Source: Gemmatimonadota bacterium (GTDB lineage Bacteria > Gemmatimonadota > Gemmatimonadetes > Gemmatimonadales > Gemmatimonadaceae). Taken from it: DNA of 64,000 bases. Within the stretch, counting starts at the first letter, position 1. Each line of letters starts with the position of its first letter. Under the pieces are notes generated by a model that was not told the DNA's origin, ran no database searches, and saw nothing but the letters and a program-made list of their open reading frames with translations. The stretch spans positions 158,929-222,928 of the forward strand of contig JAZJZK010000012.1 of the NCBI GenBank assembly GCA_040389905.1, given 5' to 3'. Position numbers and translations under genes: made by a program. This document shows, piece after piece, positions 1 through 64,000 of this stretch.

Positions 1-147
1 CGCAGCCCGACACTGACGTGCGCAACGACGGGAGCACCCGGTCTCGGCCCCACGAGCGCTGTCAGAGCCATGGTCTAGGCAGCTTGCTGAATGCATGCAT
101 ATCCGCAATGTTGCGTGCAGAGACATGGACTCCCACTGGAGAGAACG

Positions 148-906
148 ATGGGCACCAAGACCGGCATCGAGTGGACCGACGCAACCTGGAACCCGATGAC
201 GGGCTGCACGAAAATCTCTACCGGCTGTGATCACTGCTACGCGCACACGCTCTCGCAGACGAAGACTCGCGAGGTATACCTGAAACATGCGCCGGTAAGG
301 AACACGCCGGAAAACATTTCAGATCCCTTCGCTCCGCGATTTTGGGAAGAGCGGCTCGATCAGCCGCTTCGTTGGCGCCAACCGAAGCGTGTCTTCGTCA
401 ACTCTATGTCCGATGTGTTTCATGCACACTTCTCGCTCGCGCAGATTCAACGTGTATTTGAAGTGATGGTCGAGGCGCCGCAGCATCAATTTCAGGTACT
501 TACCAAGCGGCCAGAACGGGCGTTACGCTTCGCGGACGATCTTCCGTGGGCCTCGAATATCTGGATTGGCACGTCGATCGAGGACATGAAGGTCGCCAAA
601 CGTGCCGACTTTCTCCGCGGCATCAAGGCCGCTGCGGTTCGGTTCATCTCCGCTGAGCCACTCCTGGGTTCCCTTGATCAGCTTGACCTCACGGACATCG
701 AGTGGGTAATCGGCGGTGGCGAAAGTGGCTCTGGCCACCGAAGGGTCGATGCTGCGTGGGCAATCGGCCTACGCGATAATTGCGAGCGCAGCGGTGCTGC
801 ATTCTTCTGGAAACAATGGGGTGGACATACGCCGAAGGCAGGCGGGCGGCTCCTCGAAGGAAGAACACACGACGCGTATCCGGTAGATCTAGTTGCTGCT
901 GGGTAG
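148..906 (+). CDS. DUF5131 family (phage Gp37/Gp68-like, three-Cys motif) protein
   Basis: IEWTDATWNP-x2-GCTKISTGCDHCYA, FVNSMSDVFH, LTKRP, SAEPLLG, WVIGGGESG and FFWKQWGG motifs; GGAGAG RBS before ATG 148. Confidence 0.92.
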   Translation: MGTKTGIEWTDATWNPMTGCTKISTGCDHCYAHTLSQTKTREVYLKHAPVRNTPENISDPFAPRFWEERLDQPLRWRQPKRVFVNSMSDVFHAHFSLAQIQRVFEVMVEAPQHQFQVLTKRPERALRFADDLPWASNIWIGTSIEDMKVAKRADFLRGIKAAAVRFISAEPLLGSLDQLDLTDIEWVIGGGESGSGHRRVDAAWAIGLRDNCERSGAAFFWKQWGGHTPKAGGRLLEGRTHDAYPVDLVAAG

Positions 907-2079
907 GACCTGGGGGTTGCTCGTAGCGTCGGAGAGCGTGAGCATAGTGCCCTCGGATAGGTTAGAGGCAACGAGCGAACTGAGCGCACCGCACTTCACC
1001 AGTCGGCGAACCGCTGCCTTATGGTGCATCTCCCGGAAGTCGGGCCCGAAGAGCGCAGCCAGCTCGGCGCGCAGGTCAATGAACTTCATCGACCGGCCCT
1101 CCGAGACCAGGGTGCTGACGATCGCCCGGTCCAATGCGTCCAACGGATAGCGCGGTTCCCGAGGTGGTTCGGCGATGTGATCGAAGATCGATACCTGCCC
1201 GCGTTTGCGATCCTTCGCCTTCACTGTGTCCTCGTACAGTGAGTCTTCTGTCGTAGACACCGCATCGTTCAGGAATGCCGCCCCGTGCGAGCTATCGGTT
1301 CCGTGAATCAAGAAATACTTCGGTGCGGCGGGGTACTGCGGTCGAATAGGTATCACCTGGACATACTTGAATCGAGCCCAGAAAAGGTTGAGATAGGAGG
1401 CAAGCAATTGCATCTGATCCGGTGGCTCTGCCGGATCCTCTTCCATCGCGTCGATGAGCTGCTGCGTGTCCACATTGAGACGCTCGAGCAATCGCTGAAA
1501 GCTCTTCGCCGTCTTCTCCTGCGTGGCGGACCGGTCGCGTTTGCGGAGCCACCCTGTGAAGCGCGCCATGAGCCCCGGATCGATCCGCGCAAGTACTTCC
1601 GTCGACGTTCCCTTCCGTCCGGCGAGAATTGGGGAAACGTGCTCAACCACCATGTCCTTCAGGCCGTACGGATCGATAAAGAAGAGCGTTGGTTTCCCGC
1701 GTACGGCCGCCAGTATCGCGGGCATCGCCTCGAAGTATTGCTGTTCGTAGACCACCGCACAGGGAGGCCGCAGTGCGAGGTAGGGTTTCAGCGCGATTCG
1801 AAGCTTTGCCGCAGTCTCGGGCACGGCCTCGCATGCATAGACGACGAGTCGGCCGCGATCATTGGCCGAGAGAAACTCGTCGTTCCACTGGGCCGCGAGG
1901 AGTGGAGAGCCCACAGCGCCGTCATCATATCGGCCCTCCCCGGCGCATGTATCCACAAAGGCGAGCTCACGGTACCCGTGAGACAACTTGTAGACCCAGA
2001 TGCGCACGTATTTTTCGAGGATCTGATGCTTGTATTTACTCCATTCCTTCCGGCGCTCGAAAAAAGGATCGGGGCTCAC
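889..2079 (-). CDS. tcmP: three-Cys-motif partner protein (TcmP-like, methyltransferase-like fold)
   Basis: WSKYKHQILEKY, FVDTCAGEG, GSPL and FFIDPYG motifs; adjacent to DUF5131. Confidence 0.8.
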   Translation of the reverse strand: MSPDPFFERRKEWSKYKHQILEKYVRIWVYKLSHGYRELAFVDTCAGEGRYDDGAVGSPLLAAQWNDEFLSANDRGRLVVYACEAVPETAAKLRIALKPYLALRPPCAVVYEQQYFEAMPAILAAVRGKPTLFFIDPYGLKDMVVEHVSPILAGRKGTSTEVLARIDPGLMARFTGWLRKRDRSATQEKTAKSFQRLLERLNVDTQQLIDAMEEDPAEPPDQMQLLASYLNLFWARFKYVQVIPIRPQYPAAPKYFLIHGTDSSHGAAFLNDAVSTTEDSLYEDTVKAKDRKRGQVSIFDHIAEPPREPRYPLDALDRAIVSTLVSEGRSMKFIDLRAELAALFGPDFREMHHKAAVRRLVKCGALSSLVASNLSEGTMLTLSDATSNPQVLPSSN

Positions 2080-2332
2080 ACTGCCCCCTGGATGATCAGT
2101 TGTGTCGCCATTGGGGGCTCCTATCGCACGGTGTGACGACGTGGGGCATATGCTTCACAGTTCGACGCCCGGCCCGACGGTAATGGCCTTCGCTCACGAC
2201 TGCCGTCACATCATGGGGAATCTGCTCGGCGGCTCGAGGAGTCGCCACGCGCCTACGGCCCAGAGAGTGTGTGCAGCCGCAAACCGCTTGTCCACTGCAT
2301 CCACCTCTGAAGACAGACGCCAGCGCAGTCGT

Positions 2333-3979
2333 TTAAGCGCCCGTGAAGAGGTGGCCGACTAACCACGCAAGCGCTCGCCACACCCCATATCCGAGCCACC
2401 CCATCGCGAGAAGTACAAGCATGGCGACCGGCAAGGTTATGAGTAGCAGATTGACAGTGTACCTCCACGCGGAGCTGTGGACGGGCAGGCGACCAATCGG
2501 TAAGACACGTGCGGCAGCAGCAATCAGCTGCTGGGCGACGATCCTCTGGTTGGCGTTAGCCTTTTGGATGATATCGTGGGCGCGCGTCCACTCGGGAGCG
2601 AGTCCTTCTGCGTACCACTCGGCCGGAGGCAATCCGTTGCATACCACATCTGGCATAGCTTGCTTCACCATCAGGTCCGCGACGAAGTATCCCTGCGCGA
2701 TCAGCAGCTCGAAGACGTCGGCCTCCAAGGCATCGAGGTCGGTGCGGACACGCGACAGTTCCGAAACCAAGGAGGGCTCAAGGCCTCGATAGCGCGGGGG
2801 CACGTCGATCCCGCCGTCCTCGGGCGCGGCGAACATGTTCCGCGCCAGGTCAGCGCGATGAAGAAGCACCTGTGCACAGGCAGTGAACTGCACGCCGCGT
2901 GCGGGCGACCCAATTGCCGTCAGCGCCTCCGCTTCCGCCGCCGCGGCTGTCAGTGCTTCGCGCACATCTCCTGGCACACCGCTCGCCGCAGTTTTCCGGA
3001 GAGATCTCCCGAGCAATCGCAGACGTGTGGCCGCCTCAGTTGGATGCACGCCATGCGTCATTTCGTGCGCGAGTTGCCGCGTAGTGGCGCCAAGACGGTC
3101 ATGCACCACTTCGACAATTCGCAGAAGGCGTGCTGGGCCAAAGCCATCTGCATACTCACGCTCTGGAGGCGCTGCCCCAGAAATGACCACATGCGTGATC
3201 TTGTGACCGCGAAGTGCATTAACCCCTTCATTGTCGTAGAGACCTCCATCTACCAGTTGAAAGCGTACGGAGCCCGAGGGCGCGCCATATCGCTCGCGCC
3301 ATCGGCTGACTGTACCTGGTCGCTCAACTGGCGGGCGCTCCCACCGTCCCTCGCTAAGCAGGTCGCCCCGCATTCGCTCCCACCGTGTATCGAAAGCGTA
3401 GGAATCCGTCAGTCCCGGATAGGCGGCCGATGCGGCGACTGCATCGGCGACTCGGATTCCTCTAGTGCGGTCGGTCGCGCCAGCGAGGTAGTCACCGGCG
3501 CGATCCGCCATGAATCGCCAACCTTTCCCAGTGCGGAGGTTCGTAGCATTGATCGCGATCCACAAGGGCAGCTGGTCAAGCGTAGCTCCTTTGAACATCC
3601 GACGGTCGAGTTCCTCAGCTATCAATCCGGTCCGGGACGCTCGCGACGAAACCATTGATCGCAAGGTTCGCAGGGCTCGTCTTGGCGTTCCTAGGAGCGC
3701 GCGCGACCGCAGGTTGTCGAGCAGAAGCGACTCGATCTCGACGATAAGCTCATCGACCGCGTAGCTTCCCGGCGCACCGCCAGATTGTGCGCAGCGCAAT
3801 GCGTAGAGTGCACCCGTTATGGAACCACCTGATACCGTCGACAACGCCTCGATGCGCGCAAGCACGCCGAGTTCCTCGAGGCGCTTGAGCACGCCGAGAT
3901 GGTATGCGGCAGCGCGAAACCCGCCGCCCGACAGTGCGAGCCCGAGATGCACCCGCGCGGCCGGCGCGCTTAGAGCCAT
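2333..3979 (-). CDS. patatin-like phospholipase with C-terminal transmembrane segment
   Basis: LALSGGGFRA, STVSGGS nucleophile, AASAAYPG, DGGLYDN; hydrophobic C-terminus; start placed at ATG 3979 after the upstream stop. Confidence 0.9.
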   Translation of the reverse strand: MALSAPAARVHLGLALSGGGFRAAAYHLGVLKRLEELGVLARIEALSTVSGGSITGALYALRCAQSGGAPGSYAVDELIVEIESLLLDNLRSRALLGTPRRALRTLRSMVSSRASRTGLIAEELDRRMFKGATLDQLPLWIAINATNLRTGKGWRFMADRAGDYLAGATDRTRGIRVADAVAASAAYPGLTDSYAFDTRWERMRGDLLSEGRWERPPVERPGTVSRWRERYGAPSGSVRFQLVDGGLYDNEGVNALRGHKITHVVISGAAPPEREYADGFGPARLLRIVEVVHDRLGATTRQLAHEMTHGVHPTEAATRLRLLGRSLRKTAASGVPGDVREALTAAAAEAEALTAIGSPARGVQFTACAQVLLHRADLARNMFAAPEDGGIDVPPRYRGLEPSLVSELSRVRTDLDALEADVFELLIAQGYFVADLMVKQAMPDVVCNGLPPAEWYAEGLAPEWTRAHDIIQKANANQRIVAQQLIAAAARVLPIGRLPVHSSAWRYTVNLLLITLPVAMLVLLAMGWLGYGVWRALAWLVGHLFTGA

Positions 3980-4007
3980 CCCTGACGCTCCGAACTCACT
4001 CCAGTGC

Positions 4008-6317
4008 TCACCCCAGGTCAATAATTGCACCGTCCGGCCGCAAGATGGTCGGCTGTCGTCCGACCGGCATGCTCGCGACGAACGTCGAGATGCCACTGTC
4101 ACCGACGATCATCATTACGGCTGGCAAATCATCTGCATCAAGCGCCTCCGTGATCCAGACGAACACCTTCATATCGTCCGCCGAGGGAAGCGGCGCACAG
4201 CCCTCCGGGTGCGAGTGCCACTCACCGATATAGTGGAGCTGCCCTGCCGTTGCCTCGCGCACACGCTCCACCTCCGCGATCAATCCCGCAGCTCCACGAA
4301 TGTAAAGCGTGGGCCACTCCTGGCTATCGGGCGGCGAGGGGATTGTGTCCACCACATAGACAACTCGACGGGCTACGTCGACGGCACCCAGGAGTACACC
4401 GCCGGTCTCGCTCGGCAGCTTCGCTATGCGTAGTTCGCGAAGGCGCGCGAGCAGGCCCTCGTCCGTCACGATGCGCCAGTCTCCGACGGAGACGTCAAAT
4501 ACCGGATGCACCGCCACCTCGACAGACTGGACCCCAAGCGAGGACTCATTGAGTCGCCACACCCGGATCACGGCGCCAGTCTCGTCGACCACGCGTTCCA
4601 AAGCCTGTGCCCCGAGTGCCGCGAGAGCGGTGACGCGTGCATGGGGTAGCTGACTGCTCACGTCGCGGCAGGATCTACCGTAGCGCTGACGATTGACCGC
4701 CCCCCGTAACGTGCCGGCAAGCGCGGGCTCATGGCTGATCGCACGGTAGTACTGCATCTCAAGCGCATCCAGGCGTACAGCTCGATTGGTTGACTCCGCG
4801 AGAAGCACGAGGTCCGTGCCCATGGGATTGAGGAAGAGCGAGATCCGGCGCGGAGGCGCGGTCACGTCACGCGCGAGCGCACGGGCCACGGCAACCGACG
4901 CAGACATGTCGACAATAGAAACGGCGTTTGCGTACGCTTGCTCCAACGTCGCACGCTGTTCACCAGGTGCAAGCATATTGGTGACGATTGAACGGTGCAG
5001 GTCGCCGTCCGCTGCGGCGTCGCGCATTACACCTGAAGCAACGCCAATTGCCTTGGCGAACCCCACCGCACTATTGCCGAGCGCGTGACGCGCGACGTTG
5101 TGCGGCAGGAATACATCGCCGTCCACCACAGTCCAACGACCGAATGCGGTGCGCGCCACAAACCCGAGCACTTGCGATCCGAGAGCGCCGGCCCCGATGG
5201 CGACGAAAGGTCTGTCGTCAACGTCGCGCCGTCCGTTGAACCGCGCTCCGTCTTCCCGGCGATGTTGGAAATATGCATAGAGAGGCAAGACGCTGATGGA
5301 CGAGCCCCCATCGCCACCTCCGGGTCCGAGGATAGTTCCCAGTCCATGTGGGGTCGCCTCCCACAAGCCCAGTGACTTCCCTACATCCGCAATGGATTCG
5401 ACTGTGAGGAATGCCCATGGCTGCTCGATTTCTGGCTCCACACTGTCATCACGCCGCAACGGCACCATGACCACAATTGCGACTTGTGCGTCGAGGCCGA
5501 TGCCCTCCTGCTTCCATTCTCGTAGCACAGCGGCCAACTGAGCGCGCAGGTCATCTTCCGGGGTCAAGAGTTCATGCAGGTTCGCAAGCGTCCCGGGCGC
5601 CCGGCGAATAGCGCCGTGCGTACGCGGGGTCGTTCGAACACACGCGACCACGAATCGACGCTCGCCCTGCTGAACCTGGTCTGGTGGCACCGCGACGAGC
5701 ACCTGGAGGCCACCGATCTGGCCGCGCCGCTCCAGACCTAGCGCCGCATTCTCTTTCCGCAGGATGTTCGGCAGGATGATCCACCCAGCGCCGCCCAGCA
5801 TCAGCGGCTCGAGCGGCTGATCCGCCGCGTGGAGTTCGCCGCGTGAAGTCAACCGAAGCCACTCGCGCACCAGCGTAACGAACCGGCCCGGCGTCCAGGC
5901 GGCGCGGAGTTCGTCGAACGCCACGTCGAAAAGGCAGAGGCTGCGCGGGTACTCGTACTCTCGAAGGTTTACATGCGAAACGTCGCGCGGAAAGTCTTCG
6001 CGCAGGGCAAACGTTTCGGGCGGAGGCAGTTCACCTTCGTCCGCCTGCGGCGCCACAAACCACGCGCCAATTCGCTCCACAAGCCGGATGTCGTGTGCCG
6101 TGCGTTGCGGTGTCTCCACTTCGACCTCCATGATCACGAGATCGCCCGCAGAGCCGCGCCGACAATCGATCAGGCGGGCGAACGGTATCCCCGCGATGAG
6201 ACGCCGCGCTAAGGTGCGCGCGTCTTCGCGTCGGAGGCCATCGGGTTCGCATACGAAAGGCGCGAGCCCGAGCAGATCGAGTCGCGCAACTGCCGACGGC
6301 GCGATGGGGACGGTCAC
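4008..6317 (-). CDS. prokaryotic E2 (family A) - E1/ThiF - JAB fusion (Cap2+Cap3-like)
   Basis: E2 HVN...SLCLF; ThiF GAGALGS, DGD, HNVARH, RYGRSC; JAB ETGG...GEWHSHP...PSADD. Confidence 0.92.
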   Translation of the reverse strand: MTVPIAPSAVARLDLLGLAPFVCEPDGLRREDARTLARRLIAGIPFARLIDCRRGSAGDLVIMEVEVETPQRTAHDIRLVERIGAWFVAPQADEGELPPPETFALREDFPRDVSHVNLREYEYPRSLCLFDVAFDELRAAWTPGRFVTLVREWLRLTSRGELHAADQPLEPLMLGGAGWIILPNILRKENAALGLERRGQIGGLQVLVAVPPDQVQQGERRFVVACVRTTPRTHGAIRRAPGTLANLHELLTPEDDLRAQLAAVLREWKQEGIGLDAQVAIVVMVPLRRDDSVEPEIEQPWAFLTVESIADVGKSLGLWEATPHGLGTILGPGGGDGGSSISVLPLYAYFQHRREDGARFNGRRDVDDRPFVAIGAGALGSQVLGFVARTAFGRWTVVDGDVFLPHNVARHALGNSAVGFAKAIGVASGVMRDAAADGDLHRSIVTNMLAPGEQRATLEQAYANAVSIVDMSASVAVARALARDVTAPPRRISLFLNPMGTDLVLLAESTNRAVRLDALEMQYYRAISHEPALAGTLRGAVNRQRYGRSCRDVSSQLPHARVTALAALGAQALERVVDETGAVIRVWRLNESSLGVQSVEVAVHPVFDVSVGDWRIVTDEGLLARLRELRIAKLPSETGGVLLGAVDVARRVVYVVDTIPSPPDSQEWPTLYIRGAAGLIAEVERVREATAGQLHYIGEWHSHPEGCAPLPSADDMKVFVWITEALDADDLPAVMMIVGDSGISTFVASMPVGRQPTILRPDGAIIDLG

Positions 6318-7438
6318 CCTGCCCGCGGTGCCTGCGTACTGACGGCCGCGAAACCCACCGAACCCCCGGGCTTCTTGACCGTCGCGCCACGCCAGTCGAT
6401 CTCGATCGCTAGGGGCGCCGGCGCCGCGATCGAGGGGTGCTCCATCGTTACGACATACTCCCCCGACTTGTGCCGCGCGATGCGTTTGTAGTAATTGGCC
6501 GCCTGACGATGCGGCGGCTGGTCGTCGTCATCGTTGCTTGGAATCGGTTTGCTGGAGGAAACTAGCCGCGGCTTGATGTCGCCATATGTCTCGTAGAGAT
6601 CAGCAACATCCGAATCGGGCTTCGTCTCGGTGGTCCCCTTCTCCGGCCCGAGCGATTTGTAGCTGCTATGGTGCGGCAGCTTCACAATGTCCCATTTGAG
6701 CCGATCAATGCGGCCGTGGAACCTTGTGATCCGCACGAAGTCCGCGATGCACTCGTAGGTCGTGTCGCCCATGAGCATCGCGCGGGTCGTACCGCCACCG
6801 TCGCGAAAGGACGCTTGGAAGATAAGGCAGTTAGTGTTGCGGTCGTCAAACGTGCCGTCATCCTGCCGATGGGCGAATGGCGAGTGGACGAACATCTCCA
6901 GTCCTTTCGTGTTATTCGGCTCCCACCCAGGCACGTAGAGTCCAGCATCCGTGATAAGGTGCTGGCGCGAAGTGAGTGTGAGCCCCCTGCTGTTCAGCCA
7001 CGCTTCGAGCTTCGCAGGCCGAGAGAACACGCGAACGCGCTCGCCCTTCTCCAAGCGATAGCGCGCCTCGGCCCGGAGGATCTTCCCGTCTTCGCAAAGA
7101 TCCTCTTTCGTCTCCGTGATCGCCCACGCGGGCACCCAGAGCTCGTCGATTTTGATGCGGCCGTCACCCTGGTACTTGGAAGCATGTTCCAGCCAGAAGA
7201 ACGACGCAGCTCCGCATACGTGATCGTCGTCGAAGTGGGTGAAGGCAACGACGTCGAAGCGATCACGCCCCGCTGCCTTCAGGTCGGCGCGCAGTTCATC
7301 AGGCAATTTCGCGCGCTTGTCCGTCGGGTCTGTCGCGCACCGCATGTCCGCGTAGTCGAAGAGAAGCTTCTGCCCGCCGGGAAGGTCAACGCGGTATGTA
7401 TCCGCGTTGCCTAGAGGATACAGTGTGATCGTCGACAT
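6314..7438 (-). CDS. metallo-beta-lactamase-fold hydrolase with C-terminal Gly tail
   Basis: LGNADT, THFDDDHVCG, LMGDT, KLPHHSS; ends STQAPRAG; GGAGG RBS; 4-bp overlap with the E2-E1-JAB gene. Confidence 0.9.
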   Translation of the reverse strand: MSTITLYPLGNADTYRVDLPGGQKLLFDYADMRCATDPTDKRAKLPDELRADLKAAGRDRFDVVAFTHFDDDHVCGAASFFWLEHASKYQGDGRIKIDELWVPAWAITETKEDLCEDGKILRAEARYRLEKGERVRVFSRPAKLEAWLNSRGLTLTSRQHLITDAGLYVPGWEPNNTKGLEMFVHSPFAHRQDDGTFDDRNTNCLIFQASFRDGGGTTRAMLMGDTTYECIADFVRITRFHGRIDRLKWDIVKLPHHSSYKSLGPEKGTTETKPDSDVADLYETYGDIKPRLVSSSKPIPSNDDDDQPPHRQAANYYKRIARHKSGEYVVTMEHPSIAAPAPLAIEIDWRGATVKKPGGSVGFAAVSTQAPRAG

Positions 7439-7570
7439 TTGTGCACCTCCCTCTTAGTGAGGGAGCGCCGGGAGGAACGTCGGCGCCCCTATGACTTAAG
7501 TCTCGCTCGTTTCGAGAGTTGCCCCGCGACGGCCCCAAATAGAGGCGGCCGTTTGCACTTGGGCATGTCC

Positions 7571-8026
7571 TTACGTGCCTGACAGAAGTAGCGGCAGGCC
7601 CATTGGCGTCATGCCGTCGAGAACAAGGTGAGACGCGTAACCGGCCATTGACCCAAGAATCGCCGCTACCGCAAGCCGCCACAGACGCGCATTGAGCATC
7701 TCATTGCGCCACGCATCAGAATCCTTCGCGAGCGTCGCGGCACGCCGCTCGCACTGCGCTGCCTGGTCAAGACAATGGGCGTGGTGGCGAGCACGGGCGA
7801 GTGCACCGATGCCTGCGGCTGCCGCCAAGCTGTGTGCCGTGCTTCGATGACGTGGATTCAAAGCCGGCTCGATCAGGTCGGGGAGCAGTGCACTACCCGA
7901 TGCGCTCAGCGTGCATGCCAGGACATGTGCGAAGCGGTCCTTCTCTTCAAAGAGGGTCATCGTCGCGAGGCCAGTCACGAGGCCTGCGATGGCTCCAGCA
8001 GCAAGGTGAGTTTTCTTGTTGGGCAT
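7571..8026 (-). CDS. YdjM-like metal-dependent membrane hydrolase
   Basis: TH, LPDLIEP, HRSTAHS and SHLVLD...TPMGLP motifs with hydrophobic helices. Confidence 0.8.
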   Translation of the reverse strand: MPNKKTHLAAGAIAGLVTGLATMTLFEEKDRFAHVLACTLSASGSALLPDLIEPALNPRHRSTAHSLAAAAGIGALARARHHAHCLDQAAQCERRAATLAKDSDAWRNEMLNARLWRLAVAAILGSMAGYASHLVLDGMTPMGLPLLLSGT

Positions 8027-8032
8027 AAGGAC

Positions 8033-8263
8033 TCAGCGACCCTGTGTGGCGACCACTAACCGCCAACGAATGGCGGAGCGGTTCGAGTGCTGATGATGGT
8101 TCTGGGGTGGTAGGGGGTTACCCTTGTTCGAGGCGACTTCGTGGGCGCACCCCTCGCATCGATAGATCCCCGAGTTGTCGGTGTTGGCCCCTGGTGTTTG
8201 AACGACATCGAACGCCGACGCCGTAGATTGCGACAAGTATCCAGAGTTCTTGTAGAGCGCCAT
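8033..8263 (-). CDS. small YjzC-like zinc-finger protein
   Basis: PG...SGIYRCEGC...PLPPQNHHQH...WRL; GGAGAGAGG RBS before ATG 8263. Confidence 0.75.
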   Translation of the reverse strand: MALYKNSGYLSQSTASAFDVVQTPGANTDNSGIYRCEGCAHEVASNKGNPLPPQNHHQHSNRSAIRWRLVVATQGR

Positions 8264-8338
8264 CCTCTCCTCCGTGAGTGGGCGCATCACCGAGATGGGC
8301 CCGTGCACGAAGGCTAAGTAGAGAGGGGCGGCAGGTCG

Positions 8339-8378
8339 TGGACGGAAGTTGGACGGAAATGGACCGCCGTTTCCGTCA
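8339..8378. promoter_or_regulatory. tandem TGGAC(GGAA) repeats, candidate response-regulator operator
   Basis: TGGAC at 8339, 8350 and 8360 (10-11 bp spacing) plus inverted TTTCCGTC at 8370, in the gap upstream of the 8263 operon. Confidence 0.45.
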
Positions 8379-9227
8379 AATCAATGCGACTGTCGACGCC
8401 AGGACGCCAGAAAGGCGTGCAATTTCGGCGTGGCTGCGGCCCGCAAGCCAAGTCGTATTGATCTTCCCGATCGCAATTGCATCAGATAGAGCGTAGGTGC
8501 CGCCATCGTTCACGATGACAGTCGTCGGATCTTCGAAAGCAGCAAGTAGCACCTTTCGGAGTCGGTCAACCCGCTTATAGGCGATCTGCGCGTTGTTTCC
8601 GAAGTCGCTTAGTGCTACTGGCCGTCCATTCGCTCGCCCGAGCAGGAGATGCAGCAGCACACACAGCTCCGAATCCGTCAATTGGAAGTCGCGGCCGCCG
8701 AGTGTCAAGACGGTCCGCCCTTTTATTGACCGACCGGTGATCTCGAGAATGACCCCGACGGTCGTAGAGACGGTCGCGTCACCACACGAACCATGCTGCT
8801 CACGACCGCTCTTTCGGAGTGCCTCGCCCACTCTGCGAACGACATCCGCCTCGCTGTATGGCTTTTGGATGATATCGTCGGCCTCAAGCTTCATCAGCTC
8901 CACCGCTTCCTGCACTTCATTCGCGTGCCCACTGACAACGATTATCGGGAGCCAGACGGTTTGCATTCGGGGACTGCCGAAGCGTTTGCGAATATCGGCC
9001 AGCAACGAGATTCCGACATTCGCTCGACCTTTGATGTGCTGCGCGCTGCTGGGAATGCTGAGGTCGAGAAGTACCACGCAAGGCGTATGCGACTCCAAAA
9101 ACACGAGCGCTGCGTCGCGCGTCGCTGCGATGGTCGGATCACAGTCCATCGAACGGAGAATATCCGCGAGGTCCTCAGCGGTCGGCGGATGATCCTCAAC
9201 GATCAGTGCACAGTGAGGAGTGCTCAT
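8376..9227 (-). CDS. response regulator (REC + winged-helix-like output)
   Basis: LIVEDH, LLDLSIP, VVSGH, IQKP; C-terminal LTDSELCVLLHL...VDRLRKVL...GGTYAL. Confidence 0.85.
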   Translation of the reverse strand: MSTPHCALIVEDHPPTAEDLADILRSMDCDPTIAATRDAALVFLESHTPCVVLLDLSIPSSAQHIKGRANVGISLLADIRKRFGSPRMQTVWLPIIVVSGHANEVQEAVELMKLEADDIIQKPYSEADVVRRVGEALRKSGREQHGSCGDATVSTTVGVILEITGRSIKGRTVLTLGGRDFQLTDSELCVLLHLLLGRANGRPVALSDFGNNAQIAYKRVDRLRKVLLAAFEDPTTVIVNDGGTYALSDAIAIGKINTTWLAGRSHAEIARLSGVLASTVALI

Positions 9228-10336
9228 CGAGTACCGCTGCGGAATTGTGGGACCGCGATGGCAATCAAGGTGCCGTCGCCCACCTTGCTCTCGATGTTAA
9301 GCGTCCCCTCATGCTCAGACTCGACGATCTTGATTGCGAGGGGAAGACCGACACCTGTACCCTGAGGCTTGCTCGAGCTGAACAGCGTGCGCGCATCAGC
9401 AAGCGCTTCGGGTATCATTCCGCAACCGCAATCGCGAACGCGAATAAGGATGGCGCCTTCGCATACTTCCGCGTCGATCTCGATCGGCCGACGGTCAATG
9501 AGTCCGCTGTACGCCTCAACAGCGTTGTGAAGCACATTCGATAACGCTTGGACAAATCGTGTTCGCGATACTACAAACTCAAGGGACGCGTCGACACGAT
9601 TCCTAATCTCCACCCGCATTGTCTCCGACACTCCGTCGGTCGTTCGAATCGCTTCGTCCAGGAGCCCGCGTACTCCTTCGCTCGAATACTCGAGATCAGG
9701 TAACGCTGCGTACTCGCGCATCGCATTGAGCACTGCATTCACTTGCTCAACGTCCTGTTCGACCCGACGGACCCTTTCAACCACGCGCGCGTCTGCCTCA
9801 GCGGCGAGAAGCTTGCGAAGTTCCTCGACTTCACGTTCCAGCGGCGTCAAGTACTTGATCACCTCATGGTACAGTTCGCGCGCGAACGTGTTCGTCATAT
9901 CGCTCGCCGCGCGATAGACCGCAGCGCGACCCTGCGCCCCGAAGCGTATGTAGATCGCCTCCAAGATGCCCTCAAGTCGCCGCTCGTGCTCACGACCGAG
10001 CAGGCCCGCCGCGCGCCAATCGCGCCGCCGTAAACTCGACGACTGCGCCGCCTGCTGTACCCGCGCATTCGCATCCGCTGCAAGGCGTGCAAGGAGCGCA
10101 TCCAAGCCAGCATGTCGACATTCTCCGGCCACGAGTGCGACCGCGCGCCGCACCTCCCATTTCTCGTGGGTGGCGAGGATCACAAGACTATCGACTATCG
10201 CTTGAGAATCGGCCGATCCGACGGGCTCGCGCTGTAGCCACACGCTGGCGGCGCGAATTCCCTGTTCGGTTTCCATCCAGGACACGGATCGAAGCCTCGC
10301 CAGAACCTCCTCGGCGCTTCCACGGTCAGTGACCAT
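9224..10336 (-). CDS. cytoplasmic histidine kinase with N-terminal HEAT-like repeats
   Basis: HEKWEVRRAVA and DANARVQQAA repeats; H-box ELYHEV; NVLHNAVEA, DCGCGM, LFSSSK, GTGVGL; no TM segment. Confidence 0.88.
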   Translation of the reverse strand: MVTDRGSAEEVLARLRSVSWMETEQGIRAASVWLQREPVGSADSQAIVDSLVILATHEKWEVRRAVALVAGECRHAGLDALLARLAADANARVQQAAQSSSLRRRDWRAAGLLGREHERRLEGILEAIYIRFGAQGRAAVYRAASDMTNTFARELYHEVIKYLTPLEREVEELRKLLAAEADARVVERVRRVEQDVEQVNAVLNAMREYAALPDLEYSSEGVRGLLDEAIRTTDGVSETMRVEIRNRVDASLEFVVSRTRFVQALSNVLHNAVEAYSGLIDRRPIEIDAEVCEGAILIRVRDCGCGMIPEALADARTLFSSSKPQGTGVGLPLAIKIVESEHEGTLNIESKVGDGTLIAIAVPQFRSGTR

Positions 10337-12200
10337 ACCTCTTCATGCGTTCGAGAAACGCCGAAGCACCGCCTTCGAGGATGCGCTCTACAGCTTCCTT
10401 GCATTCATCGACTGTACCGACCTCGGCCACTCTTGCTTGCTGTCCGTCCGAGTCGAACACAAAGATGCGATCAGCGTCACCAAGAACGGGAATGTTCGGG
10501 TTGTGCGTCACGAACACCACTTGGCGCGTCAATTTCACGGCTTTTAGTGCGCCAACCACGGTGTCGAACACGAACGCATTGTCGAGATTGTCCTCTGGTT
10601 GGTCAATCAGCAGAGGGCGATCGCTCTGCCTGAGAAGGATTGGAAGGACCACTGTACAGCGCTGACCCGTCGAGAGGTGGGACGATTCCTTGTACGTCTC
10701 ACCGTCGCGCAGTTCAATACACGGAACGTCCCCGAGGTCAATGGTTTGAAGATCGTACGCGGAGCCGCTTTCTCGGAGCGTGTCGATAATGCGTCGAGCA
10801 CGTTCGGCGTCAATGCCCGCGCGCTCGGCCAGTTCCTCCGTTGCTTCGGCAAACACGAGCGCTGCGAGTTCGGTGGGCAGCAGAGCAGTCACCAGTCTGT
10901 CAGCTGCTAACCCCTGTTTCATGCGCTGCCCTTTCAACTGTTCGGCAACGAATGCGCGATAGGCATCGAGGTTGGCCGTTTGTCGGATGGACACGCGTAG
11001 CGAAGGAACGTCGGCCGACAGTTGTGCCGCAATCGCCCTGCGACGATTGTACCGTTCGTCACGCGCCTCTGACAAACGGGCGAGCAGTTCGGAGCGAGCA
11101 TTAATCGCAGCATCTCGCACCGCTGTTCGGCCATTTAGCTCGCGCACGGCGGCCTGTGCCGTGGCCAACGCCGCCTGCAGTACGCCGCGTTCTCGTGCTT
11201 GCTCTGCATGCTCCTGCGATTCCGCAAGGATGGCAGCGTACTCTGCCTCTTGTGCCACATGCTGATTCGTCAGGAGTTGACGCTGTTCGTCGATTGTCCG
11301 TTCCAGCTGGGCAGCCGCAGTCGCCGCAGTATCGGCCGCACCACGCAACGCTTCCGCGAACATCTCAATATTTCGCTGAAAGGCGGCTACCAATGCTGCA
11401 TTCTCACCGACGAGCAGGTCATCATCAAAGGCAGCATTCGCCGTGTCGCGAAATGTTGTCTCTAGAGCGGTGATATCTCGTGTCGCCCGCTGAACAGCTA
11501 CGAGCCCAACTTCCGCTATACGCTCCTCGCGAATCCGCCTCGCCTTTGCTGTATGCGCGCGTGTCAGTCGCTCGCCGTCCGGACCATCCGGCTGCGTCAG
11601 ACCCCGAAGACGCTCTTCAATCCCCGCCACTTCCGCGGCCCGCGCACGTAATCCATAAATCTCGTCGTCCAAATGCAGCAATTGGGCGGCGGAAGCCTCC
11701 AGAGCTCGTCCGAGTTCTTCGAGTTCGCGAGCTAGTCGACGGTTTGCCGATTCATCGAAGCGGTCAAGCAATTGAAGCTGCGCTTCCGCGTTCGACGCGA
11801 TCTCTTCGATTTCATTTTGGCTAAACACGTCTGCGCTGAAGATTTCGTCGCGGTCGAGAGAGATAGGCACGATTTCGCCGAGCGCGCTCCGGACGGTAAT
11901 GCTATCGCCCTTTCCGCGTTCTGCGGAGTAGGAGATTCCTGCTTTGGTGTTGACGTCGATCGTCAGGCGACCGGAAGCCAAATTGCCATCTACGAGAGAC
12001 TCTAGGGCGCGCCGACGTTGCGGGTGGATCTTCTGATCAGGTAGTAGGCCCAGCGCGAACCTAAGAAACTCCAGGGCAGTCGTCTTGCCGGTGCCCCTTC
12101 CGCCGATAAAGCAGTTGAGACCGTCAGACAGATGTAGGTCCGCACCAGCGAGGAAGCCGCCGGCCACGCGCAAGCGGGTAATTCTATGATGTGAGGTCAT
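10326..12200 (-). CDS. SMC/RecN-like coiled-coil ABC ATPase (TrlF/Ppl-ATPase-like)
   Basis: GGRGTGKT, FSQNEIE, long coiled coil, LSTGQ, LLIDQPEDNLD, VTHN, ILEGG. Confidence 0.88.
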   Translation of the reverse strand: MTSHHRITRLRVAGGFLAGADLHLSDGLNCFIGGRGTGKTTALEFLRFALGLLPDQKIHPQRRRALESLVDGNLASGRLTIDVNTKAGISYSAERGKGDSITVRSALGEIVPISLDRDEIFSADVFSQNEIEEIASNAEAQLQLLDRFDESANRRLARELEELGRALEASAAQLLHLDDEIYGLRARAAEVAGIEERLRGLTQPDGPDGERLTRAHTAKARRIREERIAEVGLVAVQRATRDITALETTFRDTANAAFDDDLLVGENAALVAAFQRNIEMFAEALRGAADTAATAAAQLERTIDEQRQLLTNQHVAQEAEYAAILAESQEHAEQARERGVLQAALATAQAAVRELNGRTAVRDAAINARSELLARLSEARDERYNRRRAIAAQLSADVPSLRVSIRQTANLDAYRAFVAEQLKGQRMKQGLAADRLVTALLPTELAALVFAEATEELAERAGIDAERARRIIDTLRESGSAYDLQTIDLGDVPCIELRDGETYKESSHLSTGQRCTVVLPILLRQSDRPLLIDQPEDNLDNAFVFDTVVGALKAVKLTRQVVFVTHNPNIPVLGDADRIFVFDSDGQQARVAEVGTVDECKEAVERILEGGASAFLERMKRYGH

Positions 12201-12854
12201 CAAAATCACTGGCGTGGCGATCGGGGCTGATCATGCGAGGCACGCTAACCTACGCCAGCGAGCCGCGTTGGCAAGGAGATTCACCGCGTTCACGAGGCGC
12301 GCGACGTACCACGGTGGGTAACACGGAGACAGCGGACGGCGACAACCGAAGCAAGGTCCGCTCGCTGTTCGTGCGACTCCGTCAAACCGGGCAGCAGCAG
12401 ACCAACGACATCGACGGGCCGTTACTGGACAACCATCATGTTGAGGCAACACCACCCGAGTGGCCAGTTCGGTCACTGCGCAAGCGGTAGTATACGCATA
12501 AGCGCCAGCGTGCGCGCGCTTCGGTGAGCGGAGCGCCGCAGATAGCGACGTTGGATTTGCACCACGCGCTGGCGCCAAGCATTCTTGTCCTTCGCTCATA
12601 CCCGACGAATGATGCGCGGAACTGGACGGTGAACATGCAGCGGTCTAGCGGAAACGCCCACGAGATTCAGGACCAGCTGTTGGTTCTGGGCCTTCTGCGA
12701 TTGACTTCCCGGATCGCGAGTGCCCATCAATGAAGAAACCGATACTGACCTGGACAACAAACTCTTGCCGTTTTTCTTCTTGTTGGCATGCGGTCATTGT
12801 GCCGAAGCCCGTAGCGCCCACGAAGGGTGACTAATCCACCGGGGTGTGCAGCTT

Positions 12855-13094
12855 CTACGGCCGCTTCGCCTTCGTCGCATTGAGCACAGCACAGAGTGCG
12901 GTGGCTTGCACCTCCGCATCCTCCTGCGTACGCTCTGTCCGCGTGCCATAATACACACGATGGATGAACCGGCTGACACGGTGCTGAATATTGATTGATC
13001 GATTGGCGATGTCCGGCACGACGCGCCATGGCCCTTTGCCGGGAGTGGTACAATCGAGGCGCTTGAGGTCAGGAATAGTCGCTTTTGCGGCCAT
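12855..13094 (-). CDS. small hypothetical protein
   Basis: 79-aa ATG ORF with protein-like composition; no recognised motif. Confidence 0.3.
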   Translation of the reverse strand: MAAKATIPDLKRLDCTTPGKGPWRVVPDIANRSINIQHRVSRFIHRVYYGTRTERTQEDAEVQATALCAVLNATKAKRP

Positions 13095-13369
13095 TTGGAC
13101 AACGGGTTCGGGGGAAGACGCATCACTTAGCGAATCTTAAGCGGTCCGCACCGGTCGGAGCAATTCCGTACACAGGCCTATCCGCCCTCACTCTGGGTTC
13201 GATGCACCTTCAGTCTCATCCGATCACGATCGATCACAGTCAGCCAGAAGGAGGTCGTCGTCAGGCCCTGTCGTCGGCCGGCATACTCCGAGGGTGACGC
13301 CTGACAACTCATCAGACGCCTCGCGTGCGGGCCTACCGGACGTCACGATTTCACCCTCTGGCAAGATGG

Positions 13370-13585
13370 CTAGCACTCATGCGCCGCCGGAGCCTGCACT
13401 ACCGCCTTCCCGGCGGCCCTCTTTGCCCAGTAGCCCCTGCCGGGCAACGGGATGTTCAGCTTTCGGCAGTTCTTTGCCAAAGCGACGTCGGATATGCCGT
13501 ATCGCTGGGCGAGTATTTGCATCGGCTCCGACCAGACTTGCTCATACAATTCCTCTCGACTGACTCTTCCGGCAGTGGCGTGCAT
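13370..13585 (-). pseudogene. truncated island-associated HTH-like protein (N-terminal fragment)
   Basis: REELYEQVWSEPM...YGISDVALAKNCRKLNIPLPGRGYWAK is an N-terminus normally followed by a much longer protein; here it stops at about 71 aa. Confidence 0.55.
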
Positions 13586-13752
13586 GTCTCGGACGTTGCG
13601 GTTGAGGGCGCATTCGATCGCTGTCTGCGAGTTTCCTGACGTTTCTTCTCGGCTCCCAACTGCTTACTCACCAATAAGCCTGAACGCATCAGTCCATCGT
13701 CCTACACCGCTTTCGCACACAACCTCCTCAGGTCACCCGACTGCAGCAGGAG

Positions 13753-16296
13753 CTACCACCCGCCCTCGACTTCCACGACTGGCACCTGAAGAGCTGTTGC
13801 CACTGGCGTCCAGATGTCCACGTCCGCCGTATCCGTTTCGATGCCGATCACAAGTGCGTATCGTGCGCCGAACCGGCTTCGATCGCGCTTGGGCTGATCT
13901 TTCCACCATCCGGACACTGGATAAATGCCGATAACGCTCCGGTCGGCAAGTTCCTCCGCCGTCCCACTCCAGACGTCCGAGTGCAGCGACCCGCGGTTGC
14001 GAGCTTCCGGTCCGAGGCACCATTCGTCGGAATCACTGTCGACGGTGGGACGCTTCTCCTCCTCGGCAAGCGCTCGCTGATTGAGTCGCTTGGTGAAGTC
14101 GTCCTCGCTTTCGTTTGGAGAAATCACCGCATATCGAAGGCCATGCGATGCATACCGGTGGCGGCGCCGCCATCCGCGCTGGCCTGGATTCGGTTCGATG
14201 AAGTATGAGAGCGTCACTCGAAGACGAACGGCCGCGCCGCCCTGAGCCCCGACCTCACGCAATGCGTCTACTGGCCAAGGCAGACGGTGCATGTGCATTT
14301 CACGCATCTTACCGGCCACGAATGGGTGAATGACGCCCTCCGCGATCAAGGTAAGTGCGTCGTTCGCACTTCGCAGTGTGCGATCGAGACTGGGTACTCC
14401 GAAGCCATAGCGACGTACGAGCCGAGACCTTGCTCTCTTCGATTCACTGCCGTCGAAGCCTTCCTGCATTGCGGGCGTCCAGCGTGCACCATGAACTATG
14501 AGCGCCCGGATCGTTTCAGGCCAGAGCGCTGGGTACTCGGCTCGAGTGATGGTCGCTATTCTCGCCACCTGAACAGCAGCTGCACTCGTCGCGAAGGACA
14601 AACCGAGCGGTGTTGCCGGATCGGCGTGGGTCGACAGGAGACAAAGATCAGGTGTCGGGAAATCGATGTTGGTGCCGTCGGTCGCGACGTTTCCGCCTTC
14701 GAAGACGACGTCAGGTTTGATCGGCCAACCCTCCGCGAATGCAACTGACGTCGTGCTCCACGGAGAGAGATCGCCGGGTCTGGCCACAGGTGACCACGCG
14801 CTCCACGTTGGCTCAGTAATGAGCGCCTTTTCGGTGTATGCCCCGACGGCCAAGGCATTCCACGCTTGCGCTGGATCGTGCACGGGTTCGACGTCACTCC
14901 GCGCCAGGTGATCGGCGTCCAGATTCCTGACGTTCCCCGCGCTTATGACGAAGAGCCGTTCGGCGTTTTGCTCGGCATCGCCGACGTAGCGAAGCCCGTG
15001 ATCGGACGGATCGAAGCTGCGTCCCACGGCCATGGCATCAATCGCCGCAGACCAGGATGTTGGCTGGCCACGATCGCGCTGGTCTGCCGCCGTGATCGCG
15101 AGAGAGAAGACGCGTGGGCGCTCGGGCGATGTGATCTCCGGACGCGCTACAGCCTGCGCCGTGATTGCACCGTACAATTCCGGCACGTTCGCGCCGTGAG
15201 GTGGTAGGATCTTGACTGACTCCAGCCGATGCCTCACGAGAACCGGATCTCTGCTGGCGAATATGGGCGCGAGATCGCCGAAAACAGCCAAGCCGGCCAT
15301 CTCCGTGCCGTGGCCTTTACTACCTTCTCCGCCGCCGTCGTCATGCGACCCCCATCCGACGTTCACGGCGGTGGCGTCCTCTGATGAGAGAAACTGCTCG
15401 AGAAGGGGATGCCCGCGATTTACCCCGGTATCGAGCAGGCAGATTGCGGGCGCGTCTGCCGGCGGAAAGACAGCGCGGGCAAGTAAGTCCCCAATCCATT
15501 CAACTTGCTCGGTCGCAGGTGTGCCTATGAACGGCGCGGCCGACTGTTTTGCTCGTCGCAGCTCGGCAAGATCATGCAGAACATCGAGGGAACCTGCCAG
15601 CTCACTCGACGTCGCGTGCACGAGGATCACCAAGCGGTCATCAAAGGCAAGGCGGCTATCGGCGATTTGAATGCTCGTCGCATCGGCGAACGAAAGAAAC
15701 CGTTCGAGTTCGCGCCCCTCGTCACGGCGCAGCCAGACTTCCCACCAGATCGACTCGCCATCCGCCGGGAAGCTGGTTGCCTCTTCCGTCCACAGAGCCC
15801 TCAGCGTTGCCCGTCGGAGCGCAGCGATGCGGTCCACCATCTCCTTGTGTTTTGGCTCGCCCTTCTGTGTGACCTTCGTTGCGTATTCCTCGAATCGAGA
15901 AAAGAAATGCTTCAGCGCCCCGTCAGGAACAAAAACGGTGGCATACTGAACCGCCGGTTCACTCTCTGCGGTTCGGACCCTTTGCACCGTGAGCAGTTCG
16001 ATTCCGAGACGTTTGTTCTCGAGTGATTCCAGTTTCAGCTCCTCGCCTGAGAGACTTTCGAACTGGATGTACAACCCAGGCACGGCCCCCTGGACATTCA
16101 CTCCCGCAACAGTTCGCTCTGCTTCGGCGTCACCCACTGCTCCACCCAGAGCAGCCCCCAATGCCTCCGCGTGCGCGACGCGGTCCGCTGGGCGGTCAAA
16201 CTGCCGAGCCTTCACCGTGCGCGGATGTGGGCTGAACGGCTGCGCCTCGGGAGGCGCGCTCACGACCAGATGCTTGCGATTCCTCGGAGCCGGCAT
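13753..16296 (-). CDS. ietS: S8 family serine peptidase (IetS-like)
   Basis: LLDTGVN, HGTEMAG, ISAGN, IKPDVVFEGGN, ATSAAA, WPETIRALIVH. Confidence 0.88.
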   Translation of the reverse strand: MPAPRNRKHLVVSAPPEAQPFSPHPRTVKARQFDRPADRVAHAEALGAALGGAVGDAEAERTVAGVNVQGAVPGLYIQFESLSGEELKLESLENKRLGIELLTVQRVRTAESEPAVQYATVFVPDGALKHFFSRFEEYATKVTQKGEPKHKEMVDRIAALRRATLRALWTEEATSFPADGESIWWEVWLRRDEGRELERFLSFADATSIQIADSRLAFDDRLVILVHATSSELAGSLDVLHDLAELRRAKQSAAPFIGTPATEQVEWIGDLLARAVFPPADAPAICLLDTGVNRGHPLLEQFLSSEDATAVNVGWGSHDDGGGEGSKGHGTEMAGLAVFGDLAPIFASRDPVLVRHRLESVKILPPHGANVPELYGAITAQAVARPEITSPERPRVFSLAITAADQRDRGQPTSWSAAIDAMAVGRSFDPSDHGLRYVGDAEQNAERLFVISAGNVRNLDADHLARSDVEPVHDPAQAWNALAVGAYTEKALITEPTWSAWSPVARPGDLSPWSTTSVAFAEGWPIKPDVVFEGGNVATDGTNIDFPTPDLCLLSTHADPATPLGLSFATSAAAVQVARIATITRAEYPALWPETIRALIVHGARWTPAMQEGFDGSESKRARSRLVRRYGFGVPSLDRTLRSANDALTLIAEGVIHPFVAGKMREMHMHRLPWPVDALREVGAQGGAAVRLRVTLSYFIEPNPGQRGWRRRHRYASHGLRYAVISPNESEDDFTKRLNQRALAEEEKRPTVDSDSDEWCLGPEARNRGSLHSDVWSGTAEELADRSVIGIYPVSGWWKDQPKRDRSRFGARYALVIGIETDTADVDIWTPVATALQVPVVEVEGGW

Positions 16297-16308
16297 GGTC
16301 CTCGGGAC

Positions 16309-17298
16309 TTACTTCGAGTGACTCGCGCGCCGATCCTCGAGAGCCGCGACCAATTCCCCAGTTCGCACCTCGCGACGGTGAGCGAGGATGGCATGCTTTG
16401 CCGCTTGCTGCGCTGCCCTTGCCAGCTCCGCGTGGCTTAGTCCTTCAACAACCGCGGATACCTTCGCCCAGCCAACCTTCGACGTGTCGAGCAGCGCCAG
16501 CCTGCCGCGTAGAACCTCCACCGCCTCCTCAGTCGTCGGAAGTCCATACTTGATAACCGAATCGAATCGTCTCAGCAGGGCACGGTCAAGCAGGTCCGGA
16601 TGGTTCGTAGCAGCAACGACGAGACTGTCAGACTCATCCAGCTCCATGAACTGGAGGAACGAGTTCAACACTCGCCGAATCTCGCCAACTTCATTCTTCG
16701 CGCTGCGCTCCGCGCCAAGCGCGTCGAACTCGTCGAACAGGTAGACGGCGCGCGACTCACGGATCGTGTCGAAAATCAAACGAAGTTTGGCAGCCGTCTC
16801 GCCAAGATATTTCGTGATCAACCCGTCGAGCTGAATGGCGAAGAGAGGAAGGCCGAGCTCGCCCGCCAAGACCGCCGCCGTCATCGTCTTTCCGGTCCCC
16901 GGCGGACCAATCAGCAACAGCTTCCTCAGAGGCGAGAATCCATGCTCCCGAATCTGTGTTCGTCCGCGCTGTTCAACGAGGACGTGTTCGAGCCGGGCAC
17001 GCACGTCCTCTCGAAGCGTCATGTCAGTAAGGCGCGCTTGGGGAAAGCTCGCGGAAAGCAGCCCGACGAGTTCGCCGCGAGGCTGAACGATCGGGACCGC
17101 GCGAGACTTCTGTCCGGCGCGCGCCGTATCGCGCCGTTGCTTCGCCTCGTCTACGAGGTCGCGAAGCTCCTGCGCGAATTTCGTCTGGCCCAGCCGGGCA
17201 GCGCGAGCGGCGACCTGCATGGCGATGGCGTAGAAACGCTCGTCATCGCCTTCTGCGTGTGTGCGGACGAGTGCCTTGAACTGATCTGCTTTGGCCAT
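16309..17298 (-). CDS. ietA: AAA ATPase (IetA-like)
   Basis: GPPGTGKT, YLFDEFDA, AATNH, LDRALLRRFD; directly upstream of the S8 peptidase; start placed at MAKADQ. Confidence 0.88.
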   Translation of the reverse strand: MAKADQFKALVRTHAEGDDERFYAIAMQVAARAARLGQTKFAQELRDLVDEAKQRRDTARAGQKSRAVPIVQPRGELVGLLSASFPQARLTDMTLREDVRARLEHVLVEQRGRTQIREHGFSPLRKLLLIGPPGTGKTMTAAVLAGELGLPLFAIQLDGLITKYLGETAAKLRLIFDTIRESRAVYLFDEFDALGAERSAKNEVGEIRRVLNSFLQFMELDESDSLVVAATNHPDLLDRALLRRFDSVIKYGLPTTEEAVEVLRGRLALLDTSKVGWAKVSAVVEGLSHAELARAAQQAAKHAILAHRREVRTGELVAALEDRRASHSK

Positions 17299-17440
17299 GT
17301 CAGACGCATGATCAAGGGTTGTGCGCCGATTCTCTGCGCGCTCGTGGCGCCTCCGTTTCAAGCTGAATCTACAGCGCGCGACTCGGCACTGTCGAGTCTC
17401 GTAGATTGCGGCGACGACTGGCTCCACGGAAGGGATCGAA

Positions 17441-17509
17441 AATAGACTCGCCCGTAGCTGTTTCCGGCCCGTAGAGCATAGACGTGACTGTAGCGGGGCT
17501 GTGCTCGCC
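17441..17509. repeat. about 70-bp diverged repeat, copy 1 (copy 2 at 22190-22258)
   Basis: AATAG-ACTCGCCCGTAGCTGT...AGCATAG...GGGCTGTGCTCGCC shared by both copies. Confidence 0.75.
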
Positions 17510-17739
17510 GTCACGAAGGGCGCCGCAGGGACAATCTGCTCGGCGTGCTGCTGCCGCCTCTTCGGGGCTCCGTCGACGGAGACGAACGACGCGAGAGTCG
17601 TAATCCGGCGTGCTGCTGCCGCCGAGCGTTTGACCATTACCGACGAGCAGGCCGTCGATTGGAAAGTTGAGAAAGCTCGCTCCGGCCGACCCACGATAGC
17701 CGCTACTCCAACTACTGCATCGCGTATCTTGATAAGACC

Positions 17740-19686
17740 ATGGGATCCCTCGACGACCTCCCGCAGCGCGGTGTAACGCACGAGACGGCGGAAGCCGCTG
17801 AACGCGCGTTTGCGAACGCAGTCGCGGACGCCCTGCTATTTGTCCATCAAGGCTGCGACCGGCACGACTACGGGAGCGATGCGGTCATAGAAGCGGTACG
17901 CGAAGGAGCCGTCACGAATCTTCGCATTCACGCGCAGCTCAAAGGCACCACGGCGACGGCTAACAGCGACGGCTCGGTCAGTGTCTCGGTAGCGCGAACG
18001 ACTCTGAACTATCTCCTCAATCAGCCCTCGTCGCTTTTCGTCTGCTACCACGTGCCCAGCGGCCGCTTGCTCGCGCGATACGCCGAGGACGTGTACGCGG
18101 AGTATGCACATCGCGACGAGGATTGGCTCGCCCAGGACTCAATTACCGTTCGCTTCCACGCGTCGTTCGATCGAGAGTTTCAACATCTGCTGCATCGCCG
18201 TCTACTGGCAGCAGGAGAAGGACACCGGGAGACACGGCTCGACTGGATCGCAAGTCCACCAGGATACGCGGCGGAGCTCGTGCGGCAGACGCCGCGTATC
18301 ATCGACGTCCCAGCTGATCCCGATCGAGCGCAACTGATCTTGGCCGCGCTGTACGAAGCAGGCGAAGACGATGTGATTTCTGCTTCCTTCGCGGCTTTCG
18401 CTGCCGTTTTGGATGGGGTGGAGGGCGCCTTGGATGCCGCCTACATGGCGGAAATTAACCGCGGCCTGAATCACGCTGCCTTCGACAAGCAACGTGTGCG
18501 TCGAGGTATCGAGGTGCTACGGACTGCCGCCACATCGCGGCGAATCGAACCACTATCTGCAGGATACTGTGAAGCGAACGCGAGGCTGGCGCTAGGCGAG
18601 CATGCACTTGCCATCGAGGGATACAGCGGCATTCTCCCACAACTTGAACAGCTCAACGCGCATATCGCGGCGATGTGTGCCAAGAATCTTGGCAGCGCGT
18701 ACGAAGCGCTCGGTGATGTCTCCTCGGCACATCAGTTCTATGCACGAGCGGTGGAACTCGATTCAGAGCTCGGTGAAGCACATTTCGCGCTAGCGATGTG
18801 TGCACGGCGCGATGGCGACATCCAGATGGCCTTGTCGCATTTGGATAGAGTGGCGCCCTCCCCGCGCTCCGCTATCCGTATGCCGAGTGTCAGCGGCTGG
18901 CGTATCGCACTCCTATTTCAAACCGGAGATTACAACGCGGCCTTCCGCGACATCAGCACTCTCCGTGACCAAGCGCGTTCAGCGCGGTGGATATGGCCCT
19001 GGTGCGCTAGGCAAGTGGCAATTTACGGCCGAGCAACCGTTGATTCGACGAAGCTCGCACTCCGCTTTTGGAACGGGTATCTGGAGGAGCATCCCGACGT
19101 TGCTCCGGCTAAGCGCGAACGGTTGCTGTGCCTCGCGCGACTCGACCGCCATAGTGTTGCGACTCGCGTTTCGTTTGACGCGTTCGTTGCCGAGGTGTCG
19201 GAGGTGGCTGCCGCTGGTGACTCCCAGGCGGCTTTGCTGTGGGATGTTGCCGGACACTGGGCCCAGCGTGAAGGAAGGTGGGACGACGCGGAGGCAGCGT
19301 TCAGGCGCGCTCACGAGTTGGATAGTTCGCGATTCGCGTACTGTCTTGCTACCGCGCTCAACTTCCTAGATCGCTATGATGAAGCATTGCGTGTTCTCAA
19401 CGCGTTGCCCTTGGTCGACATGGATGCGCAGGCCTGGTTTCAGCTCGCTGTCGCTCGCGACGGGATTGGCAACTTAGAGGGCGCCATAGCAGCCTACCGT
19501 TTAGCAATCGGACTTGAGCCGGCGTATGCTCTCGCCTGGTTCAATTTGGGCGGGGTCCTTTTCAACGCTGGAGACTTGGTAAGCGCTCGCGAGATCTGGA
19601 CCGACGCATTGAATCGGTTCCCGGAGCATGAACTGGCGGCCACGATCCGCAATGAGTTCGCGTTTGTTGTCGGTGACGGTCACTAA
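17740..19686 (+). CDS. DUF4365 (PD-(D/E)XK-like) domain + TPR protein
   Basis: HDYGSDAVIE...AQLKGT N-terminus; multiple TPRs (AKNLGSAYEALG, AWFNLGGVL). Confidence 0.8.
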   Translation: MGSLDDLPQRGVTHETAEAAERAFANAVADALLFVHQGCDRHDYGSDAVIEAVREGAVTNLRIHAQLKGTTATANSDGSVSVSVARTTLNYLLNQPSSLFVCYHVPSGRLLARYAEDVYAEYAHRDEDWLAQDSITVRFHASFDREFQHLLHRRLLAAGEGHRETRLDWIASPPGYAAELVRQTPRIIDVPADPDRAQLILAALYEAGEDDVISASFAAFAAVLDGVEGALDAAYMAEINRGLNHAAFDKQRVRRGIEVLRTAATSRRIEPLSAGYCEANARLALGEHALAIEGYSGILPQLEQLNAHIAAMCAKNLGSAYEALGDVSSAHQFYARAVELDSELGEAHFALAMCARRDGDIQMALSHLDRVAPSPRSAIRMPSVSGWRIALLFQTGDYNAAFRDISTLRDQARSARWIWPWCARQVAIYGRATVDSTKLALRFWNGYLEEHPDVAPAKRERLLCLARLDRHSVATRVSFDAFVAEVSEVAAAGDSQAALLWDVAGHWAQREGRWDDAEAAFRRAHELDSSRFAYCLATALNFLDRYDEALRVLNALPLVDMDAQAWFQLAVARDGIGNLEGAIAAYRLAIGLEPAYALAWFNLGGVLFNAGDLVSAREIWTDALNRFPEHELAATIRNEFAFVVGDGH

Positions 19687-19894
19687 CCGCACAGTGGATA
19701 CGGAGCCTTCTACGATGAACAAGTGAGGTAGTTCCCGCCCAAGCTGCGAGGATGCTGACGAGGAAGACGGCGAGAGCGGAGCGCATGGATGTTGAAGGGG
19801 AGTGATGTCCCTACGACCATGCGATTGCGGAATGGGTTGAGACTCGGCCCGGAGCGCAAATGTGTACCTACAGGTCCGCAGCCAGGTTTCGGGG

Positions 19895-21883
19895 CTAGAG
19901 CAACATGCGAATCGCATCTCCGGCAAAGTCGGAAACATATACACGTCCGCGCGAATCGACAGCGATGCCACCTGGCGTCCCGAGTCCATCCGCGATGAAA
20001 CGCAGAACGGGAGCATCTCCTCGACGATCAATTCGTAGCAGTCTTCCCGAATGAAAGAATGGCAGAAGTATCGCTCCTTCTTGGTCGACAGCAATGCCTG
20101 CCGCGCTATCAGAGCACCCGTGATGGATCGTCTCAATGAGCTCGCCGTCCCCATTGAACACATGTACCGCGCGGTAGCGCGTGCTCGGCGTGCACAAACT
20201 CCCATCAGGAGCAATGGCAAGATAGATCGCCATGTCTGGCGTTTGAAAGACAGCCTCACGACCATCTGGATCGATACGAAGAATCTGCCCTTTGTCACCA
20301 TTGCCCATGACGGCGACGAACACGCGCCCCTGCTGATCGGAGACAATTGCCTTCTTTGTTCCGCCGACAGAAGTGCCAACGCACTCCGCGCCTTGGAAGC
20401 GTCCGTCCCTTCTACGCAGTCGGAGAGCCTCTCTCCTCGCGACGTTACTCAAATAGAGTTCATCGTTGGAAGCGAGGTGCACGCAGTCGATCCCGTACGC
20501 CGCGGAATCGTCCATCTCGATCCTTACCGCCTCCGTGAAGCGCCCATCAGTGCTGATGCAAAACACTGACTCGGATTGGTTGACGCAATAGAGATTGTCG
20601 CTCCTGTCGAACGCAATCTGCTGGAGATGCCGGAGACCCTGGAAATACTTTACCACCGTGCCTCGTGTCAGCGCGACGACGCGCACTCGTGCGGTCGCGA
20701 TCAGGTCTTTCCATCTCGCCTCGATCGTCGCCTCCCCAAATTCCTTACCGTACAGCGCACCACCCTTGACGTAGGCAATCTGCTCGGCGCTCGTGCTCCA
20801 GGACACTTCCATTGTGACGTCGTGCTCAGTGCTCGCCGGCCCGTCCACACCGAAGGCACGCACGCGCAGGCATCGCCGCTCTCCCTGCCCGAGACGCACA
20901 TCTCCCGGCAGGATGCTGATTCCGATGTGTCGCCTCCGACCCGACGCTCCGAGGATGCTCGGTCGTGCTACTGCAGAACCGCTCCAAGCGCTCTTGCGCT
21001 GGTTCGACGTTGCGTCAACGTACCAGGTTGGCCCTACGATCGATGTCTCAAACGGGCCGTGAGTGACATACTGGCCGACGTGATAGGCCCCGCGCGCAGC
21101 AGGGTAAATTCGAGTAAATGGCCGTCCCCCTCCTTGTCTGGCTAATAGAAGTAGTCCCACGACATCTTGTCGCTGCTCAAGACAGTCCGCATCGGAGAAC
21201 AACGGCATGTCGGCAGCGAGAACGATCTCATGACTCTGCGGGCGTTGTAACAACGCTCGAGTATCGGCGAGCACCTCCAAAGGGTCACCACCGGCATGAT
21301 GCAGCGCAACCACACCGACATAGTCAGGAGGGAGAGATACCTCGAGGAGGGTCGGTGAGCGAACAGAGCTGGATACCGTGCTCCCATCGCGCGCGATTGC
21401 TCGGACGCGATCAAGTCGTTCGCCGTGTATCTGGAGTGAAGGACTGGCTGCCGTACCCGTCACCTGAAACGCCGCAATTCTCGGTCGAAGCCTGCGGTCT
21501 TGATCCAGGTAAAACAATAGGAGACTCGCAGTCGCGAGAAACTGGAAACATGTTTGCGCATCTGGACAAGGGATCGCGGGCATCTTCTTGTGGCTGCGAT
21601 CGTTACGGATGTGTCCGAGGGCACCAGCAAAGAGTTGCTTCAGCGCCTCTCGATCCCTCGCATCCTCGGCCAGATCGATTGCCGGGTCGGGACCGTCAAA
21701 CGCCTCAGCGATCAGCGCCTGACCAATGGCGCGGCTTTGGATTCGCTCCTGAACGGACGCCTCTACAATTCGATAAGCGGCGAAGATTGCATCGTCGAAC
21801 CGCCCTATGGCCGCAGTTGCCTGTGCGGCATTGCGCACGCTCGGATGGATGAGACTCCAAGCCTGTTCGCCGATGTCGGTCAC
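19895..21883 (-). CDS. TIGR02391/HEPN-like domain + Ig-like + NHL/SMP-30 beta-propeller protein
   Basis: IHPSVR...DAIFAAYRIVE...LFAGA...IRNDRSH; VSWSTS...GEATIEARW Ig-like segment; PGGIAVDSRGRVYVSD repeats. Confidence 0.7.
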   Translation of the reverse strand: MTDIGEQAWSLIHPSVRNAAQATAAIGRFDDAIFAAYRIVEASVQERIQSRAIGQALIAEAFDGPDPAIDLAEDARDREALKQLFAGALGHIRNDRSHKKMPAIPCPDAQTCFQFLATASLLLFYLDQDRRLRPRIAAFQVTGTAASPSLQIHGERLDRVRAIARDGSTVSSSVRSPTLLEVSLPPDYVGVVALHHAGGDPLEVLADTRALLQRPQSHEIVLAADMPLFSDADCLEQRQDVVGLLLLARQGGGRPFTRIYPAARGAYHVGQYVTHGPFETSIVGPTWYVDATSNQRKSAWSGSAVARPSILGASGRRRHIGISILPGDVRLGQGERRCLRVRAFGVDGPASTEHDVTMEVSWSTSAEQIAYVKGGALYGKEFGEATIEARWKDLIATARVRVVALTRGTVVKYFQGLRHLQQIAFDRSDNLYCVNQSESVFCISTDGRFTEAVRIEMDDSAAYGIDCVHLASNDELYLSNVARREALRLRRRDGRFQGAECVGTSVGGTKKAIVSDQQGRVFVAVMGNGDKGQILRIDPDGREAVFQTPDMAIYLAIAPDGSLCTPSTRYRAVHVFNGDGELIETIHHGCSDSAAGIAVDQEGAILLPFFHSGRLLRIDRRGDAPVLRFIADGLGTPGGIAVDSRGRVYVSDFAGDAIRMLL

Positions 21884-22189
21884 TGAGAGGCAGAGTTACG
21901 GAAACGCGCGGAGGAACGCAACGACGGACTCACATTCTGCACAATAGTCGGCTCGACGTAAAGCGGATGCCAGCCTAGCTGGGACATTCTACGCTACGTT
22001 CAGAGGTGGTTGACAGTCTCCCATGACAGCTCTTCGCGGAACTGCCCATACGCTGAGGTTGTCATCAGCAGGCTGTAGCTAAGCTAAGCTCCGGCAGCAA
22101 GAGAACATCACACTGAACTCCGCCAAACCGTCCACGCCGGACGGCCACATAAACGCCTCAGGTTCCACTGCAAGGCACCTCTGAAACGC

Positions 22190-22258
22190 AATAGGACTCG
22201 CCCGTAGCTGTCTTCGCCCTCTTAGCATAGCCCTGACCGTCGCAGGGCTGTGCTCGCC
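22190..22258. repeat. about 70-bp diverged repeat, copy 2
   Basis: aligns with 17441-17509; contains the hairpin AGCATAGCCCTG/CAGGGCTGTGCT. Confidence 0.75.
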
Positions 22259-22426
22259 CGCCGGCAGGGCTACTATCGCCCCCCGGCGTTGCCGGGCCAA
22301 GATTTGTTCCGCGGGCCTACCGAAAACGCCTTGCAGTTCCTTCAGCGAACCGCAATTGGCTTCCTCCGACTACGCTAGCTCTCGGAGCGAGAGTTTGACA
22401 TACGGCCGCTACCGTGACGGCGCGAC

Positions 22427-22771
22427 TCAAGACAATTGCTTCCGTAGATCGTCCGGCACCCGATACGAGGCGTCATCCATCGCGATCCCCTTGCTCTTCG
22501 CCTTCTTTCTCATGTGATCAGTCAGAGTCGCCTTGAAATACAATAGGTCCTCTCGACTCCTGATATCACATCGCGACGCCTCCTCCATCCACAGCCGCTG
22601 GCTTGCTTCCTGAATGAGGTCGTCCCTCACGTCGCGATCCGTGGTGAGTTGGCGGGCATAGATCTCCACGCTGGTCTTCACGTGCCTCCACACGCGGATG
22701 TATGCGTTGTGCACATCCCCTGTCGCTCCTCCCTCCGGAGGCGGCGTAAACGCTTCATTTGTCCGCATCAC
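22427..22771 (-). CDS. sigma-70 region-2-like small protein (copy 1)
   Basis: YARQLTTDRDVRDDLIQEASQRLW resembles ECF sigma region 2; no region 4; start uncertain. Confidence 0.5.
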   Translation of the reverse strand: MMRTNEAFTPPPEGGATGDVHNAYIRVWRHVKTSVEIYARQLTTDRDVRDDLIQEASQRLWMEEASRCDIRSREDLLYFKATLTDHMRKKAKSKGIAMDDASYRVPDDLRKQLS

Positions 22772-23343
22772 GCCACCATCGACGAGAGACACTCGTCCAA
22801 CACTTCCAATTCCGCCCACCGCAGGAACCTGTCTCCCTGCGTGGGACTCATTCGCCGCCGCAGCTTCCCGGTGTACCCCCGGTACAGAAGACCCCGGTGG
22901 TCCGTATCTCCTTCGATCGATGACAGGTCATAGTAGAAGATGCGGTCGTCGATCAACCCGTTCCCATTCACCGAGGTTACCAGCCCGGCGTGAATGAACT
23001 CCCTCGTGCGGAATGAACGCTGGAGGAGGATGTCCCCGCTCATGGGCGACTCGTAGAGAATGCCGCGTTCTGCTCCGAACACCGAGAGCGTCTGCGGTGA
23101 CAGGCCGAGCGGGACCGGCCACGACGACTTCGCTACGCTCTCATCATAGTAGGCGCGAAAGCCGAGCTGCTGAAGAAGTCGTACATCGAGGGGCGCCAGC
23201 GCCGCTGCAGGATTGTCGGCTGTAGCTCCAGTCGGAATCGGCGGCGCATGCTGCGCGGTCGGTTTCCAGTTGAGTTCCTGCTGCACCGCGTTGCGCGCCA
23301 TCTGCACCAGCACCTGCGGAGACAAACGAGCCATGAGAGTCAC
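22768..23343 (-). CDS. degenerate CHAP/NlpC-P60-like protein (copy 1)
   Basis: SSWPVP, GDILL, FIHAGLV, SIEGDT, GDRFLRW; no catalytic Cys visible. Confidence 0.55.
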   Translation of the reverse strand: MTLMARLSPQVLVQMARNAVQQELNWKPTAQHAPPIPTGATADNPAAALAPLDVRLLQQLGFRAYYDESVAKSSWPVPLGLSPQTLSVFGAERGILYESPMSGDILLQRSFRTREFIHAGLVTSVNGNGLIDDRIFYYDLSSIEGDTDHRGLLYRGYTGKLRRRMSPTQGDRFLRWAELEVLDECLSSMVA

Positions 23344-24098
23344 CGTCGTCGCAGAAGTCCACCACCTGTCGCATCACCCTCGGGGCACGGTCGCCATTGG
23401 CCGCGTCAGCGCCGAGTAACCCGGACTACGCACCGGCTTGGTTTCAGGTTTCAGCCGCCTGTGACGCGCAGATGACGCCTGGTGATTAAAGGACACCGGC
23501 GTGGTTTCCCGGAGCACTCGGACCGACGGCGTCCCCGGTTGGAAATACCGGTGCCACACCCACCCCGGCGGCAGCGCCGCTGAACGTGGCAGAACCGCCA
23601 CCCGCGACTGCGAGACTCGCACTCACCCGTATGTGCGAGGCGGCCACGCGCGCCTGAATGTTTCCCAACGGGTTCGAACGCTCACTGTCTTCCACGCGAC
23701 GGTGAGTCACTTTGGTCGCGCCTTCGAACCACCTGCACTCAGCGCAGAGTCGCCGACACGCGGGGCAGAGCCACCTGCACTCGCCACAAAGTCACCTGCA
23801 CTCGGCACAGAGTCACCTGCCCTCAACCGCGAGTCATCCTTTCCGCACACGGAGCTGACTCTCCCCAACTCGTAAGCATCTGCACTCGGTGCCGAACGTC
23901 CGTGCCCGAGGTCGCACCCGAATCGACGCAACTCGTCTCCGCTCGTACCGAACGCTCAACCGACTCGCCCCAACTCCAGTCCATTTGTTCCAGCCCAGTA
24001 CCGATCGTGACTCGCTGCGGGACCGTCTCGACCGACTCCGCATCCATTTCGTCGCCGCTCACAACGATCTGTACTCAGTCGGAATCGGCTCGCACCCA

Positions 24099-24211
24099 AG
24101 CCGCGAGGACAGGTTGTCATCCAGCACAGCACTCAACGCCGCGAGGTCGGCGGCATGCGCCTGTTCGATCCACGGCGCGACGAGTGGCAGTTGTGGCGAC
24201 TGGTGACTCAT
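24099..24211 (-). pseudogene. gene start truncated by the duplicated segment
   Basis: GGAGG RBS, ATG 24211 (MSHQSPQLPLVAPWIEQAHAADLAALSAVLDD) runs into the repeat boundary at 24098. Confidence 0.4.
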
Positions 24212-24761
24212 CCGGCGGTGCCTCCGCACGATGAGGTTGGACGTCTCGACAACGCCAACGTACAACTGTGTTGTGAGAACACCATCCCCGGATGCGTCAC
24301 CCGTTTTACCCGATTGCAACTCCGCGCAATAGTTCAGGATGGGAACTCGCTCGTTGCTGCCTCCTCACTGTGCACCAGACTTCTGGCGGAGAGAGTCACT
24401 ACGGTTGCCGGATGTCGGCATGCAAGGGTCGGCTCGATCTGCGCACAATGATACGGCTCCTTAGACCTCGCCAAGCCTTTCGTAGCGAGAGTCACTACCA
24501 TGCTCTACCTGTTTGTGATGTATCTTGCCGTTCCTTTCTAAGGAGCAGACCCGCTGGCACGGACGGGTACCGGCGCCTTTCACCTTTTTTGTGCCACGCT
24601 GAAGGCGCCTTAAGCGCCGTGGGTGCGAACACGCCAACAGTAGCATGCAACCCCCGTGGAGCCACAAGGGTAGCAGTCCATAGGTGTTGCGTCGCGCCTC
24701 ACCCGTGGCAACATTACATATGAGATTTGTACCGCGACAACACGCCATATCGGAGAGGGGG

Positions 24762-25619
24762 ATGCATATGCGAACATGCCAGCAGCGAACCCATGCTCGC
24801 ACGCCATCGATTAGATCCCACGAGGCACTGCTCGCACTCTGCGTGATACTCTGTGTCACCGTCTGCTGCTCCGTTGCGCACGCGCAAACGGCCACGGTTT
24901 CAGGTTTGGTTGTCGACGCCCATGGTCCTATAACGGACGTCCAAGTCCATTTGGCCAGAAGCGACGAGGAGCTTCGTTCTGTGACGGATAGCCGAGGGCG
25001 GTTTCGATTGGCGCGAGTGGATAGCGGGACGTGGGTGCTCACCCTCCGGCGGCTTGGCTATGCACAAAGCATCCAGAATATTTTCGTCGGCGACGCACAG
25101 TTAAATGAGCTCGTGATCACCATGGCGCCCATTCCGACCAGCTTGGATACCATACGAACTGTTGCCGGCAGCGATGGTGTTGCGGACGTCGGACGCCTGG
25201 CCGCATTCCAAGATCGGATGCGCCGCGCCGCCACGCTTCGCAGCGGCACGTTCTTCACACGCGACGCCTTGGAGAGTAGCGACGTAACGCGACTGTCAGA
25301 TTTTCTGTCTCACTTACCAGGAGCGAAGTTAGAAGCGGGCGGGCAAGGTCCGAGTTTTCTTACACTGGGTAAGTGTGCGCCACGCGTGAGTATGGATCGA
25401 GGGCAAACTGCGGTACGTGACACGGTGAGACTGTACGTTGATGGCACGAGAGTCCAAGGAAATCCGATCGACGTTATCAGCACACTGGGAGTTGCCGACG
25501 TGGAGGCACTCGAGGTATATCGAGGCGTCTCGTCGCTGCCGCCTGAGGTGTTGGATGGCTGCTCAGCGATTTTCATATGGACACGCGTTGGTTCGCGCGC
25601 GCCAAAGGTATCACGATGA
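24762..25619 (+). CDS. secreted carboxypeptidase-regulatory-like domain + TonB plug-like protein
   Basis: signal peptide ending AHA-Q, TDSRGRFRL, RRLGY, LYVDG, VEALEVYRG, CSAIFIWTR. Confidence 0.82.
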   Translation: MHMRTCQQRTHARTPSIRSHEALLALCVILCVTVCCSVAHAQTATVSGLVVDAHGPITDVQVHLARSDEELRSVTDSRGRFRLARVDSGTWVLTLRRLGYAQSIQNIFVGDAQLNELVITMAPIPTSLDTIRTVAGSDGVADVGRLAAFQDRMRRAATLRSGTFFTRDALESSDVTRLSDFLSHLPGAKLEAGGQGPSFLTLGKCAPRVSMDRGQTAVRDTVRLYVDGTRVQGNPIDVISTLGVADVEALEVYRGVSSLPPEVLDGCSAIFIWTRVGSRAPKVSR

Positions 25620-27325
25620 TGGGCCGTCGTCTGGACAGCGTCTTGGTCCCGCTCTTTGGCGCTCTGCTCTCGGCGATATCCCTGTCGGCGCAGCAGGTGC
25701 GGAGTCGTGCCTTTGTAGGAGCAGACAGCCTTCCGATAGGCGGAGTTCTGATAGAATTGGTTGATTCTCTCGGACTCGTGCGGTCGCGCGGTCTCACGTC
25801 GCTCGAAGGTCGCATCAACCTTCGCGCCTCCGGGCCCGGGCTATATCGGCTGCGTGCTCTACAGATCGGCTTCTTCCCGACCTACACGCCTCCATTTCGC
25901 GTGGCGAGTTCCGATGTCACGATCGCAGGCTTCAGACTCGATCGGCTTCCTGTTCGGCTTCCTGAGACTGTCATAACAGCAGACTCGCGCTGCCGGTCAT
26001 TCAATGACTCCTCCTCAAATGCCTTTCCCATGTGGGAGGAGGCCCAGAAGACATTGCGCTCGGCCATGCTGCTGCAGCGGTCCAATGAATATGCAATGGT
26101 GGTCGTGCGACGCGAGAAAGAGACCCGCTTACGCGACGACTCGGTCCTCTATGATGAAGAATCCGAGGTCAAGACGTCGACCCTCCGGCCTTTCTTTGCG
26201 TATGACACGGTGCGCGTAGCTGCCGAAGGGTACGTTATTCGTGGTGCGAACGATCAGACGACGTACGCCGCGCCAGACGAGGCGTCGCTCCTGTCTGATG
26301 AGTTCGCAAGGACTCACTGTATGAGGTTAGGGCCAGGAGACAGAACGACTGCGCGCATACTATTCACGCCGACTGCCGACCGACTCGTGCCCGATATCCA
26401 AGGGATCATCGTCCTGGATCGGCAAACTGGGCTTGTTCGAGAAGTTGCGTTCTCCTACGTGAATGCTGCACGTCCTTTGAACGACGCGCACGGCTTACTT
26501 GAATTCCGGCAACTGGCAGTGGGTGCGCTGGTGTGGCGATGGTCTTTGGATCTTCCCGTTATCGAGAAGATGACATTGCGCCGAGTAGATGGGTCCGGTT
26601 CTCTACGCACAGCCAATACACGCATAGAGACGGTCGACTCGCTCGTCGCCCGAAAGCGCGTTGGCGGTGAAGTTTGGTCGGTCTCGCGCGAAGGTAGCCT
26701 CGTTTGGCGGGGCGCGACCTCCTCACTCTCTGTTTCCGTGAGTGATTCACTCAACAAGCCGGTCGCCCGCACCTTCGTTACGCTTGTTGGTACAGGCGAA
26801 CACAGTACGGCGGATAGCGCTGGCAAGGCAACGTTTCAGAACGTCCGCGTTGGGCTGCACCGTCTGTTGGTGACATCTCCAACGGCAACCATCCTGCGAC
26901 TTCCTGGCATCGTAACCACACTTTGGGTAGCGGAAGGAGGAACGTCAGTCAGGGCACTCCTTCCCAGCAAAGCGGCGCTTCTGTCGCAGGCCTGCCCTGA
27001 CGTTGCATTGCCAGGTATCGCCGTCGGCACCGTGCGCTCGTCAAGCGGAGAAAGGGTATCCGGCGCTAGTATATCCGCAGTATGGCGCGAAACAATTGAT
27101 GGCATTGCACAAGAACGCCGTCTCACGCAAGCCGTGAACTCAGTGGGTGACTTTTTCTTCTGCAAATTACCGCGCAATCAGACGATAGTATTGGAAGTTA
27201 CGTTTCAAGGGTTGTTGTCCGCTACAGTTGAGCTCCTCGTCCCAGAAAGCGGATTGGTGCAACGCGACGTACAACTGAACCCCAAGAAAGAGGACGCAGA
27301 TCACACGGCGTCCGTCCCGCGGTAA
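25616..27325 (+). CDS. secreted protein with several carboxypeptidase-regulatory-like domains
   Basis: signal peptide, GPGLYRLRALQIGF, TADSAGKATF, GDFFFCKLP; ATGA overlap with the previous gene. Confidence 0.78.
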   Translation: MMGRRLDSVLVPLFGALLSAISLSAQQVRSRAFVGADSLPIGGVLIELVDSLGLVRSRGLTSLEGRINLRASGPGLYRLRALQIGFFPTYTPPFRVASSDVTIAGFRLDRLPVRLPETVITADSRCRSFNDSSSNAFPMWEEAQKTLRSAMLLQRSNEYAMVVVRREKETRLRDDSVLYDEESEVKTSTLRPFFAYDTVRVAAEGYVIRGANDQTTYAAPDEASLLSDEFARTHCMRLGPGDRTTARILFTPTADRLVPDIQGIIVLDRQTGLVREVAFSYVNAARPLNDAHGLLEFRQLAVGALVWRWSLDLPVIEKMTLRRVDGSGSLRTANTRIETVDSLVARKRVGGEVWSVSREGSLVWRGATSSLSVSVSDSLNKPVARTFVTLVGTGEHSTADSAGKATFQNVRVGLHRLLVTSPTATILRLPGIVTTLWVAEGGTSVRALLPSKAALLSQACPDVALPGIAVGTVRSSSGERVSGASISAVWRETIDGIAQERRLTQAVNSVGDFFFCKLPRNQTIVLEVTFQGLLSATVELLVPESGLVQRDVQLNPKKEDADHTASVPR

Positions 27326-27376
27326 GAGCTTCGTCCACGTCGGCGAACCGACGGCTAATGCAAGGTACGGGCGTAT

Positions 27377-28537
27377 TTAGGGCGCCGAGAGCGTGACCAG
27401 TGCGATGGTGACCAATCGCCGTTCGCCACGCATGGCTTGCGTGCTGCCCCAGATACTGCCGCCCACGATGGCTTCTACGCGGATTCCGCTTGGAATGCGT
27501 ACATCACGTGTCACGTCATCCCTAACCGACAATATGGTCCAGCGTTCGCCGGATTCGTCCTCCGCACGCCGAATCCATGCATTCCCGCCGTCGTCCACGA
27601 TGACTCTTGAAGCGGGGGCCATGAGCTGTGGGCGATACAGCGCTTCAACAATGGCGCGTTGCGCTTTAGCCCGGTCGCTTCCAAAAGGCCGTGCAAAAGG
27701 CGCTGCTGACAATGCGCTGGCAAAGTGCACTACTCTCTCCTCGTCGACGGGCTTTCGCGTCACGAGTAGGCGTCTCTCCCGACCGCTATCGCCGGCCGTT
27801 AACTCGAACCACCGTGAATGAAGGCTCTCTGGAGAAGTATGCAGCACTGAGTTGTCGGTATCCTGATAGATAACGGTTGCGGCTCTCCCATCGACTGCAA
27901 TGCCCAGCATATCTCCCGCCGACCACGGTTGTAGGCCGAAGATCAATGACCCATCCGGTCCCTCGACTTGAAGTATTGAATGAGAGGTTCGCAACTCTGC
28001 CAACGTATCCCGCACCTCTCCCCCTGGAGTAGCTCGCACGACGAGTCGGTGCGACGCGGCCAAGCGCCTGGCGGCGACAATTCCGGCGACTTCCTCCGCG
28101 ATAACGTGATCGCTGACCAGTGCTCGCGGAATGAAGAAGGCACCCTCCGTGTTCGAGTGTGGCATCCGTAACAGACGTCTCACTGAAGCGCCCTTGGACG
28201 ATATCAGGGTCACCGAATCTCCCCCAGCGCGCCAGATCCAGACTGAATCGCCTGTCATCCCTCCGAAGAATGGTCTCGTGGCGGCCTGACCGACGGGCGT
28301 CACATCAATTCGTCGTTTCCACAGGACTGCGCCGGCAGAGGTGCGTGCAACGACACTATTGCCAACATTATCTAGGATAAACAGCCTATTGTTTGCGCCA
28401 ACTATTACTTTCGCGTTCGGCTGCAAATGATTCAGTATTGAACGGCGCGTCATCGGAGCACCCGGAGACTGCGCGCCGGCGACATTCGCTGCAACTCCGA
28501 ACGACAGGGCACACAGCAAAGTGCGCGTTCGCGGCAT
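27377..28537 (-). CDS. secreted 6-bladed beta-propeller-like protein
   Basis: signal peptide, GDSVWIW, IVDDGGNAWIRR; beta-rich composition. Confidence 0.6.
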   Translation of the reverse strand: MPRTRTLLCALSFGVAANVAGAQSPGAPMTRRSILNHLQPNAKVIVGANNRLFILDNVGNSVVARTSAGAVLWKRRIDVTPVGQAATRPFFGGMTGDSVWIWRAGGDSVTLISSKGASVRRLLRMPHSNTEGAFFIPRALVSDHVIAEEVAGIVAARRLAASHRLVVRATPGGEVRDTLAELRTSHSILQVEGPDGSLIFGLQPWSAGDMLGIAVDGRAATVIYQDTDNSVLHTSPESLHSRWFELTAGDSGRERRLLVTRKPVDEERVVHFASALSAAPFARPFGSDRAKAQRAIVEALYRPQLMAPASRVIVDDGGNAWIRRAEDESGERWTILSVRDDVTRDVRIPSGIRVEAIVGGSIWGSTQAMRGERRLVTIALVTLSAP

Positions 28538-28602
28538 GGCCTTGCCGTATGTGGACACTGACGTGGCGCATCGAGGATGGCTTCTCATGACCGTGCTCGT
28601 TG

Positions 28603-29025
28603 CTAGAGTGTCAGCGCGTCGCTATCAGCTCGGAGGCGCTCACCAGCGGCAGCCGTATAGGTCCGCTTATCGATGGCGCCTCCACACAATCGTTGTACGA
28701 CGCGTCCATCAGCGAGTATCTCAGTCTTCTTGATGGGGGCTTTTAAGCCCGCACGCTTCTTGAAGGTCCCGTCGGGGGCGATTGCGTCCGCCCTCGCGAG
28801 TTGCGGTTCGCAATCCCCGGAAATGAGGCACGAGGACCCTCCCACTGTGCACCGCTTATAGCCTGGGGGCGAGGGCAACACATCACAGTGCCACGTGTCG
28901 TCGTAGTGAAGGCACAAGTAGCACGCGCCTGGCTGGGCTTGAGCCGTGGACGGGGTGATGGCGGTGTAGCCAACCGCCATGAGCATGAGTACCAAACAGT
29001 GCTGCAAAAAGCGTTTTGGGGTCAT
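28603..29025 (-). CDS. secreted Cys-rich small protein
   Basis: signal peptide ending AQA, followed by six Cys in about 40 residues. Confidence 0.7.
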   Translation of the reverse strand: MTPKRFLQHCLVLMLMAVGYTAITPSTAQAQPGACYLCLHYDDTWHCDVLPSPPGYKRCTVGGSSCLISGDCEPQLARADAIAPDGTFKKRAGLKAPIKKTEILADGRVVQRLCGGAIDKRTYTAAAGERLRADSDALTL

Positions 29026-30035
29026 TGCTTACCTGTAGGTGTGAGGTTTTCACGAGAAGCCATCCAGCGCACTTTGTATTTGATTACGTGCACAGTGTCC
29101 GTCCGCCGTGTCATTAGCAGCTCGCCGCGGTCGATACTTGAGGACAATGGACCAAGAGCGACGCCTACCATCGTTTGCCGCACGCGTTGACCGGTGGCAT
29201 TGTACAGAATGAGGGCACGCTGATCGCTGCGTACGTCGGTTAGGACTTGCAGGAACCCCTCAGCTAGCTCCTGGAGCGGCATGCTGACGAGTGAGGAAGC
29301 ACGCACGGTGTCACTACCAACTCCAAGCGTCGTGTCTACCACGAAAGGCCGCAATTGTTTGCGTACCTTGCCAGACTCACTCACCAATTGCGTGACAAAC
29401 GGCCACCGCATGTCCGTGATACTCAGGCCGCCGCGCAACGGGCTGAGGAGGGTATTGCGCGCGGCTGATGCAAACACATCGGCATCTTTGCTCCCTCGTA
29501 GCGTGTCGCACCGCACACGCCCACTCGCTATATTGGTTACTCGCACCAGATGTGTAATGCCGCTTGGCGAGACGACAGCCACTATCCAGTCGTTACCTAC
29601 GCCAACAGCACCAACAACGTCGCCCGCAAGACCGAGGCGTTTGCTTTCGTTGCACTGTCCATTTGTGAGCACACGCACGAGACGCTGACGACTGCCGTCG
29701 AAGATTGTGATTACCGTTCGCTCTCTGACAGTGCCATCTGGCTGCGGTCCGGCCCAGGCAAGTCCCGTGATGAACGCTGGGAGGGTTGTACATCGTGCTA
29801 TGGAGCCCTTGTCGTTCAACTCAGTGAGCCCGCCGACGCCATCCATCCAAATGATTGCCCTTCCGTCGTCAAGAAGAGTCCCGCCAGCGACGGTCCCATT
29901 GTGCGGCGTCGCCCATTGCTGATTCCGCGTTAACACTGCGACCGTCGGCATTTGCGACTGCGGGCTTGCTCGTCCAGCCGCCGCCGAAGCAGCCATCAGT
30001 GGCCACGCCAATAGTATTCGCGACCGGTGCCGCAT
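29022..30035 (-). CDS. secreted beta-propeller-like hypothetical protein
   Basis: signal peptide; beta-rich; 4-bp overlap with the Cys-rich gene. Confidence 0.55.
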   Translation of the reverse strand: MRHRSRILLAWPLMAASAAAGRASPQSQMPTVAVLTRNQQWATPHNGTVAGGTLLDDGRAIIWMDGVGGLTELNDKGSIARCTTLPAFITGLAWAGPQPDGTVRERTVITIFDGSRQRLVRVLTNGQCNESKRLGLAGDVVGAVGVGNDWIVAVVSPSGITHLVRVTNIASGRVRCDTLRGSKDADVFASAARNTLLSPLRGGLSITDMRWPFVTQLVSESGKVRKQLRPFVVDTTLGVGSDTVRASSLVSMPLQELAEGFLQVLTDVRSDQRALILYNATGQRVRQTMVGVALGPLSSSIDRGELLMTRRTDTVHVIKYKVRWMASRENLTPTGKQ

Positions 30036-31019
30036 CTACACCGCCGTGTGGAGGGTGCTTGCGAACAGCTGCGCATCTTGGCCTTCATCATCCCGCGTCT
30101 CCTTCGTCACGCGAATGTCTAAGGTGACGCAGGCGCACGCAACTGCATTCTTAACGCGCCTTAGGTCATTGGTGCTTGGCGGGGTCCGAGACGCTGGGAT
30201 GGTAGGCACTGCTGACATGACCTGATGCGCCTTTTCGCCACGCCGTTCCGACTCTTGCGTTGACATTGCGGCCCGCCCGGGTGGCGCTTGTCCATCGTCT
30301 GTGTCAGACGCCGCAGAAGACTCCATCCAGTAGCCGCATTCCCGCGAATGCCTGATCGTGACTGTGCTCTGTGGCAGCTTTCGTCTGATATTGCAAATGT
30401 GCACTTGCACAGCTCCTCGCCTGTCTGGGCTCGTCTGCTTTCCCCACACAGCCGCAGCGAGGCGCTCCCATGAGACGGCGGCCGGAGCGACAATCAGAAG
30501 GCCCTCCAAAAGGTCGACCTCGCGCGGGGTCAATCTGATCTCTATGCCGCGGCAATACACTCTCCGCGTGAGCTGATCGAGGGTAACGTCTCCGCAGCGC
30601 AACCGCGACGTGGTGCCCAATACGCGCGCCCTCCTGATGGCGGCACCAATTCTATGACTCCATGTAGAGCAGCCGTCCACAGCTACGTCGTCCGCTATCG
30701 TGTTCAATAGCTCGCGACACCGTGCATAATCACGTATCCGCAGAACGAGAATATGTGTACGTGGCTGCACCTTTCTGAGCGTTATTAGATCGGCGGTTGC
30801 GTTCTGTGCGAAGTCGTCCACTATGAGCACGCTAAGCACTTGCCCACGCCTGAGCGACGACGTGGTTAGCATATCTAAATGAGTGAATTGCGCCACGGCC
30901 GTTCCTCCGGCTGCGAGCGTTCCTTGGACTTCCTGCCAGAACCGCCGGCTGCTGGTCAGCACGCCCACGTGAACCGATGCGATGCGACTGCGGTCCTCCA
31001 CATCAGTTACGTCCTGCAT
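30036..31019 (-). CDS. OmpR-family winged-helix regulator with degenerate receiver domain
   Basis: LRCGDVTLD, IRLTPREVDLLE, AVQVHICNIRRKL, GY; long non-conserved tail. Confidence 0.75.
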   Translation of the reverse strand: MQDVTDVEDRSRIASVHVGVLTSSRRFWQEVQGTLAAGGTAVAQFTHLDMLTTSSLRRGQVLSVLIVDDFAQNATADLITLRKVQPRTHILVLRIRDYARCRELLNTIADDVAVDGCSTWSHRIGAAIRRARVLGTTSRLRCGDVTLDQLTRRVYCRGIEIRLTPREVDLLEGLLIVAPAAVSWERLAAAVWGKQTSPDRRGAVQVHICNIRRKLPQSTVTIRHSRECGYWMESSAASDTDDGQAPPGRAAMSTQESERRGEKAHQVMSAVPTIPASRTPPSTNDLRRVKNAVACACVTLDIRVTKETRDDEGQDAQLFASTLHTAV

Positions 31020-31138
31020 ATCTTGTCCCTTCGCATTGAGATAGCTAGAAGCTATCGAACAGTAGCAATGCTGCCGTCACGGTAGGGGGAATATGCCATT
31101 TCGCCATCTCATTCTGCGCCGCCGCGAGACGTGCTCCC

Positions 31139-31186
31139 TGGACTTCCCCCAAGAAAGTAGACAGGTAGTTTACGCTGCTTTCTCGA
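31139..31186 (-). mobile_element. orphan 48-bp IS3 right-end fragment, inverted
   Basis: exact reverse complement of 33779-33826. Confidence 0.9.
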
Positions 31187-31311
31187 GGCTGTCATACCAT
31201 ACCTCTCGAAAGGGTCGAGAGGGCCAGACAGCACAACTCTCCAGCGGGCAATCACCCCAAGGTGGGTGCGACGATCCTAAACGCTCCGCCTAACCGCCGC
31301 AGGCGGATTGA

Positions 31312-31408
31312 GTTCAACGCCACAGCTCTGCTGCAAGGGCTCTCATAAAAGAGCGCGCGGAGCGCGCTCAATCAATAGCGCCCTTGTCTGCAGCAGCGCA
31401 CGTTATGG
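31312..31408 (-). other. integron attC site
   Basis: minus strand CCATAAC-GTGCGC-TGCTGCAGACAAGGGC...GCCCTTGCAGCAGAGC-TGTGGC-GTTGAAC, 15 bp after the stop of the ImmA gene. Confidence 0.75.
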
Positions 31409-31423
31409 ACTGCGGCGCATCGT

Positions 31424-32176
31424 CTATCCCGGAAACAGCTCCGCGAGGGCGTCACCGAGCGTATCACCCACTCTCGTCAGCATTGTGTTGGCGTCTACCT
31501 GGAGGATGCCCAACTCACGCATTCGGTATCGTACCACTGCCTGCGAGACTCGGTACACCGAAGAAAGCTGGCCCAGGGTGCGCTTGTACTCGACGCGGTT
31601 CACTCCCTGGCGATCCAACCAAATCATACCGAGATTGCGTTTCAGCCCCCGCTCGCGCTGAATCTGGATCACAGCGTCGCGCACGGTACGTCTAGGCATG
31701 AGAATGCCAGCCGCAAAGCGGTTGGCCTGCCACTCGAGTAGGCTCCTCGCGCTACTCGCGTCGATGCGATGCGTTACGAGATCGCGCGTGGAGTCTCGTA
31801 GTCCATCCGAACTGTCAGCACGAAGTGCAGTCGGCGAGATATCGCCGTGCAGATAGAAATGCCCGAGCTCATGGGCGACAGTGAACGGAAATCGGACGTC
31901 CTCTGAGCTGAGCGAGGCGTCAATGGCGATATGCTTGCGTTTGATATTGAAATAGCCAAGGTATTTGTAGCCTTCCGTCGTATGCCCAAGATGCTCGTCG
32001 AATGAAAACGAGCACAGGTTGGAACGTTGAATGCGGCCCATGATTTCAGCGAGCGGCGTAAACGACGGTGACACAAGTGCGAAAGGCGCGGCGCGGCCGA
32101 GGAATCGCTCGGTCAGCTGCTCAATGTCCTCCGCATTGAGGATAGGGATGCCCAATTCATCGCGCGTGAATTTCAT
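31424..32176 (-). CDS. ImmA/IrrE family metallopeptidase (gene cassette)
   Basis: RFPFTVAHELGHF, EWQANRFAAGILMP, VSQAVVRYRMRELG. Confidence 0.9.
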   Translation of the reverse strand: MKFTRDELGIPILNAEDIEQLTERFLGRAAPFALVSPSFTPLAEIMGRIQRSNLCSFSFDEHLGHTTEGYKYLGYFNIKRKHIAIDASLSSEDVRFPFTVAHELGHFYLHGDISPTALRADSSDGLRDSTRDLVTHRIDASSARSLLEWQANRFAAGILMPRRTVRDAVIQIQRERGLKRNLGMIWLDRQGVNRVEYKRTLGQLSSVYRVSQAVVRYRMRELGILQVDANTMLTRVGDTLGDALAELFPG

Positions 32177-32191
32177 CTTTGCCCTGTGCGT

Positions 32192-32249
32192 TCATAACGA
32201 TACAGAGATTCTTGCCGCGCGAAGCCTCGGCAAGAATCTACTGTTGAAC
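32192..32249 (-). other. 58-bp attC-like site upstream of the cassette
   Basis: minus strand GTTCAAC...AGATTCTTGCCG-loop-CGGCAAGAATCT...GTTATGA. Confidence 0.55.
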
Positions 32250-32549
32250 TCAATCCGGAGGGAGCAAGGCTGCCTGCGGGGGGCAGGTAGCGTCGCGGTG
32301 AGCGGTGTCAGGCTCGGTGGGTCGCTATTCCCACAACCCTGCCTGGCACGTAACGCGTTGCTACTCTGTAACGTACGCGCGCAGAGCGTGATCCGGGCTA
32401 CATGCTATCGTGCAAGCGCACGCACAATAAACTGCGTCGCGGATTTATTTTGCCGAGCGTCGCCCGAAGGCCCAGCAGTGCCAAACTGAAGGTCCCCCAA
32501 GAATGTAGACACCAACATACCCCTGCTATGTTCAGGGGCGAGGTGTCAC

Positions 32550-32906
32550 ATGACGGCAAGACGTAAGAAACTGAACGGGCAAACCCAACCCAGTGGTGGG
32601 GGCCGCATCCGCCGGTCGTTCACGCCCGAGTTTAAGCTGGAGGCGGTGCGGCTCGCGGCCCTGAAGGATCGCCCACTGAGCGAGGTCGCCCGCGACCTCG
32701 ACATCGGGCCGGAGATGCTGCGGCAATGGACGCGGCAAGCCACCGCGCGGGCCGCGCGCGGCGGCACGGATGTGTTCCCCGGCCACGGGAAGCTGACCAG
32801 TCAGGATGAAGAGATCCGCCACCTGCGCCGCGAGAATGCGGTGTTGCGGGAGGAACGCGACATTCTGGGAAAAGCGACGGCCTTCTTTGCCAGGCGCCCG
32901 CGATGA
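32550..32906 (+). CDS. IS3 transposase OrfA
   Basis: RRSFTPEFKLEAVRL...VARDLDI...LRQW...LRRENAVLREERDILGKATAFFA. Confidence 0.93.
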   Translation: MTARRKKLNGQTQPSGGGRIRRSFTPEFKLEAVRLAALKDRPLSEVARDLDIGPEMLRQWTRQATARAARGGTDVFPGHGKLTSQDEEIRHLRRENAVLREERDILGKATAFFARRPR

Positions 32907-33795
32907 AGTTCGCCTTCATCGCGGCCCACGTCACCGAGTGGTACATCACGACGATGTGTCGGGTGCTCGGGGTATCGAAGGCCGGCTACTACGCCTGGGT
33001 CAACCGCCCGCCGAGCGCACGCGCGGACGCGAATGTGCAACTCATCCTGGACATCGGGATGGTGCACGAATGGAGCCGCGGCACGTACGGGAGCCCGCGC
33101 GTGTACGCAAAGCTCGTGGCACTCGGCGTCCCGATCGGCCGGAATCGCGTCGCCCGCCTGATGCACGATGCGGGGATCCGTGTCACCCTGCGTCGCGGGT
33201 TTCGCGTGACGACGGACTCCACGCATGCGCATCCGATCGCGCCGAATACGCTCGATCGCCTGTTCGATGTCGCGCCGACCGATCAGCTGAATGCCGTGTG
33301 GATCGGCGATATCACGTATCTCTGGACGCGCGACGGCTGGTTGTATCTGGCCGTCGTGCTGGACCTCGCGTCACGCCGCGTGATCGGCTGGGCGATGCGG
33401 CATACGCTCGCGGGCGAGTTAACACGCGACGCGCTCGCGATGGCGCTCACGGGCGTCGGCCCACACCGGGTACGCTGCACCACACGGACAGGGGCGTCCA
33501 ATATGCAGCGGGCGACTATCAAACGCTGCTCACCGATCACAAGATGGAATGCAGTATGAGCGGCGTGGGAGATTGCTGGGATAACGCGGTGGCGGAGAGC
33601 TTCTTTGCGACGCTCAAGCGGGAACTCGCGGATCGCGCGGACTGGCATACGCGCGACGAAGCGCGCACCGCGGTGTTCGAATACATCGAGGTGTGGTACA
33701 ATCAACAGCGGCGACACTCGAGCCTGGGGTACCTCAGTCCCGCCGACTATGAGCAGCAGCTGGTCGCAGAGCAGCAGGTCGAGAAAGCAGCGTAA
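32903..33795 (+). pseudogene. IS3 transposase OrfB, frameshifted near 33452
   Basis: YGSPR and WIGDITY are in one frame; HHTDRGVQY, DNAVAESFF and YNQQRRHS are in another. Confidence 0.88.
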
Positions 33796-33972
33796 ACTAC
33801 CTGTCTACTTTCTTGGGGGAAGTCCAAACGTACACGTGTATACGCCCGGCTAGGACGAAAGATGCAGCACGCAGCCGGATTGGCGCGACTCAAGTGACTC
33901 GGCGCGCTTGCGCGTGAGGCCAGCAAAGTTACCCAACCCTTTGCGAAGCCTACCCCTTCCTTCTGCGAACAC

Positions 33973-34317
33973 TCAAGACAATTGCTTACGCAGATCGTCC
34001 GGCACGCGATACGAGGCGTCATCCATCGCGATCCCCTTGCTCTTCGCCTTCTTTCTCATGTGATCAGTCAGAGTCGCCTTGAAATACAATAGGTCCTCTC
34101 GACTCCTGATATCACATCGCGACGCCTCCTCCATCCACAGCCGCTGGCTTGCTTCCTGAATGAGGTCGTCCCTCACGTCGCGATCCGTGGTGAGTTGGCG
34201 GGCATAGATCTCCACGCTGGTCTTCACGTGCCTCCACACGCGGATGTATGCGTTGTGCACATCCCCTGTCGCTCCTCCCTCCGGAGGCGGCGTAAACGCT
34301 TCATTTGTCCGCATCAC
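33973..34317 (-). CDS. sigma-70 region-2-like small protein (copy 2)
   Basis: same translation as copy 1. Confidence 0.5.
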   Translation of the reverse strand: MMRTNEAFTPPPEGGATGDVHNAYIRVWRHVKTSVEIYARQLTTDRDVRDDLIQEASQRLWMEEASRCDIRSREDLLYFKATLTDHMRKKAKSKGIAMDDASYRVPDDLRKQLS

Positions 34318-34889
34318 GCCACCATCGACGAGAGACACTCGTCCAACACTTCCAATTCCGCCCACCGCAGGAACCTGTCTCCCTGCGTGGGACTCATTCG
34401 CCGCCGCAGCTTCCCGGTGTACCCCCGGTACAGAAGACCCCGGTGGTCCGTATCTCCTTCGATCGATGACAGGTCATAGTAGAAGATGCGGTCGTCGATC
34501 AACCCGTTCCCATTCACCGAGGTTACCAGCCCGGCGTGAATGAACTCCCTCGTGCGGAATGAACGCTGGAGGAGGATGTCCCCGCTCATGGGCGACTCGT
34601 AGAGAATGCCGCGTTCTGCTCCGAACACCGAGAGCGTCTGCGGTGACAGGCCGAGCGGGACCGGCCACGACGACTTCGCTACGCTCTCATCATAGTAGGC
34701 GCGAAAGCCGAGCTGCTGAAGAAGTCGTACATCGAGGGGCGCCAGCGCCGCTGCAGGATTGTCGGCTGTAGCTCCAGTCGGAATCGGCGGCGCATGCTGC
34801 GCGGTCGGTTTCCAGTTGAGTTCCTGCTGCACCGCGTTGCGCGCCATCTGCACCAGCACCTGCGGAGACAAACGAGCCATGAGAGTCAC
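34314..34889 (-). CDS. degenerate CHAP/NlpC-P60-like protein (copy 2)
   Basis: same translation as copy 1. Confidence 0.55.
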   Translation of the reverse strand: MTLMARLSPQVLVQMARNAVQQELNWKPTAQHAPPIPTGATADNPAAALAPLDVRLLQQLGFRAYYDESVAKSSWPVPLGLSPQTLSVFGAERGILYESPMSGDILLQRSFRTREFIHAGLVTSVNGNGLIDDRIFYYDLSSIEGDTDHRGLLYRGYTGKLRRRMSPTQGDRFLRWAELEVLDECLSSMVA

Positions 34890-35274
34890 CGTCGTCGCAG
34901 AAGTCCACCACCTGTCGCATCACCCTCGGGGCACGGTCGCCATTGGCCGCGTCAGCGCCGAGTAACCCGGACTACGCACCGGCTTGGTTTCAGGTTTCAG
35001 CCGCCTGTGACGCGCAGATGACGCCTGGTGATTAAAGGACACCGGCGTGGTTTCCCGGAGCACTCGGACCGACGGCGTCCCCGGTTGGAAATACCGGTGC
35101 CACACCCACCCCGGCGGCAGCGCCGCTGAACGTGGCAGAACCGCCACCCGCGACTGCGAGACTCGCACTCACCCGTATGTGCGAGGCGGCCACGCGCGCC
35201 TGAATGTTTCCCAACGGGTTCGAACGCTCACTGTCTTCCACGCGACGGTGAGTCACTTTGGTCGCGCCTTCGAA

Positions 35275-35930
35275 CCACCTGCACTCAGCGCAGAGTCGCC
35301 GACACGCGGGGCAGAGCCACCTGCACTCGCCACAAAGTCACCTGCACTCGGCACAGAGTCACCTGCCCTCAACCGCGAGTCATCCTTTCCGCACACGGAG
35401 CTGACTCTCCCCAACTCGTAAGCATCTGCACTCGGTGCCGAACGTCCGTGCCCGAGGTCGCACCCGAATCGACGCAACTCGTCTCCGCTCGTACCGAACG
35501 CTCAACCGACTCGCCCCAACTCCAGTCCATTTGTTCCAGCCCAGTACCGATCGTGACTCGCTGCGGGACCGTCTCGACCGACTCCGCATCCATTTCGTCG
35601 CCGCTCACAACGATCTGTACTCAGTCGGAATCGGCTCGCACCCAGTCCTCACCGCACTTGTCCGAGCGCCGAGTCGATTCTACTCGGCCAGCATTCATTT
35701 GTACCCGTTCGCGAACCGCCTGTACCCGACTCGCGATCGACGTGACACGGTTGGGCATCAACTGTTCCGCACCTGGAACCGACTGCACCCGTTGCAGAGC
35801 GAGTGAGATTCGCTCGCGAGTCATCGGCACTCAGCCTGCCTCCGACTGGATTGCCTTTGTCGCGGCCTTGGCTCGATCGGCGTCGGTCGTGTCGCGTTGC
35901 ATTTCCATTTGCACCAAGCCGGCATCGCCG
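35275..35930. repeat. degenerate 21-bp tandem array (about 31 units)
   Basis: TGCACTC-like cores at 35280, 35322, 35343, 35364, 35427, 35616, 35700, 35721, 35784, 35826 and 35910, all multiples of 21 apart. Confidence 0.85.
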
Positions 35931-35970
35931 CTGACCGCATCTGCCGCGTGAATGCCCACGCCGTTCTTGA

Positions 35971-36480
35971 ACTCGGCAGAAACTGCCTCTTGCGAAACCA
36001 ATGTGGAAAACTCGTTAAGACAGTAGAGGGCTCACTGCTCCCAGCGCACGGAATCGGTATGGCGACGCACGCGTGCGGACTATCAACAGCGCCGCAACTT
36101 TCATTAGAAGGATACTGATATGCAGACCAAACAGCGCAACGAGTTACTCTCGTTTGAGAACGTGCTGACGTTTACGCGCGACAACGCCGCCGCCCTCGGA
36201 AGTCCCCTCGTGACGGGGGCTGACCCGGATTGGTGCTGTTCGGATCGCACGCACGATTGCACAGACGTGCGGGAACGCTCCGTGAATGCTCACGCCGTTC
36301 GCAACTCGGCAGAAATTGCCTCTTGCGAAATGAATGTGGAAAACTCGTTAAGAAAGTAGAGGGCTCACTCATCCCTGCTTTCCACTCGAGTTCAGCCAAT
36401 CCGATCGCACTCGGCAAAAACTGCCTCTTGCGAAATGAATGTGGAAAACTCGTTAAGAAAGTAGAGGGGCCACTGATCCC
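35971..36480 (+). repeat. three copies of a roughly 70-bp leader/promoter unit
   Basis: ACTCGGCA.AAA.TGCCTCTTGCGAAA..AATGTGGAAAACTCGTTAAGA.AGTAGAGGG at 35971, 36304 and 36409. Confidence 0.9.
36120..36220 (+). pseudogene. aborted paralogous 5' end of the 36560 gene
   Basis: MQTKQRNELLSFENVLTFTRDNAAALG versus MQTTQGNMLLSLENVKTFTRDNADALG. Confidence 0.8.
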
Positions 36481-36559
36481 TCTGTCCGGACTCGGTATGG
36501 CGACGCACGAGTTCGGACCATCACAGCGCCGCCACCACTCTCAGTAGGAGGATATTGGT

Positions 36560-37255
36560 GTGCAGACCACGCAGGGCAACATGTTACTCTCGCTGGAGAA
36601 CGTGAAGACGTTCACGCGAGACAACGCCGACGCCCTTGGCGGCGTCGTCACGACCGGTGTGCTCACGATGCTCGGCGACTCCATCACCGAGCTGTCCGAC
36701 CACGCATCGGTGCAGAACGGCGAGACCCGTGCGGCCAAGGGTGCAATCGCCCGACGCCACGCGCTTCGCGCCGCACTCCTTCGCGATCACATGACACCGA
36801 TCGCCAGGATCGCTCGGCTCGAGCTGGCAGGGACTCCCGAACTGGTCTCTCTCAGCTATCCGAAGGGCAAGCCCACCGTCGAGCGGCTCGCCGCGCTCGC
36901 CAACGGCATGGCCCACGCCGCAGAGCCGTACGCGGACGTGTTCATCCATGCCGGGATGAAGCCGGACTTCATTCAGGCGCTTCGCACCGCCGCGGACGAC
37001 ATGGTGCAGGCACTGAAGGATCGCACGCAGAGCAAGGGAAAGGTCAGGACGGCGACGTCCGCGCTTCGCTCCAAGCTCATTCGCGCACGCAAGGTCGTTC
37101 ACGTGCTCGACGCGATGGTCAAGTCCGCACTCGTCGGCAATCAGGACTTGCTCGCCGGTTGGAACCTCGTGAAGCGCGTGCCGCAGACGCGCAGCTCGAC
37201 CGCTCCCGCCGCAACGACCACGACGCCCGCGCCATCCGACGCAGCGGCGGCGTGA
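36560..37255 (+). CDS. helical hypothetical protein
   Basis: AGGAGG RBS, GTG start, strong GC3 bias, 231 aa. Confidence 0.85.
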   Translation: MQTTQGNMLLSLENVKTFTRDNADALGGVVTTGVLTMLGDSITELSDHASVQNGETRAAKGAIARRHALRAALLRDHMTPIARIARLELAGTPELVSLSYPKGKPTVERLAALANGMAHAAEPYADVFIHAGMKPDFIQALRTAADDMVQALKDRTQSKGKVRTATSALRSKLIRARKVVHVLDAMVKSALVGNQDLLAGWNLVKRVPQTRSSTAPAATTTTPAPSDAAAA

Positions 37256-37283
37256 TCACACTCACCACAGGAGGAACATCACC

Positions 37284-37535
37284 ATGAGTACCACTCGAAA
37301 GACTCGAACAGGTCAGCGTCGCCCCAACGTCTGGGTCGTGAGGCACGAGGACGCGTTCGCCGTCGAATTCGAAAAGGGCCGTCCCATCGTGGCCGGGCTG
37401 ACCCAGCTGGCTGCCGTTCGAATTGCACGCGTGATCACACAGGAGTTCGGGAGCGAACTCGTTGTGCAGAACAGGCAGGGCCAGATCCGTTGCCGTGACA
37501 GTCACGGGAACGATCCGTTTCCGCCGAAGGGCTGA
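37284..37535 (+). CDS. DUF2188 family protein
   Basis: TQLAAVRIAR...SELVVQNRQGQIR.RDSHGNDPFPPKG; AGGAGG RBS. Confidence 0.85.
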   Translation: MSTTRKTRTGQRRPNVWVVRHEDAFAVEFEKGRPIVAGLTQLAAVRIARVITQEFGSELVVQNRQGQIRCRDSHGNDPFPPKG

Positions 37536-37538
37536 CCC

Positions 37539-38027
37539 ATGTCCAACGCTCCTGCAAAGAACGTCACCGAGTCGGTGTGGACCAACCGCGCTCCCGCGGA
37601 ACCGTTCCTGACACTGCTCGGCGGCGACCGCAAGCCAGAGGAGCATTGGACGCTGTCCGGTCTGCGTGCTGTGGCAATGGCGGCCATTTCGCCCCTGCTC
37701 GAGAAGAATGCCATCAAGACCCTCGCGGTCGACGTACCGCTGGTGTTCTCCATGAGCCGGATCGTAGTGCTCGCCTTTGCCATCGGGATGGTCAGGCAGT
37801 TGTGGAAGGCCGGGATTACCAGTTGGCCCGAAGCAACCCTCGCCATGACCATCGTGCTGGCGCTCCCGATGCTGGGTGCGCTGGAGCGCGCAAAGCCGGA
37901 ACAGACGTTGGACGTTCTCAAGTCGCTGATCGGCCGGTTCGGTATCGGCGAGCAGCGCCGCGCGCTGAGCCTCTTCACGCGCGAATCACAGGACCCATCC
38001 AGGTACGACAACCACTGGAGCGATTGA
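37539..38027 (+). CDS. two-TM membrane protein (holin-like by context)
   Basis: FSMSRIVVLAFAIG and ATLAMTIVLALPML helices; directly upstream of an amidase. Confidence 0.55.
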   Translation: MSNAPAKNVTESVWTNRAPAEPFLTLLGGDRKPEEHWTLSGLRAVAMAAISPLLEKNAIKTLAVDVPLVFSMSRIVVLAFAIGMVRQLWKAGITSWPEATLAMTIVLALPMLGALERAKPEQTLDVLKSLIGRFGIGEQRRALSLFTRESQDPSRYDNHWSD

Positions 38028-38030
38028 TCT

Positions 38031-38588
38031 ATGCTGACGATTCCCGGAGTACACGCGGATGAACGGATGCACTCTCACGTCATCCAGAAACCTCTCGCCG
38101 CCCCGCGCGGTGGCATCATGCTGCATTACGACGATTCATCGAGTGACCACGGAGCACTCGAGTGGTTTCACGATCCGCGTTGCAGGAACGGTTACACCTG
38201 GCTGGTCCTCGATGACGGACGCGTCGTCGAACTGGCCGACCCGGGAATGCGGACGCCGCATGCCGGACCATGCCTGACCCCGATGGCCAATAGCCGGTTC
38301 TATGGTATTGCCGCGACCACGAATGGTTCGGTATGCGTCACCGCACAGCAACAAAGCTCCATCGTGCGGCTGTGCTTTGCCATCGCCCGCTTTCACAAGT
38401 GGTCGGATCCAGTGCTCGTCGGCCACGATGAGCAGGCGGTCTGGACGGCGGAGTACACCAAGCGACGTGCCTTGTGGGGCACGGTAGGACGGAAGGTCGA
38501 TCCCACTGGGCGCCGTCCGGACGGTGTCCCAGTGCTCGACGTCCGCACAGTGAAAGACCAGGTGCTGCTCTCGTTGTCTGCCCGCTAA
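38031..38588 (+). CDS. N-acetylmuramoyl-L-alanine amidase (Amidase_2-like)
   Basis: IMLHYD, HAG, NSRFYGIA, VGHDE, RKVDP. Confidence 0.85.
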   Translation: MLTIPGVHADERMHSHVIQKPLAAPRGGIMLHYDDSSSDHGALEWFHDPRCRNGYTWLVLDDGRVVELADPGMRTPHAGPCLTPMANSRFYGIAATTNGSVCVTAQQQSSIVRLCFAIARFHKWSDPVLVGHDEQAVWTAEYTKRRALWGTVGRKVDPTGRRPDGVPVLDVRTVKDQVLLSLSAR

Positions 38589-38609
38589 TGACACAGGCCC
38601 CGCTCGTTT

Positions 38610-38635
38610 TGTCGTCCTGAGCGCAGCGAAGGACC
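38610..38635. repeat. REP-like short element
   Basis: TGTCGTCCTGAGCGCAGCGAAGGACC resembles a widespread intergenic palindromic repeat; single copy in this window. Confidence 0.4.
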
Positions 38636-38672
38636 CGCACATCAAATACACCTAACCCATTTGGAGCACCAT

Positions 38673-39437
38673 ATGTCAACCACGATCAAGAACTACATCA
38701 CCGGCGCCCTTCTCTTTTTGCTGATCGCGTTCATCCAGTACACCGTGCGGACACGGTCACAGCTCCGCGCATCCTGGGGGAATCAGCGCACCCTGGCCCT
38801 GCGCGCGAGCAACTTCGAGGCGTTGCACGACACGACGCACAACCTTGCTCGCAAGAGTCCACGTGTCGCTCGCCTCATGGGAGACTCCCTGCACTCCTAC
38901 GGCAAGCGCGTCGTCCAGAGCCGACAGCCAAAGGACGGCTTGGACTCTGCCTTGGACAGCCAGCACGCGGGCCGCTACACGATGCGCGTCGCCGTCGATT
39001 CCCTCGACGCGAATGCAGTGAGTATCACCTCGAGCAGCACCGATATCGATTCGACGCTCTTTCATCTCCGCAGTGAACCCTTCACCGTCGCTGCGGTCGT
39101 ATCACGCCGTCAGCTATCGGACAGCACATCGCTCGACATGAAGATCGTGCTCGACTCGATTCCGCTCACCGCCCGCATCCAGTGTTCGGCCAGCGGAGAA
39201 GTCGGCGTGCGCACGGCCTCAATCGCGGTGACCGCGCCTCCATGGGCGAACGTCCGCTTCGGCAACGTGCAGCAGGAGCCCGGCATCTGCAGCACCCCGC
39301 CACAGCACACCACCAGCCGCACTCGCAGTTTGTTCTCTTGGTCACCCATCGCGCTGAGCATCGGACGTCAACTCGGTGCCGGCAACACCGGCTGGACCGC
39401 ACAGATCGGGACCGCACTTGTCATCGGAGCGCGCTGA
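38673..39437 (+). CDS. membrane-anchored hypothetical protein (spanin-like by context)
   Basis: N-terminal TM, helical then beta-rich body, C-terminal amphipathic beta strands; GGAG RBS. Confidence 0.6.
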   Translation: MSTTIKNYITGALLFLLIAFIQYTVRTRSQLRASWGNQRTLALRASNFEALHDTTHNLARKSPRVARLMGDSLHSYGKRVVQSRQPKDGLDSALDSQHAGRYTMRVAVDSLDANAVSITSSSTDIDSTLFHLRSEPFTVAAVVSRRQLSDSTSLDMKIVLDSIPLTARIQCSASGEVGVRTASIAVTAPPWANVRFGNVQQEPGICSTPPQHTTSRTRSLFSWSPIALSIGRQLGAGNTGWTAQIGTALVIGAR

Positions 39438-39823
39438 TCATGATAGCCAATCTTCTGGCGGGCGATCTCGCGATCTGTCTTGCACTCTGGGTGCTCTACG
39501 TGACTTTGAGAACACGCGACACTCCGACCCGACCTGGCCGCAGCAGGTCGTGACTCGCCAACGCAGTTCGCGCGCAGTAGCCGAGGGCAAGCCGCCAACG
39601 GCGGCCTGCCCTCGGCCTCCTCATAGACGTCCTTGCACAGGTATGGTCCGGCGTCAGTGGGAGCGGTCCGTTCGCAAAGGCGGGGTCTGAGCGCCGCAAG
39701 CGGTCTCGCGTTAGCGAGCCCACTTGCCGCGAAGTCTCCCCGCCGGCGCGAAAGGACCGCGACCACACCCCACCGAAACAAACACCGATTGCTGCCCAAG
39801 CCCGAGCGCAGCACATTAGACCA

Positions 39824-41371
39824 GTGAGCGACGAACTTCACGAACACGTCAGGAAGCTCCTGACCGCGCATTACGAGATCGGACCCGAACTGGGCCGAGG
39901 CGGAATGTCAGTCGTGTACAGCGCCGTACACAGGCGCGACGGGCGACGGGTGGCGATCAAGGTCCTTCCACCGCAACTGAACGTCACTTCCGCGATGCGC
40001 GAGCGGTTCGTGCGCGAGGCGCGCATCGCGGCGGCCCTCAACCATCCCGCCATCGTACCGGTGTACGATACCGCGGTCGTCCAGGACATCGCCTATTTCG
40101 TGATGCCCCTCGTGGAGGGCGAAAACGTCGGGGTGCGTCTCGAACGTGAAAAGCGGCTGTCCATTGCGGATACGCAGCTCATACTTGCGGGAGTGGCGGG
40201 CGCGCTTGAATACGCCCATACCGCCGGCGTCGTGCACCGCGACATCAAGCCCGAGAACATCATCCTGGACGCTACCACCCACCTTCCCCTCCTCACGGAT
40301 TTCGGGATCGCCCGCATTCTCGACGATGAAACGCGCTTGACCCAGGACGGGATGGCGATGGGCACACCGTCATACATGTCCCCGGAGCAGGCGCTTGGAA
40401 GCGACGACCTGGATGGTCGATCCGACATCTACTCACTCGGTGTCGTCGGATATCAGATGCTCACTGGCCGAGTGCCCTTCTCGGCCACGAATACCCGGGC
40501 ATTGCATGCGAAGCACGCGTCTGAGCGACCAGTACCGCTATTGGAATTGCGGCCCGATACTCCGCTTGCCATGGTCGCGGCTATCGATGGTGCACTGGAG
40601 AAGACGCCCCGGGCTCGCTGGCAAAGCGCCTCGGCATTTCGAGACGCACTCGGGGAGCTACCTCCAATCGCCGAGCGTATTGCTGTTGCGCCTCCTCCGC
40701 CACGGCGGCCGAGCGGTAACAGTACCGGCGTTTATTCCTACGGCATAGCAACTCGAATCAGGCACTTTCGCCGCAAGGCTGTTGGGTCTGTCGTCCTTAC
40801 GTCCATTCTGGGTGTTTGGAACGTCATGTACGACCCGAGTTTTCTGCCCTTTTTGTTCATTGGTGGACTGCTTGGGCTCGACGTCCTGCTCAAGGGTTCG
40901 GCACTGTATACGGAGGACGTGCCTTTCAAGGCGCTCTTCGTGGGTCGAGTCGCGTCCGACGAGGACACAGCTTCCGCAGGCGCCTATCCCTGGCCTGCGA
41001 GTCCGTACCTGGCGCGTTGCGACGTGGCACAACAGAGCGCGATACGGGATCACACCGAGATCCGCCGGATGCTCGACGGGCTGACAGATGCACAGCTGGC
41101 AATGATGCCATCCGTCACGGCCGCGGTGGCTATCCTTCAGAAGACAGTTCAGGGATGTGTGACCGAGATTCGGGACCTCGGGCCGCGCGTGAACGTGGAG
41201 TTGGAGATCACCGGTAGTGCGCTCGCACGGCTGGACAGCGCCGCCGAGGCGATGCACGAGATTCGGCTCGAGTTGATGAGGCTGCGGGAGGAGCGGTTCG
41301 AGTTCGGTGTCGATGCCATCAACCGCACGGCGGACCGAGCGCGTACAACGCTGGAAACGCCGCTCGCCTGA
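39824..41371 (+). CDS. Ser/Thr protein kinase with TM segments
   Basis: LGRGGMSVVY, VAIK, HRDIKPEN, DFG, GTPSYMSPE. Confidence 0.95.
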   Translation: MSDELHEHVRKLLTAHYEIGPELGRGGMSVVYSAVHRRDGRRVAIKVLPPQLNVTSAMRERFVREARIAAALNHPAIVPVYDTAVVQDIAYFVMPLVEGENVGVRLEREKRLSIADTQLILAGVAGALEYAHTAGVVHRDIKPENIILDATTHLPLLTDFGIARILDDETRLTQDGMAMGTPSYMSPEQALGSDDLDGRSDIYSLGVVGYQMLTGRVPFSATNTRALHAKHASERPVPLLELRPDTPLAMVAAIDGALEKTPRARWQSASAFRDALGELPPIAERIAVAPPPPRRPSGNSTGVYSYGIATRIRHFRRKAVGSVVLTSILGVWNVMYDPSFLPFLFIGGLLGLDVLLKGSALYTEDVPFKALFVGRVASDEDTASAGAYPWPASPYLARCDVAQQSAIRDHTEIRRMLDGLTDAQLAMMPSVTAAVAILQKTVQGCVTEIRDLGPRVNVELEITGSALARLDSAAEAMHEIRLELMRLREERFEFGVDAINRTADRARTTLETPLA

Positions 41372-41375
41372 TCGC

Positions 41376-41627
41376 TCACATGCTGAACCGACCCACCACG
41401 AACGCCGCCGCGACGACGCCTACGAAGAGGAAGACACGGAGGACCTTGCCCATCGACTGGCGACCCTCATTGGTAAAGCCGCTCCGCTTGATCGCGCCCA
41501 ACTGCTCCGTGAGTTCGCGCTGTTCGTCGAGAAGCGCTTCGACATAGTGTTGCACGTACTCGTTTTCGTGCTCCGCGGCGTACTTCGTGAGCGCCTCGGG
41601 AGTCATCGCCTTGAATCGCTTCTTCAT
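41376..41627 (-). CDS. small membrane protein
   Basis: 83 aa with a C-terminal TM helix. Confidence 0.6.
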   Translation of the reverse strand: MKKRFKAMTPEALTKYAAEHENEYVQHYVEALLDEQRELTEQLGAIKRSGFTNEGRQSMGKVLRVFLFVGVVAAAFVVGRFSM

Positions 41628-41634
41628 CTAGCGG

Positions 41635-42093
41635 TCATTTTACATTCTCCCCCATATGCATCGCCGCGTGTGCAATGAGTGAGTCGATTTCGTGTTGCGT
41701 CATATCAGACGTCAGGAAGTGCGGCTTGCTCCAGATCATGGTCGGGGGCATGTAGTGGTAGTTGCCTTCGACGAGCCCGATTCTGAACGACCGCGAGCTT
41801 GGACTCAGCATCCAGCCGGTCAAACCTGCCATTCCTACGAGCACATACGTAGCGATTGTAAGTACGCTGTGAACCCATCGGCTGGTGCGTTTTGATGCGT
41901 GCTCGAGCTTCCACTTGACGTCCGCACGCGCGCGGCGGTTCCGCTGCTCCAGATACTCGATCTGAGCGAACATGATGTCGGAGGCATCGCGGCGGGCATT
42001 ACACGCGAGCACGTATTGGTCCGCGCCACGCCGAGTGGTACGGTTTACATGCTCAGGCGGTGTGCGACTCGGGAGGACGGAGTCATCCGGCAT
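41635..42093 (-). CDS. hypothetical membrane protein
   Basis: 152 aa, one TM helix, 7 bp from the next gene. Confidence 0.55.
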   Translation of the reverse strand: MPDDSVLPSRTPPEHVNRTTRRGADQYVLACNARRDASDIMFAQIEYLEQRNRRARADVKWKLEHASKRTSRWVHSVLTIATYVLVGMAGLTGWMLSPSSRSFRIGLVEGNYHYMPPTMIWSKPHFLTSDMTQHEIDSLIAHAAMHMGENVK

Positions 42094-42342
42094 AGCATAT
42101 TCTAAGACCGCTCGGTTTGTGCTGCAAGACTGGAGGCGGTGGGACGTTCGGCCCCAGGACCTGGCCTCGATCCCCGCCGCGCGCGTGCGTCTTGTACCGA
42201 CTCACCGCGCCCAGCTTAGCTATATGAAACGCCATCACCTGTTGCTCATACCTTCCCATGTTGCCTGTCCTCGTCTGCGTAGGTCGCCTCCGCCAATGGG
42301 CGTCTTGCCCGTGAGCTCCCGTTGTGCAATCATTCGGGCGCG

Positions 42343-42460
42343 CTGACAGAGCGCATCCGGTCCGCGGACAGGGAGTGTCCCATCCGTTGCAGTCGTATCA
42401 CACCGACAATCCATCACCTTCTTTCGGGCCCACCAGGCGGACGGGGCCACATCGAGAGGA
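42343..42460 (+). ncRNA. candidate structured 5' leader RNA
   Basis: stems GGACA/TGTCC, GTCG/CGAC and GGCCC/GGGCC immediately before the AGGAGG RBS. Confidence 0.35.
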
Positions 42461-42466
42461 GGTCGT

Positions 42467-44332
42467 ATGCCCGGCACCAACCCTGCCCCTTCGGGCGGTG
42501 ATGTCCGTCCCCTGCCGCCGCGCCCCAATCTGGAGTTCGAGCACAAGCGCGCGAAGGCACTTCTGCGTCAGTTGCGCGCCGGCGATCCCGACGCGCTCGC
42601 GCGCGCGCGCACGCTGCATCCCGCGATCGTCGCTTCGCCTCCCCGAGCCATCGCACTTGCCGACGCGCAGTTGATCGCCGCCCGCGAGTACGGGTTCACG
42701 AGTTGGCCACGCCTTGTGCGTTACTTCGAAACCATCGCGCCGGACCATGTGCCGCACCGAGAGCTCGAAGATCCCGATGGGTTGGACGCGTGGGTCCGTT
42801 CGCTGCTGATCGAGCACCGGCAGCGCCGCATATCCGCGGCCCGCCAGCTCGTCACCTACGCCCCGCGCTTCTACGGCATGCCCGTGCCCGAAGTATTCGA
42901 CGCGGAGGTGACCGTCGAGGATGCGCGCACGGTCGTGGCGCGCGAACGCGGATACACCAACTGGGAAATGATGGTCGCGGACTCTGCCCAGCCAAGACAG
43001 CAACACTGGATGCGGGAACCGATGACGCTGGTTGCACGCGCAATGAAGTCCTTCGATCTGGATGAGTTGGGACGCATAATCGAGCGTCATCCCGAACTGC
43101 GAAAATCCTCATCGGTGGACATGCGGCAGAACAATGACATCGTCGTCATGGCGATTCTTCACGAGCGCGATCTTCCCTCCAATGAACGGCGGCTCACCGA
43201 CTGGCTGACGGACCACGGATTCGATGTGCAGCGGACGCTCAACCGGATGCTCTGCGGGCACATGCGCATCTCTGCGAACAAGGTACGCTATCTCCTGGAT
43301 CGCGGTGCCGATGCTGATTGGGTGGCACCCAACGGGCGGTCGGTGCTCGAGCACGCGCTCGTCACGTATTGGAATCCCGAGGCGGTCGATGTACTCGCCG
43401 CGCACGCGCGCCACCCGTCGGCGCTGTGGATCGCCGCCGGTTTAGGAAACGTCGATGCTGTGGCCGGTTTTCTCGATCGAGACGGCAAACCGACAACAGC
43501 AGCCTATCGTTCACGACCCGACTTCCGCGTCGCCCTGCGCGGCGCGCCCAACCTGCCCGAACCCGACGACGAGGAGATCCTCGTCGAGGCCTTCATGGTC
43601 GCGATGCTGAACCACCGCACCAATGTCATGGAGTACATGGCCAAGCGGAACTTTCCAGTGGATTCTCTTGCCTGGGGATCGACACCTATTTCGTTTGCCG
43701 TCGGGAACGCATTCCCGGGCCTGGTGGAATGCCTGCTGCGTTGCGGGGCGAGCATCGACATCGTGGGATATCGACCCGAGTCGACGCCGCGACAGATGGC
43801 TCGCGACTACTTCCAACCCAACAATCCCGACAGCCATCGCGTGCTCGAGCTCTGTGGCGGCGATCCGGTCGCTCTCATTGCCGAATTGGATGCGATGCCG
43901 GCGCCCGAGCCACAACTGACACAGCGTTTGAAGAAGGTGTTGGAGGTGGCCGGCGATGACGCGGCACGGTGCCAGGAAACACACATCACACCAGTGAACA
44001 TCCTTGTTGGAATGCTTCGCGTCGCACACTCGATGCCGATCCCGATCCTGAGCGTAGCGGCCGATAACGGCGAGCGTCTCCGCACGGCACTCGATGGGCG
44101 CCTGCTTTCGGGGGACGACCTGGTCTCGGGTGCTCCCTTCCCGCTGGCTGCCACATCCGAGGCATGCATCGCGCGAGCCTTCGATTTAGTTCGCGAGCGG
44201 AAAATGGAAGGTGTTATGCCGCACAATCTCCTCCTTGCGATGCTCGAGCCCGAGGATGGGGAAGTCGCTGAGTTCTTGGCGTCGTGCGGCTGTGACGTCA
44301 CCTCGTTGCGCCGGATGTTGTCGTCGATCTGA
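42467..44332 (+). CDS. ankyrin-repeat-like protein with C-terminal Clp-N-like domain
   Basis: LPPRPNLEFEHKRAKALL...AREYGFTSWPRL duplicated N-domain; LLDRGAD; TPISFAV; Clp-N-like ITPVNILVGML and MPHNLLLAML. Confidence 0.78.
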   Translation: MPGTNPAPSGGDVRPLPPRPNLEFEHKRAKALLRQLRAGDPDALARARTLHPAIVASPPRAIALADAQLIAAREYGFTSWPRLVRYFETIAPDHVPHRELEDPDGLDAWVRSLLIEHRQRRISAARQLVTYAPRFYGMPVPEVFDAEVTVEDARTVVARERGYTNWEMMVADSAQPRQQHWMREPMTLVARAMKSFDLDELGRIIERHPELRKSSSVDMRQNNDIVVMAILHERDLPSNERRLTDWLTDHGFDVQRTLNRMLCGHMRISANKVRYLLDRGADADWVAPNGRSVLEHALVTYWNPEAVDVLAAHARHPSALWIAAGLGNVDAVAGFLDRDGKPTTAAYRSRPDFRVALRGAPNLPEPDDEEILVEAFMVAMLNHRTNVMEYMAKRNFPVDSLAWGSTPISFAVGNAFPGLVECLLRCGASIDIVGYRPESTPRQMARDYFQPNNPDSHRVLELCGGDPVALIAELDAMPAPEPQLTQRLKKVLEVAGDDAARCQETHITPVNILVGMLRVAHSMPIPILSVAADNGERLRTALDGRLLSGDDLVSGAPFPLAATSEACIARAFDLVRERKMEGVMPHNLLLAMLEPEDGEVAEFLASCGCDVTSLRRMLSSI

Positions 44333-44356
44333 CGGCGCTGCCGTTGTGTGGGCGCG

Positions 44357-44890
44357 TCAGAAGACGCGCACACCAACGGTCGTCGGAGCGAACCAGAATC
44401 GAGTGCCGCTGGCGGACCATTGGCGGTATTGTACGTTCGCCATGAAGGCCGTGTGCGGCAACCCGTTCCATCCAAGTTCTGCCTCACCGAATACGCTGTT
44501 ATGTCGCGTGCCGCGGTATTCGCCTCCGTACCGCCCACCGCCCACCGCCACACCGAGTACGAGACCAGAATTCCCCAGGTACGAAACTCCGAGCGCGTAG
44601 CTGACACCTCCCGGGCGTGGAAATGGGTACGGCCCAGGAGCGCCGGTACTCCCCGTACAACAGGGGCGTGGCTCGACTTCCACCTTCAGGACAGGTCGCG
44701 TGTTCCCACGTGACCAGAGACGGACCTCCCCCGCGAGCCGTACCGTCGGGACGGGATCACTGCGGTAGACACCCGCCGATGTGCTGTGTGCTGCGACTCC
44801 GGCAAGGAGGTCGATGGAGACGAGCGGCACCTGTGCGTGCGTTAGCTGCGCGCCCAGTGCGATCGCGATAATCGCTGGAAGGTAGGTCAT
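44357..44890 (-). CDS. secreted/outer-membrane hypothetical protein
   Basis: signal peptide MTYLPAIIAIALGAQLTHA; beta-strand pattern; C-terminal Phe. Confidence 0.6.
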   Translation of the reverse strand: MTYLPAIIAIALGAQLTHAQVPLVSIDLLAGVAAHSTSAGVYRSDPVPTVRLAGEVRLWSRGNTRPVLKVEVEPRPCCTGSTGAPGPYPFPRPGGVSYALGVSYLGNSGLVLGVAVGGGRYGGEYRGTRHNSVFGEAELGWNGLPHTAFMANVQYRQWSASGTRFWFAPTTVGVRVF

Positions 44891-44974
44891 GGCGATGGGT
44901 CGGAGTGAATGGTGTGCCGCGTTTCTTCCGCACGAGCCGAGAATCATTGGAAGTTATGTCCGCTCCCAAAAGAA

Positions 44975-45014
44975 CGAGGGATTCATCATCCGCATGCGAA
45001 CGATGAATCCCTCG
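44975..45014. repeat. palindrome related to 45361-45397
   Basis: CGAGGGATTCATC...GATGAATCCCTCG. Confidence 0.6.
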
Positions 45015-45063
45015 CACCCTGACCCACAGTGCAGCTACGCCGCCGACACTTAACCGTACCCGG

Positions 45064-45182
45064 TGTTGGGTGCGAGCCATTGGCAGACCTAGCCTCTTCC
45101 TTCGGCGAAGACACATTCGAAGCAGAGGGGCATCTCAGTTCCCGATGCCGTAACGACCGATAAAGGCGAGCCGTGCCCGACA
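45064..45182 (+). ncRNA. candidate multi-stem ncRNA
   Basis: closing stem TGTTGGGTGCG/CGTGCCCGACA with three G-U pairs; inner CCTCT..CTTCG/CGAAG..AGAGG and GGCATC/GATGCC. Confidence 0.4.
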
Positions 45183-45207
45183 GGTGAGCTCGGTGCGGCT
45201 GCGCCGC

Positions 45208-45343
45208 TGAAGCCGTGAAAGACGACGTGAAATGACCCGTGAAGAACTACGTGAATAAAGACGTGAAAAGCCGTGCACGACTTTTCACGCCTCTCTTCAC
45301 GGCCTTCTTCACGCTGTTTTTCACGGTCTTCTTCACGGTTTCA
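45208..45343. repeat. 136-bp palindrome built from 12-bp units
   Basis: CGTGAA at 45214/26/38/50/62 mirrored by TTCACG at 45284/96/308/20/32 around GTGCAC. Confidence 0.9.
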
Positions 45344-45360
45344 TCCGCTCCTGAAAACAA

Positions 45361-45397
45361 CAAGGGCTCATCATCCACAGAGGACGATGAACCCTTG
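45361..45397 (-). terminator. hairpin downstream of atpC
   Basis: CAAGGGCTCATC...GATGAACCCTTG followed by TTGTTTT on the minus strand. Confidence 0.6.
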
Positions 45398-45417
45398 CCA
45401 GAAAAATCGGATGATGA

Positions 45418-45660
45418 TTACGCCGCCGACGCCTTCTCTGTCACCACCCGCACGACGTTATCCACGACCTGCATGAACCCGCCCTCGACGTTGAAGCGCT
45501 TCCCGTCGCCGAGCCGCAGTTCGCCCTTGCCGAGCAACGTCACCATCGCCGCGTGACCCGTCAGCACGCCGATATCACCGTCGAACGCGGGCGCGACGAC
45601 AGAATCCGTCGTGCCCTCGAAGAGCACGGCCTCCGGTGAGATCACCGAAACGGTGAGCAC
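45418..45660 (-). CDS. atpC: ATP synthase F1 epsilon subunit (short form)
   Basis: VISPE...PAFDGDIGVLTGHA...GGFMQV. Confidence 0.93.
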   Translation of the reverse strand: MLTVSVISPEAVLFEGTTDSVVAPAFDGDIGVLTGHAAMVTLLGKGELRLGDGKRFNVEGGFMQVVDNVVRVVTEKASAA

Positions 45661-45663
45661 CTA

Positions 45664-47966
<2,303 letters not shown>

Positions 47967-47967
47967 G

Positions 47968-49569
47968 TTACAGGCTCGCCGCCGTGAACGATGCTTCGCC
48001 GCTGCTGGCGATCTTCCGGTACTCGTCGAGTGCGCGCTTGAAGTCTGCTTCCGTCTCCTTCGACAACACCTTCTCGGAGCGGATGCGCTCACCAACCTGC
48101 GGGAACTGCGCGGACATGAACTCGTGGAAACCCTTCTCCCACGCGCGAAGCGCCGGAACCGCGACGTCGTCGATGTAGCCGTTCGAGACCGCGTACAGGA
48201 TCATGACCTGCTGCTCGACCGGCATCGGCTCGTACTGGCCCTGCTTCAGGATTTCGACGGTACGTGCACCGCGATCGAGCTGCTTCTTCGTGGCCGCATC
48301 GAGATCCGATGCGAACGACGCGAAGGCTTCGAGCTCACGATACTGCGCCAGATCGAGACGGAGACGGCCGGCGACGGAGCGCATGGCCTTCACCTGTGCG
48401 GAACCACCGACGCGCGACACCGAGATACCGACGTTCACGGCGGGGCGCACACCGGCGTAGAACAGGTCGGCTTCGAGGAAGATCTGACCGTCGGTGATCG
48501 AGATGACGTTCGTCGGGATGTACGCCGACACGTCACCGGCCTGCGTCTCGATGATCGGAAGCGCGGTCATGGAGCCACCGGGCTTCAGGATGTTCACGCC
48601 ATCCACGACCTTCGGATCGGACGACAGCTTGGCCGCGCGCTCGAGGAGACGGGAGTGGAGATAGAACACGTCGCCGGGGAATGCTTCGCGGCCTGGCGGG
48701 CGACGGAGCACCAGCGAGAGCTGGCGATACGCAGCGGCCTGCTTGGAGAGATCGTCGTACACGCACAGCGTCGGCTGGCCTTCGTTGTACATGAAGTACT
48801 CGGCCATCGCTGCGCCGGAGTACGGCGCGATGTACTGCATCGGAGCGGGATCGGACGCGGAGGCAACGACGACGATGGTGTATTCCATCGCGCCCTTCTC
48901 CTTCAGTCGTGCGACGACGGACGCAACGGTCGATGCCTTCTGACCGATGGCGACGTACACGCACTTCACGCCGGTGCCCTTCTGGTTGATGATCGTGTCG
49001 ACGGCGATGGCCGTCTTGCCCGTACCACGATCGCCGATGATCAGCTCACGCTGGCCTCGGCCGATCGGGATCATGGCGTCGATCGACTTGATACCCGTCT
49101 GGAGCGGCTCTTTCACCGGCTCGCGGACGATGATGCCAGGCGCTTCGCTCTCGACCTTGCGCGTGTGCTTGGCGTTCAGCTCGCCTGCACCATCGATCGG
49201 CCGTCCCAGCGCGTCGACGACGCGGCCGAGGAGCTCCGGACCAACCGGCACTTCGAGCACGCGGCCGGTGCGGCGGACTTCATCGCTCTCCTTGAGCTGG
49301 AGATAGTCGCCGAGGATGACGGCGCCGATGTTGTCTTCTTCGAGGTTGAGCGCGAGGGCGGTGACGGTGTTGCCCGTCTCGCTGGAATGAACCTCGAGCA
49401 TTTCGCCGGCCATGGCCTTCTGGAGGCCGTAGATGCGGGCGATTCCGTCCTTCACTTCGAGGACGGAGCCGACTTCCTCGACGTCGAGATTGTGAAGGTC
49501 GGCGGCCTCGATCTCACGGAGCAGAATGTCCTTGATCTCGCCGGGGCGGAGTGTCGTATCGGATGCCAT
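47968..49569 (-). CDS. atpA: ATP synthase F1 alpha subunit
   Basis: [31 protein letters not shown]. Confidence 0.99.
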
Positions 49570-49691
49570 GCGTCAGTCTGGTGGGACGTCAAAGGGACAG
49601 CTTGTGAAAATTATCACAAGCCAGCAGAACAAGCAACAGGGCCGCCCACGCCGAGCCCCTCGCCCGAGCCAAAAGGCGCCACGCATTGCGG

Positions 49692-49955
49692 TAAGGATGG
49701 GGGCGCGGGTGCGGGCTCGGGCCAACCGCGGGCTTGGGCGCGGGGTTGGGCTAGGGTCTGGGCGCGGGCCTGCCTGCAGGCTGAGGGCTGGGGCATGCGC
49801 GTGGGCCTGGGCTGGCTCTCGAATCTTGAATGTTGCCCGAGCGCTGGCCCGAGCCCAAGCCCGAGCCTGATGGCAAGCCCAAGCCCGTGCCCTGGCCCAT
49901 GCCCGCGCCCAAGCCCGCAGTTGGCCCGGGCCCGGTCCCCCGCCCCCATCCCTTA
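49692..49955. repeat. about 264-bp imperfect palindrome of GGGC-NN / NN-GCCC hexamers
   Basis: ends TAAGGATGGGGGCG / CGCCCCCATCCCTTA; G-rich left arm, C-rich right arm. Confidence 0.8.
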
Positions 49956-50046
49956 GTTATCGGCGTACGCCCCAGCCCGCGTGCTTTCGCTACGCCAGGC
50001 GCGAATACGATGACGCACTTTGAATCCGCCGCGATAGAATGCGGTC

Positions 50047-50487
50047 ATGTCAACAGGCGTCAGAGAACTCAGAGTTTGGCAGGAGTCGGTCTCCCTTGGA
50101 GGAGATGTCATCCGTGCCGTCAAGACGAACATTCGTCGCGAGACGAAGAGCGTCACCGATTCGCTCATGGCGACCGCGATCGCCGTCGGCACGCACATCG
50201 CCGACGGCTACGGCCGTCACACGCTCGACGAGCAGCGCGAATCGTACACATCCGCACGAAGAGCCCTGCTCCGGCTCGAGACCGAGCTTGCCGTGGCTCG
50301 ACATGCGGAGCTCATCCCTGCCGGCTCCTTCACCGAGCTCACCGCGCGCTCGAATCAGGTCGCGAAGCTGCTTGCCGGATATGTCGTCTATCTCGACCGT
50401 CAGATCAGCGAGCGCGATGCGTTGCCACGCGTGCCGCGAGGCGTGCTACCGGCCGTCAGCCCCGGCTCCGCCCGTGTCCCCGGCTGA
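50047..50487 (+). CDS. four-helix bundle protein (23S rRNA IVP-like family)
   Basis: RELRVWQES...HIADGYGR...ARRALLRLETEL. Confidence 0.85.
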   Translation: MSTGVRELRVWQESVSLGGDVIRAVKTNIRRETKSVTDSLMATAIAVGTHIADGYGRHTLDEQRESYTSARRALLRLETELAVARHAELIPAGSFTELTARSNQVAKLLAGYVVYLDRQISERDALPRVPRGVLPAVSPGSARVPG

Positions 50488-51286
50488 ACCGCTCGATGAG
50501 ATCGACCGCGCGGAGGCGAGCGAGCGACGCGGGCTTCGTGCCGACAACGCGCTGTGCGGTGCTGCTCAAGTGCGAGGAGCTCGCAAAGTCCAGGATTTCG
50601 GCAACATCGCGCACGTCGTAACCGGGATTCTTTGCCAGCTCCGCGGCGGAGATCAGGCGCACGAGGTCGATGACGCGCTTGAGATTGGGTGCGCCCGCCG
50701 CTGCGAAGGTGCGGCTCAGGTGCTCGCGAGTGACGCCGATGGCGCTCGCCAACAGTTGGGTGCGCACAGGACGTCCCGACCACGCAACGATCCCGCGCCA
50801 CGCGGCACGCTGGAGCGGCGTCTCGAGCCCCAAGGCCTGCGGCGGCTCGGCAAGGGCGGTGTTGAAGCGCGTCGAAAAAGCATGACGGAACACCAGGTCG
50901 CGCATCACGGCGTCGTCCACGGATTCCACGAGGACGTCCGCGAAATCGAGCGCGCCGCACTGTGCGACGGCGGGCGCTTCGACCGCGCGAAGGGCGGTCA
51001 GCCCGAAGAATGGAACACTCGGGAACTCGCGCGCAAAGGCGGCCGCACGCCACGTGTCCTCGTGTGCACCGGCAAGGTCCACGATGGCCGCGTCGACGAG
51101 CGACGCGCGCAAGCCAGCCTCCAGTTCCTCCGGGGTCTTCGCGAACACCAGGCGCGCGCGGCGGCGGGGAAATGCCGACCGCACGAGCGCGCGGGCGCGT
51201 TCGCGGTTCGCGAAGAGCAGCACGACGAGCGGTGGCACTACCGCACGCGGCGCGGCGGGCGCGCCGTTTCTGGCCGGCGTCGTCAT
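50456..51286 (-). CDS. AraC-family HTH regulator
   Basis: LASAIGVTREHLSRTF; VAEILDFASSSHL. Confidence 0.85.
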   Translation of the reverse strand: MTTPARNGAPAAPRAVVPPLVVLLFANRERARALVRSAFPRRRARLVFAKTPEELEAGLRASLVDAAIVDLAGAHEDTWRAAAFAREFPSVPFFGLTALRAVEAPAVAQCGALDFADVLVESVDDAVMRDLVFRHAFSTRFNTALAEPPQALGLETPLQRAAWRGIVAWSGRPVRTQLLASAIGVTREHLSRTFAAAGAPNLKRVIDLVRLISAAELAKNPGYDVRDVAEILDFASSSHLSSTAQRVVGTKPASLARLRAVDLIERFSRGHGRSRG

Positions 51287-51732
51287 TCGATCGGAAGCGG
51301 ATTACCCGCGATCATCTCGTGCGCTCGACGCAGGACGATGCGGGCGTTCGCGTACGAAATTGCCGAGTTCGCGGCGTCGTAGCCGACCCATTGGCAGGCC
51401 GTGATTCCTTCCGTGCGCTGCGGCGAGGTCTGTGCCTCCTCGGTTTCCATCAGGAAGAAGTGACACACCTTGTGGATCAAACGGCCACGGAAGCGGAAGT
51501 ACCAGTCGATCGTCTCGATCGTGCCGCGAATGGCGACGTCGGCGATTCCCGTTTCTTCGCGGACTTCGCGAAGGGCCGCGTCTTCGGCGCGTTCGCCGCT
51601 TTCGAGATGGCCTTTGGGAAAGCCCCAGTTCTGGTAGCTGTCGCGAATGAGCAGAAAGAGGGGCGCGCCCGCTTCCTGACGGTAGACGACGCCACCGGCG
51701 GAGGTTTCCTGCTGCGCGCGTGCCCGTGTCAC
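51283..51732 (-). CDS. NUDIX hydrolase (Ap4A hydrolase-like)
   Basis: SAGGVV, WGFPKGHLESGE...AALREVREETG. Confidence 0.93.
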   Translation of the reverse strand: MTRARAQQETSAGGVVYRQEAGAPLFLLIRDSYQNWGFPKGHLESGERAEDAALREVREETGIADVAIRGTIETIDWYFRFRGRLIHKVCHFFLMETEEAQTSPQRTEGITACQWVGYDAANSAISYANARIVLRRAHEMIAGNPLPIE

Positions 51733-51744
51733 CGTTCGAGTCGC

Positions 51745-52515
51745 TCAGGCGGTCGCTGCGACGGCGCCGGGGACGCTGTCGTCATCGGCGGTCGGCCGAC
51801 CTTCGATGAACTGGCGCACGATCGGATCGGTCGTGTTGTGGATTTCGTCGATGGTGCCCGTCCAGCGCACCTTGCCCTCGTAGAGCATCGCGATGCGCGT
51901 CCCCACGGTGTAGGCGCTCCGCATGTCGTGCGTGATGACGACGCCGGTGACGCGGAGTTTTTCGCGCATTCGGACCATGAGCTGGTCGATGACGGCACTC
52001 GTCACGGGGTCGAGCCCCGTCGTCGGTTCGTCATAGAGGATGTACTTGGGCCGGAGTGCGATGGCGCGAGCGATGCCGACACGCTTACGCATGCCACCCG
52101 ACAGTTCCGCGGGGAATCGATCATTCACGCCCGGTAGGTCGACCAGATCGAGCGCCTCGTCGACCCGCTGCACGATTTCACGATCGTCGAGCTCACCCTG
52201 CTTCCGAAGACCCATCGCCACATTCTCTCCGATCGTGAAGGAGTCGAACAGCGCGGCGAACTGAAAGACATACCCGATCTTCGAGCGCAGCGCGTAGAGC
52301 TCGCGGCGTGGAAGATCGGGTACGTTCAGGCCGTCGACCCACACTTCGCCAGAATCGGGCTCCAACAGTCCGACGATGTGTTTGATGGCCACCGACTTCC
52401 CGGTTCCGGAATAGCCGATGATGACCATCGTCTCACCCTCGGGAACGTCGAGGGTGAAGCCATTCAGGACTTGCTTCGGGCCGAAGGCCTTGTGGACGTC
52501 CTTGAGCTGGATCAC
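51745..52515 (-). CDS. mlaF: MlaF/Mkl-like ABC transporter ATP-binding protein
   Basis: GYSGTGKS, FQFAALFDS, LSGGMRKR, YDEPTTGLDP, PIVRQF. Confidence 0.88.
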   Translation of the reverse strand: MIQLKDVHKAFGPKQVLNGFTLDVPEGETMVIIGYSGTGKSVAIKHIVGLLEPDSGEVWVDGLNVPDLPRRELYALRSKIGYVFQFAALFDSFTIGENVAMGLRKQGELDDREIVQRVDEALDLVDLPGVNDRFPAELSGGMRKRVGIARAIALRPKYILYDEPTTGLDPVTSAVIDQLMVRMREKLRVTGVVITHDMRSAYTVGTRIAMLYEGKVRWTGTIDEIHNTTDPIVRQFIEGRPTADDDSVPGAVAATA

Positions 52516-52533
52516 ACGTCAGGGGGACAGGGG

Positions 52534-52558
52534 ACTAGGTGCTAGGTGCTAGGTGCTA
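52534..52558. repeat. 7-bp tandem repeat (CTAGGTG)x3
   Basis: CTAGGTGCTAGGTGCTAGGTGCTA directly upstream of mlaF. Confidence 0.7.
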
Positions 52559-52735
52559 CGAAGCAGGACTCGCGCCTGACAGCAGAAAAGTGATACGCGC
52601 GCGACGGCGCGACCAGTCCTTGCCAATCACGACGGAGGTCTACCTGCGTGACGGCGACGGGAGCGTAAGCATTCTCAGATTCGCTTGGGAACCCGCTGTT
52701 TGGTGTCCCTCTCATTGAGCACGAGCACAGAAGGA

Positions 52736-52750
52736 TGGCTCACCGATCGC
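52736..52750 (+). promoter_or_regulatory. possible sigma-54 promoter
   Basis: TGGCTC-ACCGA-TCGC has GG/GC in -24/-12 spacing, 40 bp before a PEP-CTERM gene. Confidence 0.3.
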
Positions 52751-52790
52751 GCCACCTGCCCGTACCCTCCCATTCGTCCAGGACCACACC

Positions 52791-53426
52791 ATGAAGTTGC
52801 AAATCGCCGCTGCTGCTGTTCTCATCGCCAGCTCGATCCGGGCGGATGCGCAGGTTGTGCATACTTCGTCGTTCATCTCCGGCGGGTATTTCAATGATTT
52901 CGAGACGATGCCGAATGCGATCCCGTCGTATACAGCGTACAGCAAAGGCGGCATCACAGCGATGTACATTGGCGTCGCGTCCGATGGGGTTCAGTCCACG
53001 TATCTCCACAATGGCACGCGTGGCTGGTACCCCGGCGGCGATGTTCGCGGCTACACGAGCCTCACGCTGACCGGCGGAGGAACCTTCAGCGATGTCGAGT
53101 TCGCGGCGGGAGATGGATGGGGCGGCGGATCGTCATTGTTTTACCAGATGCTGCTGTCCGGGAACGTCGTCGCCACTGGATTGGCCACCAACCTGCCGGC
53201 CGGGCTTTCCACCGTAGGGTTCTCCGGCGTCACAATGGATGAGTTGCGCGTGCAGAGCGGCTTCATGACGCAATTCGCGCCCACGAATGACGAAGCGCTC
53301 GCCCTTGACGATGTGCATATCGCCGGCGATTCCACACCGACGCCGGAGCCCGCGACCCTTGGATTGCTGTCGTTGGGTCTTGCGGCGGTGGCATTCACAC
53401 GGAGGCACAAGCGCACCACCAGATAA
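52791..53426 (+). CDS. PEP-CTERM sorting domain protein
   Basis: signal peptide; TPEPATLGLLSLGLAAVAFTRRHKR. Confidence 0.92.
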   Translation: MKLQIAAAAVLIASSIRADAQVVHTSSFISGGYFNDFETMPNAIPSYTAYSKGGITAMYIGVASDGVQSTYLHNGTRGWYPGGDVRGYTSLTLTGGGTFSDVEFAAGDGWGGGSSLFYQMLLSGNVVATGLATNLPAGLSTVGFSGVTMDELRVQSGFMTQFAPTNDEALALDDVHIAGDSTPTPEPATLGLLSLGLAAVAFTRRHKRTTR

Positions 53427-53444
53427 CTCGCGGAACTATACGAA

Positions 53445-53472
53445 ACGAGCGGCCCTCTCAGGCCGCTCGTTC
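53445..53472. terminator. hairpin between convergent genes
   Basis: AACGAGCGGCC-CTCTCA-GGCCGCTCGTT. Confidence 0.7.
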
Positions 53473-53493
53473 GCTTGAATCGACTTCGTCTTC

Positions 53494-54387
53494 TTACGCC
53501 GCGAAGCTTCCGAGGGCACGTCCGACGTCGCCTTCACGAAGGCGCTTGAGCGCACGGTCGCGCAGCTGGCGGACTCGCTCACGAGTGACGCCGAGCATGC
53601 TGCCGATTTCCTCGAGCGTGTGTTCGCGTCCGCCTTCGAGACCGAAGTAGAGACGCAGCACCTTCGCGTCGCGCGGCGGCAACGTGGAGAGCGCCTGTTC
53701 GATCTCATCGGTGAGGAAGCGGTTCATTGCCTCTTCTTCCGTGTCCGGCATCTCGTCCGCGACGAAGCGCTCGATGAGTGAGCGATCGCCTTCGGGATCC
53801 ATCGGCGCGTCGAGGCGCACGTCGCTCGTATTGAGCGCCGCGAGCGACTGCACGACATCGACCGACAGGCCCGTGAGAATGCTGAGCTCTTCCGGGCTCG
53901 GCTCACGGTTGAGCTTCTGCCGGAGGATTTCGCTCGCCTTGATGATGCGCGAGAGATCCGCGGTGCGGTTGAGGGGAACGCGCACGGTGCGGCCCTGACG
54001 CGCGAGCGCGGACAGGATGGCCTGCCGAATCCACCACACGGCGTACGAGATGAACTTCACGCCCTGGTCCGGATCGAATTTCCGGGCAGCCGTGAGGAGA
54101 CCGACGTTGCCTTCACCGATGAGATCGATGAGGGGGAGTCCGCGGTTCTGGTATTTCTTGGCGACGGAGATGACGAAGCGCAGGTTGCGCTTCACGAGCT
54201 CCTGAAGCGCGTCCTGATCGCCCGCGCGAATTTTCTTCGCGAGGTCGATTTCCTCCGTCCCCTTGAGGAGGGGATACGTGGAGACTTCGTAGAGATACTG
54301 GTCCAGGATATCGCGCTCTGGTTCGTTGGGCGCGATGCCCGCGGGCGCCGCGCGACGACGGCGAACCGGCTTTTTGACTTCGGTCAT
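53494..54387 (-). CDS. RNA polymerase sigma-70 factor, RpoD/SigA family (no region 1.1)
   Basis: NLRFVISVAKKY, KFISYAVWWIRQ, TLEEIG...VTRERVRQ. Confidence 0.95.
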   Translation of the reverse strand: MTEVKKPVRRRRAAPAGIAPNEPERDILDQYLYEVSTYPLLKGTEEIDLAKKIRAGDQDALQELVKRNLRFVISVAKKYQNRGLPLIDLIGEGNVGLLTAARKFDPDQGVKFISYAVWWIRQAILSALARQGRTVRVPLNRTADLSRIIKASEILRQKLNREPSPEELSILTGLSVDVVQSLAALNTSDVRLDAPMDPEGDRSLIERFVADEMPDTEEEAMNRFLTDEIEQALSTLPPRDAKVLRLYFGLEGGREHTLEEIGSMLGVTRERVRQLRDRALKRLREGDVGRALGSFAA

Positions 54388-54637
54388 GATTGCCTCGTAC
54401 AGGTCCTACGCGTGAGAGTAGGCATCTATGAGCTGCGACAGCCGGACTGTTGCCACCGAATTCCGAAACGAGTACGGGTCGAACGGCGTCGCTGAGCTAC
54501 GTAAAGAAAGTTGTATCGCTGGTGACAGGATGCGGTAACCAAAATCACTCTCACTGGCGCATTTTTGCACTCGGAGGACAAACGATCCGAGGTTGGTGCA
54601 AATTACCGGCCTACTGGGATTCCGCTAGGGCCGTTTG

Positions 54638-54666
54638 TTGACATCACATATACCCGCGGCTATATA
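54638..54666 (+). promoter_or_regulatory. sigma-70 promoter upstream of the tRNA cluster
   Basis: TTGACA-17 bp-TATATA. Confidence 0.5.
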
Positions 54667-54756
54667 TGGTGGTTCCTGCGGGAACGTGTGTTTGGACAAT
54701 GAGTTAGCTCTCCTGCGGGGTTTTTTCGGACGTTTTGACGAGTAGATTGCTGGCCC

Positions 54757-54829
<73 letters not shown>

Positions 54830-54848
54830 CTGGGCGAGAAAGAGAAGT

Positions 54849-54921
54849 GCGGGAATAGCTCAGTTGGTAGAGCACAACCTTGCCAAGGTTGGGGTCGCGG
54901 GTTCGAGTCCCGTTTCCCGCT
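54849..54921 (+). tRNA. tRNA-Gly(GCC)
   Basis: anticodon arm CAACC-TTGCCAA-GGTTG. Confidence 0.97.
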
Positions 54922-54936
54922 CTGGAATAGCAGGAT

Positions 54937-55010
54937 GGGCGGTTAGCTCAGTTGGTTAGAGCGCCACGTTGACATCGTGGAGGTCACAAGTTCGAGTCTT
55001 GTACCGCTCA
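54937..55010 (+). tRNA. tRNA-Val(GAC)
   Basis: anticodon arm CCACG-TTGACAT-CGTGG. Confidence 0.97.
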
Positions 55011-55019
55011 TTTAGGTTG

Positions 55020-55050
55020 CCCTCGGCCTTGTGCCGAGGGTTTTGTTTTC
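55020..55050 (+). terminator. intrinsic terminator
   Basis: CCCTCGGC-CTTGT-GCCGAGGG-TTTTGTTTT. Confidence 0.8.
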
Positions 55051-55191
55051 TGGTCGTTGAATGGATGTTTTGCAGCGCACGAATCATGCTCACCTGAGGG
55101 CTGCGCGGGTTGACTGGCGATGTGGTGGGGCGTATTTTTCCGGTCTGCATTCGATGGACGTTGGTGAATGCAGGCCGTCGTAATTCTTTGC

Positions 55192-55265
55192 GCGCTTGTA
55201 GCTCAATTGGATAGAGCATCTGACTACGGATCAGAAGGTTGGGGATTCGAGTTCCTCCAGGCGCA
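55192..55265 (+). tRNA. tRNA-Arg(ACG), copy 1
   Basis: anticodon arm TCTGA-CTACGGA-TCAGA. Confidence 0.93.
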
Positions 55266-55287
55266 TGGGCGGTACGGAGTTGTTCGG

Positions 55288-55364
55288 CGGGGCGTAGCGT
55301 AGCCCGGTAGCGCGCCTGCTTCGGGAGCAGGAGGTCGCTGGTTCAAATCCAGTCGCCCCGACCA
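55288..55364 (+). tRNA. tRNA-Pro(CGG), copy 1
   Basis: anticodon arm CCTGC-TTCGGGA-GCAGG; encoded CCA. Confidence 0.96.
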
Positions 55365-55390
55365 TTGTAAGTACAGTAGTAGTAATAGGT

Positions 55391-55431
55391 TGAGAAACCC
55401 CCTGTCTGCCAAAGCGACAGGGGGTTTCTCA
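55391..55431. terminator. hairpin after tRNA-Pro copy 1
   Basis: TGAGAAACCCCCTGTC...GACAGGGGGTTTCTCA. Confidence 0.7.
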
Positions 55432-55574
55432 GTTGCATATTTTCGCGTTGCTCGGACGGGCACTAGCAAGGCACTCTAGTGTATTGCTGGCGGCGGCATT
55501 TCTTTTCGATAAGTTTCTCGACCTTGCGCTGAACCTGATGAGTCTTTCGATCCCGACATCCGACGCTATACACA

Positions 55575-56303
55575 ATGCCCTGGATCGCCCAACATCTGCG
55601 CCTGACGGCGTTTTACGAGCCTGATGCGTCGCGCGAGGAGCTTCCGAAGTGGGCGAGTCTCACTGGAAGCGATCCCGAGAACGAAGCGAGATCGGGTAAT
55701 CTCGCGCAGGCCGATGGCTCCTACGCCAGCGGCCGCTTGGCACTTGGAACGGTCGCGACTGAGCGAGCGGACCTATTGTACGGACCAGCAATAGCCACGC
55801 TCCAACAAGAAGCCGACTATCCGCCGAGCATTGGAAGTTTTGATACCGCTATTCAACCGTTCAATACTGTGGCCCGCCGATTTCTACAATCGCCGGCAAA
55901 GGTCCTGCGGATTGCATTCGGCGTGTCCTTGCTGTCACCAACTTCTGACCGCGACGCAAGCTACGCCGAGGTCGTGCGTCTGATTCGGACCGTCGCGTTT
56001 GACTTGTCAGGTGCGCGAGACTTCACGTATCAAATCAACAGACCAAGACGATCACTAACTGTCGAAGGACTTGAAATAAATCGCCTTGCAAAGTGGGCCG
56101 CCGTACGAATTTCGGTGATGACCACCGATGTCGTGAACGGCGTGTCGACGCGGACGCCAGAGAGTCACGGTGTCCGTCTCGAACTCGACATCAACACTGA
56201 CGCCAATAGGACTGATCCCCTTTCTCACGATCACCTTTCAAGTCTTTTCGATGAACTCACAGGACTCGCTCCCGAGATTCGCGATCATGGAGACATTCCG
56301 TGA
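55575..56303 (+). CDS. hypothetical protein, TIGR04255-like
   Basis: LRLTAF...LRIAFG...DFTYQINRPR...RLELDINT pattern. Confidence 0.55.
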   Translation: MPWIAQHLRLTAFYEPDASREELPKWASLTGSDPENEARSGNLAQADGSYASGRLALGTVATERADLLYGPAIATLQQEADYPPSIGSFDTAIQPFNTVARRFLQSPAKVLRIAFGVSLLSPTSDRDASYAEVVRLIRTVAFDLSGARDFTYQINRPRRSLTVEGLEINRLAKWAAVRISVMTTDVVNGVSTRTPESHGVRLELDINTDANRTDPLSHDHLSSLFDELTGLAPEIRDHGDIP

Positions 56304-57166
56304 GGACGGTGCGCAGACCGTACATTCATCCAATGAGTCACTACCCTAATAGTGGGAACTGGGGCGGGTTATGTATCGAACCGGCAGATCGCGACTCCAC
56401 TTCCTTGGTTACTGACGCGTCGTGGACGACCATCGCGGGTGGGACGGCTCATCCAAAAAGCGCCGACGTCGGCTTGCTCTACGCCGACAACTGGAGCGAG
56501 CACAGAAACTGGGCTACTGACGTACTTCCTCAGTGCCAGACACACCGGCGGGGACGGGTTGCTTCCACGTGGGCGGCAGCAGCATTTGCAGTGTCAACGA
56601 GCAGCGCTGACTTCTCGCTTATTCAGAATCGCACAGATCCCTCAGAGGCTTGGTATGGGTTCTCGTCCGGCACCAGCTGCCGTGCGGTAGACCTCACCGA
56701 GAGTTCGACGCTCTTGCTGGCACGTTTTGCGACCCCGTCCGAAATCTCGAAAGAACTTTCGGTGATGGTCGCGCGGTCGCAATTCGATGACTTTGAGTTT
56801 GGTGTTGAAAGCAGATTCGAGCGGACCTTCAGCGAGTTTCTTCGGCGCTATGGAGTGGTAGCTCAAGATGCTTCCGTTCGATGGATCGCCGCGAACGCGG
56901 ACAAGAACAGCCCGGTCGCCGTACGCATGGTCCTGGTCTTGGGTGGGGAACGGGAAGGGGTGTCGTCCGAAGGGCGTTACCACCTGCTCACGTGGCTCCT
57001 CCAGAGTTCCTCCGCTGCCGTTCGCGATGCCGCGGCAAGAACCCTTTTCCGCGTACCGGACCCGCGAGTGCGCGAGGCTCTCAAAACGGCCGCTGAACAA
57101 GAAAGCAATTCGCGCGTCAAGCGCTTTATCTCACAATTGGCGGATCGGATCACGGCCGACCTGTGA
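56300..57166 (+). CDS. hypothetical protein with C-terminal HEAT-like repeats
   Basis: disordered N-half; SSSAAVRDAAARTL and AAEQESNSRVKR; GTGA overlap. Confidence 0.65.
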   Translation: MRTVRRPYIHPMSHYPNSGNWGGLCIEPADRDSTSLVTDASWTTIAGGTAHPKSADVGLLYADNWSEHRNWATDVLPQCQTHRRGRVASTWAAAAFAVSTSSADFSLIQNRTDPSEAWYGFSSGTSCRAVDLTESSTLLLARFATPSEISKELSVMVARSQFDDFEFGVESRFERTFSEFLRRYGVVAQDASVRWIAANADKNSPVAVRMVLVLGGEREGVSSEGRYHLLTWLLQSSSAAVRDAAARTLFRVPDPRVREALKTAAEQESNSRVKRFISQLADRITADL

Positions 57167-57666
57167 CGCTCTATTTTCGGCGCATTGAGCCGGAGTACTG
57201 GCTAGATGATCCCCCGGCTTGGCTCGACCCTGATGACGTTGAAGGTCGCCAGATTTCGGACCTCAGTTATCGTATGAAAACAAATACGATCTCGGTCTAC
57301 GCGCTTCCCGACGCAGGCGCATCAACGCTTACGCGCGTCTGCGCCGCAATGGTAGCAACAAGACAACGAGTTGAAGATATTACCTACTTTGTCTTCGATG
57401 ATGCGCTGTTGCAACGCGCTTCGGTACAGATCGATAAGACGGTAGGTGCAACGGGCGACCCGGCAGTCGATGAGTGGCACCGAGACCTTGTGAGAATCGC
57501 CGGTACTTCGTTAGTCCGCCTCGCGCGGGAGTTGCGGAACTGTGATGCGTTGCGCACCCTCAAAGAGGATATTGAGTCTGAGCTGGTCTTCGCACTCGGA
57601 ACGGAGAAACGATATCCGCATCCGCCTCAAATCGCCGCGCACCTTAGGAAGAAAGCACTAATCTGA
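57163..57666 (+). CDS. hypothetical protein, possibly ART/RES-like fold
   Basis: YFRRI...NTISVY...TGDPAVDEWHRDL; GTGA overlap. Confidence 0.55.
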   Translation: MTLYFRRIEPEYWLDDPPAWLDPDDVEGRQISDLSYRMKTNTISVYALPDAGASTLTRVCAAMVATRQRVEDITYFVFDDALLQRASVQIDKTVGATGDPAVDEWHRDLVRIAGTSLVRLARELRNCDALRTLKEDIESELVFALGTEKRYPHPPQIAAHLRKKALI

Positions 57667-57770
57667 ACGACGTACCTTCGGCGAAGTTTGATTCGCGGTC
57701 GGGACTATAAATTTCCTCACGCCGCGTCAATCGATGACGTTGTCTCGTGCGGGCCGTCGTAATTCTTTGC

Positions 57771-57844
57771 GCGCTTGTAGCTCAATTGGATAGAGCATCT
57801 GACTACGGATCAGAAGGTTGGGGATTCGAGTTCCTCCAGGCGCA
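57771..57844 (+). tRNA. tRNA-Arg(ACG), copy 2
   Basis: identical to copy 1. Confidence 0.93.
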
Positions 57845-57866
57845 TGGGCGGTACGGAGTTGTTCGG

Positions 57867-57943
57867 CGGGGCGTAGCGTAGCCCGGTAGCGCGCCTGCTT
57901 CGGGAGCAGGAGGTCGCCGGTTCAAATCCGGCCGCCCCGACCA
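57867..57943 (+). tRNA. tRNA-Pro(CGG), copy 2
   Basis: T-stem GCCGG/CCGGC instead of GCTGG/CCAGT. Confidence 0.96.
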
Positions 57944-58024
57944 TTGTTGAGACCCCTTGTGCACGAGGCTTACCCCTCGAGGCACAAGGGGTTTTGTCTT
58001 TGTACCCCGCCGGCGCGTAATCGG

Positions 58025-58090
58025 TTGTGGCCCCCAAAAAACCGTCCGGGGCCACAACGGGGCCACAAGAACGACTTCCCTTGTGGCCCC
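58025..58090. promoter_or_regulatory. four GGGGCCACAA boxes, candidate integrase arm sites
   Basis: direct copies at 58048 and 58059; inverted copies at 58025 and 58081. Confidence 0.6.
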
Positions 58091-58151
58091 GACCTCCGGG
58101 GGCACGACAGTACCCTCATAGTTGGTCGAACGCAAGCCCACTAGGCGTTAC

Positions 58152-58508
58152 ATGCGAGGTGTGCCTCGACGAACTCCTCGCCCTGCCCCACCCGATACCC
58201 CGACGTCTACCGCTCGGGTGAGCAGCCTGCCAGCGCGCGCCGAGACAGCGTCGACGAGAGGCAGTTCCAAACGCGCCGAGCATGATCGGGTGGTCCTAGG
58301 GGCAGTGCTGCGGTCCTTTCGCGAGTCCCGGGAACTCACGCAGGAGCGGCTGGCTTTCGCCGCCAAGCTCACCAAGAACTACGTGAGCGACGTGGAAGGC
58401 GCGCGACGAAATCCAACAATGCGCGTTGTTACTCAACTACTCGACGCCCTGGGAGTTAGCTGGGATGACTTCGGGCGAGCGTACGAAAAGGCGCGCGGGC
58501 CGGTGTGA
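58152..58508 (+). CDS. XRE-family HTH regulator
   Basis: LRSFRESRELTQERLA...YVSDVEGARRNPT; start uncertain. Confidence 0.85.
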   Translation: MRGVPRRTPRPAPPDTPTSTARVSSLPARAETASTRGSSKRAEHDRVVLGAVLRSFRESRELTQERLAFAAKLTKNYVSDVEGARRNPTMRVVTQLLDALGVSWDDFGRAYEKARGPV

Positions 58509-58573
58509 CGGCGATGCGTGATTACGCGTGACGCATGCGAATGGCCGGGACAGGGACTCCGTCGCGGGACACG

Positions 58574-59422
58574 TCACTCGTCCTCGTCGTCGTCCAGCGC
58601 TCTCGCCCAGATGAGAGAAAGCACCTGAGACTGAGACGGAATCGCGCACGCGCTCTCGAACGTTTCAATGCCGTCAAACGATTGGTACGGTCGGGGTTCA
58701 AGCCATTCGGCAGTCGTGACGCGTTCGGCGTTTTGCGTTGGTGATTCCCCGCGGTAGATGGCTGCCGCGACCGAGTTCCGTCCAACGGCTTGTCCGCGCT
58801 CCGGAATCCAGAAAGCCATCGTGTCCGATTTGGCCACCCATTCCACGGCTCCTGCTCTTGACATCACGAGAGCGCATTGCTCGCGGGTCGTTTGAATCAG
58901 GCGCCAAGCCGCCGCCGTGCGCGACACTTGGTACATCTCAGCGGCAGCCAGGAAGTCGACGGTTTCGAAGCTGATTGGTCGATGCTTAGCGTCCGCCGAA
59001 AAAAGTGCGCGGGGCATAAGCAGCTCCGCGGCAAAATCATTGGCCTCCCACTCGAGCTTTTTGCTGTCCGTCGACCGCGCGCGAAGGTCTGCATCCGCGC
59101 ACGCCAGCGCTGGACCAGCGTCCGCATGCGAGGGGATGAAATAATGCCCGATCTCGTGCGCGAGAGAAAAACGACGCCGTTCCGGTGACTGGTTGGCAGC
59201 CATCATGATGCCGCCGCCACCGCCTCTCAGCCGAAGGAGAACGGCCGCGTACCCGGGGTCGTCCGACCGGGAAGTGACGACCTCCAAATCCGCTTCTTCC
59301 AGGATTCCATCGAGATTGCACGCGCGCGTCTCGAGGAGGTCTCGCGACCGTCGGAAGAGCTGCGCGATCTCGCGGCCACGCGTGCTCGGACTCGTTGACT
59401 TTGCAGCCAATCGACCGGTCAT
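58574..59422 (-). CDS. ImmA/IrrE family metallopeptidase
   Basis: RRRFSLAHEIGHY, EWEANDFAAELLMP, VSRTAAAWRL. Confidence 0.92.
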   Translation of the reverse strand: MTGRLAAKSTSPSTRGREIAQLFRRSRDLLETRACNLDGILEEADLEVVTSRSDDPGYAAVLLRLRGGGGGIMMAANQSPERRRFSLAHEIGHYFIPSHADAGPALACADADLRARSTDSKKLEWEANDFAAELLMPRALFSADAKHRPISFETVDFLAAAEMYQVSRTAAAWRLIQTTREQCALVMSRAGAVEWVAKSDTMAFWIPERGQAVGRNSVAAAIYRGESPTQNAERVTTAEWLEPRPYQSFDGIETFESACAIPSQSQVLSLIWARALDDDEDE

Positions 59423-59425
59423 TGG

Positions 59426-59758
59426 CTACTTGGAATCTCGACCCTTCGTCGCACTCTTCGCGCGAAGGTAGTCAGCGAACTGCTCGAGCTCGCGCTTGGC
59501 CTTCTCATCCAAGCCGCGGTACTGCCGAAATAGCGCGTGTTCGCTCTCCGTCAGCCCCTCTACTTCGCCTCCAACGAGGTATGCGGGCGTGAGATGCATC
59601 GCTTCAGCGAGCTGACGAATCGTTTCGTACGAGGGGTTGCGATCTCCCGCTTCGATCTGCGAAATCGCGGACTGCGACAACCCCACCGCTCTCGCTAACG
59701 ACGACTGTGTGAAGCCGGAATCCTCGCGTACCCGTGCGAGTCGCTTCCCAAATCCCAT
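59426..59758 (-). CDS. XRE-family HTH regulator
   Basis: FGKRLARVRE...TQSSLARAVGLSQSAISQIEAGDRNPS; GGAG RBS. Confidence 0.92.
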   Translation of the reverse strand: MGFGKRLARVREDSGFTQSSLARAVGLSQSAISQIEAGDRNPSYETIRQLAEAMHLTPAYLVGGEVEGLTESEHALFRQYRGLDEKAKRELEQFADYLRAKSATKGRDSK

Positions 59759-59793
59759 GGTTTCTCCAGGAGAAGTTCCTACGTCGAATACGG

Positions 59794-59822
59794 TTGACAT
59801 CTATCACTATTCGTTCTAGCTT
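59794..59822 (+). promoter_or_regulatory. sigma-70 promoter for the DUF3892 operon
   Basis: TTGACA-17 bp-TAGCTT in the divergent gap. Confidence 0.6.
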
Positions 59823-59878
59823 GGTTATAGAGGTTATCGCTTTTAAGCCTAGACGGCAACACGCCTGACGAGGGAACC

Positions 59879-60166
59879 ATGCCTGACTGCCAGATCACTT
59901 GCATCTCGAAGCCTCACCCGCAGAGTCCGCATGAGCACATCACGCACGTCGGCAATCCTGCAGGCAACTGGATCTGGACGCGTGAAGCCGTGGTCAAGAG
60001 CATCGACGAAAAGTCCAACACCTTTTTCGTCGTCGATCCAAACACTGGAAGGCGCTCAAACGTCGGTGTCGTACGGCCAAGTGGTCACGCGGCCTATCTG
60101 CGCACCTACGCTGACGGCGATTGGAATAACAATCTGTTGTCGCTCAACCAGTGCCCTCTACGCTGA
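59879..60166 (+). CDS. DUF3892 family protein
   Basis: ITCISK...HEHITHVG...YLRTYADGDWNNNLLSL..C. Confidence 0.88.
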   Translation: MPDCQITCISKPHPQSPHEHITHVGNPAGNWIWTREAVVKSIDEKSNTFFVVDPNTGRRSNVGVVRPSGHAAYLRTYADGDWNNNLLSLNQCPLR

Positions 60167-60202
60167 GCAGTCACCGCATCCTCAACAGACCCAAGGATCG
60201 CA

Positions 60203-60490
60203 ATGACCACTTTCGATGTCGCTCACATTCTGGAGCAGGGTCAGAATATGATCATCGTGCCCATGCGCAGCGACTTCAGGCACAAGTCAGACTCTGACCA
60301 GGCGAGCATTTCCATCGCACTGCAGACTGCGGCCAGATCCGCCGGACTTGCCGGTCAGGTCGTCACGGTGTGGGACGCCGGAAGTGGTCGGATGGGTTTC
60401 CGTGGACCGAAGCCATGGCACGGCTTTCTGGGCAGCATCAGCCTGCAGTGGGTAGCCGCCAACATCAACAAGCGCATCACGATCAACTAA
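60203..60490 (+). CDS. small hypothetical protein
   Basis: AAGGA RBS; EQGQNMIIVP...AGLAG.VV.VW...PWHGFL. Confidence 0.8.
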   Translation: MTTFDVAHILEQGQNMIIVPMRSDFRHKSDSDQASISIALQTAARSAGLAGQVVTVWDAGSGRMGFRGPKPWHGFLGSISLQWVAANINKRITIN

Positions 60491-60513
60491 CCGAAAATCG
60501 GAAGGTAAAAACA

Positions 60514-60714
60514 ATGCCGCTTGGAACGCATTCACGCACCGATCAAGGGACCTTCCGCCGGGAGCGCGGCGATTCGCTCGCGCGAAACCTGAAAGAGGAC
60601 TACCCGGAGTTCTCCCGAGTGCCCGGGAATACACGCCTCGATGCGCTTCGCGACCGTTTTGGCGTCGACTCCATCAATGCGGTACGGCAGGAGTTGCGGA
60701 AGCTGGACAAGTAG
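60514..60714 (+). CDS. small basic hypothetical protein
   Basis: GAAGG RBS; RTDQGTFRRERGDSL...NTRLDALR. Confidence 0.72.
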   Translation: MPLGTHSRTDQGTFRRERGDSLARNLKEDYPEFSRVPGNTRLDALRDRFGVDSINAVRQELRKLDK

Positions 60715-60757
60715 CGCTCGGGGCCCGTATCGCTTGATGCGCGGACTCCTGGCTCAG

Positions 60758-61534
60758 TCACGGCCGGCGGTTCCGATAAGGTGCTCCTCCGCGATGCCAG
60801 TCCGTGATCTCTGCGGGTTCCATGTGCGCGCGTATCCATTGGGCCTTCACGTCCTCGCGCAAGACCACCGTGTGGTCGACGGCCTCGACACGATTGGGGA
60901 CCTTGCCTCGCGCCCGCCGGTGCTCGCGGTAGAGCGTAGCGGCGATCTCGCGACGCGTTTCGAAAGAGAGGTTGTTCATTGGTATTTCACAAACGAAGAG
61001 CGCAGGCTTTCCAATTTGTGCGAGAGTGCGTTGCGTGTCGCCGTATCCCATTCGTGTAAGTGTGGCGGCGATTGCCATTGTGGATTCGCTGCCGTAAATG
61101 AGATAGTGACCTGAATGCTTGATGAGGTGCTCCGCGTCAAATGCGAGGAACACACGACCGTGATCGAGGGTGAGGTCAGTCTCGGCCAAGGCAGTCTGCA
61201 GCGCCGCAGATGGAATGCCTTGCGTCCGGAAGAATGCCCAAGCCCGTTCGATGACCCTTACGTCGTGCCGACGTATGCCTTCGTGGTAGTAGGCTTTGAA
61301 ATCTGTCGGCCTGCACCCATGATACAAGCGGACATGCGTGAAACGCGTTGACAGCGCCCACGCGAGGGCGTCTACAGCATGCTCACGAGGAACGGCGCGC
61401 ACGTCGCGATGACGCCGCTCTTGCCCAAGCGTACTGCCGATAACGGCTCCCCATGCGTATGTCTCGCGCCAGTCCAGTACGTGTGATGTTGCACCCAGTC
61501 CAATCGCGGCCTCGTCGCTTTTCCGAGCGTCCAT
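60758..61534 (-). CDS. hypothetical protein, possible ADP-ribosyltransferase-like fold
   Basis: RLYHGCR...YYHEGI...GRVFLAF...HYLIYGSE. Confidence 0.55.
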   Translation of the reverse strand: MDARKSDEAAIGLGATSHVLDWRETYAWGAVIGSTLGQERRHRDVRAVPREHAVDALAWALSTRFTHVRLYHGCRPTDFKAYYHEGIRRHDVRVIERAWAFFRTQGIPSAALQTALAETDLTLDHGRVFLAFDAEHLIKHSGHYLIYGSESTMAIAATLTRMGYGDTQRTLAQIGKPALFVCEIPMNNLSFETRREIAATLYREHRRARGKVPNRVEAVDHTVVLREDVKAQWIRAHMEPAEITDWHRGGAPYRNRRP

Positions 61535-61783
61535 TGAGTGAGTTTGTCTCCCTAGTCCGCGCGTACATGCTCATTGTCCATGATGGTGTGCATGCGCTTG
61601 GGATATAACAGGTCGATCTCGGGCGTAGTCAAACTTCGACAGAGGAGTGAGCGCCCAGGCGTTGTTGAACCCGTTCACTACTCCGCGCTATCGACGGTCT
61701 TGCCAAGCGGATTTTTTGAGTTCTGCAGCCTCGTGGGTCATCCCGCTAAGAGTCACCGTCAACACTAGCCTCCCATTTCCACG

Positions 61784-62632
61784 ATGACTTCAACGCACGC
61801 ACAATCACAGCAGCAAGTGAAGGGTTCTTCGCCGGCCCCGCTTTCGGACGCAATCGCCATGGCGCTATCGCGCCTTGTCGACGATGCGAAGGTTGAGACG
61901 CGAGAGCCGAGTCATTCAGTCCTCGAAGACGCTTTCCTGCGAACGGGACTTAGCAAGGCAGATCCAAATCGAAATGGCCGCCCAATTGGAAAGGCTAAGC
62001 GTCTCAGAGGCGTGCTGCATTGGGCAATGGACAACGATCCTGATTCGGGTGGACGCTTGGCTGCTTTGATCATATCGCTCATCAAAGGATGCGGAGGGTT
62101 TCGTGACAGCTCACCGAACTTTGTCGGGAAGGAAGCCATTGCCGATGCCACAGAAGCGTTTCGCGCGGACGGGTTTAGCCTAGGATCGGATGGTGATCTT
62201 CGTCCAGTGGTCCTCGAGAGCCTTTCTGGCAAGGGTATGACAGAGGCGTTGCAGGCGTACGTTCGACGAGCACAGCGTGGCGCCGAAGACGCCGCCCTCC
62301 TTGCTGGCACAAGCAAGGATCTCGTCGAGGCGACTGCAGCGCATGTGCTCACTGAGCGCTTTGGTGCTTATCCGACGACGGCTAACTTTCCCACTTTGCT
62401 CGGGCAAGCGTTTGTGGCACTCGGGCTATGTGTTGATCCGAATGCAGCCGCGTCGCCGCAGGACCGCATAGACGCGTCCTTGTATGCACTTGCTTGTGCG
62501 ACTAACGCACTCCGAAACAAGCAAGGCGTTGGGCATGGACGGCCGTTTCCCGCCTCAGTCAACACCGACGAGGCACGGAACGCCATCGCTGGAATGGGAA
62601 TCGTCGCGTCGCGGCTTCTCATGCGACTCTAG
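61784..62632 (+). CDS. abortive infection family protein (Abi_C, HEPN-like)
   Basis: AGTSKDLVEATAAHVL...NALRNKQGVGHGR. Confidence 0.82.
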   Translation: MTSTHAQSQQQVKGSSPAPLSDAIAMALSRLVDDAKVETREPSHSVLEDAFLRTGLSKADPNRNGRPIGKAKRLRGVLHWAMDNDPDSGGRLAALIISLIKGCGGFRDSSPNFVGKEAIADATEAFRADGFSLGSDGDLRPVVLESLSGKGMTEALQAYVRRAQRGAEDAALLAGTSKDLVEATAAHVLTERFGAYPTTANFPTLLGQAFVALGLCVDPNAAASPQDRIDASLYALACATNALRNKQGVGHGRPFPASVNTDEARNAIAGMGIVASRLLMRL

Positions 62633-62716
62633 ACGAGGAAGCCCCTCACGACGCGAATCAAACCAGCGGCGCCGTCATTGTCCACGTAGATCGGGGCGAC
62701 TCGCCAGCCCAGGCTA

Positions 62717-63025
62717 TCACACGGGCGTCGACGAGAAGAGCAGGACCTCCAAGTATTCTCCCGACACGCGGTAGGAGACTTGCGCCAGCCGTCGCGACGA
62801 CGCCTCTAGGCGGAACTGGTAGATCGGCCGCGTTTCGAACGGCCCGGTGGGCGCGCTCCCGAGCGCTGGATCCTTGGCCAGATGCTCCATGATTCTCCGC
62901 AGCTCGATCTGCGCACCCGTAGCACCAATGATCCCTGCTTTCTGCTCTTCTCCATCGAGATACGCTCGGATCTGCGCCCTGGCCGACTCGGAGAAGCGGA
63001 GCGACAACGATGGATGATTTGTCAA
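62717..63025 (-). CDS. small protein, possibly a RelE/ParE-like toxin
   Basis: LRFSESARAQI...HLAKDPALG...YQFRL...VSYRV; ATGA overlap with the Panacea gene. Confidence 0.5.
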   Translation of the reverse strand: MTNHPSLSLRFSESARAQIRAYLDGEEQKAGIIGATGAQIELRRIMEHLAKDPALGSAPTGPFETRPIYQFRLEASSRRLAQVSYRVSGEYLEVLLFSSTPV

Positions 63026-63648
63026 AAATCGGCCGCGAAACGCCCTGATGCGATTTCCTGTTCGGCTCGCAACATGGCTTCCAGTTCAAAGCCTACCTTC
63101 TGGGTGCCTCGATTGCGAAGCACTTCCATCGGCAAAGGCTTGCTCATTTCCGCGTCGGTCATCGGCGCTGACGAGTACACCACATCGCGCAGCAACTCCT
63201 CCATGGGCATGCGGAGGTAGTTCATCACGACGTAGCGCATCACTTCCATTTGCCCCGGCGTGAAATCGAACGGCGCCGGAACGCCACGCGCCAACAGTTG
63301 AATGGTGCGCTGCTCGTTGTCCCACACGGTCCGTATCTCACCCATACCGGCGGCCACGATCTCATCAATCGTATCCTTGATCGCCTCGTCGTAGGGGCCG
63401 TACGTGTACCTGATGTATTGGTACTCCGTGATCGCCTCTCCCAGATACTCCAGCGCCAACATATCCGACAGATACGCCATTTTCATCAGGCGCTTTCGTG
63501 GGATGCCGGCCACGCCGCTGGGGGCTTGGTACTGCTGCGCGAAATACCGGAGGAGTTGGGCTGTTTTCGAAAGCGCTGGCATACCGTCCTCCCATAGGGC
63601 TTCGCGGAATTTACCGAACATTTCCCGAAGCGCAAGGCCTGCGGGCAT
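63022..63648 (-). CDS. Panacea/SocA (DUF4065) domain antitoxin
   Basis: KRLMKMAYLSD...YLGEAITEYQYIRYTYGPY. Confidence 0.85.
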   Translation of the reverse strand: MPAGLALREMFGKFREALWEDGMPALSKTAQLLRYFAQQYQAPSGVAGIPRKRLMKMAYLSDMLALEYLGEAITEYQYIRYTYGPYDEAIKDTIDEIVAAGMGEIRTVWDNEQRTIQLLARGVPAPFDFTPGQMEVMRYVVMNYLRMPMEELLRDVVYSSAPMTDAEMSKPLPMEVLRNRGTQKVGFELEAMLRAEQEIASGRFAADF

Positions 63649-63694
63649 GACATGTCTCTTCTGACACGTTACTGAATGACTCAGCGCATGCGGA

Positions 63695-64000
63695 CTATCC
63701 GCCTAGCAGCACCTCAAGCACTTCGGGCCCGCGGCGCTGCTCGACTCTGATAACGTACTGAGCGATATCGCCCACCCCGGAGTCGATGGCAAGCTCGACA
63801 ATGGGGTCTCCCCGGGCACCGCGCTTCGCGAGCATCGCATCAAAGGGATAGTCTGCGACGCGCCGAAAGGTGCTTAGGCCTCGCGGCTGGGGCATTGGCT
63901 TGGTGCAGCCGCTATTGATTGGTGAAAGCGTAATTCGCGCCGCATATTTCCTGATCAGCGGCGCGGAGTCGAGCGTCAAGACGGTGTGCTGACGTGAGCG
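63695..64000 (-). CDS. C-terminal part of a DUF7002-like protein (partial, continues beyond the window)
   Basis: frame open to the window edge; TLSPINSGCT...PRGLSTF...VELAIDSGV. Confidence 0.55.
   Translation of the reverse strand, partial: RSRQHTVLTLDSAPLIRKYAARITLSPINSGCTKPMPQPRGLSTFRRVADYPFDAMLAKRGARGDPIVELAIDSGVGDIAQYVIRVEQRRGPEVLEVLLGG

Follow-up and report, generated by a model that had tools for sequence, protein, structure and literature searches.

The silencing of cell-killing immune operons until they are needed is an open question, and the portable regulators described so far use ssDNA sensing and de-repression. In the excerpts available of PMC13373217, CapW/BrxR, CapH with CapP and CapK with CapS are described as portable regulators which precede exchangeable operons of the CBASS, Thoeris, Bil, Bub and MBL types, and CapS as a repressor which is released by an ssDNA-activated kinase. 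The 6A-MBL system corresponds to operon type 6a in the excerpted text of PMC1779556, and its anti-phage activity is credited to van den Berg 2024 in excerpts of PMC13276650 and PMC11601596. In the locus analysed here, the 6A-MBL operon is the known part, and the new part is an upstream trio of ATPase, histidine kinase and response regulator genes with a conserved box. The main reading, with a probability of roughly 0.7, is that the trio and the box form a portable cassette which turns on the anti-phage operon behind it, here 6A-MBL with a patatin.

The window, which is the whole stretch of 64,000 nucleotides of Gemmatimonadota contig JAZJZK010000012.1 that was analysed, showed eight ORFs at this locus, all on the minus strand. 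The genes for the ABC ATPase (12200-10326) and the histidine kinase (10336-9224) overlapped by 11 bp, and those for the kinase and the response regulator (9227-8376) by 4 bp. After an intergenic gap of 112 bp (8375-8264) followed the genes for a zinc-ribbon-like protein of 76 aa referred to as 'protein L' (8263-8033), a YdjM-family membrane metal-dependent hydrolase (8026-7571), an MBL-fold enzyme (7438-6314), an E2-E1-JAB (cap2_3) fusion (6317-4008) with a 4-bp overlap with the MBL gene, and a patatin phospholipase (3976-2333). The longest ORF of the patatin begins at 4102, inside the E2-E1-JAB gene, and the ATG at 3976 is the likelier start. Domains were confirmed by Pfam and NCBIfam for all proteins with the exception of the zinc-ribbon protein, which had no family match. 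Overall, rechecking of ORFs, domains and repeats bore out the eight co-oriented genes, the overlaps and the repeats described in an earlier sequence-only reading, and corrected the patatin start. The arrangement is beyond chance since the 11-bp overlap recurred in 55 of 63 related loci, the 4-bp kinase/regulator overlap in 47 of 61 and a palindromic box 3' of the regulator in 77 of 88. The eight genes are two units, the upstream trio and the downstream 6A-MBL operon. The window itself lies in a defence island, with a type I R-M system on the left and an IetAS-like pair on the right.

By its sequence, the core of the downstream unit is the known anti-phage system 6A-MBL. The MBL-fold enzyme scored 380.6 bits with NF058524 (cut-off 220) and the adjacent E2-E1-JAB fusion 595.8 bits with NF058523 (cut-off 320). 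The fusion contained Prok-E2_A, ThiF and Prok-JAB domains with C128, C550 and the JAB HxH motif present. The MBL protein of the window ends at glycine G374, where five of six relatives have the same four-residue motif and a short tail, and the enzyme with its free terminal glycine is predicted to be the conjugated moiety. Assignment to CBASS or Pycsar type II was rejected because no CD-NTase or cyclase match was found among the eight proteins.

The patatin, YdjM and protein L are common add-ons of 6A-MBL. The patatin (PF01734, 72.8 bits), a likely effector, had a glycine-rich loop, serine and DGG motifs and a hydrophobic segment forming a C-terminal membrane helix, and patatins were found near 6A-MBL in six of eight other copies in the phylum, in two of four inspected plasmids and in three of seven trio-linked copies. 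The YdjM protein (PF04307, 38.4 bits) is a recurrent first or accessory gene which also precedes CBASS, OLD, cyclase and 6A-MBL cargo. Protein L, an accessory protein with CxxC and HHxH motifs, had 961 homologues, Atlas clusters named protein L and a weak YjzC lead, and its gene came after the regulator in only one of 34 genome loci (L021).

The trio, which consists of a PHP-less Ppl/TrlF-like ATPase, a HEAT kinase and an OmpR-type regulator, is the new part of the locus. Among 115 related loci, the kinase was followed by the regulator in 104 of 104 and the ATPase preceded the kinase in 100 of 103, and this linkage together with the fixed overlaps agrees with the earlier proposal that the three genes are one signalling unit. 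A cultured bacterium which carries the trio is Terriglobus albidus DSM 26559 (locus L017). Defence-type cargo was identified in 51 of 66 loci and comprised at least eight kinds (CBASS 15, TIR/Thoeris 12, Ubl/E1 10, 6A-MBL 7 and others 7). The remaining 15 loci had no recognised defence cargo: 12 had no recognised type, two had Ku/LigD and one had HNH only. Given the strong enrichment of defence genes in the cargo slot, the 12 cargos of no recognised type are candidate new systems. These counts overstate independence because the loci are related to each other and dereplication went only to 95% or 85% identity. As judged from the sequences compared, the trio and the box travel together and head a changing defence cargo.

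The sequence-only reading had taken the eight genes as one dedicated new system. The co-occurrence of the trio with MBL/E2-E1-JAB was indeed found in six other loci, which gives 7 of 66 loci with trio and 6A-MBL, with the patatin in three and YdjM in two. However, all eight genes together were present in no other locus examined, and the halves were mostly apart. The trio headed operons other than 6A-MBL in 59 of 66 loci, all eight other 6A-MBL copies of the phylum sample were without the trio (0/8 with trio), and 21 plasmids carried the MBL while none carried the window's type of kinase. In a Hymenobacter plasmid, a WYL gene fills the same slot upstream of 6A-MBL. A fixed eight-gene system was rejected on these distributions, with the MBL/E2-E1-JAB half being the named 6A-MBL system, and it now has hardly any probability.

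The predicted sensor of the cassette is the soluble coiled-coil ABC ATPase of 624 aa (10326..12200, minus strand). It was under both Ppl/TrlF cut-offs, with 301.6 bits against 350 for NF045780 and 108.4 against 1000 for NF042955, and the match covered profile positions 291-944 of NF045780. It lacks the N-terminal PHP domain, and Ppl was also among its matches. Walker A (33-40), the Q-loop (Q128), the signature (509-513), Walker B (533) and the H-loop (565-567) were identified and were invariant across 57 relatives, and motif inspection found no CxxC hook in the window's ATPase. Matches with PARIS AriA and Lamassu LmuB were weak (E about 1e-7), and in 100 of 103 loci the ATPase was paired with a kinase and not with the nuclease or effector partner of those systems. 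A PDB sequence search with the ATPase alignment found no relative, and annotated phages gave only six matches, all partial. With the same alignment, the wider ATPase family was found in viral contigs, where the short ATPase was followed by the trio's type of kinase in 35 of 36 cases and the longer forms in 0 of 22.

The histidine kinase (9224..10336, minus strand) had a Pfam HATPase_c match and a weak HEAT_2 match, with HEAT-like helices at residues 8-109, a DHp domain with H157 and a catalytic domain at 217-363. Hydropathy showed no membrane helix, consistent with a cytoplasmic protein, and the AF2 model (pLDDT 85) matched ZraS and HK853 in Foldseek. H157 and the HEAT motifs were invariant among 74 kinase sequences. 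The kinase alignment found no relative in viral contigs, and a plasmid search at E 1e-20 found no HEAT kinase. In complex modelling, the ATPase and kinase scored 0.72 and the best of three controls 0.00; the mark set for such scores was reached by 116 of 157 solved pairs and two of 215 mismatched pairs. Runs shared at least 91% of contacts with partner pLDDT of at least 75. Kinase interface residues were conserved above their domain (0.84 vs 0.67), whereas conservation of the ATPase interface (0.76) was no higher than that of the whole protein (0.79). The model supports contact between ATPase and kinase, in line with the signalling through the kinase which the earlier reading had supposed, and the ATPase is predicted to dock on the kinase HEAT domain at the base of the ATPase coiled coil.

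The response regulator (8376..9227, minus strand) comprised a receiver with E11, D12, D55, S99 and K122, residues which were invariant in 50 sequences, and an OmpR/PhoB-type winged helix. The AF2 model had a pLDDT of 87.5 and the best Foldseek matches covered both domains of VanR, MtrA, RpaA and KdpE. With the HisKA-type kinase and its conserved His, the receiver Asp/Ser/Lys and the winged helix, the pair belongs to the OmpR/PhoB two-component type.

A conserved box, the predicted regulator-binding site, was located at 8340..8382 (minus strand). The phased repeats reported earlier in the gap are real, as an 8-mer occurs twice at an 11-bp period (8358-8351 and 8347-8340) inside an inverted repeat (8374-8355). 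In 55 dereplicated loci, the box had information of up to 2 bits per position and its core was outside the regulator reading frame in 33. Six loci had only a partial or degenerate box. The window's box is a divergent copy; with a matrix from which it had been left out, it scored below 10 in a scan of the genome. At offset 59 or 60 from the box, 47 of 55 loci had a TAnnnT motif, whereas any other offset gave at most two of 55 and shuffled controls a mean of 1.3 and a maximum of 7. In the window, this motif is the sigma-70 -10 hexamer predicted for the cargo promoter (8311..8316, minus strand). Upstream of the ATPase, where autoregulation would call for another box, none with a score above 18 was found in the 55 loci. 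A generic promoter/terminator scan found nothing above shuffles and missed the 8316 site. The -35 was weak, with a best match of at most three of six positions in 33 of 47 loci. A weak -35 with a fixed -10 is as expected of an activator-dependent promoter, and the gap thus looks like the regulator-dependent promoter that the sequence-only reading had placed there. A second promoter could lie in the 132-bp gap ahead of the MBL gene. In locus L002, an insertion splits the regulator from the box, which remains with the CBASS genes. Divergence of the box correlated with the recognition helix (rho 0.59) and the receiver (rho 0.77), not separable from overall divergence.

The box stands precisely where conserved DNA gives way to variable DNA, and self-complementarity is frequent in its central part. 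Both features would suit a recombination or insertion site for cargo swaps, or an RNA hairpin, instead of a protein-binding operator. However, the cassette includes no recombinase gene, a -10 at fixed distance is not expected of such a site, and, as to a hairpin, a U-tract is absent and the longer stem cannot form in the window's copy; this explanation is very unlikely.

The regulator could also repress the promoter, with the signal relieving repression. CapW and CapH act by de-repression. Together with CapS, this is the mode of all three regulators described for this slot in the excerpts of PMC13373217. A plain OmpR site is a tandem one whereas this box is a palindrome, and the -35 matches four or five of six positions in 14 of 47 loci. 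Against this, the box ends just 5' of the -35 position and leaves the -10 and start site clear, and the -35 is weak in most loci. OmpR-type proteins mostly activate once phosphorylated. Overall, repression is unlikely, and activation is preferred here.

As a third alternative, the trio could be a module of its own in defence or stress, in which a Ppl-derived sensor works alone or on distant genes, and its neighbours would reflect defence-island clustering. The setting of the window agrees with it, as do seven wider-family places in the phylum sample where the genes scanned (only some of those present) showed no recognisable defence operon behind the regulator, and a plasmid sister trio whose output domain is kinase-type without a DNA-binding domain. 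However, the cargo is strongly one-sided and behind a conserved promoter: in 16 of 26 loci, the two nearest downstream genes included CBASS, TIR, Ubl or 6A-MBL domains, and the two nearest upstream genes did so in two of 26. In addition, no regulon is evident since the strict box pattern occurred in the genome only at the window's site and one other place, and no recognisable toxic domain was found in the trio. A stand-alone role is therefore quite improbable.

In the preferred activator cassette, a trigger would alter the state of the ATPase. Aberrant DNA from infection or damage is the most likely trigger, at a little under even odds, and a phage protein is a possible but less probable one. 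The altered ATPase would lead to autophosphorylation of H157 and transfer of the phosphate to D55, and the regulator would then bind the box beside the weak -35 and recruit RNA polymerase. E2-E1 would join the MBL enzyme to a target via its terminal glycine, JAB would undo the joining, and the MBL enzyme and patatin would harm the infected cell. More tentatively, a Ppl-type immune ATPase may have lost its enzyme domain and become a direct intracellular sensor for a histidine kinase, giving a phosphorelay from invader or DNA damage to transcription with several branches: an activator of swappable anti-phage operons, phage-borne forms that switch on early and excision genes, and one on plasmids wired to a kinase-type effector. 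The presence of the same switch in front of early genes in phages points to the use of one sensor by both sides in the conflict. The trio model is directly testable through its named residues, predicted interface, operator and promoter.

A literature search found no publication on the trio, an architecture which supplementary datasets (e.g. of PMC13373217) or the 2020 ABC-ATPase classification could already list. With 6A-MBL, the locus shares the MBL gene followed by the E2-E1-JAB fusion, both above curated cut-offs, and it differs by the addition of protein L, YdjM and patatin and by its place behind the trio. With the Ppl/TrlF-family ATPases, the window's ATPase shares the family signature and homology across the whole ATPase region; it differs in lacking the PHP domain, in scoring under both cut-offs and in being coupled to a HEAT kinase; the longer forms show no such coupling. 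Ambrosia (bioRxiv 10.1101/2025.09.30.679545) likewise pairs a sensor kinase with a REC-wHTH regulator, for which induction of defence genes upon infection has been proposed, but in the excerpts available its five genes comprise a fixed cargo of MTase and HNH together with an XRE gene and no ABC ATPase, and no XRE, MTase or HNH was found among the window's eight genes. Detocs (bioRxiv 10.1101/2023.01.24.525353) also uses two-component phosphotransfer in phage defence; as excerpted, its output enzyme is toxic and fused to a receiver, next to a stand-alone buffer receiver, whereas the window's regulator is a receiver and winged helix only, with DNA binding as the predicted output and no buffer receiver. 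Another close parallel is with CapW/BrxR, CapH with CapP and CapK with CapS, whose cargo list is nearly the same in the excerpts available, where they sometimes adjoin R-M systems, and whose position upstream of diverse immune operons the trio shares in the 51 loci with defence cargo. The trio differs in having no WYL, peptidase or STAS domain and a HisKA-type fold with a receiver instead, and, compared with CapS, in being a phosphorelay of the His-Asp type to which a separate ABC ATPase belongs and whose promoter layout suggests activation. The best reading is that the cassette is a phosphorelay activator in the slot filled elsewhere by these regulators and, if true, the trio adds a mechanistically different class to them, an ATPase-gated two-component activator.

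All eight minus-strand genes, the overlaps of 11 bp and 4 bp and the 112-bp gap were recovered in the window sequence, and the patatin gene probably starts at 3976, which was more probable than 4102. The sequence-only reading had taken the eight genes as one new system. This was not supported: the MBL gene scored 380.6 bits against the NCBIfam cut-off of 220 for the anti-phage 6A-MBL system and the E2-E1-JAB gene 595.8 bits against 320; judged by these profile matches, the downstream half of the locus is an already known 6A-MBL system. This operon type was described in 2006 (PMC1779556), its anti-phage role is credited by citing papers to van den Berg 2024 (PMC13276650, PMC11601596), and the signalling enzyme of MBL pathways is conjugated by the fused E2-E1 (PMC11601596). 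The C-terminal glycine of the window MBL protein is in line with such conjugation; the terminal motif was kept in 5 of 6 relatives, there ahead of a short tail. Patatin was a frequent add-on of 6A-MBL, found nearby in 6 of 8 other copies from a 400-genome sample of the same phylum; of 21 plasmids carrying the MBL, 4 were inspected and 2 of these had it. The trio of ATPase (10326..12200), kinase (9224..10336) and regulator (8376..9227) was absent beside all 8 of these other phylum copies within the approximately 5 kb fetched upstream of each, and the HEAT kinase had no match on any plasmid searched. On one plasmid, a WYL gene occupied the slot upstream of 6A-MBL.

The window region is a defence island. 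Just left of the window lies a type I R-M operon whose S and R genes are separated by an inserted addiction-module antidote gene (L212:11575-19331). Within the window were a convergent DUF5131 and TcmP pair (91-2079; PADLOC candidate matches PDC-M30 and PDC-M41) and a minus-strand IetAS-like pair of AAA ATPase and S8 peptidase (13753-17781) with scores under the NCBIfam cut-offs. A DUF4365-TPR gene and a HEPN-like (Ymh) plus beta-propeller gene were also observed at 17740-21883, and a short truncated frame at 13370-13570 (minus strand) may resemble an integrative-element protein family.

A 74-sequence kinase alignment used as query gave 34 loci from genomes and 130 from metagenomes, the best 80 of which were kept. 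With the window included, the regulator followed the kinase in 104/104 loci having at least 300 bp downstream, and the ATPase preceded it in 100/103 loci having at least 500 bp upstream; the exceptions were two loci with the ATPase displaced by insertions (L023, L032) and one with 548 bp only (L114). The 11-bp overlap was kept in 55/63 loci and the 4-bp overlap in 47/61. The ATPase aligned to the TrlF/Ppl family without a PHP domain or zinc hook, the soluble kinase carried HEAT-like helices, a DHp domain with H157 and a catalytic domain, and the regulator combined a receiver with an OmpR-type winged helix. All catalytic motifs were intact. Gene order and overlaps indicate that the three genes form one unit. 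The closest kinase relatives of the window (62-80% identity) were in Gemmatimonadota records. Overall, the module was rare, with no occurrence in 400 other genomes of its own phylum or in 400 of the phylum of genome G401; it was present in 7/300 genomes of the phylum of G402, with all three genes complete at 8/8 places.

The predicted ATPase-kinase complex scored 0.72 and the best control 0.00; the complex-score mark, which applies roughly with the custom alignments used, is attained by 116/157 solved and 2/215 mismatched pairs. Contact agreement between runs was at least 91% and partner pLDDT at least 75. The invariant HEAT motifs of the kinase (59-61, 89-92) were placed against ATPase residues 370-409. 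Conservation of the kinase interface was 0.84 compared to 0.67 for its domain, while that of the ATPase interface was not higher than the whole protein (0.76 compared to 0.79). Since no solved-structure relative of the ATPase was detected by sequence search, recall from a known complex is less likely. The model supports a predicted docking of the ATPase on the kinase.

Immediately 3' of the regulator lay a box of approximately 43 bp, an inverted repeat (GGAAAC-8 bases-GTTTCC) flanked by 11-bp-phased repeats, which was divergent in the window (8340..8382). A pattern search found it in 77/88 loci; among the 11 missed, 5 were picked up with a matrix and the other 6 were partial or degenerate. The box core lay beyond the regulator reading frame in 33/55 dereplicated loci, and in L002, which carries an insertion, the box remained on the cargo side. 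A TAnnnT hexamer started 59 or 60 bases from the first G of the box in 47/55 dereplicated loci, compared to at most 2/55 at each of the remaining offsets between 30 and 89 and a mean of 1.3 (maximum 7) in 2000 shuffles. The top -35 match was 3/6 or lower in 33 of these 47 loci. Activator-dependent promoters typically have a site abutting a weak -35, so the box and -10 would represent a conserved promoter of the usual activator-dependent layout. Counting against this reading, the window copy of the box is divergent, and co-variation of box and recognition helix was inseparable from general divergence.

Dereplication at 95% kinase DNA identity gave 94 clusters, of which 66 loci, window included, had enough downstream sequence. 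At each locus, at most 6 co-oriented genes in genomes and at most 4 in metagenomes were scanned, and the cargo was labelled by hand. Defence-type cargo was found in 51/66 loci, which are related, so that the counts are not independent events: CBASS 13, CBASS effector genes 2, TIR/Thoeris-like 12, Ubl/E1 10 (Bil/Bub-like), 6A-MBL 7, OLD 3, cyclase 2, PNP 1 and vWA-PP2C-kinase 1 (TerY-P-like). The remainder were Ku/LigD 2, HNH only 1 and 12 without assignment. The proposed pairing of trio and MBL/E2-E1-JAB genes thus recurred, the window being one of the seven. As a control, the two nearest genes on either side were compared in 26 genome loci (L007 was left out for insufficient downstream sequence): CBASS, TIR, Ubl or 6A-MBL domains occurred downstream in 16 and upstream in 2; upstream sides with R-M- or BREX-like genes were seen in about five. 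The cargo is swappable and defensive.

Some cargo genes recurred in position. A 70-aa protein and DUF3892 opened the cargo in L018, L043, L087, L090, L098, L102 and L110, followed by uncharacterised proteins and then an E1 or PNP gene, and in L005, L016, L069, L074, L082 and L114 cargo of the OLD, cyclase or CBASS type began with YdjM and DUF3892. In L058, L064, L076 and L097, the first gene after the box encoded a protein of approximately 380 aa that carries a Cap12-type TIR domain at its C terminus and was apparently the sole cargo. The unannotated first genes after the box at L020:12248, L083:5684, L086:10026, L103:5317 and L035:10195 are candidate new defence genes.

Among viral contigs searched with the ATPase, the kinase came next in 35/36 with the short ATPase compared to 0/22 with longer forms, and a regulator followed in 31/33 evaluable contigs with the short form. 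Excisionase-like, sigma-factor, Sak4, exonuclease or primase/methylase families followed the regulator in 21/29 contigs (78/83 called proteins scanned), and several of the viral trios (L121-L159) had phased direct repeats of differing sequence ahead of these genes. An ATPase tree of 72 sequences placed L121 and the defence-heading sequences on one branch (support 1.0), as expected from their selection by kinase similarity. In addition, a sister trio on plasmids (L116-L120; NZ_CP054974.1, NZ_CP088263.1, NZ_CP015743.1, NZ_CP049322.1, NZ_CP096564.1) had, in 5/5 regions inspected, a PHP-less ATPase (31% identity), a shorter kinase aligning only from DHp onward and a receiver with a fused TCAD9/APH kinase-like domain. 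Its proteins had no NCBIfam model above cut-off, and it is a candidate stand-alone Detocs-like defence system.

In the proposed mechanism, a trigger would start a phosphorelay from H157 of the kinase to D55 of the regulator, which would then bind the box and activate the cargo. A phage protein is a plausible trigger, as for AriA of PARIS. Aberrant DNA is favoured as the trigger because other regulators filling this slot sense DNA damage (PMC13373217), because phage trios precede excision and early genes, and because in two loci (L027:12110-14930, L029:12082-14109) trio and box are followed by a pair of XRE HTH genes with Ku and LigD, a DNA repair cargo that hints at a DNA-break signal.

The cargo list given for CapK+CapS in PMC13373217 closely matches that of the trio. 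The trio acts like the CapW/CapHP/CapKS group but falls outside the definition of that group, as well as those of Ppl/TrlF, Detocs and Ambrosia, and no description of it was found in the literature searched. Overall, the 6A-MBL part is known, and the trio is the new part, which works like CapW/CapHP/CapKS.

Follow-up and report, generated by a model that had tools for sequence, protein, structure and literature searches.

A patatin-like phospholipase gene linked to a 6A-MBL conjugation operon in a Gemmatimonadota bacterium

Results

Three co-oriented genes at the locus

The window, the whole 64,000-nucleotide stretch of a Gemmatimonadota contig that was analysed, contains three co-oriented minus-strand open reading frames that encode, in order, an MBL-fold enzyme, a single-chain E2-E1-JAB protein (cap2_3), and a patatin-like phospholipase. 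These genes and the features within them, with the evidence for each, are as follows.

6314..7438, minus strand: MBL-fold enzyme, 374 aa (NF058524, fold model)
6317..6328, minus strand: PRAG motif, MBL residues 371-374, predicted conjugation end (homolog conservation, disordered tail)
4008..6317, minus strand: cap2_3 (E2-E1-JAB), 769 aa (NF058523, Pfam, residue conservation)
2333..3979, minus strand: patatin-like phospholipase, 548 aa (PF01734, homologs, fold matches)
2492..2494, minus strand: patatin Gly496, in an R-x-x-hydrophobic-hydrophobic-G-R motif before the TM helix (homolog alignment)
2339..2470, minus strand: patatin C-terminal helix 504-547 with a predicted transmembrane segment (hydropathy, model)

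The MBL start at 7438 is preceded by GGAGG, the MBL stop overlaps the cap2_3 start by 4 nt (GTGA, 6314-6317), and the patatin ATG at 3979 lies 28 nt past the JAB stop, 8 nt after a GGAG. An alternative patatin start at GTG 4102, the one initially annotated, gives the longest open frame but overlaps the end of JAB by 95 nt; it was not borne out, and ATG 3979 is most likely the start, given its GGAG and the exact match of the 548-aa product to a database record. The surroundings resemble a defence island, with a type I RM system, an IetAS-like pair, and a PDC-M30/M41-like pair. A sigma-70 promoter scan returned 0 sites, and terminator-like sites occurred at chance level (5 versus 4.3).

The two-gene core is 6A-MBL

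Both upstream genes exceed the NCBIfam cut-offs for 6A-MBL. The MBL scores 380.6 bits against NF058524 (cut-off 220; profile positions 2-346 of 346 covered) and cap2_3 scores 595.8 bits against NF058523 (cut-off 320; positions 1-665 of 665 covered). Judged by these profiles, the pair is the already named 6A-MBL anti-phage system and not a new kind, in line with the initial annotation, which held that MBL-group operons with Cap2/Cap3-like fusions are known. Iyer, Burroughs and Aravind 2006 (PMC1779556) list 6A-MBL as their operon type 6a and call it "usually two genes"; the initial annotation had overlooked that the core carries this name. Validation of the system is credited to van den Berg et al. 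2024 in PMC13276650 and PMC13700489. As in 6A-MBL, the MBL gene here is followed directly by a single-chain E2-E1-JAB in which the His and Cys of E2, the Cys of E1, and the motif of JAB are all intact, and neither a cyclase nor a Ubl was found at the locus. What sets this locus apart is a closely linked third gene, whose 548-aa patatin product has a clade-specific extension at its C-terminus and a predicted TM helix. The word "patatin" is absent from the main text of Iyer 2006 (PMC1779556), and the literature searched, which lay outside the primary 6A-MBL reports, yielded neither a description of a patatin variant nor a mechanism for 6A-MBL.

Pfam domains in cap2_3 run in the order Prok-E2_A (residues 61-174), ThiF (372-428), and Prok-JAB (621-720), and the E1 part carries GxGxxG. 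The catalytic motifs had been read as intact from this one sequence, and the alignment agrees: E2 H115 and C128 (SLCLF) are kept in 125 of 126 aligned sequences, and E1 C550 (YGRSC) and JAB E637/H701/H703/S712/D715 in all 126. The best solved relative of the ligase is Cap2 (7to3, E 4e-19). The model for a separate Cap3, NF050170, scores below its cut-off (41.3 bits versus 200), and JAB is fused in the one chain.

The stated lack of a CD-NTase, a Pycsar cyclase, or a separate ubiquitin-fold gene at the locus also held, with no Pfam match to any of these among 109 ORFs, mostly of 100 aa or more (11 plus 98, from the window plus 19.5 kb to its left). SMODS had no match in the genome, which is 84.6% complete, and the sole genomic match to PF00211 (class III cyclase) is on contig C6 and not on C12, which carries the operon. 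The junctions between the three genes, a 4-nt overlap and a 28-nt gap, leave no space for a Ubl gene, and none of the short ORFs flanking the operon ends in Gly.

A conserved glycine at the end of the MBL

The MBL has the metal motif HxDxDH at residues 68-73, kept in 119 of 120 homologs. Its modelled fold (pLDDT 90.6) is that of a ComEC/Pce-type phosphodiesterase, the best matches being the ComEC MBL domain (9ic4, E 1.3e-14) and Pce (1wra, E 2.1e-11). The C-terminus reads STQAPRAG, and the flexible tail proposed for it reappears in the model, in which residues 358-374 are disordered (pLDDT<50). PRAG is kept in 111 of 120 homologs, 50 of which stop at the Gly while 61 have 1-9 residues more, and R372 and G374 are invariant among 110 aligned sequences. 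L007-L013 and the majority of 166 weakly matching genomes hold unrelated MBLs and were set aside. Conservation of PRAG together with short tails behind the Gly is what a conjugated end trimmed by JAB would be expected to show. The C-terminal Gly looks like the conjugated moiety, and the earlier proposal to that effect gains from the invariance of R372/G374 and from the variable tails in 61/111 sequences. No MBL relatives were found in viral contigs.

The patatin and its optional membrane anchor

The third gene product matches PF01734 at E 5.5e-20, and its GGGxR, S50, and DGG (D244) elements are intact, DGG being present in 120/120 sequences. Among the matches listed, 119 homologs share 41-77% identity with it, and its fold matches PlpD, CapE, patatin, and CapV at 12-20% identity. 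In a quick tree its own clade has support 99; a domain-cutting rule removed one row of this clade along with 16 of the 19 unrelated long patatins, and because of the latter the outgroup is thin. The lysines K32, K152, K155, and K439 of the patatin are conserved and are candidate acceptor sites.

Residues 504-547 form one long helix in the model, with a Kyte-Doolittle 19-mer peak of 2.48. The C-terminal TM helix of the initial annotation thus stands as a prediction for this protein and falls as a defining trait: it is found in 73 of 120 homologs, is absent from the other 47, and was lost at least four times on a quick tree; the predicted membrane anchor is optional. Gly496 is present in 112 of 120 homologs, comprising 73/73 TM-bearing and 39/47 TM-less forms, and the TM-less patatins that have the Gly stop within 14 residues of its alignment column. 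A complex prediction for E1-JAB (340-760) and patatin (6-510), both given as alignments, scored 0.00, which is evidence in neither direction.

Recurrent linkage of patatin and ligase

Synteny of the patatin in homologous operons had been named beforehand as a test of the association, and it was found. In a patatin-led search, cap2_3 lies directly upstream in 14 of 16 close loci, is absent in one, and has its expected position on missing DNA in one. With copies >90% identical merged, the ligase is directly upstream in 10/11 independent lineages, so the patatin is not a passenger. MBL-led samples, which are small and include kin that are not independent, gave a patatin in 2/4, 6/7, and 6/10 informative loci, 14/21 in sum; a patatin is a common companion of 6A-MBL, not a rare one. 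A search of 400 further genomes sampled from the phylum turned up none of this patatin clade, which is thus not common island filler.

The linkage is not universal. Seven of the 21 informative loci have no patatin nearby, which, together with the "usually two genes" of Iyer 2006, indicates that 6A-MBL overall does not require the lipase. Three of these seven have a Csx27-like 3-4TM protein, and two loci carry a patatin and a Csx27-like gene together. Placement varies as well, the patatin being upstream in L030, convergent in L082, and ~3 kb upstream in L068, and L018 has a 75%-identical patatin with no ligase within 3.3 kb upstream. A three-gene locus (L084) is also present on pGOX1 of the cultured Gluconobacter oxydans 621H. 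Viral contigs contain six distant patatins, one of them adjoining 6A-MBL genes.

6A-MBL is associated with no fewer than three patatin clades, one of them fused to JAB. In-frame E2-E1-JAB-patatin fusions make up 24 of 115 long homologs, plus 5 genome loci. The fused patatins belong to another clade (26-39% identity, except two short matches), so that their fusion is no proof of contact in the present clade, for which a weak search of the 115 longer homologs found no fusion to the ligase. A 1288-aa ORF in L014 was considered as a patatin-ligase fusion and rejected as a stop-free shadow frame, the ligase stop at 7921 being in another frame.

Discussion

We tentatively favor, at somewhat less than even confidence, a three-gene subtype of 6A-MBL in which the ligase would attach the MBL and the conjugated MBL would turn on the patatin, killing the infected cell. 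Following Cap2/Cap3 chemistry, E2-E1-JAB would link the MBL to a target through its C-terminal glycine during infection, with the E1 adenylating Gly374 and the MBL passing to Cys550, then Cys128, and finally an amine acceptor, and JAB would trim pro-tails where present and reverse the link. The patatin may be activated either by protein contact with the MBL conjugate or by covalently receiving it, by analogy only with activation of ExoU by ubiquitin, and would then cut membrane phospholipids until the infected cell dies. The predicted role of the TM helix is to hold the lipase at the membrane in advance, but the clade can do without it. The ComEC-like hydrolase activity of the MBL may itself act as an additional effector arm, and this would account for loci without a patatin. 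On this analysis, the patatin is most likely a membrane-damaging effector switched on through MBL conjugation.

The locus resembles type II CBASS in its Cap2-homologous E2-E1, Cap3-related JAB, and patatin effector (10.1101/2022.03.31.486616), and in having an enzyme, here the MBL, whose C-terminus carries a conserved small residue; it differs in that no CD-NTase was found, JAB is fused, and the predicted conjugated enzyme is an MBL hydrolase. Type II Pycsar differs in its pyrimidine cyclase, which is not found beside the E2-E1 here. CapV and CapE share the patatin fold and Ser-Asp dyad with the present protein, which is only 15-20% identical to them by structure and has a predicted membrane anchor; to our knowledge, CapV and CapE are not membrane-anchored. 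Precedent for a phospholipase under the control of a ubiquitin-type protein comes from ExoU, a patatin that needs ubiquitin as activator (PMC12871566), and from VpdC, a bacterial phospholipase reported to be switched on by a ubiquitin-type protein (PMC9860323). Both are secreted effectors that use host ubiquitin, whereas the patatin here is a self-directed operon gene, and the ubiquitin-binding domains of ExoU are unmatched in its fold (TM-score 0.19). Bil and Bub likewise rely on E1, E2, and JAB enzymes in their anti-phage or stress operons but encode a beta-grasp Ubl (PMC11601596); none was found here, where E1, E2, and JAB form one chain. The same paper gives no known target for Cap2-class ligases or for the enzymes that type II MBL pathways conjugate, and it describes the E2-E1 of the cap2_3 class as Atg7-related.

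The order of signaling enzyme, Cap2/Cap3, and phospholipase mirrors type II CBASS. In a small-molecule relay, the conjugated MBL would replace the CD-NTase, and its phosphodiesterase product, perhaps a nucleotide fragment or a glycerophospho-compound, would bind the patatin and activate it in the way that cyclic dinucleotides act on CapV/CapE. The MBL fold, nearest to the ComEC and Pce phosphodiesterases, and the fold matches of the patatin to CapE (E 2e-6) and CapV (E 2e-5) are consistent with such a relay, which we nonetheless consider unlikely given the low identity to CapE/CapV, the weak matches of PADLOC effector models (E 6e-5), and a patatin sequence closer to TPR-S/NB-ARC patatins; a hydrolase signal would also be less specific than a cyclase signal. 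It is rather unlikely, too, that the patatin is separately triggered and biochemically unlinked to conjugation, sharing only a transcript and mobility with 6A-MBL. The standalone patatin of L018, the patatin-less loci, the varied position and orientation in L030, L082, and L068, and the recruitment of several patatin clades would all suit an accessory of this sort, but a position fixed in 10/11 lineages whose identities span 43-75%, the recurrence of in-frame fusions to JAB, and the 0/400 count in the phylum argue for a closer tie.

In autophagy, ATG7 and ATG3 put ATG8 on phosphatidylethanolamine. If cap2_3 likewise tied the MBL to a membrane lipid, leaving it inactive or localized, JAB and the patatin could both be release enzymes, the one cutting the amide and the other removing acyl chains. 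The Atg7-related E2-E1 class with its unknown targets (PMC11601596), a neighbor slot repeatedly occupied by a membrane protein (the patatin, or a Csx27-like protein in 3/7 patatin-less loci), and the fusion of a patatin straight to JAB point in this direction. The idea is still quite improbable, since a phospholipase adjoining a defense system is more simply a killer, with CapV as precedent, and two loci hold the patatin and the Csx27-like gene both. Very doubtful is the proposal that JAB acts on the patatin itself, cutting it after Gly496 so as to free the lipase from its anchor or trim a tail of 1-14 residues, exposing a C-terminal Gly open to conjugation. Gly496 is indeed found in every anchored form and most anchor-less ones, often 1-5 residues from the end, and was retained through at least four TM losses. 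Its motif, however, is unlike PRAG, seven full-length TM-less homologs, mostly of one subclade, lack the Gly, the fused and short patatin clades stop before this region, and a basic/hydrophobic membrane-contact loop with a Gly turn fits the pattern equally well. More broadly, a membrane-centered circuit, in which the MBL would be tied either to a phospholipid, in the manner of ATG8, or to the anchored patatin, the latter serving as release switch or second conjugation substrate, is conceivable though on the unlikely side, with Gly496 as a possible JAB cut site. If true, such a circuit would place a phospholipase under direct protein-conjugation control, with no nucleotide messenger, in bacterial self-immunity.

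Returning to the favored reading of conjugation-triggered lipase activity, the presence of a patatin in 14/21 informative 6A-MBL loci suggests that two-gene definitions of the system probably leave out a working part. The subtype allows a test of whether ubiquitin-like tagging in bacteria leads directly to a membrane effector, comparable with ExoU and host ubiquitin, and its patatin is an easily assayed lipase that offers a direct read-out with versus without conjugation.

Architecture and family membership of the operon

The operon is a real and intact member of 6A-MBL, in which an MBL-fold enzyme gene is paired with a gene for a single-chain E2-E1-JAB ligase. Its three genes, all minus-strand, follow one another head to tail:

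7438–6314, minus strand: MBL, 374 aa
6317–4008, minus strand: E2-E1-JAB ligase, 769 aa; GTGA overlap with the MBL stop
3979–2333, minus strand: patatin, probable start ATG at 3979, 548 aa; 28 nt past the JAB stop, with GGAG 8 nt upstream

The 548-aa patatin product is the database protein record, and the reading frame is open already from 4102. The MBL matches the NCBIfam entry 6A-MBL_enzyme at 380.6 bits (cut-off 220) and the ligase matches 6A-MBL_cap2_3 at 595.8 (cut-off 320), both entries being described as anti-phage. The catalytic motifs named in the initial annotation are present and conserved. Across the query and 125 of the 150 best ligase representatives, H115 and C128 of the E2 occur in 125 of 126 sequences, and C550 of the E1 together with JAB residues E637, H701, H703, S712 and D715 occur in all 126; the patatin carries SGGGxRA, Ser50 and DGGxYDN, the last kept in 120/120 of the proteins listed.

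Iyer, Burroughs and Aravind 2006 described the two-gene core as their operon type 6a, an E2-E1-JAB triple adjoining a specialised metallo-beta-lactamase, "usually with two genes" (PMC1779556); the word "patatin" does not occur in the main text of that paper. Two papers (PMC13276650; PMC13700489) credit van den Berg et al. 2024 with the 6A-MBL name and the anti-phage link, and the system appears among jumbo-phage defences in a preprint. Outside van den Berg 2024, Ledvina 2023 Nature and Makarova 2019, we found no paper describing a patatin in 6A-MBL. The three-gene variant with patatin is common and has apparently not been described so far. To it the window contributes a long patatin clade of its own, in which the anchor is optional and a Gly ahead of that anchor is conserved.

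The MBL enzyme and its tail

Because its structure model (pLDDT 90.6) lies closest to the beta-lactamase-like domain of ComEC (E 1.3e-14) and to the phosphorylcholine esterase Pce (E 2.1e-11), the MBL is most likely a metal-dependent phosphodiesterase. In the query and its 119 top-ranked homologs, out of 3031 matches, HxDxDH is found in 119/120 sequences, and the C-terminal PRAG (residues 371–374) is kept in 111/120, though residues 358–374 are disordered in the model. Fifty of these PRAG-bearing proteins stop at the Gly and 61 continue for one to nine unconserved residues; judged from the alignment, a constant Gly followed by a dispensable tail would fit a precursor of the ubiquitin-like kind that a JAB protease trims. 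The window's MBL stops at the Gly, and trimming is not required. The proposal that the tail is the conjugated moiety, which the initial annotation took as established, is consistent with PMC11601596, according to which MBL pathways, like type II CBASS and Pycsar, conjugate their enzymes to unknown targets by means of an Atg7-related E2-E1; "MBL" is absent from the main text of the bioRxiv version of Ledvina.

As that annotation also held, no CD-NTase, cyclase or separate ubiquitin-fold gene was found at the locus by Pfam in 109 ORFs (11 + 98, mostly of at least 100 aa) covering the window and 19.5 kb on its left. SMODS had no matches in the genome (assembly 84.6% complete), whose sole class III cyclase sits on a different contig from the operon.

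Association of the patatin with 6A-MBL

The patatin belongs to the 6A-MBL system. A metagenome scan with the patatin returned 24 loci, 16 of them at 43–75% identity, and the ligase lies immediately upstream in 14 of these 16; one of the others (L018) has no ligase in 3.3 kb upstream and the second is without upstream DNA. With copies >90% identical merged, the ligase is directly upstream in 10 of 11 lineages of the clade, which bears out the synteny on which the initial annotation had made its reading depend. Among the eight distant patatins (27–34% identity), only that of L030 has the 6A-MBL core alongside. Indirectly, 22 of 119 MBL homologs could be paired with one of 119 patatin homologs by a longest contig of identical exact size (0.6 by chance), the four closest MBLs not being among the 22.

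Searches led by the MBL gave a patatin in 14 of 21 informative loci. The GTDB scan returned 13 loci, five of them real: L001 and L004 have a patatin, L002 and L003 lack one, and L005 is cut off. From 401 genomes of the phylum, eight other loci were compared: five encode in-frame E2-E1-JAB-patatin fusions, one has a separate patatin ~3 kb upstream, one has none and one is cut off. The plasmid sample held 68 records, 40 of them listed; with 28 distant rows excluded and one duplicate skipped, 11 of the 12 closest were compared: six have the patatin no more than 1 kb from the ligase, four lack it and one locus is broken by Tn3.

By Pfam content, 24 of 115 longer patatin homologs are fused to the ligase. 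A quick tree with a thin outgroup gives at least three patatin clades linked to 6A-MBL, namely the window's own (support 99), the fused forms with two unfused members (support 100) and short soluble proteins, that of Gluconobacter among them (support 100). The window's clade is rare and mobile: none of the other 400 genomes sampled from the phylum was found to have it. The nearest long relatives outside 6A-MBL (P0242–P0290) are fused to TPR-S and NB-ARC, another conflict-system setting.

Membrane anchor and membrane partners

In fold, the modelled patatin (pLDDT 92.9) resembles PlpD, CapE, patatin and CapV, at 12–20% identity. Past the end point of the fused patatins it adds a pair of helices, then a loop, then one long hydrophobic helix (504–547). 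The C-terminal TM helix of the initial annotation is predicted here but is not general: it occurs in 73 of the 120 homologs listed, and the other 47 end within 14 residues of column 496. Since, in addition, its distribution needs at least four changes on a FastTree tree of 114 near-full-length patatins, the anchor is optional. Gly496, within an R-x-x-hydrophobic-hydrophobic-G-R motif just before the helix, is kept in 73/73 anchored and 39/47 anchor-less patatins, the losses falling mostly within one subclade. The residue may form a turn that contacts the membrane, or it may mark a site of JAB cleavage.

Three of seven patatin-less loci encode a Csx27-type 3–4TM protein, which stands beside a patatin in two more (assigned by PADLOC for two proteins, E 1.6e-10 and 4.3e-7, and through BLAST links for the others):

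L002: 11547–12314
L003: 11495–12136
L085: 8094–8882
L081: 7831–8508
L068: 9025–9747

This protein is possibly an alternative membrane partner, and according to a review (PMC8209922) Csx27 relatives had already been tied to ubiquitin-system genes by a 2019 study. With the patatin anchor and the Csx27-type proteins taken together, 6A-MBL therefore repeatedly retains a membrane partner.

Possible mechanism

By the chemistry of Cap2/Cap3, Gly374 of the MBL would be adenylated, carried as thioesters at C550 and C128 and transferred onto an amine, and the JAB would reverse the conjugation. By analogy, the conjugated MBL may then switch on the patatin through contact or attachment, and the activated lipase would destroy the membrane of the infected cell, a reading that we favour tentatively and put at a little under even chances. 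ExoU, a patatin requiring ubiquitin, is a precedent (PMC12871566), but its ubiquitin-binding domains are not matched in the window's patatin.

An obligatory patatin is counted against by the one-third of informative loci without one and by L018, where the ligase is missing. Production of a small-molecule signal by the MBL is a doubtful alternative, and we regard it as slightly less probable still that the patatin, for all its synteny with the ligase, is a parallel, unlinked accessory. Lipidation of the MBL after the manner of ATG8, modelled on ATG8-PE conjugation chemistry and with the patatin as release enzyme, seems unlikely, and cleavage of the patatin by the JAB at Gly496, conserved as that residue is with or without the anchor, is the least probable of these readings.

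Genomic setting

The operon is placed in a defence-rich island, with a type I RM system on its left and the following neighbours:

91–2079: DUF5131 and three-Cys-motif partner TcmP, convergent; match PADLOC PDC-M30/M41 candidate defence models
7571–8308, same strand: 151-aa YdjM-like membrane hydrolase together with an ORF of 91 aa, immediately upstream of the MBL
8376–12209, minus strand: response regulator, HEAT-repeat histidine kinase and TrlF/Ppl-like ATPase, a tight run upstream of 6A-MBL
13753–17781: S8 peptidase and AAA ATPase, IetAS-like; PADLOC IetS E 1.8e-30, under the NCBIfam cut-off

The 91-aa ORF has CxxC and HHQH and no Pfam match. The histidine kinase has no obvious membrane sensor and the ATPase is without the N-terminal part of the TrlF/Ppl families; the run might serve in sensing or regulation. 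Some relatives' loci have two tandem conjugation modules, the second, upstream of 6A-MBL (L030:5146–7822, L070:4831–7592, L075:4147–6902), comprising a stand-alone JAB gene and another MBL of smaller size, with a ThiF/E1 gene shown for L030. In 4 of the 11 plasmid loci (L076–L079) a divergent WYL-domain gene lies upstream of the MBL; none was seen at the corresponding position in the window. Farther along the window, two ORF runs 11.5 kb apart (22430–24231 and 33976–35948), without Pfam matches and equal in lengths and spacing (130, 191 and 124 aa), suggest a duplicated segment, and genes for ATP synthase alpha, gamma and beta lie at 45664–49569, in the middle of an island-like region.
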